Origin: Acidobacteriota bacterium
GTDB lineage: Bacteria > Acidobacteriota > Aminicenantia > Aminicenantales > Saccharicenantaceae
Length of the DNA: 64,000 nt
Direction of reading: 5' to 3'
NCBI GenBank assembly: GCA_033549365.1
Contig: JAWSUF010000002.1
Span: 286,082-350,081, forward strand
The number at the start of each line of letters is the position of its first letter. Positions within the stretch are counted from its first letter, which is position 1. Both the position numbers and the translations under genes were made by a program. Below are positions 1-64,000 of the stretch, one piece after another. Under the pieces are notes generated by a model. That model saw only the letters and a program-made list of their open reading frames with translations. It was not told the DNA's origin and ran no database searches.

Positions 1-1795
1 CCCCGATTTTGACGGGACAGGCCGTAAAACAGGCGCCGCATTTGATGCAGAGCGCCTGATCGATGACGTGGACTTTCTTTCGCTCTCCGGCAATGGCGTT
101 CACCGGGCAGGCTTTCAGGCAGAGAAGGCATCCGACGCATTTTTCGGGATCGATGGCGAAGGAAATGAGATTCTTGCAGACCCGCGCGGGGCAGGTTTTG
201 TCCTCGATATGGGCCCGGTATTCGTCGCGGAAATACCGCAGGGTCGAGAGAACGGGATTGGGCGCCGTCTGGCCCAGTCCGCACAGGGAGCCACGTTTGA
301 CCGTCCAGGCCAGCTCCTCCAGCTTTTCGATGTCGCCGGGGCGGCCCTCGCCCGCGGCGATTCCGGCCAGGATCTCGGCCATCCGGCGCGTTCCGATCCG
401 GCACGGCGCGCACTTGCCGCAGGATTCTTCCTGGGTGAAGCGCAGGAAATACAGGGCGATGTCGACCATGCAGGTGTCTTCGTCCATGACGATCATGCCG
501 CCCGAGCCCATCATGGCGCCGGCCCGGGTCAGGCTTTCATAGTCGACCGGCAGATCCAGGAGTTCGGTGGGGATGCAGCCCCCCGAGGGGCCGCCGATCT
601 GGACGGCCTTGAACTTGCGCCCGTTGGGAATGCCGCCGCCGATGTTGTTGACGATTTCGTCGAGGCGGATGCCCATGGGCACCTCGACAAGGCCGGTGTT
701 GTTGATCTTGCCGACCAGCGAGAAAACCTTGGTTCCCTTGCTCGTCTCCGTGCCCAAGCCGGCAAACCAGGCTGCTCCCCGGCGGATGATGGAGGGAACG
801 TTGGCCCAGGTTTCGACGTTGTTGATCGTCGTCGGTTGTCCCCAAAGCCCGCTCTGAGCCGGGTAGGGCGGCCGTTGCCGCGGTGCGGCGCGCTGGCCCT
901 CGATCGAGGCGATGAGGGCCGTTTCCTCTCCGGAAACGAAAGCGCCGGCGCCTCTCACGATCTCGACGTCGAAATCGAATCCCGAACCGAGGATGTTTTC
1001 TCCCAGCAGGCCGAATTCCCTGGCACTGCGAATGGCAATGTCAAGACGCTGAATGGCCAGGGGATATTCGTTCCGGATGTAGATGAAACCCCGGGCGGCG
1101 CTGATGGCCCGGGCTGCGATGACCATGCCCTCAAGAACGGCATGGGGGTCGGCTTCGAGAACGGACCGGTCCATGAAGGCTCCCGGGTCGCCCTCGTCGC
1201 CGTTGCAGATCAGGTATTTGGGCGAAGCTTTTTCCTTCCGGCACAGATCCCACTTTTTTCCGGTGGGAAACCCGGCGCCGCCCCGGCCGCGGAGTCCCGA
1301 GGCGCTGATTTCCGCAATGATCTCTTCGGGCGTCATTTCCGTCAGGGCCTTGGCCATGGCCTGGTAACCGTCGTAGGCAATGTACTCCTCGATTTTTTCC
1401 GGATCGATGCGGCCCCGGTTGCGAAGAACGATGAGGCGTTGATGCCGGAAGAATTCGATGTCGGCCATCTTGGGAACAGGCTTGGTGTCGGCCGGAGGCG
1501 TATACATGAGCCGGGCGACCGGTCGGCCTTTGATCAGGTGTTCCTCGACGAGCAGGGGAATGTCGTCGACGGAGAGTCTCTGGTAAAAGATGTCGTCGGG
1601 ACGCACGAGAACGATGGGCCCTTTCTCGCAGAACCCGTTGCAGCCCGTCGCCACGACCAGGATCTCGTCGGCCAGCCCGCGCCGTTCAATTTCCTTCTTG
1701 AGGGCTGTTTTGACGTCGAAAGCTCCGCACGAGACGCATCCCGTTCCGGCGCAAACCAGGAGATGAGCGCGATGGTGTTTCAATGGTATCCTCAA
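1..1795 (-). CDS. NuoF/HydB-like NADH-binding flavoprotein (51-kDa family) of a multimeric [FeFe]-hydrogenase-type complex; 3' end lies beyond the left edge of the window
   Basis: The minus strand is open across the whole interval. Revcomp of 481-540 reads LTRAGAMMGSGGMIVMDEDTCMVD, and revcomp of 1-60 reads CIKCGACFTACPV (4Fe-4S motif). The N-terminus MKHHRAHLLVCAGTGC is a thioredoxin-like 2Fe-2S domain. It is paralogous to 38608-41784. It is missing from the ORF track only because no stop falls inside the window. The start is TTG at 1795 (TTGA overlap with the upstream stop) or TTG at 1783. Confidence 0.8.
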   Translation of the reverse strand, partial: MRIPLKHHRAHLLVCAGTGCVSCGAFDVKTALKKEIERRGLADEILVVATGCNGFCEKGPIVLVRPDDIFYQRLSVDDIPLLVEEHLIKGRPVARLMYTPPADTKPVPKMADIEFFRHQRLIVLRNRGRIDPEKIEEYIAYDGYQAMAKALTEMTPEEIIAEISASGLRGRGGAGFPTGKKWDLCRKEKASPKYLICNGDEGDPGAFMDRSVLEADPHAVLEGMVIAARAISAARGFIYIRNEYPLAIQRLDIAIRSAREFGLLGENILGSGFDFDVEIVRGAGAFVSGEETALIASIEGQRAAPRQRPPYPAQSGLWGQPTTINNVETWANVPSIIRRGAAWFAGLGTETSKGTKVFSLVGKINNTGLVEVPMGIRLDEIVNNIGGGIPNGRKFKAVQIGGPSGGCIPTELLDLPVDYESLTRAGAMMGSGGMIVMDEDTCMVDIALYFLRFTQEESCGKCAPCRIGTRRMAEILAGIAAGEGRPGDIEKLEELAWTVKRGSLCGLGQTAPNPVLSTLRYFRDEYRAHIEDKTCPARVCKNLISFAIDPEKCVGCLLCLKACPVNAIAGERKKVHVIDQALCIKCGACFTACPVKIG

Positions 1796-2178
1796 TACAT
1801 GGTTTCGCTGCCGACGGCCAGGGCGTATTCGGCGACAATCCGGCCGTCCAGGACGTGTTCGGCGATGACCCGCCGCATCTTGTCCGGGGTGAGCCGAACA
1901 TACTTGACGGGAGGCTGGTCCTTGATTTCGACGGTGGCCATGGGTTCGCGGTTGCAGAGCCCGGCGCAACCCGAGGTGGTCACGATGACGTCCTGAAGAC
2001 CCCGGCTGCGGATCTCTTCCAGGAGGGTTTCCATGATATCCCTGGCCCCGGCGGCGATGCCGCAGGTGCCCATGTGAACCGTCACCTTGGCCCGGCCGGC
2101 GCCGTCGCGCAGAACGGTCAGCGACCGGGTTTTGTCCCTCATTGCGGCGAGGTCTTGAATCGTCAGTTTTTTCGTCAT
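1792..2178 (-). CDS. NuoE/HydC-like thioredoxin-fold [2Fe-2S] ferredoxin subunit
   Basis: 128 aa with four Cys in the NuoE pattern (HMGTCGIAAGARD ... TTSGCAGLCNREP). It lies directly upstream of the NuoF-like gene, and its stop overlaps the next start. Confidence 0.8.
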   Translation of the reverse strand: MTKKLTIQDLAAMRDKTRSLTVLRDGAGRAKVTVHMGTCGIAAGARDIMETLLEEIRSRGLQDVIVTTSGCAGLCNREPMATVEIKDQPPVKYVRLTPDKMRRVIAEHVLDGRIVAEYALAVGSETMY

Positions 2179-2750
2179 CGGCCCGAAACCTCTCCCTTGT
2201 TCTGAGATGCGGCCCCGATCTCTTCGAGGCCGTTGCGAAGCGCCTGCTGTATCGCTCCGATCGTCGCCGGATCCGCCGGCGTTCCGCCGGCGTCACGCGG
2301 CAGGAAACGCGAACTGGAAAACGCGAACGCCCGTCCGTCGCGCCTGTGGCGGTACCGAAATTCGATTCCGGGATGGCCGAAGATGAGTATCATCAATGTT
2401 TCGGCCATTTTTGTCAAGGGTTGGCGGTCGATATGGGAATGGCGGAAGCGGGCGGTGATTTGCGTTCCCCGGCCCGGCTTCGAGTCGATTTTGATGTCGC
2501 CGCCGGCCTGGCGTGCGGCTTGGGCCAGGAGCGGCAATCCCAGGCCCGTCCGTTTGGCGCCGGTTGTGAAAAACGGATCGAGGGCTTGAGCGACGGTCTC
2601 TTCGGACATGCCCCGGCCGTTGTCGGCGACCCGAAGAACAAGAAGGTCGCGGGCTGAGTCCTCCCGAACGGAGATGGCGATGCGCGTCGCTCCGGCCGCG
2701 GCGGCGTTTTCGGCCAAGTCCATGACGTGGAAGGACAGATCTTCCATCAT
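2175..2750 (-). CDS. GHKL/HATPase_c-domain protein (histidine-kinase-like ATPase or Ser kinase of the hydrogenase regulatory module)
   Basis: N-box VADNGRGMSEE, G-boxes DPFFTTG and GLGLPL, then GTQITARF. It makes an ATGA overlap with the upstream PHP gene. Confidence 0.7.
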   Translation of the reverse strand: MMEDLSFHVMDLAENAAAAGATRIAISVREDSARDLLVLRVADNGRGMSEETVAQALDPFFTTGAKRTGLGLPLLAQAARQAGGDIKIDSKPGRGTQITARFRHSHIDRQPLTKMAETLMILIFGHPGIEFRYRHRRDGRAFAFSSSRFLPRDAGGTPADPATIGAIQQALRNGLEEIGAASQNKGEVSGR

Positions 2751-3481
2751 GTCCGGAGAACCCCCCGCCCCTCGAGGCCGGCCAGAGCCTGCCGGATCTC
2801 CCGGATGGAGGGCTCGGCGAGAAGAAAAAGCGTCGACCGGCGGCCGATTTCGTCCGGCTGGTGGGCGTCCGAGGATTGAATGACCGGCAGGCCGGAGGCT
2901 TCGTCGAACTCCCCCGCTTTGTCCGGAGATGCGGACTCCAAGGCGTCCAGCCGCAGGTCCGGAGGGATGAATCCGAGTTGGGCGATGATGCCGAAGGCGC
3001 TTCTGTCGAAATGGGAGGCGACGGCCAATCCGTTGTGAGCATGAATGAGGTCGACGACCTCCCCGGCCGACAGGGCGGTTGCGCCCATGAGGAAGGCCGG
3101 ATGGAACCCGGAGACTCCGTCGAATTCGTCCGCGATGATCTGATCGCGGACAAAGGTTTTTCTTGAGTCCGGCATCGGCAGGTTCGAAGCCACGGCGGTT
3201 TCCACGGGACGGATGTCCTCCAGGCTCTCGAACAGACCCAGGATATGGACCTCTTCGGAGGACGTGATCTCAATGCCCGGAAAAACCCGAAGGCCCGATT
3301 CCGCCGCCGCCCGGACGGCCGCCGCCGTGTTCGCCGCCGTATTGTGATCGCAGAGGGCGATGATGTCCAGTCCGGCCTTGCGGGCCTCATCCACGATGCG
3401 GCGGGGGGACATCTCGACTTCGCCGCAGGGCGAAAGACAGGAATGAATGTGCAGATCGGCCCGGTAGCGTCTCAGGGCCAT
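2747..3481 (-). CDS. PHP-domain (polymerase/histidinol phosphatase-like) metal-dependent phosphoesterase
   Basis: The true start is MALRRYRADLHIHSCLSPCG at 3481 (His-x-His PHP motif; DIIALCDHN follows). The long Arg-rich N-terminal extension in the track looks like high-GC read-through, not coding. Confidence 0.75.
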   Translation of the reverse strand: MALRRYRADLHIHSCLSPCGEVEMSPRRIVDEARKAGLDIIALCDHNTAANTAAAVRAAAESGLRVFPGIEITSSEEVHILGLFESLEDIRPVETAVASNLPMPDSRKTFVRDQIIADEFDGVSGFHPAFLMGATALSAGEVVDLIHAHNGLAVASHFDRSAFGIIAQLGFIPPDLRLDALESASPDKAGEFDEASGLPVIQSSDAHQPDEIGRRSTLFLLAEPSIREIRQALAGLEGRGVLRT

Positions 3482-3822
3482 CAGGCTCCGCGAAGGCCGA
3501 GACCATGAAGGCGGCCGGCCAGTTCGAAGGCGCCGAGAGCGCTGCCGAGCAGCGGCAGCCCCTCCTTTTCGGCCCTCTGGACGGTCTCCGGTTCGGGAGT
3601 CCGGCCGCCGGAGATAACGACGCCCGCAAGATCCTTGAGGACGGCGACGGCGACGATATTGGGATGAATCTGAATGGTGATCCACAGAACATTCTCTCCG
3701 CCGCGGGCCATCACATCGCTCAGGAGGTCTCCGGCATAGCCGCTCTTGACGGCGCGTTGAAGCCCGTTCTCACCGGCGAAAACAGTGAGATCAAGCCGGG
3801 CAACCAGTTCGGCCAGGGTCAT
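3481..3822 (-). CDS. DRTGG-domain protein (small regulatory domain typical of [FeFe]-hydrogenase operons)
   Basis: About 113 aa from MTLAELVARLDLTVF..., including VVISGGRTPEPETV. Its stop overlaps the PHP start (TGATG), and its start overlaps the HydS stop (ATGA). Confidence 0.55.
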   Translation of the reverse strand: MTLAELVARLDLTVFAGENGLQRAVKSGYAGDLLSDVMARGGENVLWITIQIHPNIVAVAVLKDLAGVVISGGRTPEPETVQRAEKEGLPLLGSALGAFELAGRLHGLGLRGA

Positions 3823-5093
3823 GGTGTCTCCTTCCAGGTCATGGGACAGTCGCGGATGTCGGCCAGACCGCGGACGATGTCGTCGGCCAGAGTCGCGCAA
3901 TACGGCGCGCCGCAGAAGCCGCAATCCTTTCCGGGAAGCCGCTGGAGGATTTCGTCGCGAAGGCCGGCTTTGCGGATGGCTTCGGCCGGATCGGCGTCCA
4001 GCGGAGCGGAGGGTTGGGGTTCCAAGGGATGCTGGAACGACAGGAAATTTTCCCGGTACATGGTCCGGATCTCGCTTCTGTCGATGACGGATTTATCACC
4101 GGCTTTTTTGGCCAGGTGCAAGATGCGGCTTTTGGCCAGAAAACGGTTCTCGATCGACAGGGGCCCGCCCACGCAGCCGTCGGGACAGACCATGCACTCC
4201 AGGTAGTCGACGTCCCGGAGAAGACCGGATTCGACCTGATCCAGCACGTGAATGGTGTCCTGAACCCCGGAAACGGCCACGGTTCTGAACTTGGGCAGAC
4301 TGCGGGTTTCTCCGCCGGAGATGGACCAGCCGATGCCGAGACCGCTCATCGAAGAATCCGGAAACAGGTGCCGCATGATGGCCGTGTCGTCTTTTTTTCG
4401 GAGGATATCGAGAATCGGCGGATAGATGTCGCGGATGGAAACGGCGCCGTCGAGAAAGGACTTTTTCATGGTTGCCGGGTGATTGATGGACACAAGTTTG
4501 GCCGGGCAGGGCGTGATGTGAATGATGCCGATATCTTCGGGCTTGAGTTTCAAGGCCGCGGGCAGCGTCGAACGCAGAATTTTGGCGCCGATTTCCCGCG
4601 GCGGCTCGAACGGGACAATGAGCTCGCTGAGAGCCGGGAAGCGGCGCTGGATGAGCCGGACGACGACGGGGCAGGTCGAGGCGATGACGGGACGGGGCTG
4701 GGCGTGTTCGGTCAGATATTCCTCGACGGCGGCGATATAGAGTTCGCAGATCGCGCTGAGGTCGTAGACGTGGTCGAAGCCGATTTTTCTGAGGGCGTAA
4801 AGGATTTCGTAGGGAAGGACGCTGTTTCCGAATTGGCCGTAAAGGGCCGTGGCCGGAATGGCGACTTTGTAGGCGAACCTCTGCAGGTCGGAAAAGGATG
4901 TCGTGTGGGATTCGATGGCGTCCCGGGGACAATGCCGGATGCATTCGCCACAGTCGATGCACTGCCGGTCGATGACGCGGGCCTTGCCGTCCCGGATGCG
5001 GATGGCCTGGGTCGGGCAGGCGGTCAGGCAGTGGACGCACCCCGTGCATTTGTTGAGATTGATGCTGATGGCGTGCTGTTTTGCCTGAGTCAT
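3819..5093 (-). CDS. HydS-type putative sensory [FeFe]-hydrogenase (H-cluster domain, no PAS domain)
   Basis: Two N-terminal 4Fe-4S motifs (CTGCVHCLTACP, CIDCGECIRHCP). H-cluster-like motifs STCPVVV (L1), HITPCPAK (L2) and ECMVCPDGCVGGP (L3). A C-terminal Cx2Cx4Cx16C motif (CGFCGAPYC...16...C), as described for Thermotoga HydS. Confidence 0.8.
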   Translation of the reverse strand: MTQAKQHAISINLNKCTGCVHCLTACPTQAIRIRDGKARVIDRQCIDCGECIRHCPRDAIESHTTSFSDLQRFAYKVAIPATALYGQFGNSVLPYEILYALRKIGFDHVYDLSAICELYIAAVEEYLTEHAQPRPVIASTCPVVVRLIQRRFPALSELIVPFEPPREIGAKILRSTLPAALKLKPEDIGIIHITPCPAKLVSINHPATMKKSFLDGAVSIRDIYPPILDILRKKDDTAIMRHLFPDSSMSGLGIGWSISGGETRSLPKFRTVAVSGVQDTIHVLDQVESGLLRDVDYLECMVCPDGCVGGPLSIENRFLAKSRILHLAKKAGDKSVIDRSEIRTMYRENFLSFQHPLEPQPSAPLDADPAEAIRKAGLRDEILQRLPGKDCGFCGAPYCATLADDIVRGLADIRDCPMTWKETP

Positions 5094-5533
5094 GGCCGGG
5101 ACCCGTCCAGACAAACTGTGATCTCCAGACGTGTCCCCTGGCCCGGTTCGGAGGTCAGATGGAAGACGTCGGAGTTTTTCCGGATGTTCGGCAGTCCCAT
5201 GCCGGCGCCGAATCCGAGCTCGCGCATTTCACGGGTCGCCGTCGAAAACCCTTCCTTCATGGCCAAGTTGATGTCGGGGATGCCCGGGCCTTCATCGTCA
5301 ACGATGATGGAAACTTTTTCCGGTGTGACGGCCAGGCTGATCACGGCCTGCCGGGCATACATGATCACGTTCATTTCGGCTTCGAAGGCGGCGATGGCGA
5401 GACGCCGTACGGTCCCCGCGTCGATTCCGATGTCTTTGAGGAGATTCTTGATGCGGCAGGAGACATCGCCGGCCCGGGAAAACTCGCGGCCCTTGACCGA
5501 AAATTCAGTGCGAAAAGCCTTGTCCCCGGTCAT
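5090..5533 (-). CDS. RsbW-like anti-sigma-factor/Ser-Thr kinase (HATPase_c) protein
   Basis: 147 aa with IVDDEGPGIP and GFGAGMGLPNI GHKL motifs. Confidence 0.7.
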   Translation of the reverse strand: MTGDKAFRTEFSVKGREFSRAGDVSCRIKNLLKDIGIDAGTVRRLAIAAFEAEMNVIMYARQAVISLAVTPEKVSIIVDDEGPGIPDINLAMKEGFSTATREMRELGFGAGMGLPNIRKNSDVFHLTSEPGQGTRLEITVCLDGSRP

Positions 5534-5536
5534 CCG

Positions 5537-5875
5537 TCACTTCCCGTTCAGAAGCGCACCCATCCGCGTGCAGGCCTCGAACATGGGAAGAGGGGTTGAA
5601 GCAAGGGGCAAATCGTTCTTGAGGGCTTCCGCGATGATGTCGTCCGCCGGACGCTTGCCCTGGACGAAAACCACGGCGGCGATATCCGCCAGGGTGGCTG
5701 TCCGGACAACGTGGATATTGGCCAGTCCCGTTAAAAGAAGAGTTCCCGAATGGGCGAAGGCCAGGACGTCGCTCATGAGATCCGAGGCGAAAACGCGGGA
5801 AAAACGATGGGCGGTTTTGACGCCCGGCGTCAGGATGTCGCCCTGGAGCCGGACCAGGACGTCGTCCAGAGTCAT
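5537..5875 (-). CDS. DRTGG-domain protein (second copy)
   Basis: 112 aa. Architecture and position match the first DRTGG gene: it follows a NuoE-like gene and precedes a HATPase gene. Confidence 0.55.
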   Translation of the reverse strand: MTLDDVLVRLQGDILTPGVKTAHRFSRVFASDLMSDVLAFAHSGTLLLTGLANIHVVRTATLADIAAVVFVQGKRPADDIIAEALKNDLPLASTPLPMFEACTRMGALLNGK

Positions 5876-6411
5876 GTCGACGCCCTGCCGCGGCGGCCGG
5901 ATTTCTTTTTTCCGGTCTTGTCTCCGCCGGCCGCTTTTTTGTTTTCTGATTCCTGCGTCAACGCCGCCAGCACCTCGTCGGCCCGGGATTCCGTCATTTG
6001 GCCGTAGTATCGTCCGTCGACGACGACAAGGGGCGCCAGGGCACAGGCACCCAGGCAGTTGACACGCTCGAGCGTGAACTCGCCGTCGAATGATGTGCGG
6101 CCGGGTTCCAAGCCCATCCGCCGCGCGAAATGATCGAGAACGGCCCCGGCGCCGCGGACATGGCAGGCCGTTCCCATGCAGACCGTGCAGGTATGGCGTC
6201 CCCTGGGTTCAAGATGAAAGGATTTGTAAAATGTGGCCACGCTGTAGATATGGGACAGGGGAATATCCAGTTCCGCGGCCACCCCTTCGAGAATTTCGGG
6301 GGAAAGCCAGCGGGTTTCATCCTGGATATCCTGGAGAATGGGGATCAGGGCGTATTGACGCCCCTGATACCTGGCGATGACGTTTTGAATGGCGGCTGTT
6401 TCCGATATCAC
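5872..6411 (-). CDS. NuoE-like [2Fe-2S] ferredoxin subunit (third paralog in the window) with a Lys-rich C-terminal tail
   Basis: CTVCMGTACHVRGA ... CLGACALAP. The stop overlaps the downstream DRTGG start. Confidence 0.8.
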   Translation of the reverse strand: MISETAAIQNVIARYQGRQYALIPILQDIQDETRWLSPEILEGVAAELDIPLSHIYSVATFYKSFHLEPRGRHTCTVCMGTACHVRGAGAVLDHFARRMGLEPGRTSFDGEFTLERVNCLGACALAPLVVVDGRYYGQMTESRADEVLAALTQESENKKAAGGDKTGKKKSGRRGRAST

Positions 6412-6501
6412 GCGCGGCTCCTTTCGTCGGTCCCTTTTCTTTCCCCGGAGTCTCTCGTCCGGGCATGGTTGACTATAAGCGAAGGCCGGGACACGCCCTT
6501 G

Positions 6502-7086
6502 TCAGCGGCAACGCTGCCAGTCCGATTCACTGAACAAACGGTCGAGTTCTTTCCAGAGATCCTTGACGTGGCAGCTCATATAAATCAGATCCTGGGCGGC
6601 GCCCTCGATATCCTTGACGAAATCGGGGAACAGGGTGTCTTCGCGGAAACCCAATTTGCGGAAAATGAGCTGGGCGCCGACTTGAGGCCGCATCAGGCGG
6701 GCGACGATGGTCTCGACGTTTCGGCGTACGGCGATGAAGTAGAGTTCGCGGATCATGACCGTGCCCAGCCCCTTGTTGCGAAACGGCCGGGCGATGATGA
6801 CGCGGATTTCGGCCTGGTGTTCGCTCCAGCGCTCCCCGGAGAGTTCGAGATGTCCGTCGGCGATGATTTTCCCGTCGTGAAAGGCTCCGATGCGGATATG
6901 ATCGCCCGCTTCGATGCGCTGCAGCCTCCGGCTGACGATTCTCTTGTCGGTGACGTCGACACGAAGGTATTTCCGGTCTTCGCGGGGCAGTCCTGCGTAA
7001 AAGGCCATCAGCGCGTCGAGATCGTCAAGGGTCAGTTCCCGGATGATGACTTCAGTGCCGTCTTTCAGGTTTTCTGTTTTTTCCAT
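6502..7086 (-). CDS. GNAT family N-acetyltransferase
   Basis: 194 aa with acetyl-CoA motif A RNKGLGTVMIREL. Confidence 0.7.
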   Translation of the reverse strand: MEKTENLKDGTEVIIRELTLDDLDALMAFYAGLPREDRKYLRVDVTDKRIVSRRLQRIEAGDHIRIGAFHDGKIIADGHLELSGERWSEHQAEIRVIIARPFRNKGLGTVMIRELYFIAVRRNVETIVARLMRPQVGAQLIFRKLGFREDTLFPDFVKDIEGAAQDLIYMSCHVKDLWKELDRLFSESDWQRCR

Positions 7087-7208
7087 GCGGATTCGTCCCC
7101 TCTCATTGGAATCACGGTCAGGCCGCCTTTATAATCATGGCAGATCGTCGATAAACCTGATTGTATGTAAGCCCCGCCCCGAATGTCAAGGAAGTCGGAT
7201 GTCGCGGT

Positions 7209-7238
7209 TTGACAGGCTGTCTCTCCGGGTGCTATCTT
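7209..7238 (+). promoter_or_regulatory. Putative sigma70-type promoter for the histidine kinase gene
   Basis: TTGACA (7209-7214), an 18-nt spacer, then TATCTT (7233-7238). It sits about 15 nt upstream of the 7253 start. Confidence 0.3.
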
Positions 7239-7252
7239 GAGAACCAGCGGCG

Positions 7253-9268
7253 ATGCGAAGATTCATCCGGCGTTATCTCGATCTCCCCTTGCGACGCAAG
7301 TTGAATCTGAGCTTTCTTTCCGCCGCCGTCATCGGCAGTATCATTTTTTTTGTCATTGGGACACGGCTTGTCCACCGGACCGTTTTTTCACTGGCTCAGG
7401 CCAAGGTCGGACATGACTTGTCCGCCGCCTGGATGGTTTACAACGACCGTTTGAAGGGCCTGCTCGACACCGTCCGGTTGAGCGCGGCCATGGAATGTGT
7501 TCAGAATGCCCTGCAGGCCGGCGACCGGCCGGCCGTGGTGGAGAAACTGGAAGGGATCCGCCTCGAGTACGACATGGATGTTTTCACGGTGACCGATGCC
7601 TCCGGAAGGACCGTTCTCCGGACACATCGCCCGGATGTTTTCGGGGACGATCTTTCCGGAAACCCGATCCTGGCCGCGGCCCTTTCCGGCCGCGCCGCCG
7701 CCGGAACACGGATCGTCTCCCATGAAGAACTTCTCCTTGATGGCGAGGAGTTGGCCGGCCGGGCGTTTTTCACAATTGTTCCCACTCCCATGGCCGTCGA
7801 ACGGATCGAGGATTATGAAGACCGGGGGATGATGATGGAAGCGGCGGCTCCGGTTTTCAGCGAAAGGGGAGAATTTCTGGGAGCCCTGCGCGGGGGGATT
7901 GTTCTCAACCGGAATTATGAAATCGTCGATCTGGTGAAGGACGTCGTTTTCAAAGGAGAGCGCCATCAGGACAAAGACATCGGAACGGCGACGATCTTCC
8001 AGAACGATCTTCGCATCGCCACGAATGTTCTGGACGATCAGGGCAACCGGGCGGTCGGGACGCGCGTCTCCCGGGATGTTCATCAGGCGGTTCTCAAAGA
8101 AGGCCGGGCCTGGATGGGACGTGCCTTCGTCGTCCGGGACTGGTCTATCACGGCCTATGAACCCATCCGTTCCTTCGAGGGAAACATTGTCGGCATGCTC
8201 TATGTCGGGATGCTGGAAAAACCGTATATCGACCTCAGAAACAGGGTTATGGGTGCCTTCGTATTTCTGGGGGGCCTGGGAACGGTTTTTCTCCTGGCCC
8301 TTTTCTCGATCATCGCCCGGAGCATGACGCGGCCGATGCGGGACCTCGTCGATGCCACGGAGAGAATCGCCCGGGGTGATCTCGATCACCGCCTGCGCGT
8401 CGAAAGACGCGATGAGGTCGGTCAATTGGCCGCCGCGTTCAACCGGATGACGGATGATCTGAAGAGCGCCCGGGAAAGCCGGATCGAATGGGGACGCACT
8501 TTGGAAAAACGGGTCGAGGAGCGGACGCAGGAGTTGCGGGATATGCAGGACGCACTCGTTCAGTCGGAGAAACTGGCCTCCCTCGGAAAAATGGCGGCCG
8601 GCGTCGCCCACGAAATCAACAATCCGCTGACGTCCATTCTCATCCAGACCCATCTTCTTCTTGAAAAATGCGATTCGGGCGGCGAGGCCAGAAGCTCGTT
8701 GAATCTCATCGCCGAAGAGGCGGAGCGCTGCACGCAGATCGTTCGGGGGCTTCTCGAGTTTTCCCGAAAAATGCCGGCCCGGACCGCCCCCGAGGATGTC
8801 AACGGTCTCGTCGAAAGAACCCTGCAGCTTCTGACGAACCAGATCGCGGTGCGCAGCATCGCCCTCATCAAATCCCTGGATCCCGCGCTGCCTTCCGTGG
8901 AACTCGACAGAAACAAGATGCAGCAGGTTTTTTCCAATCTTGTCATCAATGCCTGCGAGGCCATGCCCTCCGGCGGAACGCTGACCGTGTCCACCCGTCC
9001 CGGGGCGGACGGAGACGGCATCGAAGTGTCTTTCGCCGATACGGGGGGGGGGATCCCTGCGGAGAATTTGAAAAAAATATTTGACCCGTTTTTCACGACC
9101 AAAAATTTCGGGACCGGACTCGGCCTGGCCGTGAGCTACGGGATCGTCCGCCAGAGTGGCGGAACCATTCAAGTCCGAAGCGAACCTGGACGAGGTTCGG
9201 AATTCATTGTCCGGATTCCCCTGGAATTCCGGGCCGAGACAAGCGAAGCGGAGGAGGTTTCCCCATGA
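7253..9268 (+). CDS. Sensor histidine kinase with an extracytoplasmic Cache-like domain, HAMP, HisKA and HATPase_c
   Basis: A TM helix after residue 20, then a large periplasmic region, a second TM, a HAMP domain (RGDLDHRLRV...LAAAFNRMTDDL), the H-box AAGVAHEINNPLT and G-boxes DTGGGIP / GTGLGLAV. Confidence 0.85.
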   Translation: MRRFIRRYLDLPLRRKLNLSFLSAAVIGSIIFFVIGTRLVHRTVFSLAQAKVGHDLSAAWMVYNDRLKGLLDTVRLSAAMECVQNALQAGDRPAVVEKLEGIRLEYDMDVFTVTDASGRTVLRTHRPDVFGDDLSGNPILAAALSGRAAAGTRIVSHEELLLDGEELAGRAFFTIVPTPMAVERIEDYEDRGMMMEAAAPVFSERGEFLGALRGGIVLNRNYEIVDLVKDVVFKGERHQDKDIGTATIFQNDLRIATNVLDDQGNRAVGTRVSRDVHQAVLKEGRAWMGRAFVVRDWSITAYEPIRSFEGNIVGMLYVGMLEKPYIDLRNRVMGAFVFLGGLGTVFLLALFSIIARSMTRPMRDLVDATERIARGDLDHRLRVERRDEVGQLAAAFNRMTDDLKSARESRIEWGRTLEKRVEERTQELRDMQDALVQSEKLASLGKMAAGVAHEINNPLTSILIQTHLLLEKCDSGGEARSSLNLIAEEAERCTQIVRGLLEFSRKMPARTAPEDVNGLVERTLQLLTNQIAVRSIALIKSLDPALPSVELDRNKMQQVFSNLVINACEAMPSGGTLTVSTRPGADGDGIEVSFADTGGGIPAENLKKIFDPFFTTKNFGTGLGLAVSYGIVRQSGGTIQVRSEPGRGSEFIVRIPLEFRAETSEAEEVSP

Positions 9269-9648
9269 CTCAACCTGTTCGAAAAAGAATTCTTGTTGTT
9301 GATGATGAACAGATCGTCTGCAAGAGCATCCGGCAGGCTCTCGTCCGGGATGATGTCATCGTCGACATCGCGTTGTCCGCCGATGAAGCCCTCCGGCTGG
9401 AAAAGGCCGGTCCTTACGACGTCATCATCATCGACCTCATGATGCCGGGCGTCAGCGGCCTGGATCTCTTGAAATCCCTCAAGGAAATGAGTGTGAAAGC
9501 CCGGATCATCATGATCACGGGATACCCGACCATGCGGAACACCATCCAGGCCATGCAGATCGGCGCCTTTGAATTCCTCCCCAAACCCTTTCTTCCGTCC
9601 GACCTGCGCGGCGCCGTCGACCGCGCCCTGGAAACCCAACCGGACTGA
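9265..9648 (+). CDS. Stand-alone response regulator receiver (CheY-like)
   Basis: 127 aa with the acidic pocket ILVVDDE, the phospho-acceptor D in IIIDLMMPG and the conserved K in LPKPF. It overlaps the kinase stop by 4 nt. Confidence 0.85.
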   Translation: MTQPVRKRILVVDDEQIVCKSIRQALVRDDVIVDIALSADEALRLEKAGPYDVIIIDLMMPGVSGLDLLKSLKEMSVKARIIMITGYPTMRNTIQAMQIGAFEFLPKPFLPSDLRGAVDRALETQPD

Positions 9649-9669
9649 TCGGCGACCGGATCTGTGCGG

Positions 9670-9708
9670 AAAAAACGCCGGTTCTTCGCTCCTTTTTAAG
9701 CGTTTTTT
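9670..9708. terminator. Putative bidirectional intrinsic terminator between convergent genes
   Basis: Inverted repeat AAAAAACGC (9670-9678) / GCGTTTTTT (9700-9708) carrying an A-run and a T-run. It lies between the receiver gene (+) and sucD (-). The loop is long at 21 nt, so confidence is modest. Confidence 0.35.
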
Positions 9709-9716
9709 CCCTTTCA

Positions 9717-9750
9717 GGCGTGCCGATCTCACCATTCCGGCTGCGTCGCA
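9717..9750 (+). repeat. Copy A of a 34-nt conserved intergenic element (ggcgtgccgatctcaccattccggctgcgtcgca)
   Basis: 32 of 34 nt match 29565-29598. Both copies lie just 3' of a terminator-like hairpin in a convergent intergenic region. Confidence 0.5.
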
Positions 9751-9869
9751 GCCCACTCGACGTAGCCTCACTACGCCTTCGTGGGCCGCATCCTTGCCGG
9801 AACGGCAATCTCGGCCCGCGCACAACTCCGGAAAAGCAAGCCGTCGGAGGGCAGAGCCGATATTCTCGC

Positions 9870-10742
9870 TCAGGTTTTGATGGCGGATTTGAGGGTGGCG
9901 CCGATGTCGGCCGGACTCTGCGCCACGTGGACGCCGGCCGCCTTCAGTGCCTCCATTTTCTCCGCGGCCGTACCTTTTCCGCCGGCGATGATGGCGCCGG
10001 CGTGGCCCATGCGGCGTCCGGGAGGCGCCGTCTGGCCGGCGATGAAGCCGACGACGGGCTTTTTGAACTCCGCCTTGATGTAGGCGGCGGCCTCCTCTTC
10101 GGCCGAACCGCCGATCTCTCCGATCAGAATGACGGCCTCGGTTTCGGGGTCGTCCTTGAAGAGTTTCAAAAGATCGACGAATTTCAACCCCACGATGGGG
10201 TCGCCGCCGATGCCGACGGCCGTGGACTGGCCGAATCCCTGCTGGGTCACCTGCTGCACCGCCTCATAGGTCAGTGTGCCGGACCGGGAGATGATGCCGA
10301 CGGTTCCGGGAGAGTGGATGGGACCGGGCATGATGCCGATTTTGCACTTTCCGGGGGAAATCACGCCCGGCGTGTTCGGGCCGATCAGCCGGACGGGATG
10401 ATCCTTGAGAAAGGTCTTGACCCGGATCATGTCGTAAGTCGGAATCCCTTCCGTGATGCAGACGACGAGTCCGACTCCGGCTGCGGCCGCCTCCATGATG
10501 GCATCGGCCCCGGCGAAAGGGGGAACGAAAATCACGGCCGCATCGGCTTTTTCCGCTGCGACGGCGTCGGCGACGGTGTTGAAAACGGGAATGTCGAGAT
10601 GTCGCGTTCCGCCTTTGCCCGGAGTCACTCCGGCCACGACGCGCGTGCCGTACTCCGCCATGCGGCCGGTATGGAACGTGCCCTCGCTTCCCGTGATGCC
10701 CTGGACGACCACTCGAGTCTCTGCGTTGATCAGAATGCTCAT
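9870..10742 (-). CDS. sucD: Succinyl-CoA synthetase alpha subunit
   Basis: 290 aa with the CoA-binding N-terminus [10 protein letters not shown] and the phospho-His loop SRSGTLTYE. Confidence 0.9.
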
Positions 10743-10767
10743 GGGATTCTCCTTTGTTTTCCTTGCG

Positions 10768-11925
10768 CTATTTCACCAGGGCGACGACCGTCTCGGCCGC
10801 CTCCTTCATTCCCGAAGCCCAGGAGAAGGTCAGCCCGGAATCCTTGAGGATTTTCTTGCCCAGATCGACGTTGGTGCCCTCGAGACGGATGACGATGGGG
10901 ATGTTCGTTCCCAGCTCCTTGGCCGCCTTGACGACGCCCGAGGCGATAAGATCGCAACGCACGATGCCGCCGAAAATGTTGATGAGGGCGCCTTTGACGT
11001 CAGGATCCGAGACCAGGATCTTGAAGGCGTTCGTCACCGCCTCCTCGGAAACGCCTCCGCCGACATCCAGGAAGTTGGCCGGCACGCCGCCGCTGTACTT
11101 GACGATGTCCATGGTGGCCATGGCCAGACCGGCGCCGTTGACCATGCAGCCGACATTGCCGTCGAGCTTGATGTAGTTGAGATCGTGCTTTGAGGCCTCG
11201 ACTTCGAGCGGCGATTCTTCGTCGAGATCGCGGAGTTCCCGGATCTCGGGATGACGGTAGAGCGCGTTGTCGTCGAAATTCATCTTGGCGTCGAGCGCCA
11301 GAACGTCGCCGTTCTTCGTGATGAGCAGGGGATTGATCTCGGCCAACGAAGCGTCGGTTCCCTCGAACGCCTTATAGAGAGCATCGATGAAGGCCACGGC
11401 CTGTTTGAAGGTTGAGCCTTTCAGGCCGAGCTTGAAGGCCAGGTTGCGGGCCTGGAAACCCAGAAGTCCCGTTCCCGGATGAATGAACTCCTTGATGATA
11501 AGCTCCGGAGTTTCGGCGGCGACTTTTTCGATCTCCATACCGCCTTCCGTCGATGCCATGATAACGGGCGCCTCCGTGGCCCGGTCGATGACGATACCCA
11601 GATAGAGTTCCCGATCGATGTCCAGTGCTTCCTCGACGAGAAGGCTCTTGACCTTCCTCCCCTCGGGTCCCGTCTGGGGCGTGACCAGCGTCATGCCGAT
11701 CATGTCCGCGGCCAGATTTGCGGCCTGTTCGGGTGTGTCGGCGATCTTGATTCCGCCGCCTTTGCCGCGCCCGCCGGCGTGGATCTGCGCCTTGAGGACG
11801 ACGCGGGAGCCGAGGCGTTGGGCGATCTCCTGAACCTGGTCCGGTTTCCCGGCGACTTCGCCGCGGGGGACGCGGACACCGTAGCGGGCCAGAATCTGCT
11901 TGGCTTGGAATTCGTGGATTTTCAT
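10768..11925 (-). CDS. sucC: Succinyl-CoA synthetase beta subunit (ATP-grasp)
   Basis: The true start is [17 protein letters not shown] at 11925, with a GGGAGGG RBS 7 nt upstream. The ligase-CoA C-terminus is [10 protein letters not shown]. Confidence 0.9.
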
Positions 11926-12029
11926 TTTTCCCTCCCGAAATTGCATCGCCGTCGGGCGGCGGGCTGTTTTTTTATAGCAAAGGCGCACGGGGGTGTCAAT
12001 GATTGAGACGTCTCGCATCTCCTCAAGTC

Positions 12030-12058
12030 TTGACACCCCAGAAAAAAGAGTCTATAGT
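12030..12058 (+). promoter_or_regulatory. Near-consensus sigma70 promoter upstream of the mvh/hdr block
   Basis: TTGACA (12030-12035), a 17-nt spacer, then TATAGT (12053-12058). It lies in the AT-rich divergent region between sucC and mvhG. Confidence 0.5.
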
Positions 12059-12285
12059 TTCGATCTCGCGGCTTCCGACCGGTTTCGGAAAAATTTTAAT
12101 TTTTTATGATGCATTCATTGCTAAAGCGGCGACACGGAATCTTAATCCCCCTCCCGTTTATCTTTTCCCGCTCCTTGTGCCCGTCGATGTCGTCCGTTCT
12201 GTCCCCCCGACCGCCGGATTCCGGTTCCCGGCGCTTGATCTTCAATGAAGGGAGAGGACTCCACACGAGTTCGAAAGGGTGAGTC

Positions 12286-13251
12286 ATGGCGAAACCGAAA
12301 TTTGCGATTTACTGGGCCGCGAGCTGCGGAGGATGCGAGATCGCCTTCCTCGACATCAAGGAGAAGATCCTGGATTTCGATGCCGCGGCGGAACTGGTGT
12401 TCTGCCCCTGCCTCATGGACACCAAGTACTCCGATGTCGAGGCCATGGCCGATGAGGAGATCGATGTCACGCTCTTCAACGGCGGGATCCGCAACGAGGA
12501 AAACCTTCATCTGGCCCATCTTCTGCGGCGGAAATCGAAGGTTCTGGTGGCGTTCGGCTCTTGTGCCACCGAAGGGTGCATCCCGGGTCTGGCCAACCTG
12601 ACGACGAAAGAGGACATCCTGGATTATGTCTATCGCCGATCTCCGTCGGTGGCTCCCGGAAATACCGTGCTTCCGCAACTGGAGACCGAAACGCCGTTCG
12701 GGAAGCTCACGCTTCCCGCCATCCACGAAAACCTGAGGACGCTCGGGCAGGTGGTGGATGTCGACTACTTCATGCCCGGCTGCCCGCCCGTCGAGGAGCA
12801 GATCTGGGCGGTGGCCGAGGCCGCTCTTTCGGGCAAGCTTCCGCCCAAGGGGTCGCTCGTCGGCGTCAACCCCAAAACGGTCTGCGATGAATGTCCCCGG
12901 ACGAAGGACGTCAAGAAGGTCAAAGCCTTTCGGCGGCCCCATCTTGTCTCACCCCGGGACATCGATCCCGAGATCTGTCTTCTGGAACAAGGCCTCCTGT
13001 GCAACGGCCCGGCCATCCACGCCGGCTGCGGCGCCCTCTGCCCCCGGGTCAACCTGGGTTGCCGCGGCTGCTACGGCCCGGCGGCCGGCATCCAGGATGT
13101 CGGGGCCAAACTGGCCGGCGCCATCGCCTCGGTCATCGACAGCGATGATCCGGCCGAAATCGACGGCATCGTCGACCAGATCCTCGATCCGGTCGGAACC
13201 TTTTACCGGTTCAACCTGGCCGGTTCGTTTGTGGGGAGACGCGTAAGATGA
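12286..13251 (+). CDS. mvhG: [NiFe]-hydrogenase small subunit, group 3 (Mvh/F420-non-reducing type)
   Basis: The N-terminus AIYWAASCGGCEIAFLD is the proximal-cluster motif. Several further Cys clusters follow (GSCATEGC, CPRTKD, CGALCP, CRGCYGP). It overlaps the large-subunit start. Confidence 0.8.
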   Translation: MAKPKFAIYWAASCGGCEIAFLDIKEKILDFDAAAELVFCPCLMDTKYSDVEAMADEEIDVTLFNGGIRNEENLHLAHLLRRKSKVLVAFGSCATEGCIPGLANLTTKEDILDYVYRRSPSVAPGNTVLPQLETETPFGKLTLPAIHENLRTLGQVVDVDYFMPGCPPVEEQIWAVAEAALSGKLPPKGSLVGVNPKTVCDECPRTKDVKKVKAFRRPHLVSPRDIDPEICLLEQGLLCNGPAIHAGCGALCPRVNLGCRGCYGPAAGIQDVGAKLAGAIASVIDSDDPAEIDGIVDQILDPVGTFYRFNLAGSFVGRRVR

Positions 13252-14702
13252 AAACCATCACCATCGATCCCATCACCCGGCTGGAGGGACACGGCAAGAT
13301 TTCCATATTCCTCGACGACGCCGGAAACGTCGCCGATGCCTATCTTCAGATCCCCGAGCTGCGCGGGTTCGAGCAGTTCTGCATCGGCCGTCCGGTCGAG
13401 GAAATGCCCCGTATTACGACACGGATCTGCGGCGTCTGTCCCGAAGCCCATATGATGGCGGCGGCCAAGGCCTGCGACGCCGTCTATCACTGCGAACTGC
13501 CCCGCACGGCCAAGCTGCTGCGGGAGCTTCTTTATGTCGTTTTTTACGTCACCGACCATTCGACGCACTTTTACGCCCTGGGCGGCCCGGACTTCGTCAT
13601 GGGGCCAACCGCACCCAAAGCCCAGCGCAACATCCTGGGCGTCATTCACAAGGTCGGCGTTGAAATCGGCAAGAAAGTCATCGGCATGCGGGGCGCCTGC
13701 CACAACATCATCAAGCAGATGGGCGGGAAGTCCGTTCATCCCATCGGCGCCATTCCCGGCGGCATGAGCAAGGGCATGACGAAGGAGGAGCAGGCGGCGA
13801 TTCTGGCCAAGGGGAAAGAGGCCGTCGAATTCGCCAAGTTCTCGATCGGTCTTTTCAACTCCCTGGTTCTCGAAAACAAGGAGTATGTCGATCTCATCCT
13901 GAGCGACAGCTTCACGCACCGGACTTACAACATGGGACTCGTCGACGCGAAAAACCGCGTCAACTTCTACGACGGAGACGTCCGCGTCACCGGCCCGGAC
14001 GGCGCCGAACTGGCCAAGTTCAAACCGGCCGATTACTTGAACCATATCGTCGAGCATGTCGAGACCTGGTCCTACCTCAAGTTCCCCTTCCTTAAGAACG
14101 TCGGCTGGAAGGGCTTGGTCGATGGGCCAGACAGCGGCATTTACAAAGCCACGCCCCTCTCCCGGCTGAATGTTTCCGATAGTATGGCCACGCCTCTGGC
14201 CAATGAAGAGCATGACAAGATGTACAAAACCCTGGGCGGGAAGCCGGTTCATCAAACTCTGGCCACGCATTGGGCTCGCCTGATCGAGCTTCTCTATGCG
14301 GCCGAGCGCTGGGTCGAACTCGCTTCCGACCCGGAGATCACGGGCCCCGAATACCGCATCGTTCCGGACAAGACCCCGGACGAGGGCGTTGCCGTGGTTG
14401 AGGCCCCGCGGGGAACGCTTTTTCATCACTATAAAACCGACGAAAAGGGCCTTCTTCGGGAAGCCAACCTCATTGTGGGAACGACCAACAACAACGGCGC
14501 CATCAACCTTTCCGTCAAGAAAGCGGCTCAGGGATTCATCAAAAACGGCCGGGTCGACGACGGGCTCCTGAACATCGTCGAAATGGCCTTCCGGGCCTAC
14601 GACCCCTGCTTCGGCTGCGCCACGCACGCCCTCGGCCGCACCCCGCTCCGGGTTTCCGTCCACGATCACCGGGGCGAGATCATCAAGGATTTGAGGAGAT
14701 AA
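13248..14702 (+). CDS. mvhA: [NiFe]-hydrogenase large subunit, group 3
   Basis: N-terminal RICGVCPEAH (RxCGxCxxxH) and C-terminal DPCFGCATH, followed by a roughly 20-aa extension of the type removed by the maturation protease. Confidence 0.85.
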   Translation: MKTITIDPITRLEGHGKISIFLDDAGNVADAYLQIPELRGFEQFCIGRPVEEMPRITTRICGVCPEAHMMAAAKACDAVYHCELPRTAKLLRELLYVVFYVTDHSTHFYALGGPDFVMGPTAPKAQRNILGVIHKVGVEIGKKVIGMRGACHNIIKQMGGKSVHPIGAIPGGMSKGMTKEEQAAILAKGKEAVEFAKFSIGLFNSLVLENKEYVDLILSDSFTHRTYNMGLVDAKNRVNFYDGDVRVTGPDGAELAKFKPADYLNHIVEHVETWSYLKFPFLKNVGWKGLVDGPDSGIYKATPLSRLNVSDSMATPLANEEHDKMYKTLGGKPVHQTLATHWARLIELLYAAERWVELASDPEITGPEYRIVPDKTPDEGVAVVEAPRGTLFHHYKTDEKGLLREANLIVGTTNNNGAINLSVKKAAQGFIKNGRVDDGLLNIVEMAFRAYDPCFGCATHALGRTPLRVSVHDHRGEIIKDLRR

Positions 14703-14710
14703 CACAGGCC

Positions 14711-16168
14711 ATGCGCGTTCTCGTTCTCAACAGCGGCAGTTCTTCGATCAAATTCCAGTTCATCGGCATGGAGGACGAGAGCCTTCTGGCCAAGGGGATT
14801 GTCGAAAAAATCGGCTCGAGCGATGCCATCATCACCTACCAGCCTTCGGGCCGGGACCGGATCCGGGAGATCCGCGAGGTGCAGAATCACGGCACGGCCA
14901 TCGAGATCGTTTTGGCCCTGCTTCTCCATCCCCAGCACGGGGTGATCAAGAACAAGAGTGAAATCGACGGCATCGGTCACCGGGTCGTTCACGGCGGCGA
15001 GGAGTTCGCCTCGTCCGTCTTGATCACGGACCGTGTGGCCGCCACCATCCGGAAGTGCATTCAATTCGCTCCTCTGCACAATCCCCACAACCTCAAGGGC
15101 ATCGAGGCCTGCGAGGCCCTCCTGCCCGGCGTCCCCCAGGTCGCCGTCTTCGACACGGCGTTTCACCAGACCATTCCGCCCAAAGGCTACATTTACGGTC
15201 TTCCCTATGCCTTGTACAAGAAGCTTGGTGTCCGGCGCTACGGTTTCCATGGGACATCCCACAGCTATGTGGCCCATCGGGCCGCGGAGATTCTGGGCAA
15301 GCCCATCGATAAAACGAAAATCATCACCTGCCATCTGGGCAACGGCGCCAGCATCACGGCGATCGACGGCGGCCGGTCCATCGATACGACCATGGGCTTT
15401 ACCCCCCTGGAAGGGCTGGTCATGGGCACCCGCTGCGGCTCCATCGATCCTGCGCTTGTCCCGTATATTATGGAACGGGAAAAGCTGGGGACCAAGGATA
15501 TCGACGCCATCATGAACAAAAACAGCGGCATGCTCGGCCTGACGGAAACATCCAACGACATGCGCGAGATCGAGCAGGAAGCCGCCCGCGGCAGCGAACG
15601 CCACCAATTGGCCATCGATATCTATTGCCAGAGCGTGAAGAAGTTCATCGGAGCTTATATGCTCGAATTGGGGCGTCTCGACGCCATCGTCTTCACGGGC
15701 GGCATCGGAGAGAATTCCCGCCTTGTGCGGCGGCTTGTTTGCGAAAATCTCGAAGCTTTCGGCATCGTTTGCGATGCCGATAAAAACGAGGCCAATGCCT
15801 CCGATATCAGTTCCGGCAAGGTCAAAATCCTGGTCATTCCGACCAATGAGGAGCTGGCCATCGCCCGGGATACGCGGGACATTTTGGGATCCGCGGAATA
15901 TCGCGAAGCCGCACAGGCCGCGCCACGCTCGGTCCCGGCGCCGGTCCCGGCGCCTTTCAAACCCGAAGAGACGGCCCGCCTTGTTCTGGCCTGGGCGCGA
16001 AATCCCAAGGCGGCACCCGATGACCTGGCCGCCCGCTTAAGCCGGGAATTCGGGCGGACGGTCGAACCCGCGGCCGTTCAGAAAGAGATCGGCCGTCTGG
16101 AACTTGCGTCACTGCCCGCCCCGGACCGCCGATCGGCCAAGCCCAAAAAAGGAAAATCACATGGATAA
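14711..16168 (+). CDS. ackA: Acetate kinase with an unusual Pro/Ala-rich C-terminal extension of about 85 aa
   Basis: N-terminal LVLNSGSSSIKFQ and the rest of the acetate/propionate kinase fold through about residue 400. The tail is ...PRSVPAPVPAPFKPEE...KPKKGKSHG. Confidence 0.85.
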   Translation: MRVLVLNSGSSSIKFQFIGMEDESLLAKGIVEKIGSSDAIITYQPSGRDRIREIREVQNHGTAIEIVLALLLHPQHGVIKNKSEIDGIGHRVVHGGEEFASSVLITDRVAATIRKCIQFAPLHNPHNLKGIEACEALLPGVPQVAVFDTAFHQTIPPKGYIYGLPYALYKKLGVRRYGFHGTSHSYVAHRAAEILGKPIDKTKIITCHLGNGASITAIDGGRSIDTTMGFTPLEGLVMGTRCGSIDPALVPYIMEREKLGTKDIDAIMNKNSGMLGLTETSNDMREIEQEAARGSERHQLAIDIYCQSVKKFIGAYMLELGRLDAIVFTGGIGENSRLVRRLVCENLEAFGIVCDADKNEANASDISSGKVKILVIPTNEELAIARDTRDILGSAEYREAAQAAPRSVPAPVPAPFKPEETARLVLAWARNPKAAPDDLAARLSREFGRTVEPAAVQKEIGRLELASLPAPDRRSAKPKKGKSHG

Positions 16169-16658
16169 GATCTCGAAAGAAGAATCGGGCTGGCTGGTCG
16201 CCCTGTCCTGGCTGAGCGCCCTGGAGGAGACGGCCCGGGATTTTCACGGGACGCGCCCCCGCGTTTTCTGCGAGCGCGTTTACGAACACTCCGTTCAGTT
16301 TTTCCTTCATCGCCTCGGTGACGAGTATGGTTTTGCGATCGAGAAAGCCGCCTCCATCCGGGAGGCCGTCGAAAACTACATCCGCATCGGAGTCTCGGCC
16401 GGAGTCTTCCGCGAGGGCGGAAGTTTCGAACTCAACGAGGTCAATCCTTATCACGTCGAAGTCACGGTCCATGACTGCGTCTACCTCAAGAGTTGCCAGG
16501 CGCTCATCGACGAAGGATTTTCCGTGAGAGACCTGACCTGTGCCCGGATCGGCTGTTTCCGAGCCGCGGTCAAGGCCCTCGGCAACCTCGACTGCGATTA
16601 CCAGGTGACCTCCTTCAACATCGAAGGCGCCTGCAAAGGTTATATCGAAAGGATTTGA
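16161..16658 (+). CDS. Hypothetical Cys-rich protein (possibly V4R/ATC-hydrolase-like)
   Basis: 165 aa from MDKISKEES. The C-terminal half carries DCVYLKSC, LTCARIGC, LDCDY and GACKG. It overlaps the ackA stop by 8 nt. I could not assign a family with confidence. Confidence 0.4.
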   Translation: MDKISKEESGWLVALSWLSALEETARDFHGTRPRVFCERVYEHSVQFFLHRLGDEYGFAIEKAASIREAVENYIRIGVSAGVFREGGSFELNEVNPYHVEVTVHDCVYLKSCQALIDEGFSVRDLTCARIGCFRAAVKALGNLDCDYQVTSFNIEGACKGYIERI

Positions 16659-16659
16659 T

Positions 16660-18498
16660 TTGACGAAAGACGGGTGTTCTTCGCTGGATACGGCGCTCCG
16701 CGTCCTGAACGAAAGCCGGGACGCCGCCGCCATCCGCTGTGCGGTCATCGATCTGGGCTACGAGAAGAGCGCTGAGGCCTACAAGATTCTGATCGAGCGT
16801 CTGGACGACCCCAACCCCGCCGTGCAGCACGCCGCCGTCGTTTCCCTCGGCCGCTCCGGCAGACCGGAGGCCGTAGAAGAACTGATCAAGCCCAAGATTT
16901 TCAGGTCGCCGTGGGCCAATATCCGCTGGGTCGCGGTGTCCGCGGTCGGCCGGCTGGGCGACCATCGGGTCATCGACCCCCTCATCAAGGCCGCGGAGGA
17001 TCCCGAATGGATCGTTCGAACCCAGGCCGTAGCCGAACTGATGGACAAGATCCGGGACATCATCGCCGCGAAAAACCTGAGACTGACCCGGCTGCTCATC
17101 AATATGTTTTATCTCGACAACAAAGAGATCGTCGACCTGGCCATTGAGGGTTTTGAAGACCTCGGTCTGGAGAGCCTGCCTTGCCTCCATGACGCGCTCT
17201 CGGCCTCTTCGGCCGCAATCCGGGCCAACGCGGCCCGGGCTCTGGGCCGCATCCGGTCCTCCCAGTCGACGCCTTATCTCATGGAGCTTCTCAAGGACGA
17301 CGATGCCCGGGTCCGTGCCGCGGCCGCCGAGGCGCTGGGCGTGATCGGCGACAAAATCGCGATCGAGGCCCTGGTCGGAAAAGTCCAGGACAACGTCGGT
17401 GTCGTTCGGGACAGCGCCGTCCAGGCTTTGGCTCGTGTCGGGAAACCGGCGACCATTCCGATTTTGAACGCCTTGACCCGGGAGAGAGACAAATTCGCCC
17501 AAACGGCCTATTTGAAAACTCTGGGCCTCATCCGCGACCCGAAATCCGCCCCGGCCCTGATCGGCTGTCTGCGCAGCAGCTATTTCATCGTCCGCCAGAC
17601 GGCGTTTTCCTCCCTCGTCCTCTTCGGTCCGTCCATTGCCAACCTCCTCATCCCGCTCCTCTCTTATAACAAATCCGACATCGACACACTCAAAAAAGAC
17701 GCCTGTTGCCGGGAACGTCCGGAACTCCAATTGCGGGCCGTCAAGGCGCTCGGCGGTTTGGAGGATCATCGGGTCGTCGCCCTGTTGAAAGACCTTGTCG
17801 AGGACAGTCTGCCCGATGTCCAGGAAGCGGTCGTTCACGCCCTCTTCCAAATCGGGTGCGCGGCCTGGGGACGTTGCACGGCTCTCAAAGTTCTGGCCGA
17901 GGTCGGCGATGCGTCCCTCGTGCCTCGTATCATCCCCTCTCTCAGGGACCATTCCGAGAATGTCCGGTTCGAGGCCGTGCGGGCCCTGACCCGCATGGGC
18001 GGTCCAGAGGCCGTCAATCATCTCATCCGTATGGCCCGGCGGGACAAGGCGGATTTCGTCCGCACGGAGTCCGTCCGGGGCCTGCGGCGGATCGGTCTGG
18101 GGCGGCCCGGTGTTCTGGATACGGCCCTGGCCGGACTCAATGATCCCTGTCGCGATGTCCGTTCTCACTCGGCCCGACTCCTGGGGAACTTTCACGACGA
18201 GCGGTCCATCCCGCCTCTTCTCAAAGCCATGGTCGATCCCCATTGGAGCGTCCGCCAAAGCGCGGAGATCGCGCTCTTGAATTTCGGCCGCAAAGCCGTA
18301 CCTCACCTTGTCGAGACATTGAAAAGTCGCTCCTGGTGGGCCCGTTTCCGGGCCGCCCGCCTTCTGGGAGAAAGCGGGGATTCCAGAGCCGAGAAACCCC
18401 TGAAGGGTTTGATCGCCCGGAAGGGAGAAAGGAATAGCGTTCGGGACATCGCCCGGGCCTCTCTTGCCAAACTGGAAAAAAAGGATAGCGCGTCATAA
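16660..18498 (+). CDS. HEAT-repeat (PBS-lyase-like) protein
   Basis: 612 aa made of repeated units of the A-x-x-ALG-x-IG/D-x-x-A-x-x-x-L type (e.g. AVVSLGRSG, AVSAVGRLGD, ARALGRIRS, AAEALGVIGD, AVQALARVG, AVRALTRMGG). Confidence 0.7.
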   Translation: MTKDGCSSLDTALRVLNESRDAAAIRCAVIDLGYEKSAEAYKILIERLDDPNPAVQHAAVVSLGRSGRPEAVEELIKPKIFRSPWANIRWVAVSAVGRLGDHRVIDPLIKAAEDPEWIVRTQAVAELMDKIRDIIAAKNLRLTRLLINMFYLDNKEIVDLAIEGFEDLGLESLPCLHDALSASSAAIRANAARALGRIRSSQSTPYLMELLKDDDARVRAAAAEALGVIGDKIAIEALVGKVQDNVGVVRDSAVQALARVGKPATIPILNALTRERDKFAQTAYLKTLGLIRDPKSAPALIGCLRSSYFIVRQTAFSSLVLFGPSIANLLIPLLSYNKSDIDTLKKDACCRERPELQLRAVKALGGLEDHRVVALLKDLVEDSLPDVQEAVVHALFQIGCAAWGRCTALKVLAEVGDASLVPRIIPSLRDHSENVRFEAVRALTRMGGPEAVNHLIRMARRDKADFVRTESVRGLRRIGLGRPGVLDTALAGLNDPCRDVRSHSARLLGNFHDERSIPPLLKAMVDPHWSVRQSAEIALLNFGRKAVPHLVETLKSRSWWARFRAARLLGESGDSRAEKPLKGLIARKGERNSVRDIARASLAKLEKKDSAS

Positions 18499-18557
18499 TT
18501 TTTTACGGACTTATAAGCTTTTATAGCTGGCGGTAATTCCAGTCGAGGAGAGAGGAC

Positions 18558-18965
18558 ATGAGAGTCAAGCTCAGGGCCGGGCCCGAACAGCGGAAGTTTA
18601 TCGAGAGAATCGAGGAGCTGTCCGGAGAGGACATCTTCGCCTGCTACCAGTGCGGCCGGTGTTCGGCAGGTTGTCCGGTGGCCCTCGAGATGGACATCCT
18701 GCCCAATCAGGTCATCCGGCTGATCCAGTTGGGCCTCGCCGAAGAGGTCCTCGGTTCGAAAACCCTGTTTCTCTGCGCATCCTGCTTCACGTGCCAGTCC
18801 CGCTGCCCCAAGGGCATCGATATGGCCCGGGTCATGGAAGCCGTCCGCCACCTGCTCGAACCGAAAGGGAAAGACGTCTGCGGTCCGGACGAGATTACCC
18901 CGGAGCTGGCCAAGGAACTGCCCCAACAGGTTCTTGTGTCTCTGTTCCGCAAATTCAGCAAATAA
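18558..18965 (+). CDS. hdrC: Heterodisulfide reductase subunit C-like (2x[4Fe-4S])
   Basis: CYQCGRCSAGCP and CASCFTCQSRCP motifs. Confidence 0.8.
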   Translation: MRVKLRAGPEQRKFIERIEELSGEDIFACYQCGRCSAGCPVALEMDILPNQVIRLIQLGLAEEVLGSKTLFLCASCFTCQSRCPKGIDMARVMEAVRHLLEPKGKDVCGPDEITPELAKELPQQVLVSLFRKFSK

Positions 18966-18968
18966 GGT

Positions 18969-19910
18969 GTGCCCATGATGAAGATCCATTACTACCCCGG
19001 ATGCACGCTGAAGGAAAAAACGACGAATCTGGATCTGTCCACCCGCGAGGCCATGAAGCGCCTGGATGTCGAACTTGTCGAGCCCGACGGCTGGGCCTGC
19101 TGCGGGGCGGAATATCCGCTGACCGAGGAAAAAATCTCGGGATTGGCCGCGCCGGTGCGCGTCCTGCGCCAGGTTCGGGACGAAGGGGGCGAGCTCGTCG
19201 TCACGACCTGTTCCTTCTGCTATGCCGTCCTGAAACGGGCCAACAAGGCCATGATCGAGGACCCCTTGAAAAACAGGAGGATCAACGCCTATCTCAAGGA
19301 TGACATCAAGATCGATCCCCTGACCAAAACGAAAACGACGGGATTCGAGGACTACAAGGGGGAGGTCAAAGTCCTCCATCTCCTTGAATATATCAAGGAC
19401 GAGGTCACTTATCCAAGGCTCCGGTCCCGAATCAAGCGCGATCTCGCCGGACTGCCCATCGCCGCGTATTATGGCTGCCGGCTGCTCCGTCCCCAGGAGG
19501 ATATGAGTTGGGGTGAGCCGGACGAGCCCCGCTTTTTCGAGGAATTCCTGGAAGCCGTGGGCTGCCGGGCCGTCGACTATCCCTTCAAACAGGAGTGCTG
19601 CGGATCCTATCTTTCGGTGTCCATGCCGGACGCTGCATCCGACGCCTCCTACCGGGTTCTCAGGTCGGCCGGCCTCAACGGCGCCGCCGCGGCCACCGTG
19701 ACCTGCCCCCTCTGCTTCTACAATCTGGATCGTCGCCAGGAAAAAATCCGGGAAATGTTTCCCGACTTCCCGGGCCTGCCGGTGGTCTTTTTCACGCAGA
19801 TTCTGGCCTGGGCCCTGGGCGTCGACCGGGATGTTCTGGGGCTGGACCAGCATGCCGTTCCCGCCGGTCATCTGTTTGCCGATGACCGCCCAGCCGAGGT
19901 GAGGACATGA
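18969..19910 (+). CDS. hdrB: Heterodisulfide reductase subunit B-like (two CCG domains)
   Basis: YYPGCTLKEK...WACCGAEYP and YYGCRLLRP...CCGSY. Confidence 0.85.
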   Translation: MPMMKIHYYPGCTLKEKTTNLDLSTREAMKRLDVELVEPDGWACCGAEYPLTEEKISGLAAPVRVLRQVRDEGGELVVTTCSFCYAVLKRANKAMIEDPLKNRRINAYLKDDIKIDPLTKTKTTGFEDYKGEVKVLHLLEYIKDEVTYPRLRSRIKRDLAGLPIAAYYGCRLLRPQEDMSWGEPDEPRFFEEFLEAVGCRAVDYPFKQECCGSYLSVSMPDAASDASYRVLRSAGLNGAAAATVTCPLCFYNLDRRQEKIREMFPDFPGLPVVFFTQILAWALGVDRDVLGLDQHAVPAGHLFADDRPAEVRT

Positions 19911-21886
19911 CAAAGAAGAAGACGAAACCGACGGATAAGCGCATCGGGCTGTTCGTCTGCCACTGCGGCGTCAACATCGCCGGCGTGGTGGACGTCGAAA
20001 AAGTGGCCGAGGTCATGAAGGATTACCCGGGGGTGAACTTCTCGGCCGACTACATCTACATGTGCTCCGACCCCGGGCAGCAGATGATCATCGACACGAT
20101 CAAAGAGAAGAAACTCGACAGCATCATCATCGCCGCCTGTTCGCCGACGCTGCACGAAAAAACATTCCAGGAGGCGGCCCGCCTGGCCGGTCTCAATCCC
20201 TACCAGATCGAAATCGCCAACATCCGCGAACAGAACAGTTGGGTCCACAGCGACAAGGACTGGGCGACCCGGAAAGCCGTCAAGATCTGCAAGGCGCATG
20301 TCGAGAAGGCCCTTCTCAATGAGAGCCTCGAACCTATCCGCGTGGACGTCTCCAGAAAAGCCCTGGTCATCGGCGGCGGCGTCTCCGGCCTGCAGGCCGC
20401 GCTCGACATCGCCGACCACGGCTACGAAGTCCTCCTGGTCGAAAAGAATCCCTCGATCGGGGGGAAAATGATCCAGCTTTCGGAAACGTTCCCCACGCTG
20501 GACTGCTCCCAGTGCATCATGACTCCGAAGATGGTCGAGGCGCATCGCCATCCGAATATCCGCATCCTGACCTATCACGAAGTGGATTCCATCTCCGGGT
20601 TCGTCGGCAATTTCAAGGTCCGGATCAAGAAGAAACCGCGTTACGTCGATGAAGACCTGTGCAATCTTTGCGGTGAATGCGAAAAGGTCTGTCCGCAGGT
20701 CGTTCCGGACGAGTTCAACATGGGGTTGTCGTTCCGCAAAGCCATCTATATGCCCTTTCCCCAGGCCGTGCCCGGAACCTACACTCTGGACGAGGCCAAC
20801 TGCCTCGGCCTGAATCCCGTCCGTTGCGGCAAGTGCAAGGATGTCTGCGACGTCCACGCCATCGATTTCGACATGAAAGAGGAAATCATCGAGGAAGAGA
20901 TCGGGGCCATTGTCGTGGCCACGGGCTACGACCTTTACACGATGCAGGCCCTGGGCGAATTCGGAGGCGAGAAATACGACGACGTCATCAACGGTCTTGA
21001 GTTCGAACGGATCCTCTCCGCCTCGGGTCCGACGGGCGGTGTCATCCGCCGGCCGTCGGACGGCAAGGTCCCCAAGTCCATCGTCTTTGTTCAGTGCAGC
21101 GGATCGAGGGATACCGAAAAACACCTGCCCTATTGCTCCAAGATCTGCTGCATGTATACGGCCAAGCACGCCATGCTCTACAAGCACCGCGTCCCGGACG
21201 GGCAGGCGACGGTCTTCTACATCGACGTCCGGACGGGCGGCAAGGCTTTCGATGAGTTCTACCAGAGGACGGTCGAGGAGGACAAGGTCCTCTACATTCG
21301 AGGCAAGGTCTCCAAGATCTTCAAAGAAGGGGACAAGGTCATCGTTTGGGGCGTCGACACTTTGAGCGGCCGGAAGGTCGAGGTCGAGGCCGACATGGTC
21401 GTCCTGGCCATGGCCATGGTCAAGGCCGACGGCGTGGGGGATCTCCTGAAGAAGCTCAAGATTTCGACCGATATTCACGGTTTCCTGGCTGAAGCCCATG
21501 CCAAACTGAGGCCCGTCGAAAGTCTAAATGCCGGTTTCTACCTGGCCGGCTGCGCCCACGGGCCCAAGGACATCCCCGAAGCGGTCTCCCAGGCTTCGGC
21601 CGCGGCGGCCAAGGTCGGGGATCTCTTCGCCCAGAAGGAACTTCTCCATGAGCCGACCATCGTGCCGGTCGACGACGACCTGTGCTCCGGCTGCGGCATC
21701 TGCGTTACGATGTGCCCCTATCAGGCCCGCACCCTGGACCGCGAACGCGGCGTCGTTGTGGTCAACGAGATTCTCTGCGAGGGTTGCGGCGCCTGCGCCG
21801 CGGCCTGCCCGGCCGGCGCCGCCCAGCAGAGAAACCAGACGGACGACCAGATCTTCGCGATGGTCACCGCCATGATGAAAGGATGA
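19907..21886 (+). CDS. hdrA: Heterodisulfide reductase subunit A-like FAD/Fe-S bifurcating flavoprotein
   Basis: The N-terminus IGLFVCHCGVNIAG is a HdrA hallmark. FAD site ALVIGGGVSGLQAALD. It carries several 4Fe-4S motifs, including the C-terminal CSGCGICVTMCP and CEGCGACAAACP. Confidence 0.9.
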   Translation: MTKKKTKPTDKRIGLFVCHCGVNIAGVVDVEKVAEVMKDYPGVNFSADYIYMCSDPGQQMIIDTIKEKKLDSIIIAACSPTLHEKTFQEAARLAGLNPYQIEIANIREQNSWVHSDKDWATRKAVKICKAHVEKALLNESLEPIRVDVSRKALVIGGGVSGLQAALDIADHGYEVLLVEKNPSIGGKMIQLSETFPTLDCSQCIMTPKMVEAHRHPNIRILTYHEVDSISGFVGNFKVRIKKKPRYVDEDLCNLCGECEKVCPQVVPDEFNMGLSFRKAIYMPFPQAVPGTYTLDEANCLGLNPVRCGKCKDVCDVHAIDFDMKEEIIEEEIGAIVVATGYDLYTMQALGEFGGEKYDDVINGLEFERILSASGPTGGVIRRPSDGKVPKSIVFVQCSGSRDTEKHLPYCSKICCMYTAKHAMLYKHRVPDGQATVFYIDVRTGGKAFDEFYQRTVEEDKVLYIRGKVSKIFKEGDKVIVWGVDTLSGRKVEVEADMVVLAMAMVKADGVGDLLKKLKISTDIHGFLAEAHAKLRPVESLNAGFYLAGCAHGPKDIPEAVSQASAAAAKVGDLFAQKELLHEPTIVPVDDDLCSGCGICVTMCPYQARTLDRERGVVVVNEILCEGCGACAAACPAGAAQQRNQTDDQIFAMVTAMMKG

Positions 21887-22326
21887 CCATGTTCGAGCCT
21901 CAAATCATGTCGTTTCTCTGCAAATGGTGCACGAGCGCGGCGGCCGACCTGGCCGGGACATCCCGGATCGAGCACGCGCCCAACGCCGTCTCGATGCGGG
22001 TCATGTGCTCGAGCCGGGTGGACCCGCAGCACATTCTCTACGCGTTCCGGGAAGGCGCCGACGGCGTCTTTCTCGGCGGGTGTCATCCGGGCGACTGCCA
22101 TTATGTCGAGGGCAACTACAAGACCCTCCGGCGGATCGCCCTTCTCAAGCGGATGATGAAGGACCTGGGTATCGATCCCCGCCGGCTCCGGCTGGAATGG
22201 ATTTCCGCCGCGGAAGGCCGGAAATACGCCCAGGTCATGGACGAATTCACCGAGCAGATCCGGGCCTTGGGCCCGTTGCGTTTGAACGAAAACGCCTTAT
22301 TGAGAGAGGTCGAGCACGATGAGTAA
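21883..22326 (+). CDS. mvhD: MvhD-like [2Fe-2S] electron-transfer subunit linking hydrogenase to HdrA
   Basis: MTMFEPQIMSFLCKWCTS...MRVMCSSRV...LGGCHPGDCHY. Its ATGA overlaps the hdrA stop. The longer track ORF from 21682 is upstream read-through. Confidence 0.85.
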   Translation: MTMFEPQIMSFLCKWCTSAAADLAGTSRIEHAPNAVSMRVMCSSRVDPQHILYAFREGADGVFLGGCHPGDCHYVEGNYKTLRRIALLKRMMKDLGIDPRRLRLEWISAAEGRKYAQVMDEFTEQIRALGPLRLNENALLREVEHDE

Positions 22327-23101
22327 AACCGAAAGCAAAACCAAGAAGGCCGTGTCCCGCACCAAGAAAAAGGAAGCGGGGAAAGTTCCCATCTTCGTCA
22401 TGGGCAAACGGTACGACGTCCCCGACTCCCTGACCATTCAGAAAGCCCTCGAATATGCGGGCTATCAACTGGTCCGGGGCTGCGGCTGCCGGGGAGGAAT
22501 CTGCGGCGCCTGCGGCACGGTCTACCGCTTCCCCGACTCCTACCGGGTCGAAGTCGGACTGGCCTGCCAGACCGTCGTTCAGCCGGACATGTACATCGCC
22601 CAGATTCCCTTTTTCCCGGGAAACAAGGCGGTCTACGACATCGAAACCCTCGATCCTACGGGGGCGACGGTGGCCGCTCTTTATCCGGAAATCTTCAAGT
22701 GCGTCGGCTGCGGCACCTGCACGCGAAGCTGTCCCATGGACATCGACGTTCTGAACTACGTCTCCAAAGCCATTCAGGGAGACATTGCGGCCGTGGCCGA
22801 GGGCTCCTTCGACTGCGTCATGTGCGGGCTGTGCGCGGCGCGCTGTCCGGCCGAAGAAGTCCAGTACAACTTCGCCATCCTGGCCCGCCGTCTTTACGCC
22901 CGCCACCTGGCACCGAAGGCCGTGCATCTGGTCCAGGCCGTGGCCAATGTCGAAAACGGAAAATATGACCAGGCCCTGGAGGAACTCAAGAAATTGAGCA
23001 CCGAGGACCTGGCGAAAATTTACAAGAGTCTCGAACACGAACCCGACATGGCGGACGAGGACTGGACGCCGAAGGAAAAGGTCCAGATCTATGAAGATTG
23101 A
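22319..23101 (+). CDS. Succinate dehydrogenase/fumarate reductase-type iron-sulfur subunit (SdhB/FrdB-like), with no membrane anchor nearby
   Basis: The 2Fe-2S pattern CGCRGGICGACG, then CVGCGTCTRSCP and CVMCGLCAARCP. Confidence 0.8.
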   Translation: MSKTESKTKKAVSRTKKKEAGKVPIFVMGKRYDVPDSLTIQKALEYAGYQLVRGCGCRGGICGACGTVYRFPDSYRVEVGLACQTVVQPDMYIAQIPFFPGNKAVYDIETLDPTGATVAALYPEIFKCVGCGTCTRSCPMDIDVLNYVSKAIQGDIAAVAEGSFDCVMCGLCAARCPAEEVQYNFAILARRLYARHLAPKAVHLVQAVANVENGKYDQALEELKKLSTEDLAKIYKSLEHEPDMADEDWTPKEKVQIYED

Positions 23102-23135
23102 CATGACGGGCGACGATCAGAAGGGAGGGTGACCC

Positions 23136-24809
23136 ATGCCGTACACACCGGAATTGAACGAACTCATCAAGAAGGTCGAGAAAACGCGGCCGGCCCGCGT
23201 GGAGAAGAAGCGCAAGGGCGAGGAATTCCCCGCCATGTCGCTTCAGGAGCGGAAGGATATCCTCAAGTTCCATCCCGACTTCAAGGAAGAAGGGCGGTCC
23301 GAAATCAAGGTCGGGCCCAACACAGGCTACCGGATCGCCAACGAGATGGTCAGCCTCATCCATGCCAAAAGCCGGCTGGATCCGGATGCCGTCGATCTCA
23401 ACAAGGTCGACTTCGAAACCGATGTCCTGGTCGTCGGCGGCGGCGGTGCGGGCGCTTCGGCGGCTCTTCTGGCGCGGGAAAACGGGGCGAAGGTCCTTAT
23501 CGCCACCAAGCTTCGGTTGGGCGATGCCAACACCATGATGGCCGAAGGCGGAATCCAGGCCGCCACGAAATATCGAAAGGATTCGCCCTATTACCATTAT
23601 CTCGACGCCATGGGCGGCGGCCATTTCAAGAACGACCCCGACCTCGTCAAAACCCTGGTTCTCGAGGCGCCCAAGGTCATGGCCTGGCTGGAAAAGCAGG
23701 GCACGATGTTCTCGAAATTCGACGACGGGTTGCTCAAGGCCATGCACGGCGGCGGAACGTCCCGCAAGAGGATGCATTACGCCGGCGACATCACCGGCGC
23801 CGAGATCATGCGGACGCTTCGCGACGAGGTCAAAAACCATCCCGAAGACATCGATGTTCTCGAGTTCACGACGGCCGTGGAACTCCTCCTCGACGAAAAC
23901 GGAGCCTGCGCCGGCGCCGTTCTCTACAATCTGGAAACCGAAGAGTACTTCATCGTCCGGGCCAAGGCGACCATCCTGGCCACGGGAGGATCGGGCCGCC
24001 TGCACATCCAGGACTTCATGACCACCAACCACTACGGCGCGACGGGCGACGGCCTGATTCTCGGATACCGGGCCGGCGTTCCGCTTCGGTTCCTGCATAC
24101 GGTCCAGTACCACCCGACAGGCGCCGTGTTCCCCGAACAGGCCGAAGGGCTTCTCATCACCGAAAAATTCCGCGGCGCCGGGGCCAATGTGTTGAACGTC
24201 GACGGCGAGCAGTTCGTCTTCGAGCGCGAGCCCCGCGATGTCGAATCATCGGCGATCATCCGGGAATGCCTTGAACGGGGGAAGGGCGTGCCGACGCCAA
24301 CCGGCAAATTCGGCGTCTGGCTCGACTCGCCCATGATCGACATCCTCCAGGGCGAGGGCACGGTCCGCAAGGAATTCCCGGGCAAGTGGATCCTCTTCAA
24401 GCGCTACGGCATCGACATCACCAAGGAACCCATGCTCATCTACCCCACGCTGCATTATCAGAACGGAGGGCTTGAAATCAAGCCCAATTCCGAAACCCGG
24501 GTGCCGGGGCTCTACGCCGCCGGCGAGGTGAGCGGCGGCATCCACGGAGAAAACCGCCTGATGGGCAACTCTCTCCTTGATGTCGTGGTTTTCGGCCGCA
24601 TCGCCGGCTGCGCCGCGGCCGATTATGTGAAAACCAGGGCCGAGGCCGGCCAGCCGACGCTCGATCACGTCCGGGCCTATCACAAAGCCCTGGAAGAGGC
24701 GGGGATCTCCGTGGACAACCGCGTGGCGCCCATGATTCTTCCCGATTATTCCAATCCCGAGGTCCGGAAAAAACAGCTAACGACGGCCTATCACGGGACG
24801 TTGCGCTGA
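23136..24809 (+). CDS. Fumarate reductase/succinate dehydrogenase flavoprotein-like FAD enzyme (FrdA/TfrA-like) with an N-terminal extension of about 95 aa
   Basis: The Rossmann motif VLVVGGGGAGASAAL starts only at about residue 97. The C-terminal GLYAAGEVSGGIHGENRLMGNSL is the FRD/SDH flavoprotein active-site region. Confidence 0.8.
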   Translation: MPYTPELNELIKKVEKTRPARVEKKRKGEEFPAMSLQERKDILKFHPDFKEEGRSEIKVGPNTGYRIANEMVSLIHAKSRLDPDAVDLNKVDFETDVLVVGGGGAGASAALLARENGAKVLIATKLRLGDANTMMAEGGIQAATKYRKDSPYYHYLDAMGGGHFKNDPDLVKTLVLEAPKVMAWLEKQGTMFSKFDDGLLKAMHGGGTSRKRMHYAGDITGAEIMRTLRDEVKNHPEDIDVLEFTTAVELLLDENGACAGAVLYNLETEEYFIVRAKATILATGGSGRLHIQDFMTTNHYGATGDGLILGYRAGVPLRFLHTVQYHPTGAVFPEQAEGLLITEKFRGAGANVLNVDGEQFVFEREPRDVESSAIIRECLERGKGVPTPTGKFGVWLDSPMIDILQGEGTVRKEFPGKWILFKRYGIDITKEPMLIYPTLHYQNGGLEIKPNSETRVPGLYAAGEVSGGIHGENRLMGNSLLDVVVFGRIAGCAAADYVKTRAEAGQPTLDHVRAYHKALEEAGISVDNRVAPMILPDYSNPEVRKKQLTTAYHGTLR

Positions 24810-24831
24810 TCCCAACAAGCGAGGTGCGTCC

Positions 24832-25110
24832 ATGCCGGTGAGACACAGAGAAAAGCCGTTCGGGCTCCCTAAGCCCGAAACTCCCCATGGTGAGATCGTC
24901 ATCCTGGATGACCGGTGCAAGGGCTGTGCCTTCTGCATCGAATACTGCCCGCATGATGTGCTGGTGATATCCAAGAGGTTTAACATCAAGGGCTACCACC
25001 CCCCGGAAGTCGAAAAAGCCGAACTGTGCATCAACTGCGGTTTCTGCCGCATGATCTGCCCGGAGTTCGCCATTTACACCTATGAATCCACCACCGGGGA
25101 GAAACCATGA
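24832..25110 (+). CDS. korD: 2-oxoacid:ferredoxin oxidoreductase delta subunit (2x[4Fe-4S])
   Basis: CKGCAFCIEYCP and CINCGFCRMICP. Confidence 0.8.
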   Translation: MPVRHREKPFGLPKPETPHGEIVILDDRCKGCAFCIEYCPHDVLVISKRFNIKGYHPPEVEKAELCINCGFCRMICPEFAIYTYESTTGEKP

Positions 25111-25137
25111 ACGGAATCCAAGGAAAGGTGACGTCCC

Positions 25138-26307
25138 GTGAAAGCTGATCCCAAAGGGGTTTTAACAGGAGCCCATTACATGGACGGCGACCACGCCTGC
25201 TGCGAGGGCGCGCTGGCGGCCGGCTGCCGGTTTGTGGCCGGCTATCCGATCACGCCCTCCACCGAAGTCGTGGAGCGCTTCTCCCGCCGAGCGCCGATGG
25301 TGCCTGGAGCCTTTTTCATCCAGATGGAAGACGAACTGGCGGCATCCATCACGCTTCAAGGGGCCGTTTGGGCAGGCAAGAAAGCTATGACCGTGACCAG
25401 CGGGCCGGGGTTCTCGCTGATGATGGAACATATCGGTTTGGCGGTCATGGCCGAGGTCCCCTGCGTCTTTGTCAATGTCCAACGCGGCGGTCCCTCCACG
25501 GGGCTGCCGACCCTCCCCGGCCAGGCCGACATGATGCAGGCCCGCTGGGGCTCGCACGGCGACTACGAAATCATCGCCATCTGCCCCAACTCTCCCCAGG
25601 AGTGTTTCGACCTGACCATCGACGCTTTCAATCTCGCGGAACAGTACCGCGTCCCGGTCATGTTCATGATGGATGAATGCGTCGGACACATGATGGAACG
25701 GGTTATCATCCCGGAAGCCGACACGATCGAGATCACGCCCCGCCGATACACCAAACTTCCCCCCGGTGAATATCTGCCCTACAAACCCGGCGAGGATCTC
25801 GTGCCCGAAATGTTCAAGGCCGGAGACGGCTATCGTCTGCATATCACCGGGCTGACGCACGACTACAAGGGGTATCCCGTGATGTCGGCCGATATCCAGG
25901 AGCAACTGGTCCGGCGACTGGTCGACAAGATCCGGCTCAATGCCCCCAAGATCTGGCGCTATGAGGAAACCGCCGTTGAGGACGCCGAAGTCGTCGTCAT
26001 CGCCTACGGCATCACCTCGCGCGTGGCCGTCGAAGCCGTGGCCATGGCCCGGAAGGAGGGCATCAAGGTCGGCATGCTGCGGCTCATCGTCGTCTGGCCC
26101 TTCCCGGAGGATCGAATCTTCGAACTGGCCTCCCAGGGGAAGGGGCTGGTCGTGGCCGAGATGAATTACGGGCAGGTCTTTTACGAGGTCGATCGCTGTG
26201 CCCGCGGCCGGGCCCCGGTCGTTCTGGCCGGGCACGGCGGCGGAACCGTGCACAACGTCGAAGCCATTGTGGAAAAAATCAGGGAGGCGCACAAATGTCG
26301 GTCTTAA
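25138..26307 (+). CDS. korA: 2-oxoglutarate/2-oxoacid:ferredoxin oxidoreductase alpha subunit
   Basis: 389 aa with the AGYPITPSTE N-terminal signature of KorA/PorA. Confidence 0.85.
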   Translation: MKADPKGVLTGAHYMDGDHACCEGALAAGCRFVAGYPITPSTEVVERFSRRAPMVPGAFFIQMEDELAASITLQGAVWAGKKAMTVTSGPGFSLMMEHIGLAVMAEVPCVFVNVQRGGPSTGLPTLPGQADMMQARWGSHGDYEIIAICPNSPQECFDLTIDAFNLAEQYRVPVMFMMDECVGHMMERVIIPEADTIEITPRRYTKLPPGEYLPYKPGEDLVPEMFKAGDGYRLHITGLTHDYKGYPVMSADIQEQLVRRLVDKIRLNAPKIWRYEETAVEDAEVVVIAYGITSRVAVEAVAMARKEGIKVGMLRLIVVWPFPEDRIFELASQGKGLVVAEMNYGQVFYEVDRCARGRAPVVLAGHGGGTVHNVEAIVEKIREAHKCRS

Positions 26308-27194
26308 AAGAACTTGAAAGAGCGTCCCTGTCCCCGACCAAGGATTTGGATCCCAGCCACCATCCCATGGACGACTACCTGCGGATGGACCGGATGCCTC
26401 ACATCTGGTGTCCGACCTGCGGCATCGGGGTCAGCGTCAACTGTTTCGCCAAAGCCATCGAAAAGGCCCGGATTCCCCTGGACGACATCACCGTCGTTTC
26501 GGGAATCGGCTGCACGGGACGGGTGGCCGGCTACATGAAAGTCGATTCCTTCCACACGACCCACGGCCGGGCCATTCCGTTCGCCACCGGGCTGAAGCTG
26601 GCCAATCCCAAGCTCAAGGTCGTGGTGTTCAGCGGCGACGGCGATCTCATGGCCATCGGCGGCAACCATTTCATCAGCGCCGCCCGGCGGAACATCGACA
26701 TCACGGTCATCTGCGTCAACAACTTCAACTACGCCATGACCGGCGGACAATTGGCCTCGACCACGCCCGAAGGTTCCGTGCTGTCGACATCGCCTTTTGG
26801 GAATTTCGAGGCTCCCTTCAATCTTCCTTTCCTGGCCGAGTCCGTCGGCGCGGTCTATGTGGCCCGCTGGACGTCGCTCCACATTTATAATCAGACCGTT
26901 GCCATGGTCGAGGCCTTGAAAAAGCCCGGGTTCACCTTCATTGAAATCCTGGCCCCCTGCCCGACCATTTTCGAGCGGCAGCAGAAGTTCGGCGACGGGC
27001 TCGATCGCCTGCGCTGGTACTGCGACAACAGCATCATCCGCCACGGCGCCGATACCCACGACGTCGACATCAAGCTCCACGATCCGGTCATCGTCGGCAA
27101 GTTCGTCGACAAGGAGCGGCCGACTTACCTGGACAGCATGAACACGCATTTCCGGAAGCGTTTCGGCGACCGGTATAAGGATTATGAGGGATAA
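26295..27194 (+). CDS. korB: 2-oxoacid:ferredoxin oxidoreductase beta subunit (TPP-binding)
   Basis: TPP motif FSGDGDLMAIGGNHF...CVNN and a CPTCG Cys cluster. Confidence 0.85.
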   Translation: MSVLKELERASLSPTKDLDPSHHPMDDYLRMDRMPHIWCPTCGIGVSVNCFAKAIEKARIPLDDITVVSGIGCTGRVAGYMKVDSFHTTHGRAIPFATGLKLANPKLKVVVFSGDGDLMAIGGNHFISAARRNIDITVICVNNFNYAMTGGQLASTTPEGSVLSTSPFGNFEAPFNLPFLAESVGAVYVARWTSLHIYNQTVAMVEALKKPGFTFIEILAPCPTIFERQQKFGDGLDRLRWYCDNSIIRHGADTHDVDIKLHDPVIVGKFVDKERPTYLDSMNTHFRKRFGDRYKDYEG

Positions 27195-27744
27195 GATGGC
27201 ACGCACAGAAATCAGAATCGGCGGATTCGGCGGACAGGGCGTCATCCTGACCGGGTATGTCATCGGCAAGGCGGCGGCGATTTTCGACAAGAAAAACGCC
27301 ACCATGACCCAGTCCTTCGGCCCGGAAGCCCGGGGCAGCGCCTGCAGTTCCCAGGTCATCCTCTCGGACCAGGCCATTCTCTATCCCTATATCAAGACGC
27401 CTCAGGTCATGGTTTTCATGAGCCAGGAAGCCTTCACGAAATATTCACCCTCGATTGATCCGAACGGAATGGCGCTCATCGAGGAGGATCTGGTTGATGT
27501 CAAGGGATTGCCCCCGACGGTCAAGGTCTTCGGTATCCCGGCCACCCGGATCGCCGAGGAATTGGGACGGAAGGTCGTTCTCAATATGGTCGTGACGGGT
27601 TTCTTCACGGCGGTTACGGGACTTGTCTCGAAGGAGGCCATGCGGAAAGCCATCGAAACGTCGGTTCCCAAGGGAACCGAGGGATTGAACCTGATGGCTT
27701 TCGAAAAAGGCTACGAATACGGGCTTCAAAAAAAGAGCGCGTAA
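27184..27744 (+). CDS. korC: 2-oxoacid:ferredoxin oxidoreductase gamma subunit
   Basis: IRIGGFGGQGVILTG N-terminal motif. The start is M at 27184 or 27196. Confidence 0.8.
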   Translation: MRDKMARTEIRIGGFGGQGVILTGYVIGKAAAIFDKKNATMTQSFGPEARGSACSSQVILSDQAILYPYIKTPQVMVFMSQEAFTKYSPSIDPNGMALIEEDLVDVKGLPPTVKVFGIPATRIAEELGRKVVLNMVVTGFFTAVTGLVSKEAMRKAIETSVPKGTEGLNLMAFEKGYEYGLQKKSA

Positions 27745-27879
27745 CCCGGATTCGGTAAACCGAAAGAGCTTTGTGGACAACGCTGGAATCCCCCCGGTGA
27801 TCCGGGCGGGACATCCGGCCTCCCGGGGGTCCGAATGATTGGGAATTCTCCCGGGGGAGGCAACATATTGCAGGAGGGA

Positions 27880-29496
27880 ATGACAATGGCCGAATTTTCT
27901 TATCAACCGATGTTTCCGCTCGGTCCCGACACGACCGAATACAGGGAGTTGACAAGGGATCACGTTTCGAGATCCGTCTTCGAAGGCCGGGAGATAATCA
28001 TGGTTGCCCCGGAAGCCCTGACGATTGTAGCCGAGAATGCCTATCGTGATGCGGGCTTCCTTCTTCGAACCTCCCATCTTGAGCAACTTGCCGCGATCCT
28101 CAAGGATCCGGAGAGTTCCGACAACGACAAGTTTGTGGCCCTCGATCTTATCAAGAACGCCGTGATTTCGGCCGAAGGCCTCTTTCCCATGTGCCAGGAT
28201 ACGGGAACGGCCGTGATCATGGGGAAGAAGGGCCAGCAGATCTGGACGGGCGGCGGAGACGAGGAAGCCCTGTCCCGGGGTGTTTTCAACGCCTACACAA
28301 AAAACTATTTCCGATATTCGCAGAACGCGCCGATCACGATGTACGATGAGAAAAACACGGGATGCAACCTGCCCGCCCAGATCGACATCGCGGCCGTCGA
28401 TGGCGATGCCTACAAGTTCCTGTTCGTCGCTAAGGGCGGCGGTTCGTCCAATAAGACGTATCTCTTCCAGGAAAGCAAGGCCGTTCTCAATCCGAAAGCC
28501 CTGGTCAAATATCTGATCGGCAAGATGCGGGCCATTGGCACCGCGGCCTGCCCGCCGTATCACATCGGCATCGTCGTTGGGGGCACCTCGCCCGAACTCG
28601 TCCTCAAAACCGTGAAACTGGCCTCGGCCCGCGATCTGGACGGATTGCCGGCCGCGGGCGGACCGGGCGGACACGCTTTCCGGGACATCGCCCTCGAAAA
28701 GGAGCTCCTTGAAGCCGCGTACAAGCTGGGCCTCGGCGCCCAGTTCGGGGGGAAGTATTTCGCCCTGGACATCCGCGTCGTCCGCATGCCGCGCCACGGC
28801 GCTTCCTGCCCGATCGGACTCGGCGTCAGCTGCAATGCCGACCGGAACATCAAGGCCAAAATCACCCGCGACGGGGTTTACCTCGAGAAGCTGGAAACCG
28901 ATCCGGCCCGCTTCCTGCCGGAGCCGGAAGGAGACGCCGCCGAGGCCGTGAAGATCGATCTCAACCGGCCCATGAGCGAAATCCGGGCGACTCTGAGCCG
29001 ATATCCCGTAGCCACGCTGCTCTCGCTCAGCGGACCGATCGTCGTCGCCCGCGACATCGCCCACGCCCGTCTGAAGGAACTCGTCGACAAGGGCGAGGAC
29101 CTGCCGGCTTTTTTCAAGGACCATATGGTCTACTACGCCGGACCGGCCAAGACGCCGCCCGGCTACGCATCGGGCTCTCTCGGACCGACAACGGCCGGCC
29201 GCATGGACGACTATGTGCCGATCTTTCAGAAAATGGGCGGATCGATGGTCATGCTGGCCAAGGGCAACCGCTCCCGGGTCGTCACGGAATCCTGCCATGC
29301 CAACGGCGGATTCTACCTCGGCTCGATCGGCGGCCCGGCGGCCCGTCTGGCCAAGGACTGCATCACCAAGCAGGAAGTGCTGGCCTATCCCGAGCTCGGC
29401 ATGGAAGCGATTTTCAAAATCACGGTCGAGGATTTCCCAGCCTTCATCATCGTCGATGACAAGGGGAATGATTTTTACGCCCCCCTCATGACCTGA
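27880..29496 (+). CDS. Class I (Fe-S, oxygen-sensitive) fumarate hydratase, fused alpha-beta form
   Basis: CQDTGTAVI Fe-S hydro-lyase motif. Length about 540 aa from MTMAEFSYQ. Confidence 0.85.
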
Positions 29497-29518
29497 CCTC
29501 TCCGGGGCTGTGCGTCTT

Positions 29519-29553
29519 AACGCCAATTTTTTCTCCTTTTCCAATTCGGCGTT
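29519..29553. terminator. Putative intrinsic terminator hairpin downstream of fumarase
   Basis: AACGCCAATT (29519-29528) / AATTCGGCGTT (29543-29553) around a T-rich loop. It lies between convergent genes. Confidence 0.35.
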
Positions 29554-29564
29554 ATGACCCTTCG

Positions 29565-29598
29565 GGCGTGCCGATATCACCATTCCGGCTGAGTCGCA
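29565..29598 (+). repeat. Copy B of the 34-nt conserved intergenic element (ggcgtgccgatatcaccattccggctgagtcgca)
   Basis: 32 of 34 nt match 9717-9750. The orientation and context are the same: it follows a terminator-like hairpin between convergent genes. Confidence 0.5.
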
Positions 29599-29729
29599 CC
29601 TTTCGGTATCCCGCAAGGAGGATTCCGCGAAAATCCGCTTCAGGCGGAGACGATGAAAAGCAGAACGACGATCAGAATCATCAGGACGGCCCAAACCAGT
29701 TTGGCCATGGCCTGAACTCCTTTCAGGGT

Positions 29730-30449
29730 TCAAAACTCCCTGCGATCGTAGAGACGCATGGAGATTCCGATCGAGAAAAGGACGGGCACGCCGGCCGCGA
29801 GAACGACCAGAACGACGAAAAGCGGCGTTCCCACGGCGGATCGCAACGAAGAGATCAGCCCGATGAAGACGGCGCCGATGTCCTGATCCGTATTGATTTT
29901 AAAATCCGTGCTCCAGCCTGGCCGGATTGAGGTGTGAATCCGGTGAAGAGCGTAGAGAACCAGGTTGATTCCCAGAATTGTCGCTGAGAATAAGGCGCCG
30001 CCGCGACCCAGCCCGAATCCGAGGTAGAACGGAAGGAAAAGGGCGACCAGGACCGCGACGACGAAGACGTAACCGGCGGCGCCGTCGATCGAGACCATGA
30101 TCCGCGGATCCATTCCAAACCGGTCGGGCGGAACGACCCGAGCGAGAATGAGGATGCCGAGGAAAACAATCACTCCGCAGGCCGCGGCGAGAAGTCCGGC
30201 CGTGAGGTATTTCGCGGCGACAACCTCGGAGCGGGAGACCGGAAGGCTGAGATAAAAACCCTCGGTCTTATGCTTGTCCTCAAGAACCGCGTTGACGACG
30301 AGTCCTCCGACGACGAGGGCCGCGCCCATCAGCATATAGGGCAGGCTTTCCCAACCCATGGGCGACGCCGCATAGAGAGAAAATACCAGGAGCATGAGAA
30401 GCCACGGCCGGCGGCAGGCCAGAAAATCCTTCCCGCTGAGATTAAGCAT
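29730..30449 (-). CDS. ABC-2 type transporter permease
   Basis: 239 aa and six predicted TM helices. It is the last gene of the YtrA-type operon. Confidence 0.6.
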   Translation of the reverse strand: MLNLSGKDFLACRRPWLLMLLVFSLYAASPMGWESLPYMLMGAALVVGGLVVNAVLEDKHKTEGFYLSLPVSRSEVVAAKYLTAGLLAAACGVIVFLGILILARVVPPDRFGMDPRIMVSIDGAAGYVFVVAVLVALFLPFYLGFGLGRGGALFSATILGINLVLYALHRIHTSIRPGWSTDFKINTDQDIGAVFIGLISSLRSAVGTPLFVVLVVLAAGVPVLFSIGISMRLYDRREF

Positions 30450-31314
30450 CGGCTGTCTCCCGTGTCAGGTAAACCATGATGTCTTCGAGGGTCGCCTTTT
30501 CGATGACCGCGGCGGAACCCAGCCGCCGCCGGACTTCGGGGGCGTCGGCGGTCAGCGCCTGAACGACGAATTCCCGTTTCCGGACACCCGCGAACAACCT
30601 CCGGTTTTCCGCAGCCAGAAGCTCCGGACCGCCTTTGACGACGGCGTAGCGGTTGAGGATATCGTCCTTGGCGGCCGAAAAAACAATCGCGCCGTCTTTC
30701 AGAAAGGTCACGTAATCGGCTGTCCGTTCGAGGTCGGACGTGATGTGCGTCGAAAATAAAACGGATTTGCCCTCGTCCTGGAGAAAGCCGGACAGACGAC
30801 TCAGGAGATCGCGCCGGAAGACCGGATCCAGCCCTGAGGTCGGTTCGTCAAGAATGAGAAGGTCGGCATTGTGGGCGAGGGCCAGGGCCAGGCTGAATTT
30901 CATTTTCATGCCGCGCGAAAGCCGGAAGAATTTTTGGCTCGGGGGCAGGTCGAATTCCTCTAGGAGCCGACAGAAGGCCCCTTCCTCCCAGTCCGGATAA
31001 AACGGCGCCACGGTGTCCGCGATCCTGCGCAGCGTCAGATATTCGAAAAAATGCGGCGTGTCGTGAACGAAGCCGATGCGGCGCTTGGCCGCGATTTCAT
31101 TCTTCGGGATGTCGAGTCCGAAAATCCGGATTCCGCCGCTCTCCCGGTGCACAAGATTCAGGAGGAGCTTGATGACCGTCGTCTTGCCGGCGCCGTTCGG
31201 GCCGATGAGTCCCATGATCGTACCCCGGGGAAGGGCCAAGGACACGTCGCGGAGACGGAAATCCCCGTAGCTTTTAGACAAGCGGTCGATTTCGAGGGCA
31301 TAGAGCGCTTTCAT
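30442..31314 (-). CDS. ABC transporter ATP-binding protein
   Basis: Walker A GPNGAGKTT, signature-like LSRGMKMK, Walker B LILDEPTSGLD. The start is M at 31314. Confidence 0.85.
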   Translation of the reverse strand: MKALYALEIDRLSKSYGDFRLRDVSLALPRGTIMGLIGPNGAGKTTVIKLLLNLVHRESGGIRIFGLDIPKNEIAAKRRIGFVHDTPHFFEYLTLRRIADTVAPFYPDWEEGAFCRLLEEFDLPPSQKFFRLSRGMKMKFSLALALAHNADLLILDEPTSGLDPVFRRDLLSRLSGFLQDEGKSVLFSTHITSDLERTADYVTFLKDGAIVFSAAKDDILNRYAVVKGGPELLAAENRRLFAGVRKREFVVQALTADAPEVRRRLGSAAVIEKATLEDIMVYLTRETADA

Positions 31315-31976
31315 CAGAAATCCTTCCGCTTGAAGAGAAACGAAGAAAGCTCGAACGAAGCCCAATTGGCGGCGAAAAGAACACCCAGAACGATCGCCGC
31401 GGCGGCCGGGCCCCAGGCGTCCAGGGCGGCCGCAACGGCACGCCAGGGCAAGCCGATGACGGCCTTCAGGTTTTGGAAACTGACCCGGAAGAGCATGGCG
31501 CCGACGCCGAGAACCTGCAGACCGATGAGAAAGACCAGGATTCCGGCCAGGCCGAACTGAACGGTCAGGGGCATAAGGACGCCGAGAACGGCCGTCATGT
31601 AAGACAGAAGGGCCAGGAGCGCCGCCGGCCCGATCAAGTCGGATGCGCCGAGCTTGCCGGCGGGGATGAGGAGCGCGACGGCCGCGCTCAGGATTCCGAG
31701 CCCGGTCATGAGAGACCAGCTCGTCAGATAACGGCCCAGAATGATCTGTCTCCGAGTCGCCGGCAGGCCGAGGTTCCAGCCGACGGCCTTGAACTTGTCC
31801 TCCCGTGTGTAGAGGATGACGGCGACGAAGACGAACATGACGGCTGCGAAAAAGGGATAGATGCGGGGATTGCTGAGGCTCGATCCGAACCAGCCGATGT
31901 AGATCGGATAGAGGGCGCCCAGGAACATGACCGTTTTTCTGTGAAGGCGGAGGTCTTTAAGGATGAATATCAACAT
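31314..31976 (-). CDS. ABC-2 type transporter permease (second)
   Basis: 220 aa and multi-TM. Confidence 0.6.
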   Translation of the reverse strand: MLIFILKDLRLHRKTVMFLGALYPIYIGWFGSSLSNPRIYPFFAAVMFVFVAVILYTREDKFKAVGWNLGLPATRRQIILGRYLTSWSLMTGLGILSAAVALLIPAGKLGASDLIGPAALLALLSYMTAVLGVLMPLTVQFGLAGILVFLIGLQVLGVGAMLFRVSFQNLKAVIGLPWRAVAAALDAWGPAAAAIVLGVLFAANWASFELSSFLFKRKDF

Positions 31977-32835
31977 GGGATTCTCCCGAGTCCATGAAGA
32001 CCATGATATCTTCGATGGAGGCTCTGTCGATGACGATTCCGGCGGGAAAAGCCGCGCGGACGGCCGGGATATCCGAAGTCAGGGCTTCAACGCCGTAGGG
32101 ATTTCGGCGGAGGCTTCGGAACAGACCGGCTCGGTCGCCGTTTTCCAGCTCGGTTCCGCCCTTGACGACGGCCCAGACGTCACGAATTCCGTCTTTGGGG
32201 AGGGAAAAGACAAGCTTTCCGCGGCTGATGAAAGTGATGATATCGGCCGTACTTTCCAGGTCCGAGGTGATGTGAGTCGAGAAGAGGACGGATTTCCGCT
32301 CGTCCTGGATGACATCCGAGAGGCGCTCGAGGAGCTCCCTTCGGAAAACGGGATCCAGACCCGAGGTCGGTTCGTCCAGAATGAGAAGATCGGCGTCGTG
32401 GCAGAGAGCCAGGGCGAGCTGGAACTTCATTTTCTGGCCGTGGGACAGAGTTTTGAACTTCTTGTTCAGCATCAGCCCGAAATCGGCGGCCAGGGATGAA
32501 AATCGGAGATCGTCCCACTTCGGATAAAACGGTGCGACGGCCGCCTTGATGTCGCGGAGAAGCGCATCTTCGACCAGAGTCGGGGTTTCCTGAACAAACC
32601 CGATTCTCCGTTTGATCTCGGCTTCATGCCGGGGGACGTCGAGTCCGAAGACCCTTATCGCACCTTCCGAGGGGCGGATCATGCCCAGAATGAGCTTGAT
32701 GATCGTTGTCTTGCCCGCCCCATTGGGCCCGACAAGGCCCATGATCGTTCCCGGTTCGAGCGCGAACGAGACATTTTGGAGAGCGAAGTTCTTGTAGGTC
32801 TTATGCAGGCCCCGGATTTCAAGTGCGGGTATCAT
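31957..32835 (-). CDS. ABC transporter ATP-binding protein (second)
   Basis: Walker A GPNGAGKTT, signature LSHGQKMK, Walker B LILDEPTSGLD. Confidence 0.85.
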   Translation of the reverse strand: MIPALEIRGLHKTYKNFALQNVSFALEPGTIMGLVGPNGAGKTTIIKLILGMIRPSEGAIRVFGLDVPRHEAEIKRRIGFVQETPTLVEDALLRDIKAAVAPFYPKWDDLRFSSLAADFGLMLNKKFKTLSHGQKMKFQLALALCHDADLLILDEPTSGLDPVFRRELLERLSDVIQDERKSVLFSTHITSDLESTADIITFISRGKLVFSLPKDGIRDVWAVVKGGTELENGDRAGLFRSLRRNPYGVEALTSDIPAVRAAFPAGIVIDRASIEDIMVFMDSGESHVDIHP

Positions 32836-33212
32836 GAGTTTTCCTCCTGATAGAGAAGCAGAAGCATGTTTTGAATCTGATTGAGATCGATGCCGAGAAG
32901 ACGGGCTTCGGAGACGGCCTCGGCCAGCTTGTCCTCGACGATTTTCATCTTTTTTTCGCGGAGGAGTTCCTGGTTTTGAACGGCGACGAAGGTGCCCTTG
33001 CCGCCGACCGTGTTGATGAAGCCCTCGCGTTCGAGCTCGTCGTAGGCCCGCTTTGTCGTAATGACGCTGATCTGGAGATCCTGAGCCAGACGGCGGATGG
33101 AGGGAAGAGCCTCGCCTTCGGAGAGATCTCCCGAGAGGATCTGGGCCTTGATCTGGCGGGAGATCTGTTCATAGATTGGGTCGGGGGAGGCATTAGAGAT
33201 GATAATTTTCAT
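32832..33212 (-). CDS. GntR-family (YtrA subfamily) transcriptional regulator
   Basis: 126 aa with a winged HTH (LPSIRRLAQDLQISVITTKRAYDELEREGFI) and a short C-terminal dimerisation helix. It heads the double ABC operon. Confidence 0.8.
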   Translation of the reverse strand: MKIIISNASPDPIYEQISRQIKAQILSGDLSEGEALPSIRRLAQDLQISVITTKRAYDELEREGFINTVGGKGTFVAVQNQELLREKKMKIVEDKLAEAVSEARLLGIDLNQIQNMLLLLYQEENS

Positions 33213-33248
33213 GCGCTTCGATCCTCAAAAAATGTCTATAGAGGACAT

Positions 33249-33298
33249 AGTGTATATACCATACATAAACACTATAATTATAAAATCGTTCTTGTCAA
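33249..33298 (-). promoter_or_regulatory. Putative promoter plus inverted-repeat operator of the GntR/ABC operon
   Basis: Minus strand: -35 TTGACA (33298-33293), 16-nt spacer, -10 TATAGT (33276-33271). The inverted repeat AGTGTATAT (33249-33257) / ATAAACACT (33265-33273) overlaps the -10/+1 region. Confidence 0.4.
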
Positions 33299-33540
33299 GA
33301 ACTTTTTTCGAAAGGGCGAAAAAACTGAAGAGCCTGGGGTTCTCAGGTCGAGGTCATGCGCAGAGTCGTCGAGATTGCCGCTCCAACTAGGAAGCGGCTC
33401 CCGAGGCGTCGTTGAACGACGTCGAGCGGGCTGCAGTGCGGTTGGAATCTGTCGAGCGGCATGCCCGTAGGTTTAGAGAACCGGAAATAAGCGAAGAAGA
33501 CAGCACCCGGCCTGTTTTTCGATCCCGGGTGAGAGTCTGA

Positions 33541-33726
33541 TTAGAGATTGGCGAGGAACGCAAGAAATCCGTGAGCTGAGGCGAAAAACAGCAGCGCCAA
33601 GCCCGTTTTTTTGTGAATGCCGATCTTGACCTTGATGTATCTGAACCCGGAGGCAATCTGAAACAGGATAAGCAGAAAATTGACGATGCCGAGAATCCAT
33701 ATGATGGAAATGCCGCCGATGGTCAT
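33541..33726 (-). CDS. Hypothetical small membrane protein (two TM helices)
   Basis: 61 aa and hydrophobic. Low confidence. It lies in the low-GC islet. Confidence 0.3.
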   Translation of the reverse strand: MTIGGISIIWILGIVNFLLILFQIASGFRYIKVKIGIHKKTGLALLFFASAHGFLAFLANL

Positions 33727-33747
33727 GTGCCGCCACCCTTGCGGAAA

Positions 33748-34113
33748 TTACTCGACCGTGATTTTCAACACGGCCGGTCCTTCGCTGCCGTGAATGCTGC
33801 AGTTGCCCTGGGCCGTGATTTCCACGGTCTTCTCGACCGTGTATTTGATTTCCCGGGTGAAGTTTTCGCTCTCCGGCCGCTCGGAGGATTTGAAATCCCA
33901 GCGGGCGATTTCCTCGCCGTCGGCCTTGACGACCGCCCAGTTCGTGTAATGGAAGGCGCTGTTTCCTCTGTGGGAAACCTTGACGGTCAGGGTGATTTCG
34001 GTCCCGGCGGCCGCGGACTCCGGACCATCCAGGGACACCGCAGTTCGGTTGGCGTAGGCCGAGGATGTTAACAACAAAAGCAGGCATAACATCGAAAGGA
34101 ATTGTTTCGGCAT
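33748..34113 (-). CDS. Hypothetical secreted/lipoprotein-like small protein
   Basis: The start MPKQFLSMLCLLLLLTSSAYA is a signal peptide. About 121 aa, predicted mainly beta structure. Confidence 0.45.
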   Translation of the reverse strand: MPKQFLSMLCLLLLLTSSAYANRTAVSLDGPESAAAGTEITLTVKVSHRGNSAFHYTNWAVVKADGEEIARWDFKSSERPESENFTREIKYTVEKTVEITAQGNCSIHGSEGPAVLKITVE

Positions 34114-34204
34114 ATTGATTTTTCTCCTGAAATCTGTGTCTTTTATCAGTATTTTATCAATAATGACCGCGGCGGTCAAAAAAAGATCGAGTTGCCGTCT
34201 GTTC

Positions 34205-34233
34205 TTGACATGTTATAAAACTAAACCTATACT
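34205..34233 (+). promoter_or_regulatory. Putative sigma70 promoter for the methyltransferase gene
   Basis: TTGACA (34205-34210), 17-nt spacer, TATACT (34228-34233). Confidence 0.4.
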
Positions 34234-34290
34234 GAAATTCCTCATTCGGCAACTCATGCAAGTCGAGATTTGGTTCGTTACAGGGGTTAA

Positions 34291-35424
34291 ATGAAAGGGG
34301 CGAACGCTTTTCCGGAGTCGGTTCGAGAGAAAACGGATATGGTGACATCTGCAGCCCGTGAGCAACAGACTCTGTGGGGAATGCCGACGTTTCCTCAGCG
34401 AGTGTCGGAATATCCCCAGCTGCGTTACATGGGAAGCAAACATCGGCTTCTTCCCTGGATTCATGAGATCCTTTGGGGTCTCAAGTTCGACTCGGCGCTG
34501 GACGCGTTTTCCGGCAGCGGGTGTGTGGCCTACTTGCTCAAAGCGATGGGCAAGAAAGTCATGGCCAATGACTTTCTGTCCTTCGCATCGATCATTGCAG
34601 AGGCTGCAGTGGCCAATTCGGATCAACGCCTTTCGAGTGAGCATATCGAAATTCTTACGGCCGATAAAGTCTCGCGGGACCGATTCATAGAAAAAACCTT
34701 CAGCGGGATCTTCTTCGAATCAGGAGATTTGCGATTCCTTGACAATGTCTGGGCAAACCTGCCCGCTCTGCCTTCGGGACGGCTCCGGGCGCTGGCTTTG
34801 GCAGCACTTATTCGTTCCTGTTTGAAACGTCAACCTAGAGGAGTTTTCACCGTAGCGGATCCTGAGCGGTATAAGGATGGAAGGCGTGACCTGACGCTGA
34901 CCTTGGAGGAGCATTTCGTTGAGTCGGTGAAAGCCTTTAATCGCGCGGTCTTCGATAGCGGCCGTCCTTGCCGGGCGACCCGACGGGACATCTTCGAGAT
35001 TGAACCCCTTGGCTATGATTTGGTTTATATGGATCCTCCCTATGTCCCGCGAGCCGATGACAACTGTTACATCAAACGCTATCACTTTCTGGAGGGTTTG
35101 GCGACCTACTGGAAAGCTGAGGATGCGGAAATCCTTGAGACTTCGAAAGTCAAGAAGATCAAGAAGCGCTTCACTCCTTTCTCTTATCGACGTACGGCTC
35201 TGGCGGCCTTCGACCGGATGTTTTCCCGTTTCGGCTCGAGCATCCTTGTCCTGTCCTATTCATCCAACGGTTATCCGGACCTTGAGACATTGGTCTCGCT
35301 TATGAGGCGTTATAAAAGCAGCGTCAGAGTCTTTGAAACGGATCATCGCTATCATTTTGGGACACATCGCAATGTGTCCCCCGATAGAGCCGCGGTTCGG
35401 GAATACCTCATCGTCGGAGTCTAA
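34291..35424 (+). CDS. Dam-like N6-adenine DNA methyltransferase (D12 class, alpha group)
   Basis: RYMGSKHRLLPWI (the SAM-binding motif I that starts with YMGSK) and catalytic DPPY (YMDPPYVP). The start is 34291, 34339 or 34381. Confidence 0.8.
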   Translation: MKGANAFPESVREKTDMVTSAAREQQTLWGMPTFPQRVSEYPQLRYMGSKHRLLPWIHEILWGLKFDSALDAFSGSGCVAYLLKAMGKKVMANDFLSFASIIAEAAVANSDQRLSSEHIEILTADKVSRDRFIEKTFSGIFFESGDLRFLDNVWANLPALPSGRLRALALAALIRSCLKRQPRGVFTVADPERYKDGRRDLTLTLEEHFVESVKAFNRAVFDSGRPCRATRRDIFEIEPLGYDLVYMDPPYVPRADDNCYIKRYHFLEGLATYWKAEDAEILETSKVKKIKKRFTPFSYRRTALAAFDRMFSRFGSSILVLSYSSNGYPDLETLVSLMRRYKSSVRVFETDHRYHFGTHRNVSPDRAAVREYLIVGV

Positions 35425-36273
35425 ATGCAACTCAGGAAGGTCACCCTTGAAGAAATTCTTGGAGAGATTGAAGAGCTTCCTTCCGACTGGATGGATGAGA
35501 AAGCCCGGGCTTTAGAGTCGCTTATCAAACTTTCACTCGGGCGCCTGCGGGGGTTAAATCGTCCGGTGATGGCGGATGATTTATTGGCAGAGCTGCGCAC
35601 GGACCCAAGGTTTCTTGAGATCTGCCGGCTCTTCCTTGGCAAAGGTCAAGAACCGGCCGCTCATGTCTTCTGCGAGGCTCTCGGAGTGCGCGTCTCGTGG
35701 ACGAAACTGCAAGCCATGGCGCGACAGGAACCGGAGCGGTTGACCAAGGCACTCGATTCGCTAAAATTTCCTGAGCTTATCCAGAGTCACCTCGAACGCC
35801 GGTGGCAGGCTGAAGATATCTTGATTGAGCGCTACAAGATGAGTCGCGGTCGTGCAATAGCAGGACAGCGGCGAGGCCGTAGTCTCGAGGATGATGTGGC
35901 CGCAGTATTGAAGGAACTGCGGATCCCCTTCGACCGGGGTGTCTCCTTCCTTGGGAAAAGGGGAGCAACGGCCAAATGCGATTTTGCCATACCCGGTCGC
36001 GATCGTCCAAAAGTCGTCATCGAGGCCAAAGGATTCGAAGCCACCGGGAGCAAGTTGACGGACTTTATCGGCGACATCCTGAAAATTGCCCAAGCCAAAG
36101 ACTTTCATATGTATTTCTTCCTGGTCACCGACGGTCGTGGATGGCACAACCGCGTCAGTGATCTGCGAAAAATCGTTGAGTTCCACGATGAGAATCTGAT
36201 TGATATGATCTATACAAGGGTTCGCCTTTCCGACCTGGCTGTCGTAATACGACACATCTGGGAAAATGAGTAG
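35425..36273 (+). CDS. Putative type II restriction endonuclease (PD-(D/E)xK fold, DpnII/MboI-like) partnered with the Dam-like MTase
   Basis: It abuts the MTase stop directly. It has a candidate catalytic core D...VVIEAKG. GC is lower than the window average. Family membership is an inference from context, motif and size (282 aa). Confidence 0.5.
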   Translation: MQLRKVTLEEILGEIEELPSDWMDEKARALESLIKLSLGRLRGLNRPVMADDLLAELRTDPRFLEICRLFLGKGQEPAAHVFCEALGVRVSWTKLQAMARQEPERLTKALDSLKFPELIQSHLERRWQAEDILIERYKMSRGRAIAGQRRGRSLEDDVAAVLKELRIPFDRGVSFLGKRGATAKCDFAIPGRDRPKVVIEAKGFEATGSKLTDFIGDILKIAQAKDFHMYFFLVTDGRGWHNRVSDLRKIVEFHDENLIDMIYTRVRLSDLAVVIRHIWENE

Positions 36274-36324
36274 CCGTGCAACGATCCGCCCGTTGTGATG
36301 GCTGCTTTAAACGATCGGTGCTCT

Positions 36325-37902
36325 TTATCCCTTGAGGATCTTTTCGACCTCCTCCTTGTCCACGTCCGTGATGAAGGGGATGCCGCTGATATCGGCTGCG
36401 TCCCGGGTCAGGGCGGCGATGTCGTCCCGGCTGATGTAGCCGAGGTTGAACTTTCTCTCGCCGGCCATGAGCTGGCGCACGCCCTGACTGAGCCGTGTGA
36501 AGTAGCTGTAAACGCCCAGTGCCCCGGCCGGAATTTCATCGAACTTCTTTCCGAAACGATGACGCAGGTCGGGAGCCGTCACAAAGATCTCGTCGACCGT
36601 GGTGCCGAACCTTTCGACATAGACCGGGATTTGGCCTTCCTGGATCCGTTTGCCGATGGTTTTCCCGACCATGGCCGCGGCCAGGGCGCTTCGAGCCATG
36701 CCGATCGCCTTGACGTAAGGGGCGCCCATGGCGAGTGCCTTGAAGATCTGATCCTCGAAAGTGATTCCGCCGGCGAAAACGATGTCCGGCACGTATTCTC
36801 CGGCCTTGTCCAACATTTGGGCGTATTTGTGGGTCAGACTCCAGATTTCGACGCTGGGGATGCCCCATTCGTTCATCATCCGCCAGGGGCTCATACCTGT
36901 TCCGCCGCCGGCCCCGTCAACGGTCAGCATGTCGAGCTTGGCCTTGGAGGCGAATTTGACGGCCCGGGCCAGGTCGGCCGGTCGGTAGGCCCCCGTCTTG
37001 AGGAAGACGTACTTGGCGCCGGCCTTCCGCAGCTCCTCGACCCGCTTCATGAAGGATTCCTCCTCGACCATGCCGAGACGGGAATGCCGCTCGAATTCCT
37101 TGAAGGAGCCTTTCTTGAAGGCGGCGACGACGGCCGGATCCTCGGGATCGGGGAGCACGATGTAACCCCGTTTTTTCAGTTCCTGGGCTTTCTCGAGACT
37201 GTGGAGCTTGACCTCGCCTCCGATGTCCTTGGCGCCCTGTCCCCATTTAAGCTCGACGGCTTCGACCCCCAGTTTTTCGATGGCATATTCCTGAACGCCG
37301 AGCCGGGTGTCCTCGACGTTGGCCTGAACGACGACCGTCCCGTAGCCGTCGGACCATTTTTTGAAACTTCCGACACGCATCTCCATGTCCGCCGAACGGA
37401 CGATACGGCCCTTCTTGATTTCCGAATCCGGGTCCATGGCGCAGACGTTCTCGCCGACGGTCAGAATGACGCCCGAGATCGCGGCGCCTGCGGCCAGACC
37501 TTCCCAGTTCTGCTTGGCCACGTTGGTCGATCCCATGCCGGGGATGACAAAGGGCAGGCGGAGCTTGATGCCCTTGTCGCGGCCGATCGCCGTTTCGACG
37601 GAGACCTTTTCGAAGGTGGCGATGTCGCTGTCGGCGGCGACTCCCCAGGCTCCGACGGCCGTTCCCATGATGCTGAAGTGGGACAGGTCGACGGGGTACT
37701 CCTTTTCCGAGGCCGCCGTGATGATGCCGAAGGGCTGGGGATAGAGAACCTCGGCGCCCCGGTAGGCGGATTTTCCGATTTCGCACATCCCGATGCAGCC
37801 GTCGACGCAGGTCACGCACATGCCGCTGAATGGGCTGACCGATCCCTCGGTCCGGTTCTTGGTGAGCGTCGCCGCGCTCCGGTTGAGTCGTGTATAGGAC
37901 AT
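36325..37902 (-). CDS. Glutamate synthase large-subunit FMN-binding domain protein (archaeal-type GltB-like) with an N-terminal Cys cluster
   Basis: N-terminal CVTCVDGCIGMCEIG. FMN-domain motifs LTVDGAGGGTGMSP and FAGGITFEDQIFKALAMGA. Confidence 0.8.
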   Translation of the reverse strand: MSYTRLNRSAATLTKNRTEGSVSPFSGMCVTCVDGCIGMCEIGKSAYRGAEVLYPQPFGIITAASEKEYPVDLSHFSIMGTAVGAWGVAADSDIATFEKVSVETAIGRDKGIKLRLPFVIPGMGSTNVAKQNWEGLAAGAAISGVILTVGENVCAMDPDSEIKKGRIVRSADMEMRVGSFKKWSDGYGTVVVQANVEDTRLGVQEYAIEKLGVEAVELKWGQGAKDIGGEVKLHSLEKAQELKKRGYIVLPDPEDPAVVAAFKKGSFKEFERHSRLGMVEEESFMKRVEELRKAGAKYVFLKTGAYRPADLARAVKFASKAKLDMLTVDGAGGGTGMSPWRMMNEWGIPSVEIWSLTHKYAQMLDKAGEYVPDIVFAGGITFEDQIFKALAMGAPYVKAIGMARSALAAAMVGKTIGKRIQEGQIPVYVERFGTTVDEIFVTAPDLRHRFGKKFDEIPAGALGVYSYFTRLSQGVRQLMAGERKFNLGYISRDDIAALTRDAADISGIPFITDVDKEEVEKILKG

Positions 37903-37915
37903 TGTCGTTTACCTC

Positions 37916-38611
37916 CTAAGATTCCTTTTTCTTATCCTGATCCTGAACGCAGGTTCCGCAGCGGCCCGCGTCGTACATCCAGCACTGGAGATCCTCGTGG
38001 TGGTCGAGGCAGGTCGGATCCATGGTCAGACAGGCGTTGCAGAGCACGGTGTCCGCCGAAGGGCCCTGGCAGCGGAGCTGACAGACCGGGCAGATGTACA
38101 TGCAGGCGCCGCAGAGGCGGCACTCCTCCGAACGCATGTCGAACGGCGTCGAGATTTTTTTTTTGTAGCCGCGCTGCTGGAACCCGATGGCCCGGCCGTC
38201 CATCTGTTCGGCGCACATTCGGACACACAACCCGCACAGGATGCACTCCTCGTTGCGGGGGGTGAACCTCACCTGGGTGACGCCGAACTTGGAGGCCAGG
38301 TCCTGAAGCTGTTTCGACCCGGGGGCGACCGAAAGCATGAGCTCGATCATCATCCGCCGGGCGGCGATGACGCGCCGCGTGTCCGTCCGGACGACCAAGC
38401 CCGCCTCCGCCGGATAGGTGCAGGAGGACACCAGTTTGGCCCGCGGCCCCTCCCCGATCTCCACCACGCAGAGACGGCAGCCTCCGAAGGGCGTCAATCC
38501 GTCGTTGTGGCAGAGCGTCGGGATTTCGAGACCGTAGAATCGGGCGGTCTCCAGAAGAGTCCAGCCTTCCTCGGCCTTGACTTCCAAACCGTTGAGTATG
38601 AGGTCGATCAT
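37916..38611 (-). CDS. Ferredoxin with a NuoG/HydA-N-terminal-like [2Fe-2S] domain plus two [4Fe-4S] motifs
   Basis: From MIDLILNGLEV. CHNDGLTPFGGCRLC (2Fe-2S), CILCGLCVRMC and CRLCGACMYICPVC. Its ATGA overlaps the upstream stop. Confidence 0.75.
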   Translation of the reverse strand: MIDLILNGLEVKAEEGWTLLETARFYGLEIPTLCHNDGLTPFGGCRLCVVEIGEGPRAKLVSSCTYPAEAGLVVRTDTRRVIAARRMMIELMLSVAPGSKQLQDLASKFGVTQVRFTPRNEECILCGLCVRMCAEQMDGRAIGFQQRGYKKKISTPFDMRSEECRLCGACMYICPVCQLRCQGPSADTVLCNACLTMDPTCLDHHEDLQCWMYDAGRCGTCVQDQDKKKES

Positions 38612-41600
38612 ATTTCCCGTCCTGTGGCTTTTTTGCCGTCCTCGGTATCGAGCTCGCATCGAAGGCAACGGCGGGCTTCACGCACAGCCATGTCTTTCGT
38701 GAAACCCAGCTCGACCTCCTCGTGCCCGGTTCTTCTTTTCGCCGGGGAGAGGTGCGGCATCTTTTCCCGCTTGGCGTTCTGGGCTTCCTCTTCGGAAAGT
38801 TTGACCGGCGGGACATAAAGGCTGGGCCGCGTGAGGCTGTGTGTCCGGGGAATGATGCGGCCCTCCAGGTAATTTTCGATGGACCGCGCGGCCAGTTTGC
38901 CGGCGGCGATGGCGTCGACGACACTGCTCGGGCCCGTAACGACGTCGCCGCCCGCGAAAACTCCCGGTCGTGTCGTGGCCAGCGTGGCCGGATCCACGAT
39001 GATCGTTCCCCATTTCGAATCCAGGGTCAGGCCGTCGCTTTCTCTGAGGTAGGGCGTGTAGGCGCGTTCGCTGATGGCCAGAATCAGCGTGTCCGCCTTG
39101 GCTTGGAATTCGGATCCGGGCACGGGGACCGGGCGGGCCCGGCCGCTTTCGTCCCTTTCGCCGAGTTTCATCCGCAGGCATTCCACGCCGACGACCCGGT
39201 CGTTTTCGGTCCGGACCCGGATCGGTGCGACGAGAAATTGGATGTCGATGCCCTCTTCCAGGGCCGCTTCGACCTCTTCCGGGTAAGCCGGCATTTCTTT
39301 CCGGGTGCGCCGATAGAGCACGGTGACCTTTTTGACCTTTTTGTCCCGGAAGGCCACCCGCGCGGCGTCGACGGCCGAGTTGCCGCCGCCGATGACGACC
39401 ACTTCGGCGCCCAGGTTGACGGGGATGCCGAGATGGTGCTCTTTCAGGTATTCGAGGGATTGGAGAACGCCCTCGGCTTCCTCTCCCGGGACCCCGATTT
39501 CGATGGGTTTGTGGGCCCCGGTCGCCAGGAAAACGCATTGATAACCCTGTTGGAAAAGGTCGTCCAGGCTGAAGTCCTTGCCCAGCGTCATGTTGGTCTT
39601 GATGTTGAGACCGGATTTGACCAGGTAATCGATGTCGTGCTTCAGGATATCCTTGGGGAGACGGTGATCGGGGATCGTGACCTGGAGCATGCCGCCGGCG
39701 ACGGGGAGGGATTCGAAAATCCGGACCGGATAGCCTTTTGCGGCCAGAGCATAGCCGGCCGCGAGTCCGGCCGGTCCGGCACCGATAATGGCCACCTTTT
39801 CGCTTTTGGTGACCGGGAATTTCGGTGGGGAGTCGAGGCCGTTGGCCCGCCCCCAGTCCGTGACGAATCTCTTGATGGCCCGGATGGCGATGGGTTCGCC
39901 GATTTCGCCGGCCCGGCAGGACGACTCGCAGGTCCGGCTGCAGACCCGGCCGCAGACCGAGGGCAGGGGGTTGTCCTTGCGGATAATTTCGAAAGCTTCC
40001 TTGAACTTCTTTGCGGCCGTAAGGGCGATGTAAGTGGCGGCCTCCTGGTCGATGGGACATGTGTAGTGGCAGGGGGCGGAGACAATCTCCTTGCAGACCA
40101 TGGCCGGGCATTTTTTCTCGAGAACGTGTTTTTCGTATTCGTCCCGGAAATACTTGAGGGTGGAGAGAACGGGGTTGGCCGCCGTCTGACCGAGCCCGCA
40201 GAGGGAGGCGTCCTTGACCGCGGCGGCAAGTTCCTCGAGAACGGCGAGATCGGACGGCACGGCCCGGCCGTCCGTGACGGCCTTGACGATTTCGTACATG
40301 CGCCGGGTGCCTTCGCGGCAGGAGACGCATTTGCCGCACGATTCGTCCTGAAGGAAATTCAGAAAATACTTGGCGATGTCGACCATGCAGGTCTTGTCGT
40401 CCATGACGATCATGCCGCCCGAGCCCATGATGGAGCCGGCCTGGCTCAGGCTCTGGTAATCGATGGGCAGATCGAGCATTTCCTTGGGAATGCACCCTCC
40501 CGAAGGGCCTCCGGTCTGGACGGCCTTGAAGGCCCGGCCGCCGGGGATCCCGCCGCCGACATCGTAGATGATTTCCCGGAGGCTCATGCCCATCGGGACT
40601 TCGACGAGGCCGGTGTTGTTGATCTTGCCGACAAGCGAGAAGATCTTGGTGCCCTTGCTTCCGTCCGTTCCGATCCGGGCGAACCATTCGGCGCCCTTGT
40701 CGACGATGATGGGGACGGTTCCCCATGTTTCGACGTTGTTGATGTTGGTCGGCTTCTTCCAGAGGCCCTTCTGGGCCGGGAACGGCGGGCGCTGCCGCGG
40801 CTCGCCGACTTTGCCCTCGATGGAGGCGATGAGCGCGGTCTCCTCGCCGCAGACAAAGGCGCCGGCGCCCTTGGCGATAAGGATGTCGAAATCGAAGCCG
40901 GTGCCCAGGATGTTTTTTCCCAGAAGACCGAGCCGGTAAAGATCGGCGATGGCCAGGGAGACGTGCTTGACGGCCAGGGGATACTCGTCGCGGGCGTAGA
41001 TATAGCCCGTTCCGGCCCCGATGGCGTAGGCGCCGATCATCATGCCTTCGAGCACACGGTGCGGGTTCCCTTCGAGAAGACTGCGATCCATATAGGCGCC
41101 CGGGTCACCTTCATCGGCGTTGCAGATGACGTATTTGACGTCGCCTTTGGCCGCCCGGGCCAGTTCCCATTTGACTCCGGTGGGGAATCCGGCGCCGCCC
41201 CGGCCCCGAAGTCCCGATTCCTTGACGGCGGCGACGACCTCGTCGGGGGACATCCGGGTCAGGGCCTTGACAAACGTCCGGTATCCGCCGATCGCGAAAT
41301 AATCTTCGATCTGCGTTGGGTCGATCCGGGGATTGTCGCCGAGGACAATGCGTTTTTGCTTCTTATAGAAAGGGATGTCCGACTCCTTGGCGGCCTCAAT
41401 CCCGGTTTCGGGTTCCGTGTAAAGGAGTTTCTGAATGATTCTGTCGTTTTTGACGGTTTCCCTGACGATGGCCCGGCTGTCCCGCGGCTGCACTTTCTGG
41501 TAGAAGATATCCCGCGGAGTGATGATGATGTTGGGTTCGGCCTCGCAGAATCCGTGGCAGCCTGAAACCCGGACCTGAACGCGCTTTTGTAGGCGCAGAT

Positions 41601-41784
41601 CCTTGACGGCCCGGCCCAGAGCGGCGATGACTTTCAGCGAACCACGGGCCCGGCCGCATGTGCCGGCCGATACGGTGAGAACCGTTCGGGTGTCCGCCTT
41701 GCGGTCGCGGACGATCCCGTTCGCATAGGCCGTGAATTCCCGGGCGGTTTTGAACTTGGCCTCATGTTTCATGGCGCGTCTCAT
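38608..41784 (-). CDS. Fusion protein: NuoF/HydB-like NADH-FMN module (with an N-terminal thioredoxin-like 2Fe-2S domain and a C-terminal 2x4Fe-4S domain) fused to a GltD/NfnB-like FAD-NAD(P)H oxidoreductase domain
   Basis: GLRGRGGAGFPTGVKW and ESCGKCVSCREGT (51-kDa family). GltD-part Rossmann motifs VAIIGAGPAGLAAGYALAAKG and VVVIGGGNSAVDAARV. The true start MRRAM (41784) or MKHEAKF (41772) overlaps the NuoE stop. Confidence 0.85.
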   Translation of the reverse strand: MRRAMKHEAKFKTAREFTAYANGIVRDRKADTRTVLTVSAGTCGRARGSLKVIAALGRAVKDLRLQKRVQVRVSGCHGFCEAEPNIIITPRDIFYQKVQPRDSRAIVRETVKNDRIIQKLLYTEPETGIEAAKESDIPFYKKQKRIVLGDNPRIDPTQIEDYFAIGGYRTFVKALTRMSPDEVVAAVKESGLRGRGGAGFPTGVKWELARAAKGDVKYVICNADEGDPGAYMDRSLLEGNPHRVLEGMMIGAYAIGAGTGYIYARDEYPLAVKHVSLAIADLYRLGLLGKNILGTGFDFDILIAKGAGAFVCGEETALIASIEGKVGEPRQRPPFPAQKGLWKKPTNINNVETWGTVPIIVDKGAEWFARIGTDGSKGTKIFSLVGKINNTGLVEVPMGMSLREIIYDVGGGIPGGRAFKAVQTGGPSGGCIPKEMLDLPIDYQSLSQAGSIMGSGGMIVMDDKTCMVDIAKYFLNFLQDESCGKCVSCREGTRRMYEIVKAVTDGRAVPSDLAVLEELAAAVKDASLCGLGQTAANPVLSTLKYFRDEYEKHVLEKKCPAMVCKEIVSAPCHYTCPIDQEAATYIALTAAKKFKEAFEIIRKDNPLPSVCGRVCSRTCESSCRAGEIGEPIAIRAIKRFVTDWGRANGLDSPPKFPVTKSEKVAIIGAGPAGLAAGYALAAKGYPVRIFESLPVAGGMLQVTIPDHRLPKDILKHDIDYLVKSGLNIKTNMTLGKDFSLDDLFQQGYQCVFLATGAHKPIEIGVPGEEAEGVLQSLEYLKEHHLGIPVNLGAEVVVIGGGNSAVDAARVAFRDKKVKKVTVLYRRTRKEMPAYPEEVEAALEEGIDIQFLVAPIRVRTENDRVVGVECLRMKLGERDESGRARPVPVPGSEFQAKADTLILAISERAYTPYLRESDGLTLDSKWGTIIVDPATLATTRPGVFAGGDVVTGPSSVVDAIAAGKLAARSIENYLEGRIIPRTHSLTRPSLYVPPVKLSEEEAQNAKREKMPHLSPAKRRTGHEEVELGFTKDMAVREARRCLRCELDTEDGKKATGREI

Positions 41785-42245
41785 TTCTTGTACTTCTTCA
41801 GGATCGGGACGACCTTGCGCATGGAGGTATGGGCATGGTAGTCCTTGTCGACCACGACGACGGGACCGATGGCACAACACCCCAGGCAGGCCACGGTGTC
41901 CAGGGTGAATTGTCCGTCCTTGGTGGTCTGGCCCGGTTTCACCTTGAGCTGGCGCTCGAATTCGTCCAGGATCTTGGGACCTCCCCGGACATGGCAGGCC
42001 GTTCCCAGGCAAACCGTACAGGTGTGCTTCCCGCGAGGGGCCAGGCTGAAGGCCCGATAGAACGTCGCCACGCCGATGACATCGACGAGCGGAATGTTGA
42101 GCGCCTTGGCCACCTGTTTCAGACAGTCTCGGGGAAGATAGTTGTATTCCTCCTGGATGTCCTGCAGGATGGCGATGAGAGCTTTCTTGTTTCCGCCGTG
42201 TCTGTCGACGAGCGATTGAATTTTCGCCGTCTCTACACGCAACAT
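41781..42245 (-). CDS. NuoE-like [2Fe-2S] ferredoxin subunit
   Basis: CTVCLGTACHVRGG ... CLGCCAIGP. Confidence 0.8.
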   Translation of the reverse strand: MLRVETAKIQSLVDRHGGNKKALIAILQDIQEEYNYLPRDCLKQVAKALNIPLVDVIGVATFYRAFSLAPRGKHTCTVCLGTACHVRGGPKILDEFERQLKVKPGQTTKDGQFTLDTVACLGCCAIGPVVVVDKDYHAHTSMRKVVPILKKYKK

Positions 42246-42481
42246 TCACCTCCGGATTGAAAGATTAGTATCGTAAAAATCGGATGGTCCGTGTATCGGC
42301 CGGCGGCCGGCCGGGGCCCCGGGGTCTTGGAGGGAGCGGCGGATAATGATAATATGACTTGCTCCTCGCACCCATCGAGCCGGAGGTGCGAAAATAAATA
42401 CAGAAACGGTTTATACCAGAGAAAAAGAGCTGTTGTCAAGAAGAATGCAACAAAGAATGCCGTTTGTCCGCTAAAGGTGTC

Positions 42482-43144
42482 ATGAAAAAGCTGTATGTCA
42501 CGCCCGAGACGATCGAGAGTCGAAGCCGGGACTTTCTGAGGGAATATTCCGGCCTGCAACCGGCTCGGCCCCCCGGTTTTGATTTTCTTCGCTCGGCCCT
42601 CCTGGTTTTGGACATGCAGCGCGTCTTTATGGACCCATCCTCCCACGCCTATATCCCGAGTGCCCCGGCTGTTATTCCCCGAATCAGGGCTCTGGCCGAG
42701 GCCTATGAAATCCGCAATCGGCCGGCGATTTTCACACGCCATGTCAACACGCCGGAGGATGCCGGCCGCATGGCGGACTGGTGGAGAAACAGAATCGCCC
42801 CCGACAACCCCTTGTCGGCGCTGATTCCCGAATTCCACAGGCCTTCGGACCGGGTCATCCTCAAGAGCCGTTACGATGCGTTTTTCCGGACGCCGCTCGA
42901 GGAGATGTTGCGCGGCGGCGGCGTCGACCAGGTGGTGATCTGCGGTGTGATGACGCACCTGTGCTGCGAGACGACGGCCCGGTCCGCCTTCATGCGCGGT
43001 TTTGATGTTTTCTTCACTGTGGACGGAACGGCCACGTATACGGAAGCTTTCCATCGGGCCAGCCTTCTCAACCTGGCCCATGGTTTTGCCGTCTTGACCC
43101 TGTCGGAGACGATCCTGGAGGCTGCGAGAGGCGATGAAGGTTGA
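42482..43144 (+). CDS. Isochorismatase-family (cysteine hydrolase) protein
   Basis: ALLVLDMQRVF...VVICGVMTHLCCETTARSA (catalytic Cys in the conserved VICG...C context). The start is 42482 (MKKLYV) or 42464. Confidence 0.65.
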   Translation: MKKLYVTPETIESRSRDFLREYSGLQPARPPGFDFLRSALLVLDMQRVFMDPSSHAYIPSAPAVIPRIRALAEAYEIRNRPAIFTRHVNTPEDAGRMADWWRNRIAPDNPLSALIPEFHRPSDRVILKSRYDAFFRTPLEEMLRGGGVDQVVICGVMTHLCCETTARSAFMRGFDVFFTVDGTATYTEAFHRASLLNLAHGFAVLTLSETILEAARGDEG

Positions 43145-44024
43145 ACCCGTGGCCGTTATCGGAGCCGGTCCGGCCGGGCTTGCGGCCGCCATGCAACTGG
43201 CCCGCATGGGGATATCCGCAAGGCTTTTGGAACGGGCCGATCCGGGCGGGTTGCTTCTGAATGCTCATTGGGTCGAGAATTATCCCGGGTTTCCGGACGG
43301 CCTGTCCGGCCCCGATCTCGTCCGCTTAATGCGGCGCCATGCCGAAAGTTTCGGCGCCGTTCTGACGAAGGATGAGATTGTCTCGATCGTGGACGAAGAC
43401 AAGGTTTTCCGGATCAAAGGCCGCGCCCGGAATTACCTGGCCCGCAGGATCGTTTTGGCCTCGGGAACAAAAGCCCGGGGGCCGGCCGGATGCGAAATTC
43501 CTCCGGAGATGGAGGGCCGCATCCACACCGAAGTCGTCGCCCTGCGCGAGGCCTCGGGTCTTCGGATTGCCGTTGTCGGAGCGGGCGATGCGGCTTTCGA
43601 CTATGCCATCGGTCTTTCGGAAAGGAATGATGTGACTCTCTTGAAACGCAGCGCCGGCGTCCGGTGCCTGTCTCTCCTCCGGGAAAGGGCCGCAAAAAAC
43701 GCATGCATCGACATCCGAAATCATGTGAACGTCCTCCGCCTGGCCCCGGTGCCGTCCGGCGGCGCATCTGTTTGCGGAACGTGGAAGGGAAGCGATTTCC
43801 GTCTGGACGTCGATGCCGTGATCTTCGCCGTCGGCCGCGATCCGGAGACGGGCTGTCTTTCTCGCGAACTTCTTGAAAACATCCCGGTGCTTCGCGCATC
43901 CGGCCGGCTTTTTCCGGCGGGGGACATCCATAACGGCCTCTGCCGGCAGGCCTCGATCGCCGCGGGAGACGGAATCCGGGCGGCCATGGAAATCCACAGG
44001 CTCATGAAGGAGGCCGGAGAATGA
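43134..44024 (+). CDS. FAD/NAD(P)-binding oxidoreductase (thioredoxin-reductase-like fold)
   Basis: Two dinucleotide motifs, VAVIGAGPAGLAAA and IAVVGAGDAAFDYA. Confidence 0.7.
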   Translation: MKVEPVAVIGAGPAGLAAAMQLARMGISARLLERADPGGLLLNAHWVENYPGFPDGLSGPDLVRLMRRHAESFGAVLTKDEIVSIVDEDKVFRIKGRARNYLARRIVLASGTKARGPAGCEIPPEMEGRIHTEVVALREASGLRIAVVGAGDAAFDYAIGLSERNDVTLLKRSAGVRCLSLLRERAAKNACIDIRNHVNVLRLAPVPSGGASVCGTWKGSDFRLDVDAVIFAVGRDPETGCLSRELLENIPVLRASGRLFPAGDIHNGLCRQASIAAGDGIRAAMEIHRLMKEAGE

Positions 44025-44974
44025 AAATCCTGGCTGCCGCGGGAACCGAGGATGTGGCCATGGTCTACATCGCCGATATCGGAGACGGACGCAAAATCGA
44101 GCTGGTCGAATCCGTTCAGCCGCCGATTCCGCGCCTCAGGAAATGGGTGCTTCTGATTTCCACGCTGTGCGGCTGTCCGATCGGGTGTGCGATGTGCGAC
44201 GCCGGAGGCGGTTATCAGGGTCTTCTTTCCAAGGACGAGATTCTGGCCCAGATCGATTTTCTGGTCCGCCGCCGTTATCCCGACGGACATGTCCCGTGCG
44301 AGCAGTTCAAGATCCAATTCGCCCGCATGGGGGAACCGGCGCTCAATCCGGCCGTGCTCGATGTCTTGGACGAACTGCCGTCGCGTTTGGACGCTCCCGG
44401 TCTTATGCCGTCTCTATCGACGATCGCCCCGGCCGGTGCAGAAGACTTTTTCGAAGCCCTGATCGACATCAAGCGCCGCCGTTATGCCGGGGGGCGTTTC
44501 CAGTTCCAGTTTTCCATCCATTCCACGGACGCGGCTTGGCGGGGCAAACTGATTCCCGCGAAGACGTGGAGCTTCTCCGAGATGGCCGCCTACGGACGCC
44601 GCTTTTTCGCTCCGGGCGACCGGAAGATCGTTCTCAATTTCGCCCTGCCGCGGGAAGCTCCGGTCGATCCCGCAATCCTGAAGGACCACTTCGATCCGGA
44701 ACTTTTTCTAATCAAGATCACGCCCCTCAACCCGACCTATCGAGCTCGCGACAACCGTCTTGCGTCCGCAGTCGATCCGGATGCCCCCGAGGCCGATGCG
44801 GCGGCGGCCGACTTCCTGCGTGCGGCCGGCTACCGGGTGATTGTGAGCGTCGGGGAAGCCGAGGAAAACCAAATCGGCAGCAATTGCGGGCAATATCTAC
44901 GCCGCCACCTGGAAAGCCCGGCCCCCCTGGCCGACGGCTATTCTTACCCTCCGTTGCTTGGCTTCGATAAGTAA
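44021..44974 (+). CDS. Radical SAM protein with an RlmN/Cfr-like core
   Basis: CGCPIGCAMC (Cx3Cx2C) and the MGEPALNP motif, which resembles the RlmN GEP motif. It is shorter than RlmN. Confidence 0.5.
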   Translation: MKILAAAGTEDVAMVYIADIGDGRKIELVESVQPPIPRLRKWVLLISTLCGCPIGCAMCDAGGGYQGLLSKDEILAQIDFLVRRRYPDGHVPCEQFKIQFARMGEPALNPAVLDVLDELPSRLDAPGLMPSLSTIAPAGAEDFFEALIDIKRRRYAGGRFQFQFSIHSTDAAWRGKLIPAKTWSFSEMAAYGRRFFAPGDRKIVLNFALPREAPVDPAILKDHFDPELFLIKITPLNPTYRARDNRLASAVDPDAPEADAAAADFLRAAGYRVIVSVGEAEENQIGSNCGQYLRRHLESPAPLADGYSYPPLLGFDK

Positions 44975-44999
44975 CACATAAGCCACAACACAGCAAATT

Positions 45000-45662
45000 T
45001 CATCCGGATGACATTCGGTCCGCAAAGCCGCTCTCAAGGATCGGAAGAATATCCGAGGGAGAGTCGGCGATGGCGTCGGGTCGGCCCTGGCGCAGGAGGG
45101 AAAGGATGTCGTATCCCCAGGAGACCGCGATAACCCGGATGGGGACTTTTTTGCAGGCTGTGATATCTCTCAGCTCGTCGCCCACATAGACGGCCTCCGC
45201 CTTCTTGATGCGGTTGCGGATCAGAAAACTCCGGATGGCGGCATGTTTGCCGAGGAGATTTTTGGCCGTATGGATTTTTTTGAAGATGTCGGTCATGCCG
45301 TGATCGTTCAGGAAGGTCCGGATGTTCTGCTCCGAATTCGAGGAAAGGATATAAATGCGGAATCCTTTATCCGCCAGGGAGGTGAGCATGTCGTGGACTC
45401 CCGGATAGGGGACGGCCTGGTGCATGAACTCGCTGACAATGGCCCGTGTTTCGCGGGCCAGCCGGGGCAGAAGACTGAGAGGGACTCCGGCTTTATTCAA
45501 GCGTTCAAGGATCGGCAGCCTCCACAGCTCTTCCAGCTTCTCCTTGGGCCACTCCGGGAAATTGTATTTTGTCGCCAAACGCCGGTAGACTTGAAGAAGA
45601 GCTTGACGGGTGTCGGCCAGCGTGCCGTCGAAGTCGAAAAGGACGGTATTCAGTTCGTTCAT
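45000..45662 (-). CDS. HAD-superfamily hydrolase (phosphatase-like)
   Basis: Motif I VLFDFDGTLADT and motif IV YVGDELRDI. Confidence 0.75.
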   Translation of the reverse strand: MNELNTVLFDFDGTLADTRQALLQVYRRLATKYNFPEWPKEKLEELWRLPILERLNKAGVPLSLLPRLARETRAIVSEFMHQAVPYPGVHDMLTSLADKGFRIYILSSNSEQNIRTFLNDHGMTDIFKKIHTAKNLLGKHAAIRSFLIRNRIKKAEAVYVGDELRDITACKKVPIRVIAVSWGYDILSLLRQGRPDAIADSPSDILPILESGFADRMSSG

Positions 45663-45813
45663 CTGTTTGCGAATCTCCAAAATACATGGGACGAGAGCGC
45701 AAAGTCAATGTTTTCGGTGAAAATCGGGGAATTGACAGAGGCGGCCTTTTGTGCTGAGATACGTTTCGATGAATGTCGATATTTTTTCGGCAGTTAAACG
45801 CGAAGGAGGTTCT

Positions 45814-46815
45814 ATGAAAAAACTGGTATTTTTATTTGTTCTGGTTTCGCTGGTGGCCGCCCCGGTTTTAACCGCGGAGCAGGCGATCGTTCTTAAAGTC
45901 AAGGTTCAGGTCGCCAATGTTCGGGCCGAACCCGACATGAACAGCACCGTTGTCAAGAAAATCCCCGCCGACACGCTGCTCGAAGCCCGCCAGAGAATCG
46001 GCGACTGGTATGAGATCACCGTGACGGATGCCTCAGGAGCCGCCATATCGGGTTACATTCACCAGCAGGTTGTCGATGTTGTCGCCGGTGCGCCCAGGGA
46101 GCCGGAACCCGTCCGTGAAGAACCCCGGCGACCCGTCCGAGAGCCCGTCCGCGAAGAACCCCGTCAGCCCGTCGAAAGACGCATGGCGCCCGTCTCTTAT
46201 CGTTCCGACTACGGCATGGGCGGATTCAAGGCGATCGGCGGCCTGGCCATGGCCAGCCTCCGGTATCCCACCGAAGAAACCGCCGAATTCGATAAATACA
46301 AAAAATCCAAGATGGGCCTTGCCGGCGGAATCGGATTCGACAGCGGAGGACAGTTCGGTTTCGGCATGAACGTTCTTTACCTGCAGAAGGGCGTGAAATA
46401 TTCCGGCGAGGAAGACGGAGTCAAGTTCAGCTTCCCCATCAGCATTGACATGATCAGCCTTCCCGTCATGGCCAAGATCCGGTTTATGCCCGGCTCGACG
46501 CCGTATGCATTGGCCGGAGGCGAAGTGGCTTATGTTCTTTCTGCGAAGTCGAAGTATACGATCACGGATCTTGAGTCCGGGGAGAAGGAAACCGACACCG
46601 AGGACTTCAAGGACGATATCAACTCGATCGACTACGGAATCGTTTTCGGCCTGGGATATGAAATGAATACCGGGTCGTTTCCGATCTTCATCGAAGCCCG
46701 GTATCACCTCGGCTTGGCCAATCTCACGAAGGACAATCCGGATGAAGGCATCATCGCCGCGGAGAACTGGACCAAGACCAGCACAATCCTGATTGTGGGC
46801 GGCATCAGATTCTAA
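45814..46815 (+). CDS. Secreted protein: signal peptide, SH3-like domain, Pro/Glu/Arg-rich repeat linker, C-terminal outer-membrane beta-barrel domain
   Basis: Signal MKKLVFLFVLVSLVAAPVLTA. The SH3b-like stretch is ANVRAEPDMNSTVVKKIPADTLLEA...GDWYEI. The C-terminus has alternating hydrophobic beta-strands ending in aromatic-x-F. Confidence 0.6.
   Translation: MKKLVFLFVLVSLVAAPVLTAEQAIVLKVKVQVANVRAEPDMNSTVVKKIPADTLLEARQRIGDWYEITVTDASGAAISGYIHQQVVDVVAGAPREPEPVREEPRRPVREPVREEPRQPVERRMAPVSYRSDYGMGGFKAIGGLAMASLRYPTEETAEFDKYKKSKMGLAGGIGFDSGGQFGFGMNVLYLQKGVKYSGEEDGVKFSFPISIDMISLPVMAKIRFMPGSTPYALAGGEVAYVLSAKSKYTITDLESGEKETDTEDFKDDINSIDYGIVFGLGYEMNTGSFPIFIEARYHLGLANLTKDNPDEGIIAAENWTKTSTILIVGGIRF
46096..46180 (+). 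repeat. In-frame tandem repeat of about 36 nt inside the 45814-46815 CDS
   Basis: cccgtccgtgaagaaccccggc (46108-46129) and cccgtccgcgaagaaccccgtc (46144-46165), with a partial third unit. They encode PVREEPRRPVRE / PVREEPRQPVER. Confidence 0.45.
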
Positions 46816-46915
46816 GAAACCGGAATCGATAGGCGACAAGAAAGTCGTTCAAGCCGCGTTGCCTGCGGGAAAAGCGAGATTCGCGCGTCCTCCCGCCGAC
46901 AACGCGGCTTCTTTT

Positions 46916-47695
46916 TTATAAGATGAAGAAAAGACCGGCCGATAGGGCCGTTCCATGGGCGAAACCGACATCCAGAAGAAAGCCCAGACGTCTCCACGCC
47001 AGGGCTCGTCCGGAAATGCCGATGACGGGCGCCGTGATGAGGGAGGGGGTCCGGGGATCCCAAGCCCTGAGGGTGTCGAGTTCGAAACTTTCGCGGGCCT
47101 GAGCCCGGATCTCTCCCAGAGGTGTCCGCAAGACGGCCGATCCGTCGACATCCAAATTTCCCGTGAAGGGGAGGACGGCCGCCCCTCCATAAACGGAAAG
47201 GCGATATCTCTCGTTCCGGACGGCGTTCCAACGGGCGATCATGTTCACCATGACCGAACGGATGCGAACCGTGCCGTCTCCATGGGTTTCCAGCTCGCCC
47301 AGAGGAAATCCGAACAGGCCGATTTCGTGGCGGGAAGAAACCCGGAAGGGGATGCGGTAATCGGCCCAACCGATGCGGATACCCAGAGAAACCGCTCCCG
47401 GCTGGATGTGATGCCATGCGGCCAGGGAAAGATTTGTGCCCGAGGAATCCAGATCAGCCTGTACGGCATCGACGGAGACGATGCGATCCAGGTAGGCGGA
47501 GTCGATGAGTTGGACGAAAGCGCTCCGGATCGCGGCCTCGCTTTCCCTCTCGACGGGAGACCGGAATGGGGACAGAGTCCAGGGGCCCCAGGCGCATTCA
47601 AACTCCCATGTTTCGCGCTTGTCTTCGACCGGGCCGCCGAGCACCGCTCCGGAGACAAGGATCAGCAGGATTGTCCCGATGAATATTGCCTTCAT
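46916..47695 (-). CDS. Hypothetical secreted protein
   Basis: Signal peptide MKAIFIGTILLILVSGAVLG. No recognisable catalytic motif. Confidence 0.4.
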   Translation of the reverse strand: MKAIFIGTILLILVSGAVLGGPVEDKRETWEFECAWGPWTLSPFRSPVERESEAAIRSAFVQLIDSAYLDRIVSVDAVQADLDSSGTNLSLAAWHHIQPGAVSLGIRIGWADYRIPFRVSSRHEIGLFGFPLGELETHGDGTVRIRSVMVNMIARWNAVRNERYRLSVYGGAAVLPFTGNLDVDGSAVLRTPLGEIRAQARESFELDTLRAWDPRTPSLITAPVIGISGRALAWRRLGFLLDVGFAHGTALSAGLFFIL

Positions 47696-47756
47696 TTGAA
47701 GCCATCATATCAGAAGAAACGCCTCTTCCAAAATCCGGCTGTTTCCACAATCGAGG

Positions 47757-49250
47757 TTGGCGCCTCGTGTTGAATCGTATTGCCGCCTAAGGTATGATTT
47801 CCGGGAATTGAAAACGATCTCATCCCTATGTCCGGAATGCCGAAAAGTGGTCGAGGCCCGGGTTTATCTGGACGGCGGGCGGATTCTGCTCGACAAGACG
47901 TGCCCCCGCCACGGCCGTTTTCAGGATGTCTATTGGTCCGATTCCCGGCAGTTCGAAAGGTTCGAGTCGTTTCGCCATGAGGGCGAAGGCATCGAGAACC
48001 CGCGGACTCGGGAAGACCGCGGCTGTCCTCTCGACTGCGGCCTCTGTCCCGGCCATAAATCCACCACCCTTTTGGCGATCGTGGATGTGACCAACAGATG
48101 TAACCTCCGCTGCCCCGTCTGCTTCGCGAATTCCGGGGTCCGCGGTTATGTCTACGAACCGACCCGGGATCAAATCCGGGCCATGCTGGAAAACGTCCGC
48201 AACAACCGGCCCCTGCCGACCCCGGCGCTGCAGTTTTCCGGAGGAGAGCCGACTCTCAGGCCCGACCTGGCCGACCTCGTGGCCATGGCCCGGGACCTCG
48301 GTTTCCTGAATATCGAGGTCAACACCAACGGGATCCGGCTGGCCGAAAGCCTCGATTTATGCCGAAGTCTGAAGGATGCCGGTCTGCATACGGTCTATCT
48401 TCAGTTCGACTCGCCGGATGCCGAGGTTCATCGCCGCATACGGGGCCGGGACCTTGTCGAAATCAAAAGACAGGCGATCGAGAACTGCCGCCGGGCGGAG
48501 ATCCCCAGCGTTGTACTGGTCGTCACCCTGATCAAAGGCGTGAATGACGGGCATCTCGGAGAGATCATCCGCTATGCGGCCCAAAACCGCGACATCATCC
48601 GCTGCGTCAACATTCAACCGGTGGCCTTCACCGGACGGAGGCCTGACGAAGCGGACCGGACCGGGCGCATCACGATCCCGGATGTTCTGGCCCTTGTCGA
48701 GGAGCAGACACAGGGCGACATCCGGGCCTCGGATTTTTATCCGGTGCCAAGCGTCGTTCCCGTCGCCAAGGCCGTCGGCGCTCTGAAGGGCGAGGTTTTT
48801 CCCGAGTTCACCGCCCATCCCCACTGCGGCGCCGGCACTTATTTTTTTGTCGAAGACGGCCGGATCACGGCGATCAACCGGCACGTGAATGTGAATAAAT
48901 TTCTCCGTTCCCTGGGGCGCATATCACGAACGGCCGCGAAAGGATATCGGAGCTTGGCGGGCCTGATGCTCCTTTTCTCTCTCCGCCATGTCAAGATCGG
49001 CATGTTGAGGAGATTTCTTCTGCCCATTTTAAGAATGGGAACGTTTGAGGCCCTGGCCGATTTCCACTTCAAGGTCGTGCTGGTTTCCTGCATGCATTTC
49101 ATGGATGCCTGGAATTTCGACGGGGAGCGTGTGCGGCGCTGCGTCATTCATTATGCCGTCCCGGACGGCCGGATCATCCCCTTCTGCGCCTACAACAATC
49201 TCGGCTACCGGGATGAGGTGGAGCATGCCTTCAAAACCGTCCGTGATTGA
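47757..49250 (+). CDS. Radical SAM enzyme with an N-terminal rubredoxin/Zn-ribbon-like Cys4 module and an extra CxxxCxxC cluster; candidate tetraether/membrane-spanning-lipid synthase (Tes/GDGT-MAS/Mss-like)
   Basis: CPEC...CPRHG, then CPLDCGLCPGH, then the canonical rSAM motif IVDVTNRCNLRCPVCFANSG and FSGGEPTL. About 480-497 aa. There is no in-frame ATG near the 5' end, so the start is probably TTG at 47757 or 47808. Confidence 0.55.
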   Translation: MAPRVESYCRLRYDFRELKTISSLCPECRKVVEARVYLDGGRILLDKTCPRHGRFQDVYWSDSRQFERFESFRHEGEGIENPRTREDRGCPLDCGLCPGHKSTTLLAIVDVTNRCNLRCPVCFANSGVRGYVYEPTRDQIRAMLENVRNNRPLPTPALQFSGGEPTLRPDLADLVAMARDLGFLNIEVNTNGIRLAESLDLCRSLKDAGLHTVYLQFDSPDAEVHRRIRGRDLVEIKRQAIENCRRAEIPSVVLVVTLIKGVNDGHLGEIIRYAAQNRDIIRCVNIQPVAFTGRRPDEADRTGRITIPDVLALVEEQTQGDIRASDFYPVPSVVPVAKAVGALKGEVFPEFTAHPHCGAGTYFFVEDGRITAINRHVNVNKFLRSLGRISRTAAKGYRSLAGLMLLFSLRHVKIGMLRRFLLPILRMGTFEALADFHFKVVLVSCMHFMDAWNFDGERVRRCVIHYAVPDGRIIPFCAYNNLGYRDEVEHAFKTVRD

Positions 49251-49986
49251 ACGCCTGAGGGACCGCCGGGAGGTCCTGCATTTCACGTTGATCGATCCCG
49301 ACAGCCAAACCCCCAAGCGGCTGGCCGAAGTCGTTCGGATGTGTTGCCGGTTCGGCACGGATGCCTTCATGGTCGGCGGGTCCGGTCCTTTCGGACGGCG
49401 CCGGCTGGAAACCGCCCTGAAGACGATCCGCAAACATACGGACCGGCCCGTCATTCTGTTTCCGAACTCCGCCGAATCCGTATCCCGGCACGCGGACGAA
49501 ATATTTTTCATGTCGCTTCTCAACTCCCGCGGATCTCGGTTTCTGATCGGCGAGCAAGTTCGGGCTGCCGCCGCTGTAAAAAGGGCCGGCCTCCGCCCGA
49601 TTTCCATGGCCTATATCGTTGTCGGCACGAGCCGGAAGCCGACGACCGTGGAAAAGAAGGTCAGACTGGAAGCCATCGGAAGTTGCGATGTTCGAAAAGC
49701 CAGGGACTATGCGCTCGCGGCCGAATATCTCGGAATGAGCTGTGTCTATCTTGAGGCGGGATCGGGCGCGGACAAGCCCGTGCCGCCGCGGATGATCCGG
49801 GCCGTGAGGGGGGAAATCTCGGTGCCTCTCATTGTTGGTGGAGGCATCCGCAGCCCGCGCCGGGCCCTCCAAACGGCGGAAGCCGGCGCCGACGCCGTCG
49901 TCACCGGCACGATCGTCGAGCGGGATCCGGCCCGTCTCGAAGCCATCATCCGGACCATCAAAGCGTTCCGGCCCGGCCGTCGATAA
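49225..49986 (+). CDS. Geranylgeranylglyceryl phosphate synthase family protein (GGGPS/PcrB)
   Basis: LHFTLIDPD, FMVGGS, YLEAGSGA and PLIVGGGIRS motifs of the (beta/alpha)8 GGGPS/PcrB family. Start is ATG 49225 or GTG 49243, overlapping the end of the upstream rSAM gene. Confidence 0.8.
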   Translation: MPSKPSVIERLRDRREVLHFTLIDPDSQTPKRLAEVVRMCCRFGTDAFMVGGSGPFGRRRLETALKTIRKHTDRPVILFPNSAESVSRHADEIFFMSLLNSRGSRFLIGEQVRAAAAVKRAGLRPISMAYIVVGTSRKPTTVEKKVRLEAIGSCDVRKARDYALAAEYLGMSCVYLEAGSGADKPVPPRMIRAVRGEISVPLIVGGGIRSPRRALQTAEAGADAVVTGTIVERDPARLEAIIRTIKAFRPGRR

Positions 49987-51072
49987 ATGGCGAAGGGAAC
50001 GACGATATCCGGCTTTTTATCTCTCATCCGGCTTCCCAACGGTTTGATCGCCGTTTTATCGACGGTGATGGCCGGCGTCGTGACCGCCCGGTCCTTCGAT
50101 ATCCGGCCCGCGGTTTTTCTCGGGGCCGGGATCGTCTGGCTCATCCTTTCGGGAGGAAACGCCCTCAATGATTTTTTTGATCGCCATATCGACAAGGTGA
50201 ACAGGCCGCGGAGGCCGATTCCTTCGGGTCGGATCACCGGCCGGCAGGCCGTCGTTTTCTCCTGGATTCTGCTTTCGCTGGGTCTGGGGCTGAGCCTGGC
50301 TCTTGGCCTCAAAGTCGCGGCCTTCGCCGCCGCGAACATCCTGATTCTTGTCATCTATGCCCGTTGGTCCAAGTCCCTGGGTCTGCTCGCCAATCTCGCG
50401 GTCGGCTGGCTGACGGCATCGGTCTTTCTCTTCGCTGCGATCATTCAGGGACATCCGGATGTCAATATCCTGGCCTTGAGCCTGAGCGCGTTTTTCATTA
50501 TGACATCGAGAGAAATCCTCAAGGACATCGAGGATATGGAAGGTGACAGGGAAGGAGGCGCGGCGGCGACCCTGCCGATCCGCGTCGGTCCGGGCCGGGC
50601 GCGAACGGCGGCCGTTCTGGCGGCTCTTCCCGCGGTTCCCCTGATTGTTCTTCCGTCCTTGAATCTGGGGATGAACGTTCTTTTCCCGGTTTTCGCCGTT
50701 CCCGCCGCCGCAACCGTCGTTTATTCCTTCTTTCCGAATCCGCGTGCGGCCCAGAGGTCGATCAAAATCGCCGTGATTCTGGTTCTCCTGGCCTATGTCT
50801 TCGGTGTCTTGTCGACGGACAAGAGAAGCCGAGGCTCAGGACATGAGGTATTTGACGGCGTAACGGGCGAGATCGGTGGCGTTTTTCGTCAGGATTTTCG
50901 TTATCCCGGCAAAAGATCCCCGGGAAAGATCGTCCAGTGTCTCTCCCGAGATCAGCCGGGCGAGGCGATTCAGGTCCGTGTCGGAGAGACGTTCGTGGAA
51001 TGTGTTGAGCTTGAGCATCCGCGCCGTTTTCCGGCCGTGTTGCGCTTTCCAGAGCGTTTCATAACGGCTTAA
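49987..51072 (+). CDS. UbiA-family prenyltransferase; digeranylgeranylglyceryl phosphate synthase (DGGGPS)-like
   Basis: NALNDFFDRHIDKVNRPRRPIPSGRI (the first Asp-rich UbiA motif), a second motif at REILKDIEDMEGD, and 8-9 TM helices. The last 75 aa or so (past about 50830) overlap the convergent GGR gene and look like stop-less read-through. Confidence 0.75.
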   Translation: MAKGTTISGFLSLIRLPNGLIAVLSTVMAGVVTARSFDIRPAVFLGAGIVWLILSGGNALNDFFDRHIDKVNRPRRPIPSGRITGRQAVVFSWILLSLGLGLSLALGLKVAAFAAANILILVIYARWSKSLGLLANLAVGWLTASVFLFAAIIQGHPDVNILALSLSAFFIMTSREILKDIEDMEGDREGGAAATLPIRVGPGRARTAAVLAALPAVPLIVLPSLNLGMNVLFPVFAVPAAATVVYSFFPNPRAAQRSIKIAVILVLLAYVFGVLSTDKRSRGSGHEVFDGVTGEIGGVFRQDFRYPGKRSPGKIVQCLSRDQPGEAIQVRVGETFVECVELEHPRRFPAVLRFPERFITA

Positions 51073-52245
51073 GCTTTCGCGCGTGACGGAGTTCTTTCGG
51101 ACGGCATCGGCGGCGATTTCGGCCGCCATCCGGCCCGACATCATGGCCAGTTTCATCCCGCCTCCGGTCGCCGGGTTGACGAGGTGACCGGCGTCTCCGA
51201 CAATCAGCAGGCCGTCTCCCGCAAGAGCCGGGATCGATCCGTCCGTCGGGACTCCGCCGCAGTTGATCTCGACGGCCGAGGCCCGCCCGAAAATATCCGG
51301 ACGATCGCGGATGAACAGGTCCAGGAAATCTTTTGCGCTTTTCCCCTCGGATTTGTCCGTCTTGATGCCGAGGCCGACGTTGGCCATGCTCGGTCCCTTG
51401 GGGAAGATCCAGGCGTATCCGCCCGGGGCAATGCCGTTTCCGAAATAGAGGTGGATCGCGGTTTCGTCGATATGGCGAAGGCCGGCCATCTCATATTGGA
51501 TTCCGCTGATGTAGGCTTCCTGCCTGTTTCTGCTGTCCAGTCCGGCCCATTTGGCGATCATGGAGTCCGGCCCGTCCGCCGCGATCACGATTCGGGCCGT
51601 GATGAATCCCTTTTTGCCGCGGCTTCGGAATTCCACGCCCGCAACGGTTCCATGATCCCGGATAACGCCGACAGCCTCCGTTTGAATCAGATAGCGCGCT
51701 CCCGCCAGAACGGCATTCCGGGCCAGGTGTTTTTCAAAAACCTTTCTTTCGAGGATATAGCCCCAATCCTCCTGCGATCGGGATTTCCACCGCACGGCCG
51801 TTCCGTCCGGCGCATGGAGAACGGCGCTTTGGATGCGGGCGGCCACCCAGCCGGGATCGACCTCCATGTCCAGATCTTTGAAGGTTTGGGAGCTGATGCC
51901 CTCGGCGCATCGTTTCGGCGCGCCGATTTCCCGCCGCTTTTCGACGACGATCGTCCGGATCCCCGACCGGGCCAGACGTTCGGCGCAGACACTGCCGGCG
52001 GGTCCGGCGCCCACGACGACGACATCCGTATCGATCGTCTCCGACGAAGTCGAACACGTCTTGTCCGAGGTTCGGGAAACGGCCCGGACGGGGCAGAAAG
52101 CAACGCATAACCCGCACGCTGTGCAGGCGGCCTCATCGAGATGGAGTCCGCCGTGCCCCAGGATCAGGGCTTCCGACGGACAGATTCCGACACATCCTCC
52201 GCAGATACAGCAGATCTCCCGATCGATACGGATGTTTCCGTTCAT
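50836..52245 (-). CDS. Geranylgeranyl reductase family FAD enzyme with an N-terminal 2x[4Fe-4S] ferredoxin domain
   Basis: True start MNGNIRIDREICCICGGCVGICP...CTACGLCVAFCP (GAGGG RBS upstream), then the FAD motif VVVVGAGPAGSVCAERLARSG. The GGR-type C-terminus reads GDAGHLVNPATGGGM. Confidence 0.8.
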   Translation of the reverse strand: MNGNIRIDREICCICGGCVGICPSEALILGHGGLHLDEAACTACGLCVAFCPVRAVSRTSDKTCSTSSETIDTDVVVVGAGPAGSVCAERLARSGIRTIVVEKRREIGAPKRCAEGISSQTFKDLDMEVDPGWVAARIQSAVLHAPDGTAVRWKSRSQEDWGYILERKVFEKHLARNAVLAGARYLIQTEAVGVIRDHGTVAGVEFRSRGKKGFITARIVIAADGPDSMIAKWAGLDSRNRQEAYISGIQYEMAGLRHIDETAIHLYFGNGIAPGGYAWIFPKGPSMANVGLGIKTDKSEGKSAKDFLDLFIRDRPDIFGRASAVEINCGGVPTDGSIPALAGDGLLIVGDAGHLVNPATGGGMKLAMMSGRMAAEIAADAVRKNSVTRESLSRYETLWKAQHGRKTARMLKLNTFHERLSDTDLNRLARLISGETLDDLSRGSFAGITKILTKNATDLARYAVKYLMS

Positions 52246-52310
52246 GTCGCCCTCGGTTTTTTTGCGGCGTTTCGGCGCTCCGCCGATTATAGACGGCCCG
52301 GCCTTGCCGT

Positions 52311-53390
52311 TCAACCCGGTTTGGGATCGGAGAGCCGGGAGATGTCCCGGCCGGGGTTTCCGGAAACAATCAGGGTGGTGCCCACTGTCATGACCATGAC
52401 GACAAGATAGAATTGAAATAAAACCGCATAGGGAAGGAAGCGGAATTGCCGGAAATGTCTCATGGGGTTGAGCATGATCATGATGTCGGCGAGCAGACGA
52501 ATCATCACGAATAATGGAAGGGATGTTGTGAATACCGGGTAAATGGAGACGCCCAGATAAAGCGCCATAAGAAACGGGACCAGAATTCTCCATCCTCGCA
52601 TCGGATAAAAGAAGCCGGAGGTCCAGCGCTTTTTTTGCCGGATATTGTCCTTCAGGCTTCTCATGGGCCGGGTGAAAACGGCTGTGTCGGCATGGAATAT
52701 CAGGCGAGCTCCCCCACATCGATGCTTGTGACAGGCCCGGACAAGCCGATAATCCAACAGGGCACCCGAGCTCATTTTTTGATATCCGCCGGCCTGCACA
52801 TAAGCCTTTTTACTGAATGCCATGTTTCCCCCGAACAAGCTGCATGTCCGAAAGGTTCGCGCCAGGGATTTCCCGATGGAAAACATGTAGAGGAATTCCA
52901 GGGCTTGCATATCGGCCGCGATCCGGGTGTTTTCGCGGATCAAATAGGCCCCGCCCACAATGGCATCTCCGCCGCGGAGCCGGGAGGACAGTTCGGATAT
53001 CCACCTTGACCCGGCGACACAGTCGGCGTCGATCTGCATGATGATCTCTCCCCGGGCTTTTTCGATACCGAACGCCAGAGCCTTTTTTCTTCCCGGAGAT
53101 CCTCCTCTCAGCCGGAAAGAGCGAAAATTCTCCAGCGAATCCGAATAGACTCGGATGATCTCCGGAGTCTTGTCTTTGGAATGATCGTCCACGATAACGA
53201 CCTCGTATTGATCCCGGGGCCAGTCCTGGTTCTTGAGCGATTCGAGGCACTCCCGGATGTTGTTCTCCTCGTTCCGCGCGGTCAGGACAACAGAGACAAA
53301 CCGGCGCGGTTCGTCGGCGGTCGGAGTGTCATCCGTCTTGGCCGTGAGGAAAAACGCAGCGAGGGACACGGCCAGATAAAGCATGTACAC
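52311..53390 (-). CDS. Family-2 glycosyltransferase, membrane-anchored
   Basis: N-terminal TM, then VSVVLTARNEE...VVIVDDHSKD (GT-A DxD region), then C-terminal TM helices. Confidence 0.7.
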   Translation of the reverse strand: MYMLYLAVSLAAFFLTAKTDDTPTADEPRRFVSVVLTARNEENNIRECLESLKNQDWPRDQYEVVIVDDHSKDKTPEIIRVYSDSLENFRSFRLRGGSPGRKKALAFGIEKARGEIIMQIDADCVAGSRWISELSSRLRGGDAIVGGAYLIRENTRIAADMQALEFLYMFSIGKSLARTFRTCSLFGGNMAFSKKAYVQAGGYQKMSSGALLDYRLVRACHKHRCGGARLIFHADTAVFTRPMRSLKDNIRQKKRWTSGFFYPMRGWRILVPFLMALYLGVSIYPVFTTSLPLFVMIRLLADIMIMLNPMRHFRQFRFLPYAVLFQFYLVVMVMTVGTTLIVSGNPGRDISRLSDPKPG

Positions 53391-53446
53391 AATAAGAATG
53401 ATTGTGAACAGGTTGACACCCTTAACGCATTCTTGTAGGTTCTCTC

Positions 53447-54613
53447 ATGGCCAAACAGTATCCTGAGAACGGTCGAAATTGTCAAATGTCCTTGAAGATT
53501 CTTGTTGTCGGGGCGGGATTGAGCGGCGCCGCAGTCGCCAGGCTGCTTCGGGATCGGGGACATCGCATCCTTGTCGTCGAAAAGGAGAGCCATGTCGGCG
53601 GTCTGTGCATCACGAGAATCAGCCCCAACGGACTGCAATACGAACCCTTCGGAGCGAGGACGTTTCACTCCCGGAAACCGGATGTCATCGCTTTTGTCCG
53701 AAGATTCGCCGAATTCAACGGCTATGTTCACCGCAAGGGGATCATAATCCATGGGAAACTGTTCCCGTATCCGATCAGCCGGGAATCCCTGTCGGCCCTC
53801 GATTCCCGGGAGAGGATCTGCCGTGAACTTGAAAATCTGCCGGACGAGGTTGACGCGACGAATTTCGAAACGGCCGCGCTTTCGCTTTTCGGAGAGACGC
53901 TTTATCGATTGTTCATTCGGAATTATACAACCCGGATGTGGGGGGTGGATCCGGTCCATTTGTCCGCCGACATGGCCTTAAGGAGACTTGAGCTCCGGGA
54001 TGGCCCCGCCGGGGACTTGTTTCGCGGCGAATGGCAGGGCTTGCCGTCCCGCGGCTATTCGGCGTTTCTGGAAAGCATGCTCGAAAGCATTCCCGTGAAG
54101 CTCCATACGCCGTTTGACACCGGCGATTCGTATGATGTTGTGGTGTCATCGGCTCCGATCGACGAGATGTTGGCTTTCCGTTTCGGACGGCTGGCCTATC
54201 GGAGTCTTCGGTTCGATTATCAGGCCGACGCGCCCTGGGAACATGACGCTTTTGGGACCATCAATCTTCCCCAGGATGGGACATACATCAGGAAATGCAA
54301 CTTCAAGATCCTCCACCGCCGGCAATCCCGCCGCAATTGGATTCAATACCAGGAACCCGTGGCTGCGGAAAACGGCCGAATTCCCATGTATCCGGTCGCT
54401 ACGACGGAGAACGAGCAGGCTTACATCAGGTGTTTAAGGGCGATCTGCGCGACCCGGATTTGCCCGGTGGGAAGAATGGGGTTTTCGAAATATTTGAACA
54501 TGGACCAAGCCGTTGAAGTCGCTTTCAGAATGTTGCCGGTCATTGAGCATTATCCCCGGCTCAGCCCGGCGGTCCGGTTCGAAAAAATTGCGGCCATCCG
54601 GGCGAAATATTGA
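53447..54613 (+). CDS. glf: UDP-galactopyranose mutase
   Basis: KILVVGAGLSGAAVA FAD motif. It has the overall UGM length and conserved Trp/Tyr-rich substrate-loop region. An alternative start MSLKIL lies at 53486. Confidence 0.75.
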   Translation: MAKQYPENGRNCQMSLKILVVGAGLSGAAVARLLRDRGHRILVVEKESHVGGLCITRISPNGLQYEPFGARTFHSRKPDVIAFVRRFAEFNGYVHRKGIIIHGKLFPYPISRESLSALDSRERICRELENLPDEVDATNFETAALSLFGETLYRLFIRNYTTRMWGVDPVHLSADMALRRLELRDGPAGDLFRGEWQGLPSRGYSAFLESMLESIPVKLHTPFDTGDSYDVVVSSAPIDEMLAFRFGRLAYRSLRFDYQADAPWEHDAFGTINLPQDGTYIRKCNFKILHRRQSRRNWIQYQEPVAAENGRIPMYPVATTENEQAYIRCLRAICATRICPVGRMGFSKYLNMDQAVEVAFRMLPVIEHYPRLSPAVRFEKIAAIRAKY

Positions 54614-54646
54614 TCGGATGCGGTTCCCCTGATAACGCGTGCGCCC

Positions 54647-56224
54647 TCACCGGCAGGCTTCGGGATCGCAGGGGAATTTCGTCCGAAGCATGAAATCGGC
54701 GAAGCGGTTGGAAATGCCGGCCGTGCGCGCGCCCGTCAGCCGCCTCCACATTCCGATGCCTTTGGCTCCCACTCCGACGATTTTCAGGATGGGCGCCGGC
54801 ACCTCGCTTCCCCAGATCGAGACGTTCAATTCCCAACAGCGCTCGATGACGGCCAGTTGCGTGTCCGTCAGGCCGTCCAGGCTGATCCGCTTCGATCGGC
54901 CCAGGGGCGTCCGGTCCAGGGGGATGAAAAGGATCGGGGTGTAAAAGAGAACGGCGTTCTGCCGGTGGAGCCGCTCGATGAGCCCGGCCGTCCGAAGGGC
55001 GTCGTTTTCGTCCTCACCCGGCCACCCCACGATGATCGTGGCCAGGGGATAGATCCGGTTGGCGTTGAATGCGGCGACACCCTCACAGACGATGTCTGGC
55101 CAGCCGTCCGCGTCCAGGGGAAGGGCTTTTCCCGGCATGTGCCGGCTCATGATCCGCGGGCTTCCGGATTCGATGCCGATTTCAACCGTGGCGTAAGGTT
55201 TGCCTCTCAGGGTCCGCGACGATTTTTCGACGAAGATGGGGGCGAGTTCGGGCAGCAACTTGGGATCGACGAGGACGGGTGCGATCGAGGCGTGAGACAG
55301 GTGGATATGCCGGAGGCCCGGCCGGGCCGCCACGGCCTCGAAAAGGCCGGCGAGAGCTTTCCGGTCCGGCTCGAAGTTGCGTTGCGAACGGTAGAGAAAC
55401 ATGTCGTCGGTGACGATGAAGGCCGCATCGCCGCCGCCCCGGATGTTCGTATCGATCTCGCTCAGGACGGTTTCGAGGGCCACGGAGTGCTTTTTCTGCA
55501 GGTTCGGCGAACAGAAGGCACAGCCTCTTCCGCAACCCCGGGTGATTTCCACGTCGCCGAATATCGCCGGGGCGCGAATCGCGGGAGCTTCGCCGCTGCG
55601 TCCGGACGGCTTGAGGCGGATGACCCGGGGCGCCGCTCCTCTGCGGATGGATTCGAATACGGCCGGAATGTCCGACTCCGACCGTCCCGACACCAGATGA
55701 TCGATGCCCAGTTCCGCCTGTTTTCCGGAATGATCGATTTGCCAGACGGCTTCCCCCCCGACGACGATTTTGAAGGTTTTCCCGCGTTTGAGCCGTCGGG
55801 CTTTCCGGAGCAGTCGTTTGAATTCATAGGCATTGACGGACTCTCCCCCGAATCCCACCAGGGAGTTGTAGGTCGTGCTGACGTAGGCGAGCCCCAGGGG
55901 GTCCATGGTCGAAATGCCGAGAATTTCGGTCCCGTCGCCGACGCAAGATTCCAGATGGTCGGGATGGCAGACGACAACGCCGCCGTCGTCTTCGGCCTCG
56001 GACAAGGCCGCCTCGATTTTTCTCAGGCCGTAAGGCGCGAAGCGGGCGCGGCCGTCGGCATGGGCGACCGGAGCAAAAAACTTTTCCAGGTATAATCCCG
56101 CAGGAATCCGGGGGAACGTGCATTTGAAGGCTTCGAAGGCATCGGCGGGCAATCCGATTTCGGGGCCGAATTGGCTCATTTCGGCGCGCGAGGCCGTCAA
56201 GACGATCGAATAACCGCGGCCCAT
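54647..56224 (-). CDS. B12-binding-domain radical SAM protein (class B rSAM)
   Basis: N-terminal Rossmann-like cobalamin domain (ILGISTMDPLGLAYV) followed by the rSAM motif TRGCGRGCAFCS. The start is uncertain (56224 or 56281). Confidence 0.6.
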   Translation of the reverse strand: MGRGYSIVLTASRAEMSQFGPEIGLPADAFEAFKCTFPRIPAGLYLEKFFAPVAHADGRARFAPYGLRKIEAALSEAEDDGGVVVCHPDHLESCVGDGTEILGISTMDPLGLAYVSTTYNSLVGFGGESVNAYEFKRLLRKARRLKRGKTFKIVVGGEAVWQIDHSGKQAELGIDHLVSGRSESDIPAVFESIRRGAAPRVIRLKPSGRSGEAPAIRAPAIFGDVEITRGCGRGCAFCSPNLQKKHSVALETVLSEIDTNIRGGGDAAFIVTDDMFLYRSQRNFEPDRKALAGLFEAVAARPGLRHIHLSHASIAPVLVDPKLLPELAPIFVEKSSRTLRGKPYATVEIGIESGSPRIMSRHMPGKALPLDADGWPDIVCEGVAAFNANRIYPLATIIVGWPGEDENDALRTAGLIERLHRQNAVLFYTPILFIPLDRTPLGRSKRISLDGLTDTQLAVIERCWELNVSIWGSEVPAPILKIVGVGAKGIGMWRRLTGARTAGISNRFADFMLRTKFPCDPEACR

Positions 56225-56292
56225 GACGACGACTATAGTTTGAGAGAACCCGGGTGTCAATCTCGCCGCGGCCTGCCCCATAAGGAGTTTCT

Positions 56293-57111
56293 ATGGTATA
56301 TTCTTTCCTGAGAGAGATGCGACCGGACATGAAACACAACGGATCTTTGAGGCGCACCATCGGAACCGCGGTCTGCCTCTGCATCCTCTGTTCCGCGGCC
56401 GCCGCCTTCGAGCCGGGGAAACGAGCCGAACACAATCCCAGGGAGATTCTGGAGCGCGTCGACAAGATGATGCACGGCGATTCCTCCTCCGGCATCCTGG
56501 TCATGACGGTTCAGGCCGAGCATTGGACTCGGACGCTCGAGGTGCAATTTTCGACGAAAGGCGATGACCGGTTCCTGGTGCGGATTCTCTCTCCCAAAAA
56601 GGAGAAGGGCACGGCAACCCTGAGATCCGGGTCGGACATCTGGAACTACCTTCCCAAAACCAACCGCGTCATCAAGGTGCCGTCCGTATCGCTGGCCTCC
56701 TCCTGGATGGGAAGCCACTTCACGTACGACGACATGTTGAAGGACAGGCGGCTGGCCGATGATTTCCTGTCGGCCGTCACGAATGAAGAAGCTACGGAAT
56801 CCGGACTTCTGGTGGAGATCACCGGCACTCCGAAACCGGATGCGCCCGTCGTTTGGGGCTCGATCCGGGTCGTGGTGAACACGGATCTGGACCTGCCGCG
56901 CTGGATTCGATACTACGACGAAAACGGCGGGTTGGTGCGGACGCTGGAATTTTCCGACATCGGACCTCTGGGCGGCCGGCGGCTTCCCCGGCGCCAACGT
57001 ATGACTCCCGCGGAGAAACCCGGGGAGTTCACGGACGTCGTCTATCGCGATCTTGTCTTCAATCCCGACCTGGACGACGCATTCTTCTCGCTGCGCGCGC
57101 TGCAAAGATAA
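56293..57111 (+). CDS. LolA-like outer-membrane lipoprotein carrier/sorting protein
   Basis: Signal peptide, then about 230 aa of beta-rich sequence. It sits directly upstream of two FtsX-type permeases and an ABC ATPase (a LolCDE-like arrangement). Confidence 0.5.
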   Translation: MVYSFLREMRPDMKHNGSLRRTIGTAVCLCILCSAAAAFEPGKRAEHNPREILERVDKMMHGDSSSGILVMTVQAEHWTRTLEVQFSTKGDDRFLVRILSPKKEKGTATLRSGSDIWNYLPKTNRVIKVPSVSLASSWMGSHFTYDDMLKDRRLADDFLSAVTNEEATESGLLVEITGTPKPDAPVVWGSIRVVVNTDLDLPRWIRYYDENGGLVRTLEFSDIGPLGGRRLPRRQRMTPAEKPGEFTDVVYRDLVFNPDLDDAFFSLRALQR

Positions 57112-57123
57112 CGGGAATCATCG

Positions 57124-58344
57124 GTGTCTATTCTTGCCTATGCCTGGCGCAACCTGGGGCGAAACAGGAAGCGCACCATGATCACGCTCACGTCTCTGGC
57201 CTTCGCCACGGCGGTTCTCATCGTCAGTTTCGCTCTTCTGGACGGGCTCATCGGCGATATCGAAAACAACATCACTTCGATATCCGCAGGCGAGGTTCAG
57301 ATCCATGCTCCGGGCTATTTCGATGAGCGATCTCTCTACCGGACGCTCGATGATCCGGCGGGAATCCTCCGGATCGTCGAGCAATCGGCCGCCAAAGCGG
57401 CCCCGCGAAGCTACGGCGACGGCCTTCTGGCCCGCGACGTCCGGTCCTCCGGCTGCCGGTTTTGGGGCGTCGATCCGGCCGCTGAGAGAAAGGCATTCTC
57501 ATTGCCGGAAAGGATCCTGGCCGGCGCGTTCCTGTCCGATCAGCCGGAAAGAGAGATCGTTCTGGGAGAAAACCTGGCCCACTCCCTGAGGGCCGGCGTC
57601 GGCGATGAGCTGGATGCGGTCGTGCAGGCGGCGGACGGTTCGCTAGGAAACGAGGTCTTCATCCTTCGCGGGATTCTTCAAACCTCCGGCGCTGAAATCG
57701 ATCTGTCGGCCGCGATCATTCATGAGCGGGACTTCGCCGATCTTTTCGTCTCCGGCGGTGCCGTTCACGAAATTGCGGTCAATTCCGGCGGGCGCATTTC
57801 AGCGGATCGATTGAGAAATCGGATTCGCGCCGCCGCCCCCGGTGTCGATGTGAAGACCTGGCGGGAAATCCTCCCCCTGTTTGCGGGAACGGTGCAGAAC
57901 GCCCGGAAAGCCGTCTGGGTCTTCAGCATCTGCTTTTTTCTTGTTGCGGGTCTGGGCATCACGAACACGATGCTCATGGCGACTTACGAACGCACCCGGG
58001 AGTTCGGGATCATGAAAGCTCTGGGGACGGCGCCGCGGCGGATCATCGGCATGATTCTTGCTGAATCCGCGCTTCTCTGCCTGTGCGCCACGATCGCCGG
58101 TGCGGCGTTGGGGGCGGCCGCCTCACTCTATCTTGCGGATACAGGACTGGATCTCGGGGGATTTCCCATAAAAATGAAAATGACGACCTTCATCCACAGC
58201 GCGGTCTGGCGGGCCGCTCTCGGCTGGAAAAACATCATGTTGCCGGTTCTGTGCATCTGGGCGGTCTGCATTCCGGCCGCACTTTACCCGGCTTTGACCG
58301 CGGCGCGCCTGGATCCCGTTCGGACTCTGCATGGCCGGTATTGA
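57124..58344 (+). CDS. FtsX-like ABC permease (MacB/LolC-type) with a large periplasmic domain
   Basis: GTG start. N-terminal TM, a periplasmic domain of about 200 aa, three C-terminal TM helices and the FtsX motif region ATYERTREFGIMKALG. Confidence 0.75.
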   Translation: MSILAYAWRNLGRNRKRTMITLTSLAFATAVLIVSFALLDGLIGDIENNITSISAGEVQIHAPGYFDERSLYRTLDDPAGILRIVEQSAAKAAPRSYGDGLLARDVRSSGCRFWGVDPAAERKAFSLPERILAGAFLSDQPEREIVLGENLAHSLRAGVGDELDAVVQAADGSLGNEVFILRGILQTSGAEIDLSAAIIHERDFADLFVSGGAVHEIAVNSGGRISADRLRNRIRAAAPGVDVKTWREILPLFAGTVQNARKAVWVFSICFFLVAGLGITNTMLMATYERTREFGIMKALGTAPRRIIGMILAESALLCLCATIAGAALGAAASLYLADTGLDLGGFPIKMKMTTFIHSAVWRAALGWKNIMLPVLCIWAVCIPAALYPALTAARLDPVRTLHGRY

Positions 58345-58365
58345 TCCGGGGCGAAGGAGTATCCG

Positions 58366-59604
58366 ATGATCGGCGGAATGGCCTGGAGAAGTCTCCGGCG
58401 GAACACGAAGAGAACGGCGATCACCGTCGCCGCCGTCGCGCTGGGTCTTCAATTCGCCATCGTCTATGCGACCTTCGAGCAGGGGCTGAACTATCGGCTG
58501 GAAAACGAATTGGTCGGCTTCCTGGCCGGCCATATCACCCTGGAACATCCCGACTACCGGATGGACCCGGATGTCGCCTTTTATCTCGAGGATGCCGAGC
58601 GACTCGGGCGTTCCCTTGAAACCGCGCCGGGAGTCGATGCCGTCAAGCCTCTCGTCATTGCGAGAGGTCTTGTGAAATCCTCCCAGGGCAGCGGCTATGT
58701 CGAGATTCGAGGGGTCGATCCCTCCGTCGAAAGCCGCACGTCGCCTCTGGTTCCCCTTATCGTTTCCGGCCGATATCTCCGGGACCGGAAGGCTCCCGAT
58801 ATCGTCCTGGGCGAAAGCCTGGCCCGGCGGCTGCGGGTTGCCGAAGGAAACCGGGTCGTTCTGGCGACGTCCGGCGCCGACGGTGTTTTGATCGAGGCGC
58901 TCTGCCGGGTCTCGGGCGTTTTTCAAACCGGAATCAGCGAGTTCGATTCGTTTCTGGTCCAGGTGCCTCTTGAGTTTCTGCGGGATGTCCTGCAGCTCCC
59001 CCCGGAAAGTGCGACTCAGATCGGAGTCCTGGCTTCAAGTCCCGCAAGTCAGAAACGTCTGATGAAACGGATTTCCTCCTGGGTCGACGAAACATCCGTT
59101 GCGGTTTACCCCTGGCAGAGCCTGCTTCCCCAATTGGATGCCCTGACCCGTCTGATCAAGGCGTCGGTCTGGATCCTGGAGGGTGTTCTTCTGATCCTGG
59201 TCCTTTTTATGGTCTGGAATACGCTTCTCATGTCCATTCTCGAACGCCGGAAAGAATTCGCCGTGCAACGGGCCCTGGGAACACCGACCGGGTTCGTGAA
59301 AAGGCAGCTTTTTCTTGAAACAGCATGGATCGCCGCCGCCGGCACTTTTTTGGGTTTACTTTGGGGCGGCGGGTTGTCCCTGATCCTTCAGTTCCGGGGC
59401 GTTGATTTCGAGAGATTCCTCGGAGAGCAGAAACCGGTGATGGGGATGGGATTGCCGACCGTGCTTTACACGCGGGTGACGGCGCCGGCGCTGATCATTC
59501 CGGCCGCGGCGATCCTGGCCGGGGTTCTGGGCCTCGGGCTGCTGGTCATGCGGCGGGCGACGCAGGCGCCCCCGGCCGAGTCCCTGCGGGAGGGAAAACC
59601 ATGA
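58366..59604 (+). CDS. FtsX-like ABC permease (second, LolE-like)
   Basis: Same architecture as the first permease, including SILERRKEFAVQRALG. Confidence 0.75.
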   Translation: MIGGMAWRSLRRNTKRTAITVAAVALGLQFAIVYATFEQGLNYRLENELVGFLAGHITLEHPDYRMDPDVAFYLEDAERLGRSLETAPGVDAVKPLVIARGLVKSSQGSGYVEIRGVDPSVESRTSPLVPLIVSGRYLRDRKAPDIVLGESLARRLRVAEGNRVVLATSGADGVLIEALCRVSGVFQTGISEFDSFLVQVPLEFLRDVLQLPPESATQIGVLASSPASQKRLMKRISSWVDETSVAVYPWQSLLPQLDALTRLIKASVWILEGVLLILVLFMVWNTLLMSILERRKEFAVQRALGTPTGFVKRQLFLETAWIAAAGTFLGLLWGGGLSLILQFRGVDFERFLGEQKPVMGMGLPTVLYTRVTAPALIIPAAAILAGVLGLGLLVMRRATQAPPAESLREGKP

Positions 59605-60314
59605 CGGACATCATACGCGTTCGGGGGTTGACCAAGCATTATGTCAAAGACAGCCTTGTCGTTCCCGCGCTTCAAGGCGTCGACCTGGCTCTGAAGGAGG
59701 GCGATTTCGCGGCCGTGGCCGGCCCGTCCGGGTCGGGAAAAACAACCTTGCTCAATCTCATCGGGGGGTTGGATCGGCCCACCGCAGGCTCTGTCGAGGT
59801 GGAAGGCCGATTGTTGAACGAACTTTCGGAGGCCGAACGGACGCGTTTGCGGTGTGACCGCATCGGTTTTGTTTTTCAGACGCACAATCTTTTTCCCGTT
59901 TTGACGGCGCTCGAAAACGCCGAATATGTGCTCATGCTCCAAGGGCGGCCCAAGGATGAGCGCCGGGATATCGTCCGGGCGCTTCTGAAGGATGTGGGAC
60001 TCGAAGGCCTTGAGAATCGCTTTCCCAGGGAGCTTTCAGGCGGACAACAGCAGAGAGTGGCCATCGCCCGGGCCGTCGCGGCCCGGCCGGCCATTGTTCT
60101 GGCCGATGAGCCGACGGCGAATGTGGACGCCCGGACCGCGGCCGGCATTCTGGACCTGATGAAACGATTGAATGAGGAAAAACGGGTGACCATGCTGTTC
60201 TCCTCGCATGATCCCGAGGTGCTGAAAAGATCGGAAAAAATCTTTTATATCAGGGACGGCCGAATCAGCGGTCTTTCGCCGCAGGAGATGATAACGGGTT
60301 CTGATGAGCGATAA
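59601..60314 (+). CDS. ABC transporter ATP-binding protein (LolD/MacB-ATPase-like)
   Basis: Walker A GPSGSGKTT, signature LSGGQQQRV, Walker B VLADEPT. Confidence 0.85.
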   Translation: MTDIIRVRGLTKHYVKDSLVVPALQGVDLALKEGDFAAVAGPSGSGKTTLLNLIGGLDRPTAGSVEVEGRLLNELSEAERTRLRCDRIGFVFQTHNLFPVLTALENAEYVLMLQGRPKDERRDIVRALLKDVGLEGLENRFPRELSGGQQQRVAIARAVAARPAIVLADEPTANVDARTAAGILDLMKRLNEEKRVTMLFSSHDPEVLKRSEKIFYIRDGRISGLSPQEMITGSDER

Positions 60315-61593
60315 GCGCCGAATTTTCACCTGCGGATTTCTGTCCGTCGTTTTTTGCGCGGCGCCGGTCGCGCCGGCCCTCTCGTCGCCCAAACTTTTCT
60401 CTGTCGGAGGGAATGTCCGGTTTCTGGCCACGCACAGTTCCTATACCGAACTCAAGCCGCTGTTTCCGGACTCTCAGACATTTCTCAGATCTTCATTCCG
60501 CTTGACGATTGCGGGGCGACCGTCGCCGTCCGTCGGATACGATATCCATGTCGTTCCTTACGCCGATTATGACTCCGAGCCGGAATCCGGCCTTTTCAAA
60601 CCCCGGATCGGAAATCCCCGCTATCATGTGGGTCCTCCGCTGCGGACGTGGAGCCGCGGATCGTGGGGGGCGGGGCTTCGTCTTGACCGGTTCAATATCC
60701 GCATTGCCCTTCCCGGGGCCGATCTCACGGTGGGACGCCAGGCCATCACATTCGGCCATGCCTTTTTCTGGAATCCCCTGGACGTCTTCGCGCCGTTCCG
60801 ATTGTTGGATTTTGACCGGGAGTACAAGGAAGGCGTGGATGCCGTCCGGCTGGATGTTCCCACAGGCCGGTTTTCCGGGCTGAATCTCATTGCTGCGTTG
60901 GGACGGGAGATCGTCTTCAGCCCGGATTTCAGGGAAATATCCGCCCGGGGCGGCGTGTCCCGATACGGATCGGCTCTTCTGGCCCGATATTCCACGATTT
61001 GTCAGGGCTGGGAGATGTCCTTCCAAGCGGGAAAAGTCTATGGGGGCTTTCAACTCGGCGCCGGCGCCGCCGGAGAAGCGGGGTCGTTCGACATGCGCAT
61101 GGAAGCGGCCTATTTTATCGCGGATAAAACGCGCCGCCGGCCTCTTCCCGATCCGCTCGCCAACGACCTTCTGGAAGATCATGTGACGGCTGTTTTGGGC
61201 TTGAGCTGGCGGTTTCCCTATGAGCTGGATCTCGCCGTGGAGTATTTTTATAACGGTGCCGCCCGGGCCAAATACATCGAAAGCGCGCTCCTCCGCGTGG
61301 TCCACGGATCGAATCTTCAGATGAGCACCCAGCTTCTCGGAGCCGTTTTCCGTTATCCCGTGCTACCGATTGCCTCGGCCCGGCTGGCCTGGATTCTTTC
61401 GATTCCCGATCATTCGTTTCTCGTGCACCCCCACGTGGCCCTGTCCTTGACCGACGAAATGGATCTCTATCTGGGAGGCACATGGGGCTTCGGCGACGGA
61501 CCGTTCCTTTACCAGCAACAATACCCGCTGTTGCGTTCGGAATTCGGCACATATCCCCATGCGCTCTATCTTCTTTTAAAAGTTTATTTCTGA
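60304..61593 (+). CDS. Hypothetical outer-membrane beta-barrel protein
   Basis: Signal peptide. Alternating amphipathic strands. The C-terminal LLLKVYF ends in an aromatic residue, like an OMP beta-signal. Confidence 0.45.
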   Translation: MSDKRRIFTCGFLSVVFCAAPVAPALSSPKLFSVGGNVRFLATHSSYTELKPLFPDSQTFLRSSFRLTIAGRPSPSVGYDIHVVPYADYDSEPESGLFKPRIGNPRYHVGPPLRTWSRGSWGAGLRLDRFNIRIALPGADLTVGRQAITFGHAFFWNPLDVFAPFRLLDFDREYKEGVDAVRLDVPTGRFSGLNLIAALGREIVFSPDFREISARGGVSRYGSALLARYSTICQGWEMSFQAGKVYGGFQLGAGAAGEAGSFDMRMEAAYFIADKTRRRPLPDPLANDLLEDHVTAVLGLSWRFPYELDLAVEYFYNGAARAKYIESALLRVVHGSNLQMSTQLLGAVFRYPVLPIASARLAWILSIPDHSFLVHPHVALSLTDEMDLYLGGTWGFGDGPFLYQQQYPLLRSEFGTYPHALYLLLKVYF

Positions 61594-61642
61594 TTTTATA
61601 ATGTCCGGGTCCGGAAAGCCCGACGGTCGAGGAGGTCCGAAA

Positions 61643-62722
61643 ATGAATTTGTCCAAAATCTCTTGTTTTGCCCCGGCGGCGATTCTGATTCTTTTATCGG
61701 CGGTGGTCGGCTGCCGCGGGCCGCAGTACGACGAGGGGCTCTATGCCGAAATCCAAACGAACAAGGGCCGGATCGTCCTGGCCCTTGAATTCGAGAAAAC
61801 GCCGATGACCGCGGCCAACTTCGTCGGGCTGGCCGAGGGGACCATCAAGAACGCCGCGTTTTCCGAGGGCCGGCCTTATTTCGACGGAACCGTGTTCCAT
61901 CGCGTCGTTCCCGGCCATGTCATCCAGTGCGGCATTCCGGCCGGCGGCGCGGCTCAGGACCCCGGCTACCGGATACCGAACGAGATCCGTGACGGCCTCG
62001 ACCACGGCCGGGCGGGCATGGTCAATATGGCCAACGCCGGTCCGCACACGAACGGTAGCCAGTGGTGCATCACCCTGGGCGACCGGTCCTACCTCGACGG
62101 CGACTATACGGTTTTCGGCCGTGTCATCGATGGGATGGACGTTGTTTTTGAAATCGTCCAGGGCGATGTCGTCGAAAAAGTCCGGATCGTCCGGGTTGGA
62201 GCGGCCGCCAAGGCCTTCCGGCCGGCGACGGACTCCTTCCGGACTCTGGTCGAACAGGCTTGGGACCGCGTCCGAAACGAAGAGGCGGAGAAAGAGGCCG
62301 AAGAAGAGGCCCTTGTCGCCGCAAACTGGCCGGATGCCGTGTTGCTGGAAAACGGACTGAGAACTAAAATCCTGAGCAGGGGCCGGGGCGCTTTGCCGAA
62401 GCCGGGCGATCGGATATCGGTCGCCTATTCCGGGCGGACGCTTTCCGGCGCCCGCGTCTTTGTCGGCACGGGCGACGACGGCAAGCCGTACTGGGGAGAG
62501 ACGCCCGAGGCGTTTTCTTATGAGGTCGGCTCGAATGCCGTCAACCCCGGATTCGATGCCGCCGTTTCCATGATGGCGCCGGGTGAAAAGCGCCTTGTCA
62601 TTGTGCCGGCCGAGAAAGCCTACGGTGTCCGCGGCCACTACGCTCCCGAAAGACCGGGCGAAAAACGCTTTGTCATCCGGCCGAACACGATTTTGGTTTA
62701 CGAAATCGAACGGTTGATATAA
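61643..62722 (+). CDS. Peptidyl-prolyl cis-trans isomerase lipoprotein: cyclophilin domain fused to a C-terminal FKBP domain
   Basis: Lipobox LLSAVVGC. Cyclophilin motifs FHRVVPGHVIQ...NGSQWCITL. FKBP-type C-terminus LRTKILSRGRG...GEKRLVIVPAEKAYG. Confidence 0.75.
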   Translation: MNLSKISCFAPAAILILLSAVVGCRGPQYDEGLYAEIQTNKGRIVLALEFEKTPMTAANFVGLAEGTIKNAAFSEGRPYFDGTVFHRVVPGHVIQCGIPAGGAAQDPGYRIPNEIRDGLDHGRAGMVNMANAGPHTNGSQWCITLGDRSYLDGDYTVFGRVIDGMDVVFEIVQGDVVEKVRIVRVGAAAKAFRPATDSFRTLVEQAWDRVRNEEAEKEAEEEALVAANWPDAVLLENGLRTKILSRGRGALPKPGDRISVAYSGRTLSGARVFVGTGDDGKPYWGETPEAFSYEVGSNAVNPGFDAAVSMMAPGEKRLVIVPAEKAYGVRGHYAPERPGEKRFVIRPNTILVYEIERLI

Positions 62723-62937
62723 AATATATCAGCCTTGGTTAAATTCGAACCTCGAAGCCTCCGAAATCGCCGCGCGAATCTTGTAAAACCCTCCCCTTTC
62801 CGGGCAGGGATTGAACTCTATGCCATAAATCCCGGTCAATATGCCCGCGTCCGGGTGCAGGGAGCGGGTCATATTGACTGAGAAGCCCTGTGCCCTAAAT
62901 CCATAGATTTTAGGAGGCCTATTGAGAATATTGAAAC

Positions 62938-64000
62938 TCATGATCATCGTATTGACGGCGGCGGTTCTTGCCCTCGCCGCCGCGATTCCCGCGTCCGGGC
63001 AGGTCCGTCTTGACGAGAAGCTTCTCGATGGGCTGACCTATCGGAATCTCGGTCCGTTCCGGGCCGGCTCCTGGATCACGGACTTTGCCGTGCCGGAGTT
63101 CCCGGAAAGGGCGCGCCTTTACACGTTCTACGTCGGGACGAGAAACGGCGGCGTCTGGAAAACCGTGAACAACGGGACGACCTTCGAGCCGATTTTCGAC
63201 GGCCAAAGATTTCTGTCCATCGGCGCGCTCGGCCTGGCGCCCTCGGCGCCGGAAACCCTGTATGTGGGAACCGGAGAGGCCTTCTGTGCCCGGAGCTCCA
63301 ACAGGGGAGACGGTGTTCACAAGACGATGGACGGCGGCAAAACGTGGACTCATCTCGGACTCGAAGAGACCCACCACATCGCCCGCATGGCCGTCCACCC
63401 CAAAAATCCCGACATTGTCTACGTCGCGGCCATGGGATATCTCTTCTCCGAAAACGAGGAGAGGGGCGTCTTCAAGACCGTGGACGGCGGCGCGACCTGG
63501 AAGAAAGTCCTCTACATCAACTCGCGGGTCGGCGTCATCGACTTGGCCATGAACCCGGCCGATCCCGACGTTCTCTACGCCGCGGCCTACGACAAGGTCC
63601 GCTATCCCTGGCATTATGAAAACGGCGGGCCGGAAAGCGCGATCTACAAGACGACGGACGGCGGGGCGACATGGCGGAGGTTGGACAAGGGGCTGCCTTC
63701 GGGCCGCATCGGCCGGATCGGACTGGATGTCTACAGAAAAAATCCGAACATCCTGTATGCCGTCTTCGAAAATGCCAACCGGCGTTCCCCCACGGAGGAC
63801 GAGGCCGCCATGGACCGCCGTTTCGGGCTGGAACCCCGGGAGCGCGAGATCGGCGGTGAAGTCTATCGCTCGGATGACGCCGGGGAGACCTGGAGGCTGG
63901 TGACGCCGGCCGAGGTCGGCCTGGCCAACAAGGCTCCCTATTCCTTCAACATGCTGCGGATCGATCCGAGCGACGACCAGACCGTCTACGTGACCGGCGT
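62938..64000 (+). CDS. BNR/Asp-box repeat protein (sortilin/Vps10-like or glycoside-hydrolase-like beta-propeller); 3' end beyond the window
   Basis: Signal peptide MIIVLTAAVLALAAAIPASG. Repeated S/T-x-D-x-G-x-T-W motifs (TMDGGKTW, TVDGGATW, TTDGGATW, SDDAGETW). It is open to the right edge and so absent from the ORF track. Confidence 0.6.

Follow-up and report, generated by a model that had tools for sequence, protein, structure and literature searches.

What does an [FeFe]-hydrogenase-like protein do when its gene lies between those for NuoE- and NuoF-like subunits, in the company of small ATPases and a phosphoesterase? The locus was examined in a window that comprises the whole 64 kb stretch of DNA analysed. 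ORF coordinates and Pfam domain calls define positions 1-6411 as one tightly coupled operon on the minus strand, with the gene order and domains that an earlier note on this DNA had claimed. Six of the eight junctions are overlaps of 1-4 nt (ATGA or TGATG), among them the 4-nt overlaps of the DRTGG-1 start with the NuoE stop and of the DRTGG-2 start with the HydS stop; the other two are gaps of 3 and 8 nt. The genes, in operon order and followed by a promoter match, are:

5872-6411, minus strand: NuoE/HydC (BfuC)-like thioredoxin-like [2Fe-2S] subunit, 179 aa (Pfam 2Fe-2S_thioredx, E=7e-51)
5537-5875, minus strand: DRTGG-1, stand-alone DRTGG-domain protein, 112 aa (Pfam DRTGG)
5090-5533, minus strand: HATPase-1, RsbW/SpoIIAB-type GHKL ATPase, 147 aa (Pfam HATPase_c and HATPase_c_2)
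3819-5093, minus strand: HydS-like, probable Group D (M2e) [FeFe]-hydrogenase, 424 aa (2 x Fer4; Fe_hyd_lg_C, E=8e-27; PF04060 FeS)
3481-3822, minus strand: DRTGG-2, stand-alone DRTGG-domain protein, 113 aa
2747-3481, minus strand: PHP-family metal-dependent phosphoesterase, 244 aa (Pfam PHP and PHP_C)
2175-2750, minus strand: HATPase-2, histidine-kinase-type CA domain, 191 aa (Pfam HATPase_c, E=5e-18)
1792-2178, minus strand: HydD-like small thioredoxin-like [2Fe-2S] protein, 128 aa (weak Pfam 2Fe-2S_thioredx match)
1-1783, minus strand: NuoF/HydB (BfuB)-like subunit, TTG start, clipped by the window edge
7160-7189, minus strand: sigma-70-like promoter match TTGACA-18-TACAAT, upstream of a GNAT gene (6502-7086)

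The NuoE-like gene has a GTG start with AAAGGAG ahead of it, and its product matches the NCBIfam HoxE/NuoE models with E=1e-47 to 1e-40, under their equivalog cut-offs. The NuoF-like protein possesses an N-terminal 2Fe-2S domain, an FMN/NADH site, SLBB and NADH_4Fe-4S domains and a C-terminal 2x[4Fe-4S] domain; its last ~23 codons fall outside the window, and the full-length orthologue in two relatives (L001 and L083) has 617 aa. The sigma-70-like site is possibly the promoter of the operon; it is a consensus match only, at 11 of 12 positions, and five such sites were found where 1.3 are expected.

The HydS-like protein almost certainly belongs to Group D (M2e) of the putative sensory [FeFe]-hydrogenases, a class described in PMC8163306 and PMC3561251 and so far characterised only in TamHydS; its sequence agrees with all the criteria published for this class. 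It consists of a 2x[4Fe-4S] ferredoxin domain, an H-domain and a C-terminal cluster domain with the motif C391-x2-C394-x4-C399-x16-C416. ASTCP stands for TSCCP, so that the equivalent of CpI C299 is Thr140 and that of C300 is kept, TPCPAK stands for MPCxxK, with M353 changed to Thr and K358 kept, and the ExMxCxxGC motif is retained. The proton-path residues of Group D (E262, E299 and S259; compared with PMC10407848) are present as well, and the protein has no PAS domain. The degenerate TCP motif, the C-terminal Cx2Cx4Cx16C and the lack of PAS had all been claimed before and are borne out; the further claim of a HydS-type sensory hydrogenase gains support in the form of a non-PAS Group D/M2e putative sensor. 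Over 74 diverse relatives the H-cluster cysteines (C141, C196, C303 and C307) and the four C-terminal cysteines are all conserved, and seven cysteines of the N-terminal ferredoxin domain are invariant, with C19 found in 66 of the 74. The family forms 343 clusters at 50% identity with E<=1e-30, and it occurs in at least 591 species genomes.

Comparison of 81 related loci from many phyla reveals a near-invariant order DRTGG-ATPase-HydS-DRTGG-PHP. HydS is preceded by a DRTGG gene in 77 of the 78 loci with room for one, HATPase-1 is present in 77 of 79, DRTGG-2 in at least 66 of 77 and PHP in 64 of 73. Natural fusions unite four adjacent pairs: DRTGG-HATPase-1 (L016, L028 and L029), HATPase-1-HydS, HydS-DRTGG and PHP-HATPase-2 (L041, L046 and L051). 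In addition, the upstream DRTGG is joined directly to HydS in P0122 and P0215. On the evidence of sequence, HydS, DRTGG and HATPase-1 are likely to assemble into a physical complex, and the conserved genes around HydS supply good candidates for the signalling partners of a Group D sensor.

The kinase-like ATPases and PHP phosphoesterase named in the earlier note as partners of HydS are indeed encoded beside it; its notion that the module and the NuoE gene are duplicated is correct only in part. DRTGG-1 (Pfam score 22.6 bits, slightly below the cut-off) and DRTGG-2 share 31% identity (E=4e-13) and are therefore old paralogues. The two ATPases, in contrast, can scarcely be aligned (26% over 65 aa, E=0.17) and are members of different subfamilies. 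HATPase-1 has the SpoIIAB/RsbW fold with intact ATP-binding motifs and is a putative Ser/Thr kinase or anti-sigma-like switch protein. HATPase-2 has conserved N, G1, F and G2 boxes, no DHp/His domain and a conserved ~85-aa C-terminal extension; it is the counterpart of the accessory gene “hisK” of HydABC/Bfu operons. The supposed second NuoE, of 128 aa, gave no match to NuoE-1 in a pairwise comparison and shows 37% identity to the 2Fe-2S domain at the N-terminus of NuoF, which marks it as HydD-like. The PHP protein carries all the family-invariant residues (H11, H13, D45, H46, E71, H79, H157, D205 and H207), which we take to be metal ligands, as in PHP enzymes generally.

Which enzyme, then, does the cassette accompany? 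Elsewhere it is mostly found next to NuoEF (Bfu-type) operons, which end in an [FeFe] HydA, [NiFe] or non-hydrogenase module. Complete [FeFe] HydABC operons lie beside it at 16 loci and [NiFe]-type Bfu operons at 13, and hydrogenases of these two kinds are its commonest identified neighbours. NuoF is absent within 10 kb in 13 of the 43 loci with full flanks, which counts against the reading favoured below. In the present case, the best reading is that the cassette sits inside a flavin-based electron-bifurcating NuoE/NuoF (HydABC/Bfu-family) operon. It had been presumed that NuoF leads on to a HydA just past the window edge, but three relatives with 94.7-97% DNA identity to the window (L001, L083 and L084) carry there a NuoG/FdsA-like subunit, which is cofactor-less and has no Mo-ligand stretch, and then NfnA- and NfnB-like genes. 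Judged from these relatives, the linked Bfu enzyme in this organism is not an [FeFe] hydrogenase; it has a NuoG-like subunit, after which come the NfnAB-like genes. The related proposal, that the module controls hydA expression, had been made to depend on a hydA nearby and fails: there is no second H-domain in the 64 kb window, though a Mvh-type [NiFe] hydrogenase, the nearest of any kind, is found at 12286-14702, ~6 kb away. The locus is a typical Group D cassette, yet in a flavin-based redox operon without an [FeFe] hydrogenase subunit.

We consider that the cassette probably encodes a HydS-centred, partner-switch-like signalling complex tied to the Bfu operon. HydS would bind the H-cluster and, because the proton-relay Cys is replaced, would act as a slow, high-affinity H2 converter. 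H2 or redox state would alter its conformation within a complex that also contains two DRTGG proteins and the RsbW/SpoIIAB-like ATPase, and this ATPase would swap partners and/or phosphorylate a DRTGG protein. The PHP phosphoesterase would reset the switch, and the output would go to the co-encoded Bfu enzyme or to H2/redox metabolism at large. The evidence leans slightly toward H2 as the signal, with the absence of hydEFG from the 64 kb window counting against it. Phosphorylation of DRTGG is a more doubtful step. Against the proposed mechanism, the fold of the small partners is that of DRTGG/HprK-N and not of STAS, and we know of no DRTGG protein that serves as a phospho-acceptor. PHP may act as a protein phosphatase, although its nearest solved relatives are nucleotide phosphoesterases and not protein phosphatases, and expression may be the output, although the cassette contains no gene for a sigma factor or DNA-binding protein.

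A first alternative, which we regard as unlikely, is that HydS senses redox state and not H2, so that the cassette tunes Bfu-type enzymes to the redox state of the cell; HydS would then lack the [2Fe] subcluster (Nar1-type), or its Fe-S clusters would report the ferredoxin/NAD(P)H poise. The lack of hydEFG in the window would fit, the cassette also accompanies non-hydrogenase Bfu operons (GltB-like, NuoG-like/Nfn-like and NfnABC-like), and H2 does not reduce the C-terminal cluster of TamHydS (PMC13104023), a result that counts against the signalling complex proposed above. However, the [2Fe]-contacting residues are conserved family-wide (K358 equivalent in 52 of 74, E252 equivalent in 48 of 74), TamHydS incorporates the [2Fe] cofactor and is reactive toward H2, hydE, hydF and hydG lie immediately upstream of the cassette at one locus (L056), and hydrogenases prevail among the identified neighbours.

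It is rather improbable that, in place of a protein-phosphorylation switch, the accessory genes encode an ATP-dependent system for assembly, repair or nucleotide signalling, with the GHKL ATPases as clamps or chaperones, PHP hydrolysing a pAp-like nucleotide or (oligo)nucleotide, and DRTGG binding a metabolite or nucleotide. Among solved proteins, PHP is indeed closest to PHPs of the pAp-phosphatase and RNase AM type, with TrlF-type PHPs also among the best solved and NCBIfam relatives, and the DRTGG fold recurs in the regulatory parts of CBS-pyrophosphatase and HprK/P and in the MurE/F N-domain. HATPase-1 is nevertheless clearly closest to partner-switching kinases, the small-protein gene right before the kinase gene recalls spoIIAA-spoIIAB, and the family alignment reveals an invariant Ser and Thr in the DRTGG proteins. 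HATPase-2 and HydD, in keeping with an accessory system, are found in Bfu operons and are not holoenzyme subunits (PMC9304861). Least probable is that HydS is the catalytic module of this Bfu complex, an unusual bifurcating hydrogenase in which it docks on the NuoG-like BfuA as [NiFe] HydSL does in NiFe-HydABCSL: its gene lies within the operon, HydA is absent downstream in the relatives and in the window, HydS retains every H-cluster cysteine together with a ferredoxin-like entry domain, and TamHydS interconverts H+ and H2 reversibly (PMC8163306), but an extra module would be superfluous at the 16 HydABC and 13 [NiFe]-type loci, ATPase, DRTGG and PHP genes invariably surround HydS and in some genomes are fused with it, and the proton-relay Cys is missing, with low turnover reported for Group D (PMC10407848).

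The signalling complex that we favour may be compared with several known systems. TamHydS of Thermoanaerobacter mathranii, a Group D/M2e putative sensory [FeFe]-hydrogenase (PMC8163306, PMC10407848, PMC13104023), assembles the H-cluster and has low turnover and raised H2 affinity, and a sensor role was proposed for it (PMC8163306); H2 induces changes in its secondary structure, and its partners are unknown (PMC13104023). Related loci are TTE0887, Cthe_0335, Athe_1292 and Teth39_1463 (PMC3561251). The present protein shares with TamHydS the N-terminal 2x[4Fe-4S], the H-domain with four Cys ligands, the C-terminal Cx2Cx4Cx16C and the lack of PAS and, at the published residue positions, the loss of C299, the change of M353 to a hydroxyl residue and the E252 and E289 equivalents. 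It differs in having Thr and not Ala at the C299 position, Met and not Leu at that of M497, and Ser as the D265 equivalent. Further, it comes from an Acidobacteriota (Aminicenantes-like) MAG, and the Bfu operon ends in NuoG-like and NfnAB-like genes and not in a Group A HydA. Group C (M2f) proteins (TmHydS, R. albus HydS, HfsB) have likewise lost the proton-relay Cys, carry an extra C-terminal four-Cys cluster and are encoded close to genes for bifurcating hydrogenases and Ser/Thr kinases or phosphatases. They have a fused PAS domain and a PP2C-type phosphatase link (HydDB), whereas the present protein lacks PAS and has DRTGG, the RsbW-like ATPase and PHP as its partners.

With SpoIIAB-SpoIIAA-SpoIIE and RsbW-RsbV-RsbU the cassette has in common a gene for a ~110-aa single-domain protein immediately upstream of the kinase gene and a dedicated phosphoesterase gene in the operon. 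Here, however, the small partner is not a STAS protein, the phosphoesterase is PHP and not PP2C, and the kinase gene is followed by HydS, with no sigma factor gene. HydABC and NiFe-HydABCSL operons (PMC9304861) display the same local order of NuoE-like, HATPase-2 (“hisK”), HydD-like and NuoF-like genes, the last encoding N- and C-terminal Fe-S domains; in the present operon the inserted HydS cassette separates NuoE from hisK, BfuA appears from the relatives to be NuoG/FdsA-like without the Mo-ligand stretch, and NfnS- and NfnL-like genes come next. Finally, HoxBC with the kinase HoxJ (HydDB group 2b) has an unrelated metal site and unrelated proteins; HoxJ is a PAS-histidine kinase of the classical kind, paired with a response regulator. 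The likeness to that system is one of concept only, in which a slow hydrogenase serves as H2 sensor together with an ATP-dependent signalling protein.

Nine minus-strand genes, all pointing in one direction, fill positions 1-6411 of the window, and gene calls and domain maps confirm the gene order and domain content that the earlier note had read there. A sensor kinase and its response regulator diverge from this operon.

Genes of the operon, from the domain maps, and the divergent pair
5872-6411, minus: NuoE-like
5537-5875, minus: DRTGG-1
5090-5533, minus: HATPase-1, an RsbW/SpoIIAB-like ATPase
3819-5093, minus: HydS-like
3481-3822, minus: DRTGG-2
2747-3481, minus: PHP
2175-2750, minus: HATPase-2
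1792-2178, minus: 128-aa 2Fe-2S protein
1-1783, minus: NuoF, truncated by the window edge
7253-9648, plus: dCache/sCache-HAMP-HisKA-HATPase sensor kinase (671 aa) and REC-only response regulator (127 aa), divergent from the operon

Neighboring genes overlap by 1-4 nt (ATGA/TGATG) at six of the eight junctions and the remaining two junctions are gaps of 3 and 8 nt, a pattern that marks the operon as translationally coupled. The best putative promoter, TTGACA-18-TACAAT at 7189-7160, lies upstream of the GNAT gene that precedes NuoE. This acetyltransferase gene (6502-7086, minus) is kept in the close relatives L001 and L083-L085 and may be co-transcribed with the operon. A search for a sigma-54 promoter upstream of the operon was negative; the window has fewer matches than expected by chance, and none in 6400-7300. 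The window contains no Rfam families, and a domain search identified no sigma factor among the nine genes. The window proteins correspond to MDW7759804-807 and their closest homologues are from Aminicenantes.

HydS matches the Pfam family Fe_hyd_lg_C with 94.8 bits. The H-cluster ligands of CpI, C300, C355, C499 and C503, correspond to C141, C196, C303 and C307 of HydS, and these are invariant among 74 diverse relatives (29-69% identity), whose alignment was used to read conservation. Residues 9-61 form a Fer4 dicluster (C16, C19, C22, C26, C45, C48, C51 and C55), in which seven of the eight cysteines are invariant and C19 is kept in 66/74 relatives. The C-terminal Cx2Cx4Cx16C motif (C391, C394, C399 and C416; PF04060 match at 386-417) is likewise invariant, and no PAS domain was detected in HydS at E<=0.01, the protein ending 8 residues past the last Cys. 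In an alignment to solved [FeFe]-hydrogenases ASTCP stands in place of TSCCP, so that the proton-relay Cys299 of CpI becomes Thr140 while the cluster ligand is retained. Similarly, TPCPAK stands in place of MPCxxK, with Met353 replaced by Thr (T194) and Lys358 retained, and ExMxCxxGC is intact. Across the family the M353 position is occupied by T in 40 and by S in 24 of the 74 sequences. A proton path specific to Group D has been described in TamHydS, from Thermoanaerobacter mathranii (E252, E289, S249 and D265; PMC10407848). Its equivalents in the window protein, mapped by motif offsets and not by alignment to TamHydS, are E262, E299 and S259, with S275 at the D265 position, which in the family is D in 41/74 and S in 15/74.

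Apart from the proton path, these are the features on which Land et al. defined the M2e/Group D subclass, Cx2Cx4Cx16C and the lack of PAS among them (PMC8163306). The window protein possesses every Group D sequence feature examined: the H-domain ligands, two ferredoxin clusters, the C-terminal motif, replacement of C299 and M353, an alternative proton path and no PAS domain, the absence of PAS being what separates Group D from Group C/M2f. The window locus is a further Group D member in an unusual operon context. Thus the degenerate H-cluster motif, C-terminal motif and missing PAS domain proposed by the earlier note are borne out by alignment and domain search. The note held that a HydS with all catalytic residues would speak against its reading; the Group A catalytic signature is absent. 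Assignment to Group A as a catalytic HydA was rejected: that signature comprises TSCCPxW, proton-relay Cys included, and the E279/E282/S319/R286 pathway, and the protein reads ASTCPVV. Against cut-offs of 406 and 765 bits, it scores 99 and 86 bits with the NCBIfam group A and A6 models, respectively.

The maturation genes hydEFG were not found in the 64 kb window, where the radical-SAM candidates are members of other families. Neither the radical-SAM protein with an HMPTM-type zinc ribbon (47700-49247, plus) nor the FAD_binding_2 flavoprotein of 557 aa and the small 2x[4Fe-4S] protein next to it (23136-25107, plus) is related to H-cluster maturation. In one Bacillota MAG (locus L056, 5215-9032) hydE, hydF and hydG lie directly upstream of DRTGG-1, with NCBIfam equivalogs above cut-off. 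Two loci, from Zixibacteria (L017) and Ignavibacteriales (L018), encode a HydS near 10001-11260 that reads SNCCPSVV and retains the Cys at the proton-relay position that is elsewhere lost in the family. One protein of the representative library, P0198, is 4122 aa long, with 14 separate stretches that match the HydS query (best at query residues 89-207); it could be a repeat protein of giant size or the product of a mis-assembly.

The HydS family comprises 343 clusters at 50% identity (E<=1e-30), and a genome scan matched at least 591 species genomes. Loci were located with a 14-sequence HydS alignment as query, and 81 distinct loci were examined for gene neighborhood. Their hosts are Aminicenantes, other Acidobacteriota, Ignavibacteria, Chlorobiaceae, Zixibacteria, Stahlbacteria, Eisenbacteria, Bacteroidetes, Fibrobacteres, Planctomycetia, Deltaproteobacteria and many Bacillota. 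Across these 81 loci the order DRTGG, RsbW-like ATPase, HydS, DRTGG, PHP is nearly invariant. Counting only loci with room for the gene in question, DRTGG is found upstream of HydS in 77/78, HATPase-1 in 77/79, DRTGG downstream of HydS in at least 66/77, PHP in 64/73 and HATPase-2 in 50/69. Variants occur in L078 and L044, which place both DRTGG genes upstream (DRTGG-DRTGG-ATPase-HydS), lack PHP and HATPase-2, and continue directly into NuoE and NuoF.

Of the 43 loci with full flanks, 30 have a NuoF gene within 10 kb, and the terminal module of the operon varies. It is a true HydA in 16 loci, mostly from Bacillota. In 13 loci, including Chlorobiaceae, Ignavibacteria, Acidobacteriota and one Aminicenantes, a BfuA (a subunit of the HydABC-family bifurcating enzymes, or Bfu) without an H-domain is followed by MvhD, the small and the large [NiFe] subunit and a maturation protease. 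Four Aminicenantes loci carry a GltB-like module, and three carry a NuoG-like or NfnABC-like one, namely L001 (a relative of the window), L078 (Planctomycetia) and L007 (Stahlbacteria), the last also sharing the NuoE-first arrangement of the window. In L078 a NuoG-like and then an NfnA-like gene follow NuoF, matching the window's relatives. NiFe large-subunit matches in five short Aminicenantes loci (L004, L009, L010, L013 and L024) are probably spurious and were left out, since these loci show no match to MvhD or BfuA and lack the space for the gene.

Neither the window's HydS, with either start codon, nor its DRTGG-2 has an exact entry in the gene-position index. The flank of the window's own operon was read from the close relatives L001, L083 and L084, metagenomic contigs with 94.7-97% DNA identity to the window, all of which reach past its left end. 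In these contigs the 617-aa NuoF is followed by genes for a 747-aa NuoG/FdsA-like protein, an NfnA/NfnS-like, an NfnB/GltD-like and an acetate-kinase-like protein. The 747-aa protein contains Fer2_4, NADH-G_4Fe-4S_3, Fer4, Molybdop_Fe4S4 and Molybdopterin domains, lacks a Molydop_binding domain and has a gap at the position of CARVCHS in FdsA, which we take to be the Mo-ligand Cys-His stretch. The gap and the missing domain rule it out as an active formate dehydrogenase. From these relatives, 95-97% identical, the BfuA of the window's operon appears to be NuoG/FdsA-like. The window domain maps show the NuoE-like BfuC and the NuoF-like BfuB (N-terminal 2Fe-2S and C-terminal 2x[4Fe-4S]) expected from the description of the family (PMC9304861). 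The earlier note had presumed a hydA beyond the window and advised looking for it immediately to the left; there is none at that place in the three relatives, which continue with the NuoG/FdsA-like and Nfn-like genes, and no second H-domain ORF exists anywhere in the 64 kb. A hydA to the left or elsewhere inside is rejected on the relatives' flanks and the H-domain scan, and an off-window HydA is therefore unsupported. The operon does have a hydrogenase in its vicinity all the same, an Mvh-like [NiFe] enzyme. This and other redox genes in the window are as follows.

Mvh-type hydrogenase region and second NuoEF-type operon (36325-42245, minus)
12286-13251, plus: MvhG-like [NiFe] small subunit, 321 aa
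13248-14702, plus: MvhA-like [NiFe] large subunit, 484 aa
14711-16168: acetate kinase, after the [NiFe] large subunit
16660-18498: HEAT-repeat protein
18558-21886: HdrC-, HdrB- and HdrA-like genes
41781-42245, minus: NuoE of the second operon
38608-42249, minus: ORF containing NuoF fused to a GltD-like Fer4_20 + Pyr_redox_2 module
37916-38668, minus: Fer2_4/Fer4 protein of the second operon
36325-37902, minus: Glu_synthase-like protein of the second operon

The best solved matches of the [NiFe] large subunit are that of the bifurcating NiFe-HydABCSL (7T2R_D, E=1e-117) and MvhA (E=5e-117); no MvhD gene was identified near this hydrogenase among the ORFs scanned. The second operon type directly adjoins the HydS cassette in other Aminicenantes (L002, L004, L010 and L024).

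It had also been proposed that the module and NuoE are duplicated. Three pairwise comparisons leave DRTGG as the sole duplicate, and an ancient one: DRTGG-1 shares 31% identity with DRTGG-2 (E=4e-13), the alignment of one ATPase with the other is marginal (E=0.17), and the 128-aa protein, taken for a second NuoE, does not match NuoE-1 and is 37% identical to the NuoF N-terminal domain. These values rule out a recent duplication of the module. HATPase-2 and the 128-aa protein are the counterparts of "hisK" and "hydD", accessory genes of HydABC/Bfu operons whose products lie outside the holoenzyme (PMC9304861).

Natural fusions join members of the cassette to one another. DRTGG is fused to HydS in P0122 and P0215, HATPase_c_2 to HydS in P0162 and HydS to DRTGG in six representatives; DRTGG-HATPase-1 fusions occur in L016, L028 and L029 and PHP-HATPase-2 fusions in L041, L046 and L051. 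Domain order in these fusions is the gene order. HATPase-1 keeps the N, G1 and G2 ATP-binding boxes and has the SpoIIAB fold, as do GHKL proteins that act as Ser/Thr kinases or anti-sigma proteins. In PHP none of the His/Asp/Glu residues that are invariant in its family, presumably metal ligands, has been lost, and its nearest solved relatives are enzymes of the pAp-phosphatase and RNase AM type. D32, S35 and T49 are invariant in the DRTGG proteins, for which a STAS-like fold was rejected. A PDB sequence search with HATPase-1 and DRTGG-2 gave nothing useful. Judged by their conserved residues, HATPase-1, PHP and the DRTGG proteins are probably functional.

Calusinska (2010) reportedly already noted the proximity of M2e/Group D genes to those for protein kinases and trimeric bifurcating hydrogenases. 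The same association is described by Carere 2012 (PMC3561251). HydDB lists a sensory subgroup C1 as "histidine kinase-linked", which may or may not coincide with M2e/Group D. Group D enzymes have been proposed to be H2 sensors, TamHydS being the sole characterized one (PMC8163306). Since this proximity had been noted, the core of the earlier note's idea is a published hypothesis for the family; its sensory interpretation holds as far as Group D membership, but not for an off-window HydA. Within the searchable literature, which several key papers fall outside, we found no relevant paper linking DRTGG with hydrogenases (two of 8 million papers mention both, neither seeming relevant by its title and abstract), nor the full make-up of the cassette (two DRTGG plus PHP), the fusion evidence or its occurrence beside Bfu operons of the [NiFe] or non-hydrogenase type. 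Taken alone the window is largely unremarkable, its locus being typical of the family and its host an Acidobacteriota MAG. Its use is as a lead to Group D signaling partners, the identification of which, with the signaling complex, was called the critical missing step in a 2026 TamHydS paper (PMC13104023). Together with the 81 relatives, it offers as candidates the RsbW/SpoIIAB-like ATPase, the PHP phosphoesterase and both DRTGG proteins, on the grounds of a gene order that hardly varies, of overlaps between start and stop codons and of the natural fusions. Because the cassette also accompanies [NiFe]-type and non-hydrogenase NuoEF (Bfu) enzymes, the range that the sensor may control in anaerobic redox metabolism is wider.

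DRTGG proteins and a SpoIIAB/RsbW-fold ATPase are encoded together with the Group D HydS, to which they are fused in some genomes, and a competent-looking PHP phosphoesterase and Bfu accessory genes are in the same operon. In the mechanism that we consider most likely, HydS would change conformation upon H2 and so alter the binding of the RsbW-like ATPase or its activity towards the DRTGG proteins. S35, at a helix N-terminus, would be a plausible acceptor site on DRTGG, PHP would reverse the switch, and the output would reach the Bfu enzyme or, more broadly, hydrogen and redox metabolism. TamHydS carries an H-cluster, with slow turnover and increased H2 affinity (PMC8163306); its secondary structure changes on H2 exposure and its C-terminal cluster is not reduced by H2 (PMC13104023). 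HydS might instead sense redox state and not H2; we consider this unlikely. We give somewhat less credence to the accessory genes being an ATP- or nucleotide-dependent assembly or signaling system and not a phospho-switch, a reading favored by the nucleotide-type relatives of PHP and opposed by the kinase-like fold of HATPase-1 and the invariant S35 and T49. Least probable, by a narrow margin, is that HydS, the one H-domain protein in the window, serves as catalytic module of its Bfu complex, against which stands Thr140 in the proton-relay position.

The cassette contains no DNA-binding protein or sigma factor and control of expression, as the H2-sensing switch was first conceived, is therefore not established. 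The Cache-HAMP kinase and response regulator that diverge from the operon may provide a transcriptional input of their own. In L025 (Chlorobiaceae) the cassette has as neighbors a kinase with this architecture and its partner, a sigma-54 activator, a PDZ/GAF/PAS-type sensor kinase and a sigma-54 activator lie upstream of it in L002, and large HATPase-containing ORFs are found near it in L011, L014, L017, L018, L021, L026 and L043.

The H2-responsive phospho-switch thus outlined differs from the RsbW/SpoIIAB partner switch. The cassette has no STAS antagonist to act as phospho-acceptor, no target sigma factor is present among the nine operon genes, and the phosphoesterase is PHP and not PP2C. 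As a tentative proposal, which we regard as possible but doubtful, the DRTGG, RsbW-like ATPase, HydS, DRTGG and PHP proteins might form a self-contained, non-canonical partner-switching machine, the natural fusions naming the interaction partners of Group D sensors. It would be a general H2-responsive governor of Bfu-family enzymes, among them bifurcating hydrogenases of the [NiFe] type and NAD(P)H/ferredoxin enzymes other than hydrogenases, across many phyla without a nearby catalytic [FeFe] hydrogenase, with DRTGG proteins in the place of STAS antagonists and PHP in that of PP2C.

Follow-up and report, generated by a model that had tools for sequence, protein, structure and literature searches.

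A duplicated 34-nt sequence in an Acidobacteriota genome is one arm of a larger hairpin-forming repeat, probably of the REPIN/BIME-like type

A 34-nt sequence occurring twice in a 64,000-nt stretch of an Acidobacteriota contig (the whole stretch is called the window) was analyzed together with its surroundings. The 34-mer is the best-conserved piece, one arm, of a larger hairpin-forming repeat of ∼176–180 nt. We consider it probable that this larger unit is a lineage-specific, ∼176-nt, non-autonomous, structured and mosaic intergenic repeat of the REPIN/BIME-like type. As such it represents a new family within an ordinary class (REP/REPIN/BIME-like), and current understanding is not overturned by it.

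The window was scanned with the pattern GGCGTGCCGATNTCACCATTCCGGCTGNGTCGCA. Exact matches were obtained at two positions, 9717–9750 (site 1) and 29565–29598 (site 2), both on the + strand, and the two copies were identical to each other at 32 of 34 positions. No match was obtained in 100 dinucleotide-preserving shuffles, with up to three mismatches allowed, indicating that the duplication in the same orientation described by the earlier note is real and not expected by chance. The inverted repeat with A/T runs that the note had placed before each 34-mer was also recovered. At site 1, 9670–9678 pairs with 9700–9708 (9 bp, 21-nt loop), and at site 2, 29518–29528 pairs with 29543–29554 (11 bp with one bulge, 14-nt loop). 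The gene calls likewise agreed that both sites lie between convergent genes, which are listed below.

9265–9648, + strand: response regulator gene at site 1
9870–10742, − strand: sucD, facing the response regulator gene
27835–29496, + strand: class I fumarate hydratase gene, left of site 2
29640–29708, − strand: 22-aa ORF, right of site 2
29730–30449, − strand: ABC-2 permease gene, following the 22-aa ORF

Pairwise alignment showed that the similarity between sites 1 and 2 extends to the left of the 34-mer, through the hairpin, as far as CCGGnnCTGTGCG at 9656 and 29502. At the sequence level the regions downstream of the 34-mer diverge, as had been claimed, but site 2 still fits the whole long-hairpin model weakly (18 bits, 29557–29669, − strand).

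Site 1 carries a full element, referred to as copy 1, and its parts are given one per line. The folding strand named here and below is the − strand of the window at sites 1 and 2 and the + strand at site 3, where a third copy was found.

9656–9831, − strand: copy 1, full element, composed of closing helix, long hairpin, mini-hairpin and hairpin 2
9656–9668, no strand assigned: left terminal strand CCGGATCTGTGCG, which pairs with CGCACAACTCCGG at 9819–9831 as the closing helix (terminal inverted repeat)
9670–9708, no strand assigned: hairpin 2, the "terminator" of the earlier note, with a 9-bp A-run/T-run stem and a 21-nt loop
9709–9718, no strand assigned: junction segment CCCTTTCAGG, which is CCCTTCGGG in most copies; a mini-hairpin of 2–3 bp is predicted
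9717–9750, − strand: 34-mer copy 1, which on the folding strand makes up the 3′ arm of the long hairpin
9751–9786, − strand: apex of the long hairpin, GCCCAC...CGTAG-loop-CTACG...GTGGGC
9787–9819, − strand: opposing arm of the long hairpin, an inverted and diverged version of the 34-mer region
9832–9851, no strand assigned: extra repeat module AAAAGCAAGCCGTCGGAGGG, also found beside the copies on contigs L004 and L017 (blastn)

The 13-nt terminal pair, written CCGGAtcTGTGCG and CGCACAacTCCGG, is complementary at 11 of 13 positions, and in L004a, a copy on metagenome contig L004, the closing helix shows a compensatory change to CCGAG/CTCGG. The long hairpin is imperfect and comprises ∼45 bp. 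A small palindrome (TTGCCG-GAA-CGGCAA) is held within the arm at 9787–9819, and GGCTGCG-T-CGCAGCC lies at the inner end of the 34-mer; the positions of these palindromes in the two arms do not correspond, and other copies have the palindrome in degraded form. The junction between hairpin 2 and the long hairpin is a short CCCTT-N-GGG; read on the folding strand, a tiny GAA hairpin is predicted between the two. Across copies, hairpin 2 has stems of 9–13 bp, pyrimidine-rich loops of 14–25 nt, and an A-run and a T-run at its foot. The loop of copy 1 is pyrimidine-rich as well, and purine-rich when read on the − strand. The stem sequence of hairpin 2 differs in nearly every copy, yet the loops are homologous. 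The extra module at 9832–9851 matched L004 at 17 of 17 positions, and the corresponding sequences of L017 and L004 matched each other at 33 of 33 (blastn).

The 64 kb were searched for copies by unfiltered blastn and nhmmer runs and with a covariance model built on the long hairpin, likewise unfiltered. Three copies were found, all of them extragenic or overlapping gene ends, and nothing else in the window matched. The features of copies 2 and 3 are as follows.

29502–29669, − strand: copy 2, a mosaic variant that keeps the left end and the 34-mer but has another hairpin 2 and a "type B" inner module
29518–29554, no strand assigned: hairpin 2 of copy 2, TAACGCCAATT / AATTCGGCGTTA, with a 14-nt CU-rich loop
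29565–29598, − strand (folding strand): 34-mer copy 2, found as a pattern match
29599–29629, no strand assigned: "type B" module CCTTTCGGTATCCCGCAAGGAGGATTCCGCG, which replaces the type A apex and is similar to L004 positions 95–130
33348–33528, + strand: copy 3, full but degenerate, found by blastn and nhmmer (E 1e-44); opposite in orientation, it folds on the + strand
33432–33465, + strand: 34-mer homologue in copy 3, GGCATGCCGCTCGACAGATTCCAACCGCACTGCA on the − strand; CCGG is changed to CCAA and the partner CCGG to TTGG

The weak partner arm of copy 2 overlaps the end of the 22-aa ORF, and copy 3 lies between a 61-aa membrane ORF (33541–33726, − strand) and the strong promoter of the gntR-ABC operon. 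Moreover, seven more copies or relics were identified on five metagenome contigs from very close relatives. The nearest named relatives of this Acidobacteriota MAG are Candidatus Aminicenantes. A scan of the metagenomes returned three true contigs and one chance contig, and the copies on L006 and L017 were located via close homologues of window proteins. These copies are given by contig.

L002: copy after the ETF-alpha gene
L004: full copy, variant and relic, clustered upstream of a crp-like gene
L005: full copy, overlapping the ispF stop codon
L006: orthologue of site 2, with a fumarase 95% identical
L017: partial copy

With a third copy in the window and seven on metagenome contigs, the earlier note's reservation that the 34-mer might be a chance duplicate no longer applies. 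The 34-mer is the slowest-evolving segment of the element, being conserved at 32 of 34 positions within the genome and at 28–34 of 34 in other strains. Its homologue in copy 3 differs at 13 of 34 positions, and compensatory changes occur in the partner arm.

On the other hand, the element was not found in ∼175 kb of DNA, syntenic with the window or adjoining such regions, from relatives at 77–90% protein identity (L007–L015 and L019–L023), where a 21-nt fragment in L015 was the only trace. Weak covariance-model matches (E about 0.03–0.08) were obtained in L019 and L021–L023, and those in L022 and L023 fell on an unrelated palindrome upstream of gntR. A core pattern of 20 specified bases gave only a chance match within a gene (L001) in the genome collection, and a scan of the viral collection gave no match. 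Plasmids, phages and E. coli genomes contained no match to the element, and a literature search on Aminicenantes repeats returned nothing relevant. As judged from the sequences covered by these searches, the repeat does not extend beyond a single narrow lineage of Aminicenantes-like Acidobacteriota.

The folding of the element was strongly dependent on the strand. The RNA fold of copy 1 had a free energy of −110.8 kcal/mol (z −6.1) on the − strand versus −86.7 on the + strand, and DNA parameters gave the same strand order (−52.5 on the − strand versus −44.6 on the + strand). For the four full copies, the consensus energy was −75 kcal/mol with 63 pairs on the folding strand versus −43 with 48 pairs on the opposite strand. 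The cells of the long hairpin comprised 107 Watson–Crick pairs, 27 G-U pairs and 10 mismatches on the folding strand, whereas its complement gave 107, 1 and 36, respectively. The covariance model scored 129 bits on the folding strand versus 47 on the opposite strand at site 1, and 88.6 bits on the + strand versus 15.4 on the − strand at site 3.

In the four full copies, 93.6% of the long-hairpin cells were paired. Seven compensatory pairs were counted in the long hairpin, compared with 2.4 ± 1.2 in shuffles (none of 500 reached seven) and 0–2 in slid controls. In copy 3, CCGG/CCGG is replaced by CCAA/TTGG and GTAG/CTAC by GTCG/CGAC, and in L005 the apex pair CCCAC/GTGGG is replaced by CTCTC/GAGAG. 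Because only four sequences were available and they are mutually related, this covariation is supportive and not conclusive. The check on folding and covariation suggested in the earlier note thus supports the long hairpin, which folds on the complement of the strand written there. Judging from these sequence comparisons, selection maintains the structure on one strand, in the form of either RNA or single-stranded DNA. Copy 3, where the folding strand is antisense to both neighbors, is the most decayed copy, with 19 of its 63 pairs broken.

The presence of the element was then compared between strains (in the sense of filled and empty sites). Contig L016 contains 13 nt where the window has 241 nt, and the flanks are 97.5% identical (blastn breakpoints 9888 and 9646). 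The block concerned is the following.

9647–9887, no strand assigned: inserted block, comprising copy 1, the extra module, and new last codons and stop of sucD

The sucD product of L016 is 99% identical at the protein level, and its sucD and response-regulator genes overlap at TTAG. The C-terminus of sucD reads ...ALG* in L015, L016 and L017, and ...AIKT* in the window only, indicating that the window represents the derived, inserted state. Through the insertion at site 1, sucD acquired different last codons and another stop, and the response regulator gene came to end in TGA instead of TAA. In L015, which is syntenic over 14.7 kb (90% protein identity), a 24-nt gap is found at the position of site 1. 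L018 is 89–97% identical over 20 kb and has no copy; only TAACGCACAGCC remains at site 2, and CCGGG together with CTCGACCCGCACACAG at site 3, resembling deletion scars. These "scars" may be assembly artefacts because the contig has fragmented genes. Taken as sequence comparisons, these data show that strains of 90–99% identity differ from one another through the gain and loss of copies.

At five of six independent loci, the same element end lies 1–14 nt past the stop codon of a co-oriented gene or overlaps it. This closeness to stop codons hints at targeting or at a function at gene ends. The orientation relative to the neighbors is mixed: sense at sites 1 and 2, antisense at site 3 and in L002, and upstream in L004a. 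In L005, the folding strand is antisense to ispF, and the other flank runs off the contig.

The copies are mosaics of a few modules, with two inner types (A and B) and at least five hairpin-2 types found in varied combinations, as is typical of BIMEs. The type B inner module of site 2 is shared with L004b, a copy on L004. Compared with the orthologous site 2, L006 has kept the ends and the 34-mer, while hairpin 2 and the apex have been replaced; in their place it has the L002 type of hairpin 2 and a type A-like apex, both being types known from other loci. Such mosaic combinations, including the site 2/L006 pair, suggest that modules are exchanged between dispersed copies, with the conserved segments as anchors.

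The earlier note had listed a REP-like element among its candidates, and this proposal gains support from a family that is multi-copy, extragenic, hairpin-forming, mosaic and polymorphic between strains. REPINs are REP doublets that form hairpins and occur with RAYT transposases in Pseudomonas and Enterobacteria (PMC3116915, PMC3337134). They consist of two conserved inverted units and a variable spacer that keeps the hairpin, with A/T runs at its foot, fold as single strands and form families specific to a lineage (PMC3337134, PMC3116915). The present element is likewise extragenic and multi-copy, and its inverted conserved units enclose a looser, less conserved spacer that preserves a long hairpin. 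It also has A/T runs at the foot of the hairpin, is predicted to fold as a single strand, varies between close strains and is restricted to a lineage, a different family being present in L022/L023. However, it shares no sequence similarity with REPINs and is about twice the size of the 89-bp type REPIN. Unlike REPINs, it has an extra second hairpin and a closing terminal helix, and its arms are not clearly small palindromes as REP units are. In REP-RAYT systems, extragenic copies number tens to hundreds per genome, and a RAYT gene (IS200-like, HUH/Y1) is typically flanked by the repeats; three copies lie in the 64 kb of the window.

The mosaic of a few conserved modules is shared with the BIMEs and REP clusters of E. 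coli and with RIME of Sinorhizobium. Head-to-head or tail-to-tail clustering (L004) and location at the 3′ ends of operons are further points of likeness to BIMEs and REP clusters, but there is no similarity to E. coli genomes and the modules of the element are longer. MITE-type structured repeats include Correia elements of Neisseria, ERIC/IRU, pneumococcal BOX, RUP and SPRITE (PMC3184786, PMC3049150). Like Correia, ERIC and BOX, the element is 100–200 nt long, carries terminal inverted repeats, is modular in the manner of BOX, would form stable hairpins when transcribed, and inserts near genes, where it may affect transcripts at their 3′ or 5′ ends. It differs from them in that no target-site duplication was seen (Correia duplicates TA) and in that its pairing is strand-asymmetric.

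Hairpin 2 also resembles a bidirectional intrinsic terminator, since it has a G+C-containing stem, an A-run and a T-run, and lies between convergent genes at sites 1 and 2. However, its loops are 14–25 nt rather than 3–8 nt, its T-run, present at site 1, is weak at site 2 and in several copies, and it sits in a repeated element with conserved flanks and loop. A consensus terminator scan called no site at the three window copies, hairpin 2 not being called because of its 14–25-nt loops. The A/T-run hairpin of the earlier note is real, but it does not match a consensus terminator.

For a REPIN/BIME-like repeat, we propose that spread would occur at the DNA level via a single-stranded, hairpin-folded intermediate, handled by a trans-acting enzyme that would be encoded elsewhere in the genome, for which a RAYT/IS200-like HUH enzyme serves as the model. 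No RAYT or other transposase was present among the 28 window ORFs scanned. Gene conversion between copies may add to the spread, and the element would settle at gene ends because insertions are tolerated there. At places where convergent genes are transcribed into the element, the long hairpin may act together with hairpin 2 as a two-way structure that forms 3′ ends or blocks exonucleases. Such an action would be only incidental, by analogy with the REP elements of E. coli, whose biology leads one to expect side effects at the 3′ ends of mRNAs.

Conservation along the element is uneven, with a near-invariant 34-mer and a fast, compensated turnover of the hairpin-2 stem, which is not predicted by neutral decay of a selfish repeat. 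This unevenness could mean a sequence-specific host function, for example protein binding. A bolder account would make the element an undescribed single-strand-transposing replicator of an uncultivated phylum-level group, one that targets the very ends of genes and places its left end at or near their stop codons. It would be a mobile "3′-end cassette" that brings its own stop codon together with a two-way terminator-like hairpin and a hairpin that blocks exonucleases, and that rewrites gene termini, as at sucD, with the 34-mer as the putative recognition site of its enzyme. We regard this account as possible but rather doubtful.

Given the strand asymmetry of pairing, the element might be a functional RNA module, such as a 3′-UTR stabilizer, a two-way terminator cassette or a 3′-UTR-derived small RNA, in which the 34-mer and the CU/purine-rich loop act in RNA and repetition is secondary. 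G-U pairs are confined to one strand (27 versus 1), as is typical of RNA. The upstream sucCD and ABC operons at sites 1 and 2 have the folding strand as their sense strand, and the element would therefore be part of their 3′ UTR. Hairpin 2 is flanked on both sides by A/T runs like a bidirectional terminator, its loops remain homologous while the stems covary, and the copy that is antisense to both neighbors, at site 3, is the most decayed. However, the element is missing from L016, with its 97.5% identical flanks, and from all the relatives at 77–90% protein identity. In L002, and in L005 on the side of ispF, the neighboring gene or genes also run antisense to the folding strand, and neither a promoter nor an Rfam family was found. 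The closing helix lies beyond the T-run and cannot form in a transcript that ends at hairpin 2, whose 14–25-nt loops are poor for intrinsic termination. These points make a functional RNA module unlikely. Movement of the element as double-stranded DNA would be expected of a classical MITE, that is, an internally deleted derivative of a DDE-transposase insertion sequence mobilized via the 13-nt terminal inverted repeats. The 11/13 complementarity of the terminal pair with its compensatory changes in L004a, the size of ∼176 nt and the presence/absence polymorphism are all consistent with this, but no consistent target-site duplication was seen at the four full copies, and the filled/empty pair shows just an imperfect CGCC(G)ATCA repeat that is missing from empty sites. 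Moreover, the strong strand asymmetry of pairing is unexpected for a double-stranded substrate, the module swaps at site 2/L006 and the truncated copies with the same left end fit recombination better than cut-and-paste, and searches of plasmids, phages and E. coli turned up no parent insertion sequence. A textbook MITE was thus rejected for want of a target-site duplication, and we consider the classical MITE in general to be quite improbable.

The earlier note had also named a protein-binding site and a recombination site as candidates. The 34-mer evolves more slowly than any other segment while the neighboring modules swap, as would be expected if it were a site-specific binding or recombination site (Xer-, integrase- or attC-like) and the surrounding similarity were incidental. 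However, the 34-mer always lies within the same architecture and its partner arm covaries. At site 3 the 34-mer has changed at 13 of 34 positions and its partner arm shows compensation, no recombinase is encoded nearby, and the flanking genes are housekeeping genes and not cassettes. An isolated binding or recombination site is accordingly a very remote prospect, and the REPIN/BIME-like repeat is the reading we prefer.

Several other identities were tried and rejected. Rfam 15 gave no match over the whole window at gathering thresholds, and at E up to 10 the region 9600–9900 gave one chance-level lncRNA match (13 bits versus 45). No tRNA or tmRNA was detected by the scan, and no sigma-70-like promoter was found by scanning in or beside the three window copies. 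A small-RNA gene starting at the 34-mer, as the earlier note had proposed, was discarded: the opposite strand folds, there is no promoter, the upstream flanks share nothing and the orientations are mixed. A sigma-54 or sigma-70 promoter inside the 34-mer was rejected after visual inspection and scanning. Since the element is dispensable in a 97.5%-identical strain, it is not a conserved cis-regulator of sucCD or of the fumarase gene. Coding ORFs starting from a GTG inside the 34-mer (9720–10847 and 29568–29930) would run antisense through real genes, the GTG is missing in L005 and L004, and the substitutions between copies are compensatory and not synonymous. A type I toxin–antitoxin system based on the hydrophobic 22-aa ORF at copy 2 was not retained, copies 1 and 3 being without such an ORF. 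The 22-aa ORF belongs to the ABC operon itself, since L019, an 88% relative lacking the element, also has it behind the ABC-2 gene. A group II intron end (GUGCG), a retron, a hammerhead or other ribozyme, an integron attC and uptake signal sequences were dropped because there is no reverse transcriptase or integrase nearby, no Rfam match, no cassette context and no conserved cores.

Small hairpin repeats are known mostly from Proteobacteria and Firmicutes, and the Aminicenantes-like Acidobacteriota are a group known only from metagenomes. A documented repeat family with an insertion caught in the act is provided here for this group. The family joins REPIN-like, MITE-like and terminator-like features. 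One of its insertions altered the C-terminus and stop of sucD, a gene of central metabolism, without harm. Such repeats break assemblies and bins and mimic terminators or small RNAs in annotation, and they can mark strains.

Two further observations were made. By eye, a pseudoknot between the CU-rich loop and purine-rich segments is possible at site 2 only. In the relatives at 88% identity (L022 and L023), an unrelated, near-perfect palindrome of ∼110 nt is located upstream of the same gntR promoter. Because of this palindrome, different hairpin-repeat families seem to be common in the clade, which fits the view of the present repeat as ordinary but new.

Window positions 16660-29496 were compared with the syntenic loci of three relatives (L009, L010 and L018) and, going by these loci, the window appears to encode a conserved anaerobic carbon-metabolism cluster. 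The cluster includes class I fumarase, the sucCD genes lie 18 kb away, and the copies of the hairpin-forming element are located at the edges of these operons.

Window features
16660-29496: genes of the predicted anaerobic carbon-metabolism cluster (HEAT-repeat, heterodisulfide-reductase-like (CCG, FlpD), FAD/Fe-S, 2-oxoacid:ferredoxin oxidoreductase and class I fumarase)
29640-29708, minus strand: conserved hydrophobic ORF of 22 aa, MAKLVWAVLMILIVVLLFIVSA, bearing a Shine-Dalgarno sequence
33271-33298, minus strand: sigma-70 promoter of the gntR-ABC operon, near-consensus (TTGACA-16-TATAGT, 11/12)

The -35 box of the gntR-ABC promoter falls within the palindrome GTTCTTGACAAGAAC, a plausible candidate for a GntR operator serving autoregulation. 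The gntR-ABC-2 operon ends with the 22-aa ORF, which also occurs in L006, another contig with an element copy, and as MAKFIWLFILIVMIIVLFILAA in the 88% relative L019. This ORF is likely a genuine small membrane protein, of a kind that routine annotation would overlook.

In two 88% relatives, a near-perfect palindrome of about 110 nt (L023:1336-1442 and L022:2321-2442) was found upstream of the gntR promoter, at a position analogous to window site 3. This palindrome (GGCACTCATGGAAGCCCTGAGTACTGCGAAACGCC...) differs from the window element and folds at -93.7 kcal/mol (z -10.3). There is also a related, smaller hairpin, CTCATAAGCCGGAAACGGCTTATGAG, roughly 80 nt upstream of it. The palindrome probably represents a further REPIN-like family, separate from the window element.

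In the 90% relative L015, sucD and the response-regulator gene are separated by 24 nt. This gap contains GTGCGTGAAAACGCCCGG (L015:5413-5434), which is identical at 17/18 positions to the left end plus the first half of the stem in the L005 copy. The L015 sequence could be the remnant of a lost element, or it could be the seed of the family. In the close relative L018, the fumarase ORF no longer has its stop codon and reads on through the deleted site 2, reaching 604 aa, and the ABC genes of the same contig are fragmented (gene calls at 12001-13367; region 13470-13600). These observations reflect either a real deletion fusing the gene end or an error-prone assembly that collapsed hairpins.

A 58-nt segment, CGGCTTCCGCTTTTCGGGCTCGGGGGAATCCC..., adjoins the element copies of L017 and L004 (L017:1172-1229 and L004:411-468, 96.6% identical); the two contigs come from different samples and their gene contexts differ. 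The segment may be an additional mosaic module, or may mark a rearrangement linking sucD to the crp region.

The window also holds a pair of direct repeats of about 1 kb each (218-1220 and 40135-41137; repeat families D1-D3), which are 71-78% identical and lie 39.9 kb apart. Both segments are matched by L018 and L015, and they are presumably paralogous genes.

Follow-up and report, generated by a model that had tools for sequence, protein, structure and literature searches.

Does an operon that places fumarate reductase genes among those of an Mvh/Hdr electron-bifurcation module encode a single soluble enzyme driven by H2? This question is raised by a locus of Acidobacteriota bacterium (GCA_033549365.1 JAWSUF010000002.1:286082-350081), of which we analyzed a window of 64,000 nucleotides; the host is probably an uncultured anaerobe of the Aminicenantes. 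The reading that we favor, with modest confidence, is that the locus would encode a soluble fumarate reductase that depends on H2, uses an Mvh/Hdr bifurcation scaffold, and feeds the reductive TCA, with ferredoxin probably also reduced by electron bifurcation.

Gene content and limits of the operon

The plus strand carries the genes in the order hydS-hydL-ackA-small ORF-HEAT-hdrC-hdrB-hdrA-mvhD-frdB-frdA-korDABG-fumarase, with sucCD divergent upstream:

9870-10742, minus strand: sucD, succinyl-CoA synthetase (Pfam CoA_binding and Ligase_CoA)
10768-12036, minus strand: sucC, succinyl-CoA synthetase (Pfam ATP-grasp_2 and Ligase_CoA)
12030-12058, plus strand: promoter-like site TTGACA-17-TATAGT, in the intergenic region between the divergent sucC and hydS
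12286-13251, plus strand: hydS, [NiFe] hydrogenase small subunit, MvhG/VhuG-like (Pfam Oxidored_q6, E 4e-24)
13248-14702, plus strand: hydL, [NiFe] hydrogenase large subunit, MvhA/VhuA-like, group 3c-type (Pfam NiFeSe_Hases)
14711-16168, plus strand: ackA, acetate kinase (Pfam Acetate_kinase, E 1e-152, amino acids 3-386 of 485)
16161-16658, plus strand: small Cys-rich ORF, 165 aa from its ATG (mechanical ORF start TTG at 16104)
16660-18498, plus strand: HEAT/PBS-lyase-repeat protein, 612 aa (Pfam HEAT_2, E 1e-83)
18558-18965, plus strand: hdrC, HdrC-like di-[4Fe-4S] protein (Pfam Fer4_17/Fer4_8)
18969-19910, plus strand: hdrB, HdrB-like CCG-domain protein (Pfam CCG, twice)
19907-21886, plus strand: hdrA, full-length bifurcating-type flavoprotein (NCBIfam HdrA2, 808 bits)
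21889-22326, plus strand: mvhD, [2Fe-2S] connector protein, 145 aa (Pfam FlpD, E 2e-50)
22319-23101, plus strand: frdB, FrdB-like Fe-S subunit (hhalign against E. coli FrdB)
23136-24809, plus strand: frdA, FrdA/TfrA-like flavoprotein (Pfam FAD_binding_2, E 1e-79, from amino acid 96)
24832-27744, plus strand: korD-korA-korB-korG, four-subunit 2-oxoacid:ferredoxin oxidoreductase (Pfam Fer4_7, POR_N/PFOR_II, TPP_enzyme_C, POR)
27835-29496, plus strand: class I (Fe-S) fumarate hydratase (Pfam Fumerase and Fumerase_C)

Domain searches confirmed that hydS, hydL, hdrC, hdrB, hdrA, mvhD, frdB, and frdA lie where an earlier note on this DNA had placed them. That note had drawn the unit as mvhG-mvhA, an unspecified gap, and hdrCBA-mvhD-frdBA, spanning 12286-24809; all of these genes are present, but the gap that separates mvhA from hdrC holds three further genes, all conserved, and the operon runs on to korDABG and fumarase, ending at 29496. 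Nor are the modules genetically fused, as had been stated: the genes share an operon and overlap translationally, and mvhGA lies three genes away from hdr. The stop/start overlap of mvhD and frdB at 22319-22326 is real, comprises 8 bp, and recurs in the independent gene calls of a relative, L085.

From hydS to fumarase, the genes form one long plus-strand operon of about 17 kb, with spacings between called genes of -13 to +90 bp. Genes past 29496 lie on the minus strand, and fumarase ends the plus-strand chain. The sole strong plus-strand promoter-like site within 11500-31000 is the one upstream of hydS, a consensus match only, at 11 of 12 positions. Together with a search that found no intergenic terminator between the operon genes, this leaves no sequence sign of separate transcripts. 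The absence of a membrane anchor was borne out by a hydropathy scan, which found no multi-span protein in the operon and detected five to six segments in each of the downstream ABC permeases, our positive control.

The hydrogenase subunits have VhuG (210 bits, under the curated cut-off of 450) and VhuA (408 bits, under 800) as their top NCBIfam matches; the large subunit carries the RICGVC and DPCFGC motifs and matches MvhA structures in the PDB (5odc_F, E 5e-117) as well as 7t2r_D (E 1e-117). HdrC has two CxxCxxCxxxC motifs (NCBIfam HdrC, 69 bits), and HdrA aligns over residues 4-657, at 691 bits, with the structurally characterized bifurcating HdrA of methanogens (8rvu_a/5odc_A). The mvhD ATG lies 2 bp past the hdrA stop, in a frame that differs from that of an ORF at 21924-22322, and a 145-aa gene is also called in L085.

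Three genes with no role in the model proposed below part the hydrogenase genes from hdr. The ackA product extends about 95 aa past its Acetate_kinase domain, and both ackA and the HEAT-repeat gene keep their position in Aminicenantes loci. The small Cys-rich ORF had no match in a Pfam search; it shares 69-75% identity with its relatives, and the gene calls of L085 likewise include it, at 165 aa. At the other end of the operon, Kor scored 551 bits against the NCBIfam 2-oxoacid:acceptor oxidoreductase alpha model, over its cut-off of 411, and under the cut-offs of the 2-oxoglutarate-specific NCBIfam models.

Identity of the FrdBA pair

The earlier note had named orthology to L-aspartate oxidase as an outcome that would speak against it. 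Our analysis placed the pair instead with the fumarate reductase/succinate dehydrogenase type. The FrdB-like protein aligned collinearly with E. coli FrdB (hhalign probability 93.8%, E 1.8e-7), and its invariant cysteines comprise a [2Fe-2S] site (C57/62/65/83) and two four-Cys cubane sites (C128/131/134/138 and C166/169/172/176), followed by a conserved C-terminal tail. In the flavoprotein, the FrdA catalytic residues H326, T342, E343, R346, R367, H440, and R474 are invariant in 75 of 75 relatives. N132 stands in place of the His that binds FAD covalently, and the FAD is predicted to be non-covalent.

We regard it as highly improbable that the pair acts on another substrate, as L-aspartate oxidase or another FAD_binding_2 enzyme would. 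Such a reading could draw on the flavoprotein being equally distant, at about 34% identity, from each of the E. coli enzymes FrdA, SdhA, and NadB, on its failure to reach any NCBIfam curated cut-off, and on its odd architecture, with an N-terminal extension of about 95 aa and no canonical C-terminal domain. It is opposed, beyond the invariant catalytic residues, by the loss of NadB Glu121, which is mostly replaced by Gly, and by a fold search whose top matches were SdhA/FrdA, with NadB at rank 34. Moreover, an FrdB-like partner adjoins the flavoprotein gene in 62 of 64 loci, and fumarase, SucCD, and Kor neighbor FrdBA in separate lineages.

Proposed electron path and gene linkage across phyla

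In the model that we favor, the MvhA/G-type [NiFe] hydrogenase would oxidize H2, and MvhD would hand the electrons to the HdrA flavin. The high-potential branch would run through HdrC and HdrB, as Frd-dedicated partners, to the FrdB-like subunit, with its [2Fe-2S] and two [4Fe-4S] clusters, and on to the non-covalent FAD of the FrdA-like subunit, reducing fumarate to succinate; the low-potential branch would reduce ferredoxin. Fumarase would provide the fumarate, SucCD would convert succinate to succinyl-CoA, and Kor, with reduced ferredoxin, would carboxylate the latter to 2-oxoglutarate. If so, one operon would supply both carbon and low-potential electrons for a reductive TCA branch. No ATP-citrate lyase gene was found in the 64,000-nt window; were one encoded elsewhere, the pathway could instead be a full reductive TCA cycle. 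It is the linkage of the genes that suggests a physical complex and bifurcation; likewise, we infer that H2 is the donor, that electrons pass directly rather than through a thiol, and in which direction the system runs in the cell.

The proposed reaction, 2 H2 + fumarate + Fd(ox) -> succinate + Fd(red), has a calculated free energy of about -69 kJ/mol under standard conditions, using E0' values of -414 mV for H2, about -500 mV for ferredoxin, and +30 mV for fumarate/succinate (PMC3570798). At 1 Pa H2, the H2-consuming direction would still yield about -12 kJ/mol (calculated).

The suggested look at gene order in other genomes showed that the arrangement persists both in related phyla and in unrelated ones. 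At least 596 genome stretches carry the FrdBA pair. In most cases HdrCB-like proteins dedicated to the pair are encoded beside it, and repeatedly HdrA/MvhD is there too, together with a hydrogenase of group 3c type or, instead, an HdrL module. All ten hydrogenase-bearing loci also have HdrA between hdrB and frdB. Aminicenantes have the hydrogenase genes upstream, whereas in Fermentibacteria/Aegiribacteria/KSB1-type loci these genes directly follow frdA. The TCA context recurs in independent lineages, as kor and fumarase in Aminicenantes and as sucCD right after frdA in Desulfobacterota.

This survey bears on a quite unlikely alternative, namely that the genes are co-regulated without forming a complex: HdrCB-FrdBA would be self-contained with a donor of its own, and Mvh-HdrA-MvhD would only reduce ferredoxin for Kor. 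Consistent with it, 23 of the 37 module-bearing loci hold a four-gene hdrC-hdrB-frdB-frdA module without HdrA or hydrogenase, so FrdBA does not by itself entail bifurcation, and in Desulfomonilaceae the pair lies beside cytochromes and NrfD. Yet in the window hdrA-mvhD sits between hdrB and frdB, with junctions that overlap or leave 2 bp, and frdBA is found inside the mvh/hdr set at loci with no TCA genes nearby: as a stand-alone eight-gene unit in Fermentibacteria and KSB1, and in L031 as hdrCBA-mvhD-frdBA-hydSL alone amid unrelated genes. We also know of no high-potential outlet for an HdrA without its own HdrBC, which further counts against separate enzymes.

HdrB bears on a second alternative, which we consider unlikely, in which two enzymes communicate through a diffusible thiol. 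Mvh-HdrABC would reduce ferredoxin together with a bacterial heterodisulfide or, alternatively, a DsrC-like protein, and a separate FrdBA/CCG thiol:fumarate reductase would re-oxidize the thiols to reduce fumarate, in the manner of Mvh-Hdr and TfrAB in methanogens, a model implied in PMC8542988 and one option in PMC11636981. Both CX(n)CCGX(n)CXXC motifs of HdrB, the disulfide-reducing site in methanogens, are complete, so that a thiol/disulfide intermediate is possible; HdrB also matches the PDB entry 8rvu_b (E 2e-34). TfrA is the flavoprotein's top NCBIfam match (359 bits), and the hdrC-hdrB-frdB-frdA module has the domain content of TfrAB plus HdrC. The scores fall far below the equivalog cut-offs of TfrA and TfrB, however (359 vs 718 and 35 vs 385), and the operon lacks a gene for a thiol carrier. 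With a single HdrB/HdrC set in the cluster, one CCG site would both make and consume the thiol, a futile loop within one operon. HdrB itself appears equally similar to HdrB (145 bits, NCBIfam) and to SdhE of type E enzymes (133 bits). It shares 41% identity with HdrB of the four-gene modules vs 30% with methanogen HdrB and 29% with HdrL-cluster HdrB, and a neighbor-joining tree (single outgroup, no support values) groups it with the Frd-associated HdrB rather than with the other two.

Finally, the earlier note had suggested that the system could run in reverse, as a confurcating succinate oxidation. Pulled by reduced ferredoxin from Kor acting on 2-oxoglutarate, it would form H2 within a catabolic route from glutamate/succinate to acetate. 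Such a route would explain the ackA gene embedded and conserved in the operon; Kor, SucCD, and fumarase are reversible, and relatives are present in syntrophic Desulfobacterota. We nevertheless judge this direction very unlikely. The mean donor potential of succinate (+30 mV) with ferredoxin (about -500 mV) is about -235 mV, and, given the -12 kJ/mol of the forward reaction at 1 Pa, H2 formation would be thermodynamically unfavorable unless H2 dropped to roughly 0.1 Pa or less (calculated from standard potentials). Furthermore, ackA and kor are missing from the stand-alone eight-gene units, and the FrdABEF of Syntrophobacter fumaroxidans is induced by fumarate, not in syntrophic succinate oxidation.

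Relation to known systems

Methanogens have Hdr and Tfr as two distinct enzymes, joined via CoM-SH and CoB-SH. The window's homologues of methanogen MvhAGD-HdrABC (HdrA, HdrB, HdrC, MvhD, MvhA, and MvhG) are full length with intact motifs, and the content of methanogen TfrB (FrdB-like plus CCG) is split over two proteins, accompanied by an extra HdrC. The window host, in contrast, is bacterial, and to our knowledge CoM/CoB chemistry is not expected there. The MetFV-HdrABC-MvhD methylene-THF reductase of Moorella thermoacetica, reportedly described by Mock et al. 2014, presumably shares the design of an HdrABC-MvhD set operonic with a non-heterodisulfide terminal reductase. We take its terminal module to be MetFV, in place of FrdBA, and to have no attached hydrogenase.

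The novelty implied by the earlier note does not hold, as clusters of this composition, and in essence this idea, have been published (PMC8542988, PMC6315080, PMC7282089, PMC11636981). This kind of cluster and its interpretation are thus already described; the idea is not new and is still hypothetical in the prior systems. In Ca. Celaenobacter (Cloacimonadota), Williams et al. 2021 read an Mvh-Hdr-TFR-OGOR cluster as an H2-driven reductive TCA cycle (PMC8542988). Like the window, it has Tfr-like genes, OGOR, fumarate hydratase, succinyl-CoA synthetase, group 3c Mvh, and Hdr, a likeness across phyla that is judged from the reported composition. The Aminicenantes version has ackA, the small Cys-rich ORF, and the HEAT protein in addition, and the Celaenobacter paper implies a heterodisulfide intermediate, whereas we propose direct wiring.

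In tubeworm symbionts and in Thioflavicoccus mobilis, the reductive TCA clusters intersperse flxABCD-hdrABC with tfrAB and korABCD (PMC6315080). The symbiont flx-hdr/tfr/kor genes are co-expressed (PMC11636981), and a complex was proposed in which electrons would pass straight to Tfr and OGOR (PMC6315080, PMC11636981). Like the window, these Gammaproteobacteria combine an Hdr module with a four-subunit OGOR and a soluble, Tfr-like fumarate reductase, but they draw on NADH via FlxABCD rather than on H2 via Mvh. The "succinate operon" of Pseudoclostridium thermosuccinogenes comprises fumarase, Flx-Hdr, and a two-gene fumarate reductase, and its expression rises about 4-fold under CO2 limitation (PMC7282089, citing Koendjbiharie & van Kranenburg 2019). 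There too, a bifurcating fumarate reductase, operonic with fumarase, is proposed to couple succinate formation to ferredoxin reduction; the enzyme is biochemically putative, its donor is NADH via Flx, and the host is a fermentative Firmicute.

Another comparable system is the "type E" FrdABEF of S. fumaroxidans (Sfum_4092-4095), four genes without a transmembrane subunit. FrdE, a CCG-domain protein, is the HdrB-like counterpart and FrdF probably the HdrC-like one. The hdrC-hdrB-frdB-frdA modules in MAGs of Syntrophobacteraceae have their genes in the same order and under the same annotations, with orthology judged from composition only. Unlike the window, this system has no HdrA, MvhD, or hydrogenase. 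FrdABEF is up 11-45-fold in fumarate-grown cells (PMC8691401), an induction that may serve, by analogy, as an experimental anchor for the fumarate role of the FrdBA pair.

The hydrogenase-to-fumarase gene chain

Because the G+C content of the window is about 60%, spurious open reading frames (ORFs) are common in it; genes were chosen by domain content and codon-position G+C. On the plus strand, they form a chain without a break from 12286 to 29496, with sucC and sucD transcribed divergently just upstream.

Genes of the chain, all on the plus strand
12286-13251, +: hydS, [NiFe] hydrogenase small subunit, best NCBIfam match VhuG
13248-14702, +: hydL, [NiFe] hydrogenase large subunit, best match VhuA, with RICGVC and DPCFGC motifs
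14711-16168, +: ackA, acetate kinase
about 16161-16658, +: small Cys-rich ORF, 165 aa
16660-18498, +: HEAT/PBS-lyase-repeat protein, 612 aa
18558-18965, +: hdrC
18969-19910, +: hdrB
19907-21886, +: hdrA
21889-22326, +: mvhD (FlpD, E 2e-50), in the frame of ORF 21682-22326
22319-23101, +: FrdB-like Fe-S protein
23136-24809, +: FrdA-like flavoprotein
24832-27744, +: korD, korA, korB and korG
27835-29496, +: class I fumarase

The called genes are spaced by -13 to +90 bp; for example, the start ATG of mvhD lies 2 bp past the hdrA stop, and mvhD overlaps the Fe-S protein gene by 8 bp. The ORF at 21924-22322 was considered for MvhD and rejected: Pfam gives it no match, and the true gene lies in the 21682-22326 frame, starting at ATG 21889. 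The only strong promoter-like site on the plus strand is upstream of hydS (12030-12058), and the genes switch strand after the fumarase. A terminator scan returned 18 hairpin-like sites (20.5 expected by chance), none of them in the intergenic gaps of the chain, and is informative only as the absence of an obvious break.

An earlier note on this DNA had described an HdrABC-MvhADG module “genetically fused” to a soluble fumarate reductase, with no membrane anchor nearby. The genes it named are indeed located in this tightly spaced, unbroken chain, and a crude hydropathy scan agreed on the anchor, finding no multi-span protein in the chain (the downstream ABC permeases, used as a positive control, gave 5-6 segments each). 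“Fused” overstates the arrangement, as the genes overlap but are separate. Similarly, the hydrogenase and hdr genes are both present, but three genes (ackA, the small ORF, and the HEAT protein gene) stand between them, and the functional unit runs beyond the gene set first named, to kor, fumarase, and sucCD.

These three intervening genes (14711-18498) keep the same position in Aminicenantes relatives (L002-L006, L022, and L085, loci retained from other genomes). Neither the C-terminal extension of AckA (about 95 aa) nor the small Cys-rich ORF (165 aa; 184 aa as a mechanical ORF) matched a Pfam family.

Several other features of the window were observed. Its minus strand encodes a NuoF-like protein that runs off the window (1-2296), a PHP-domain protein (2747-3685), a hydrogenase-like protein of the [FeFe] type that contains a PF04060 Fe-S domain (3819-5114), and a Cache/HAMP sensor kinase (7253-9268) with a response regulator (9265-9648), the last two lying immediately upstream of sucDC and the operon. 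The minus-strand genes within 1-9648 could together regulate the operon by sensing H2 or redox state. Between 32000 and 36300, where G+C falls to 0.52-0.55, lies what is probably an acquired restriction-modification island: it encodes a D12-class N6-adenine methyltransferase (34291-35424) as well as a DpnII-like restriction endonuclease (35425-36273). At 36325-42249 on the minus strand, 7 kb downstream of the operon, a Glu_synthase-domain protein (525 aa) lies beside a 1213-aa fusion of NuoF-like (Complex1_51K, NADH_4Fe-4S) and GltD-like (Fer4_20, Pyr_redox_2) parts. This glutamate-synthase-like pair may be an unusual NADH-linked glutamate synthase consuming the operon’s 2-oxoglutarate.

The flavoprotein and its Fe-S partner

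The flavoprotein carries an FAD_binding_2 domain from residue 96 (Pfam E 1.4e-79), preceded by an N-terminal extension with no Pfam match. An alignment was built from 75 family members and, as references, E. coli FrdA, SdhA, and NadB. The FrdA catalytic residues H232, T244, E245, R248, R287, H355, and R390 correspond to H326, T342, E343, R346, R367, H440, and R474 of the window protein, all invariant in 75/75 members. The His that binds FAD through a covalent 8-alpha bond in complex II type SdhA/FrdA (E. coli FrdA H44) is, in contrast, replaced throughout the family by Asn (N132; 75/75). Only about 83 residues follow R474, and Succ_DH_flav_C gave no match in the flavoprotein, even at E up to 10. 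Membrane-bound SdhA/FrdA thus differ from the window enzyme, which has neither their C-terminal helical domain nor their SdhC/D-type anchors. An AlphaFold model of moderate quality (pTM 0.78, mean pLDDT 69.7, with low-confidence loops at the FAD and substrate site) was used for fold assignment only; the top Foldseek matches were 7d6v_A SdhA and E. coli FrdA (TM about 0.59), with NadB at rank 34.

Among curated families, the flavoprotein scored best on TfrA (359 bits, cut-off 718); on the NCBIfam nadB model TIGR00551, it reached 284 bits against a cut-off of 452.75. A reading as L-aspartate oxidase was rejected because of three features: the position equivalent to Glu121 of NadB (E. coli numbering) is Gly in 67 of the 75 members and Glu in none; the protein has an obligatory FrdB-like partner; and its context is that of the TCA cycle. 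The assignment to a fumarate/succinate-type enzyme is well supported.

The partner has invariant cysteines C57/62/65/83 in the SdhB-type [2Fe-2S] spacing (CxxxxCxxC...C) and two complete CxxCxxCxxxCP motifs, also with invariant cysteines. One of these is the third cluster site (C166/169/172/176), where SdhB/FrdB have a three-Cys [3Fe-4S] site but the window protein has four cysteines. Aligned by hhalign, the Fe-S family matched E. coli FrdB with 93.8% probability (E 1.8e-7, 141 columns, collinear over the three cluster sites), whereas the match to E. coli SdhB was poor (10.8% probability). The NCBIfam dhsB model TIGR00384 gave 27 bits against a cut-off of 88, and in direct and profile searches of PDB sequences generic ferredoxins dominated, with SdhB/FrdB appearing only at E of about 1e-5. 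In-frame stops in two FrdB homologues raised the possibility of selenocysteine, which was rejected: these are genuine TAA/TAG stops, and the alignment had overrun the gene end. Taken together, the residue alignment, the fold match, and the FrdB profile match argue that the pair is a divergent, soluble FrdAB-type enzyme, predicted to hold FAD non-covalently and to carry a four-Cys third cluster.

Beyond the cluster domains, the Fe-S protein continues for about 75 residues (residues 185-260, window 22871-23101). Seven residues of this tail, R190, R191, H203, Y235, E241, W249, and P251, are invariant across 36 sequences from many phyla. The tail, to which nothing in the aligned portion of E. coli FrdB corresponds, is a candidate for docking.

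Related loci and the Hdr module

In a scan of one genome per species, at least 596 stretches encoded a relative, the nearest being from Ca. Aminicenantes metagenome-assembled genomes (MAGs; 84-86% identity). All window proteins were compared by tblastn with 80 retained loci, and features were tallied over the 64 loci whose upstream sequence reached at least 4.5 kb. An adjacent FrdB-like gene was present in 62/64 loci and upstream hdrB and hdrC in 37/64. HdrA was encoded within 10 kb in 24/64, and between hdrB and frdB in 14/64. Ten of the 64 loci included a hydrogenase, and all ten had HdrA between hdrB and frdB.

Four architectures occur among these loci. Type I has the order hdrC-hdrB-hdrA-mvhD-frdB-frdA; in Aminicenantes it is preceded by hydSL-ackA-ORF-HEAT and followed by korDABG-fum, an order matched by independent gene calls in L085, while in Fermentibacteria, Aegiribacteria, and KSB1-type loci hydS-hydL directly follow frdA. 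Type II, found in Desulfobacterota, reads hdrA-hdrC-hdrB-HdrL-mvhD-[Fe-S protein]-frdB-frdA-sucCD. Type III, spread over many phyla including Syntrophobacteraceae, comprises hdrC-hdrB-frdB-frdA only, and Type IV (Desulfomonilaceae) combines frdBA with Fe-S proteins, a multihaem cytochrome, NrfD, and a molybdopterin oxidoreductase. In the Type I locus of a Fermentibacteraceae MAG (L031), an eight-gene set, hdrCBA-mvhD-frdBA-hydSL, stands alone, flanked by unrelated genes and a convergent CbiMQO-type transporter; here frdBA are embedded among the genes of a single known complex, and TCA genes are absent from the vicinity. The linkage of the operon genes is under selection.

Individual loci showed further features. 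The transporter convergent to the eight-gene unit (CbiM/CbiQ/ABC-ATPase, L031:14304-16631, minus strand) may supply nickel for the hydrogenase. Type II loci (L008, L009, L012-L016, L019, L023, L027, and L068) are exemplified by L013:4510-9147, with an HdrL-like protein of 1003 aa, an Fe-S protein of 395 aa, and sucCD after frdBA; their composition resembles the HdrABC/HdrL cluster of S. fumaroxidans, an analogy by which the same enzyme may here be driven by NAD(P)H. At L040:6080-16367 (Desulfomonilaceae), frdBA occur without HdrBC and are flanked by Fe-S proteins, a multihaem cytochrome c, a membrane protein of the NrfD type, and a molybdopterin oxidoreductase; such neighbours suggest that this version is linked to the membrane or to quinone. 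In a Dehalococcoidales locus (L025:5945-8996), tblastn aligned the HdrA homologue between hdrB and frdB as two stretches, 5945-7282 and 8016-8996, a split that a selenocysteine codon, a frameshift, or an insertion could explain.

The window contains the HdrABC and MvhD components of an MvhAGD-HdrABC module: a full-length HdrA, aligning end to end with a structurally characterised bifurcating HdrA (691 bits); an HdrB whose alignment with methanogen HdrB is likewise full length; an HdrC with two cubane ([4Fe-4S]) motifs; and MvhD. The hydrogenase subunits, possibly of group 3c (Mvh/Vhu type), score 408 bits on VhuA (cut-off 800) and 211 on VhuG (cut-off 450), and hydL matches two PDB large subunits equally well, methanogen MvhA (5odc_F, E 5e-117) and 7t2r_D of another [NiFe] hydrogenase (E 1e-117). 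HdrB reaches 133 bits on the SdhE model of NCBIfam (cut-off 500). It is 41% identical to Type III HdrB, compared with 29% to Type II HdrB and 30% to methanogen HdrB, and in a neighbour-joining tree with a single outgroup and no support values it groups with the Frd-associated Type III proteins. These observations bear on the main rival to the soluble-complex model described below, a diffusible thiol loop such as that of methanogen Mvh-Hdr plus TfrAB. Both CCG motifs of HdrB are intact, which is compatible with such a loop; however, the operon has a single HdrBC set, and this set is of the Frd-associated type, for which reason we disfavour the loop.

Proposed mechanism and comparison with known systems

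The most economical model, which we regard as plausible and slightly favour, is a soluble complex acting as an H2-driven bifurcating fumarate reductase. The Mvh-type hydrogenase and MvhD would pass electrons from H2 to HdrA, from which a high-potential branch would lead through HdrC/HdrB, FrdB, and FAD to fumarate, while a low-potential branch would reduce ferredoxin. Fumarase would provide the fumarate, SucCD would convert succinate to succinyl-CoA, and Kor would use the reduced ferredoxin to form 2-oxoglutarate. More tentatively, with the odds somewhat against it, MvhAG-MvhD-HdrABC-FrdBA may form a single soluble supercomplex in which fumarate is the direct high-potential acceptor in flavin-based bifurcation of electrons from H2, with no thiol/disulfide intermediate and with the HdrB CCG clusters passing electrons on instead of reducing a disulfide.

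We calculated the energetics of the bifurcating reaction from potentials of -414 mV for H2, about -500 mV for ferredoxin, and +30 mV (E0') for fumarate/succinate (PMC3570798). It yields approximately -69 kJ/mol under standard conditions and still about -12 kJ/mol at 1 Pa H2. Operation in reverse, as confurcation, is therefore unlikely unless H2 drops to around 0.1 Pa.

Among the non-methanogenic bacteria of sediments, aquifers, and digesters, which are not known to have CoM-S-S-CoB, group 3c [NiFe] hydrogenases and HdrABC-MvhD modules are abundant. The operon, together with its relatives, suggests fumarate as one acceptor of these bacterial modules, whose role, according to Dong et al. 2019 (PMC6472368), “remains unresolved”. 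Were the model correct, fumarate reduction would pay for reduced ferredoxin from H2, making ferredoxin-dependent carboxylation in a reductive TCA branch cheaper and giving fermenters an energy-conserving electron sink. Neither ATP-citrate lyase nor other genes specific to the reductive TCA (rTCA) cycle were found in the window. A supercomplex would, in turn, identify what the group 3c hydrogenase/Hdr systems of bacteria can reduce physiologically. It would also make FrdBA a modular “plug-in” of many anaerobic phyla (at least 596 genome stretches), for which H2 (Mvh), NAD(P)H (HdrL or Flx), or cytochrome/quinone modules could each provide the drive.

Compared with methanogen TfrAB, the window proteins fall below the equivalog cut-offs (TfrA, 359 bits against 718; TfrB, 34.6 bits for the Fe-S protein and 29.4 for HdrB against 385). 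TfrB unites FrdB-like and CCG domains in one polypeptide, whereas here they are encoded separately (22319-23101 and 18969-19910), with an additional hdrC. The electron donor of TfrAB is CoM-SH plus CoB-SH. The type E enzymes, SdhABEF, have a CCG-domain SdhE and a second [4Fe-4S] cluster replacing [3Fe-4S], and both features recur in the window HdrB and FrdB-like protein. For type E enzymes, which have quinone as redox partner, a peripheral attachment to the membrane is assumed; the hydropathy scan found no transmembrane segments in the operon. The Plugge genome paper relates type E enzymes to heterodisulfide reductases. One of them, S. fumaroxidans FrdABEF (Sfum_4092-4095), has no membrane subunit and is strongly induced by fumarate; it matches Type III in gene order and in the product names of a proteomics supplement, and is a candidate orthologue. 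A search for a sequence link to it, made with the flavoprotein of L079, another retained locus, returned only unnamed or MAG entries among its matches.

The idea of an Hdr-linked fumarate reductase is already published, and the window is an Aminicenantes example of an arrangement already hypothesised. Williams et al. 2021 (PMC8542988) inferred an H2-driven rTCA cycle from a cluster in Ca. Celaenobacter (Cloacimonadota). In tubeworm symbionts and T. mobilis, Rubin-Blum et al. 2019 (PMC6315080) found korABCD and tfrAB interspersed with flxABCD-hdrABC and proposed a complex that shuttles electrons to both enzymes; a 2024 study (PMC11636981) added co-expression evidence. Koendjbiharie et al. (PMC7282089) described a fumarase/Flx-Hdr/fumarate-reductase “succinate operon” in P. 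thermosuccinogenes and proposed that succinate formation is coupled to ferredoxin reduction. For Zixibacteria, Syntrophaceae, and Firmicutes, a preprint connects HdrA with succinate dehydrogenase through STRING links. Whereas the tubeworm-symbiont and P. thermosuccinogenes clusters have FlxABCD beside hdrABC, the window has a [NiFe] hydrogenase as its input module, and Pfam detected no Flx-type NAD(H)-binding domain in the operon genes (the 184-aa ORF and the AckA C-terminal and flavoprotein N-terminal extensions being matchless). To these published hypotheses, the loci described here add a dedicated HdrCB-FrdBA core, interchangeable electron-input modules, and, in Fermentibacteria/KSB1, a compact stand-alone eight-gene unit that offers a clean target for expression and assay.
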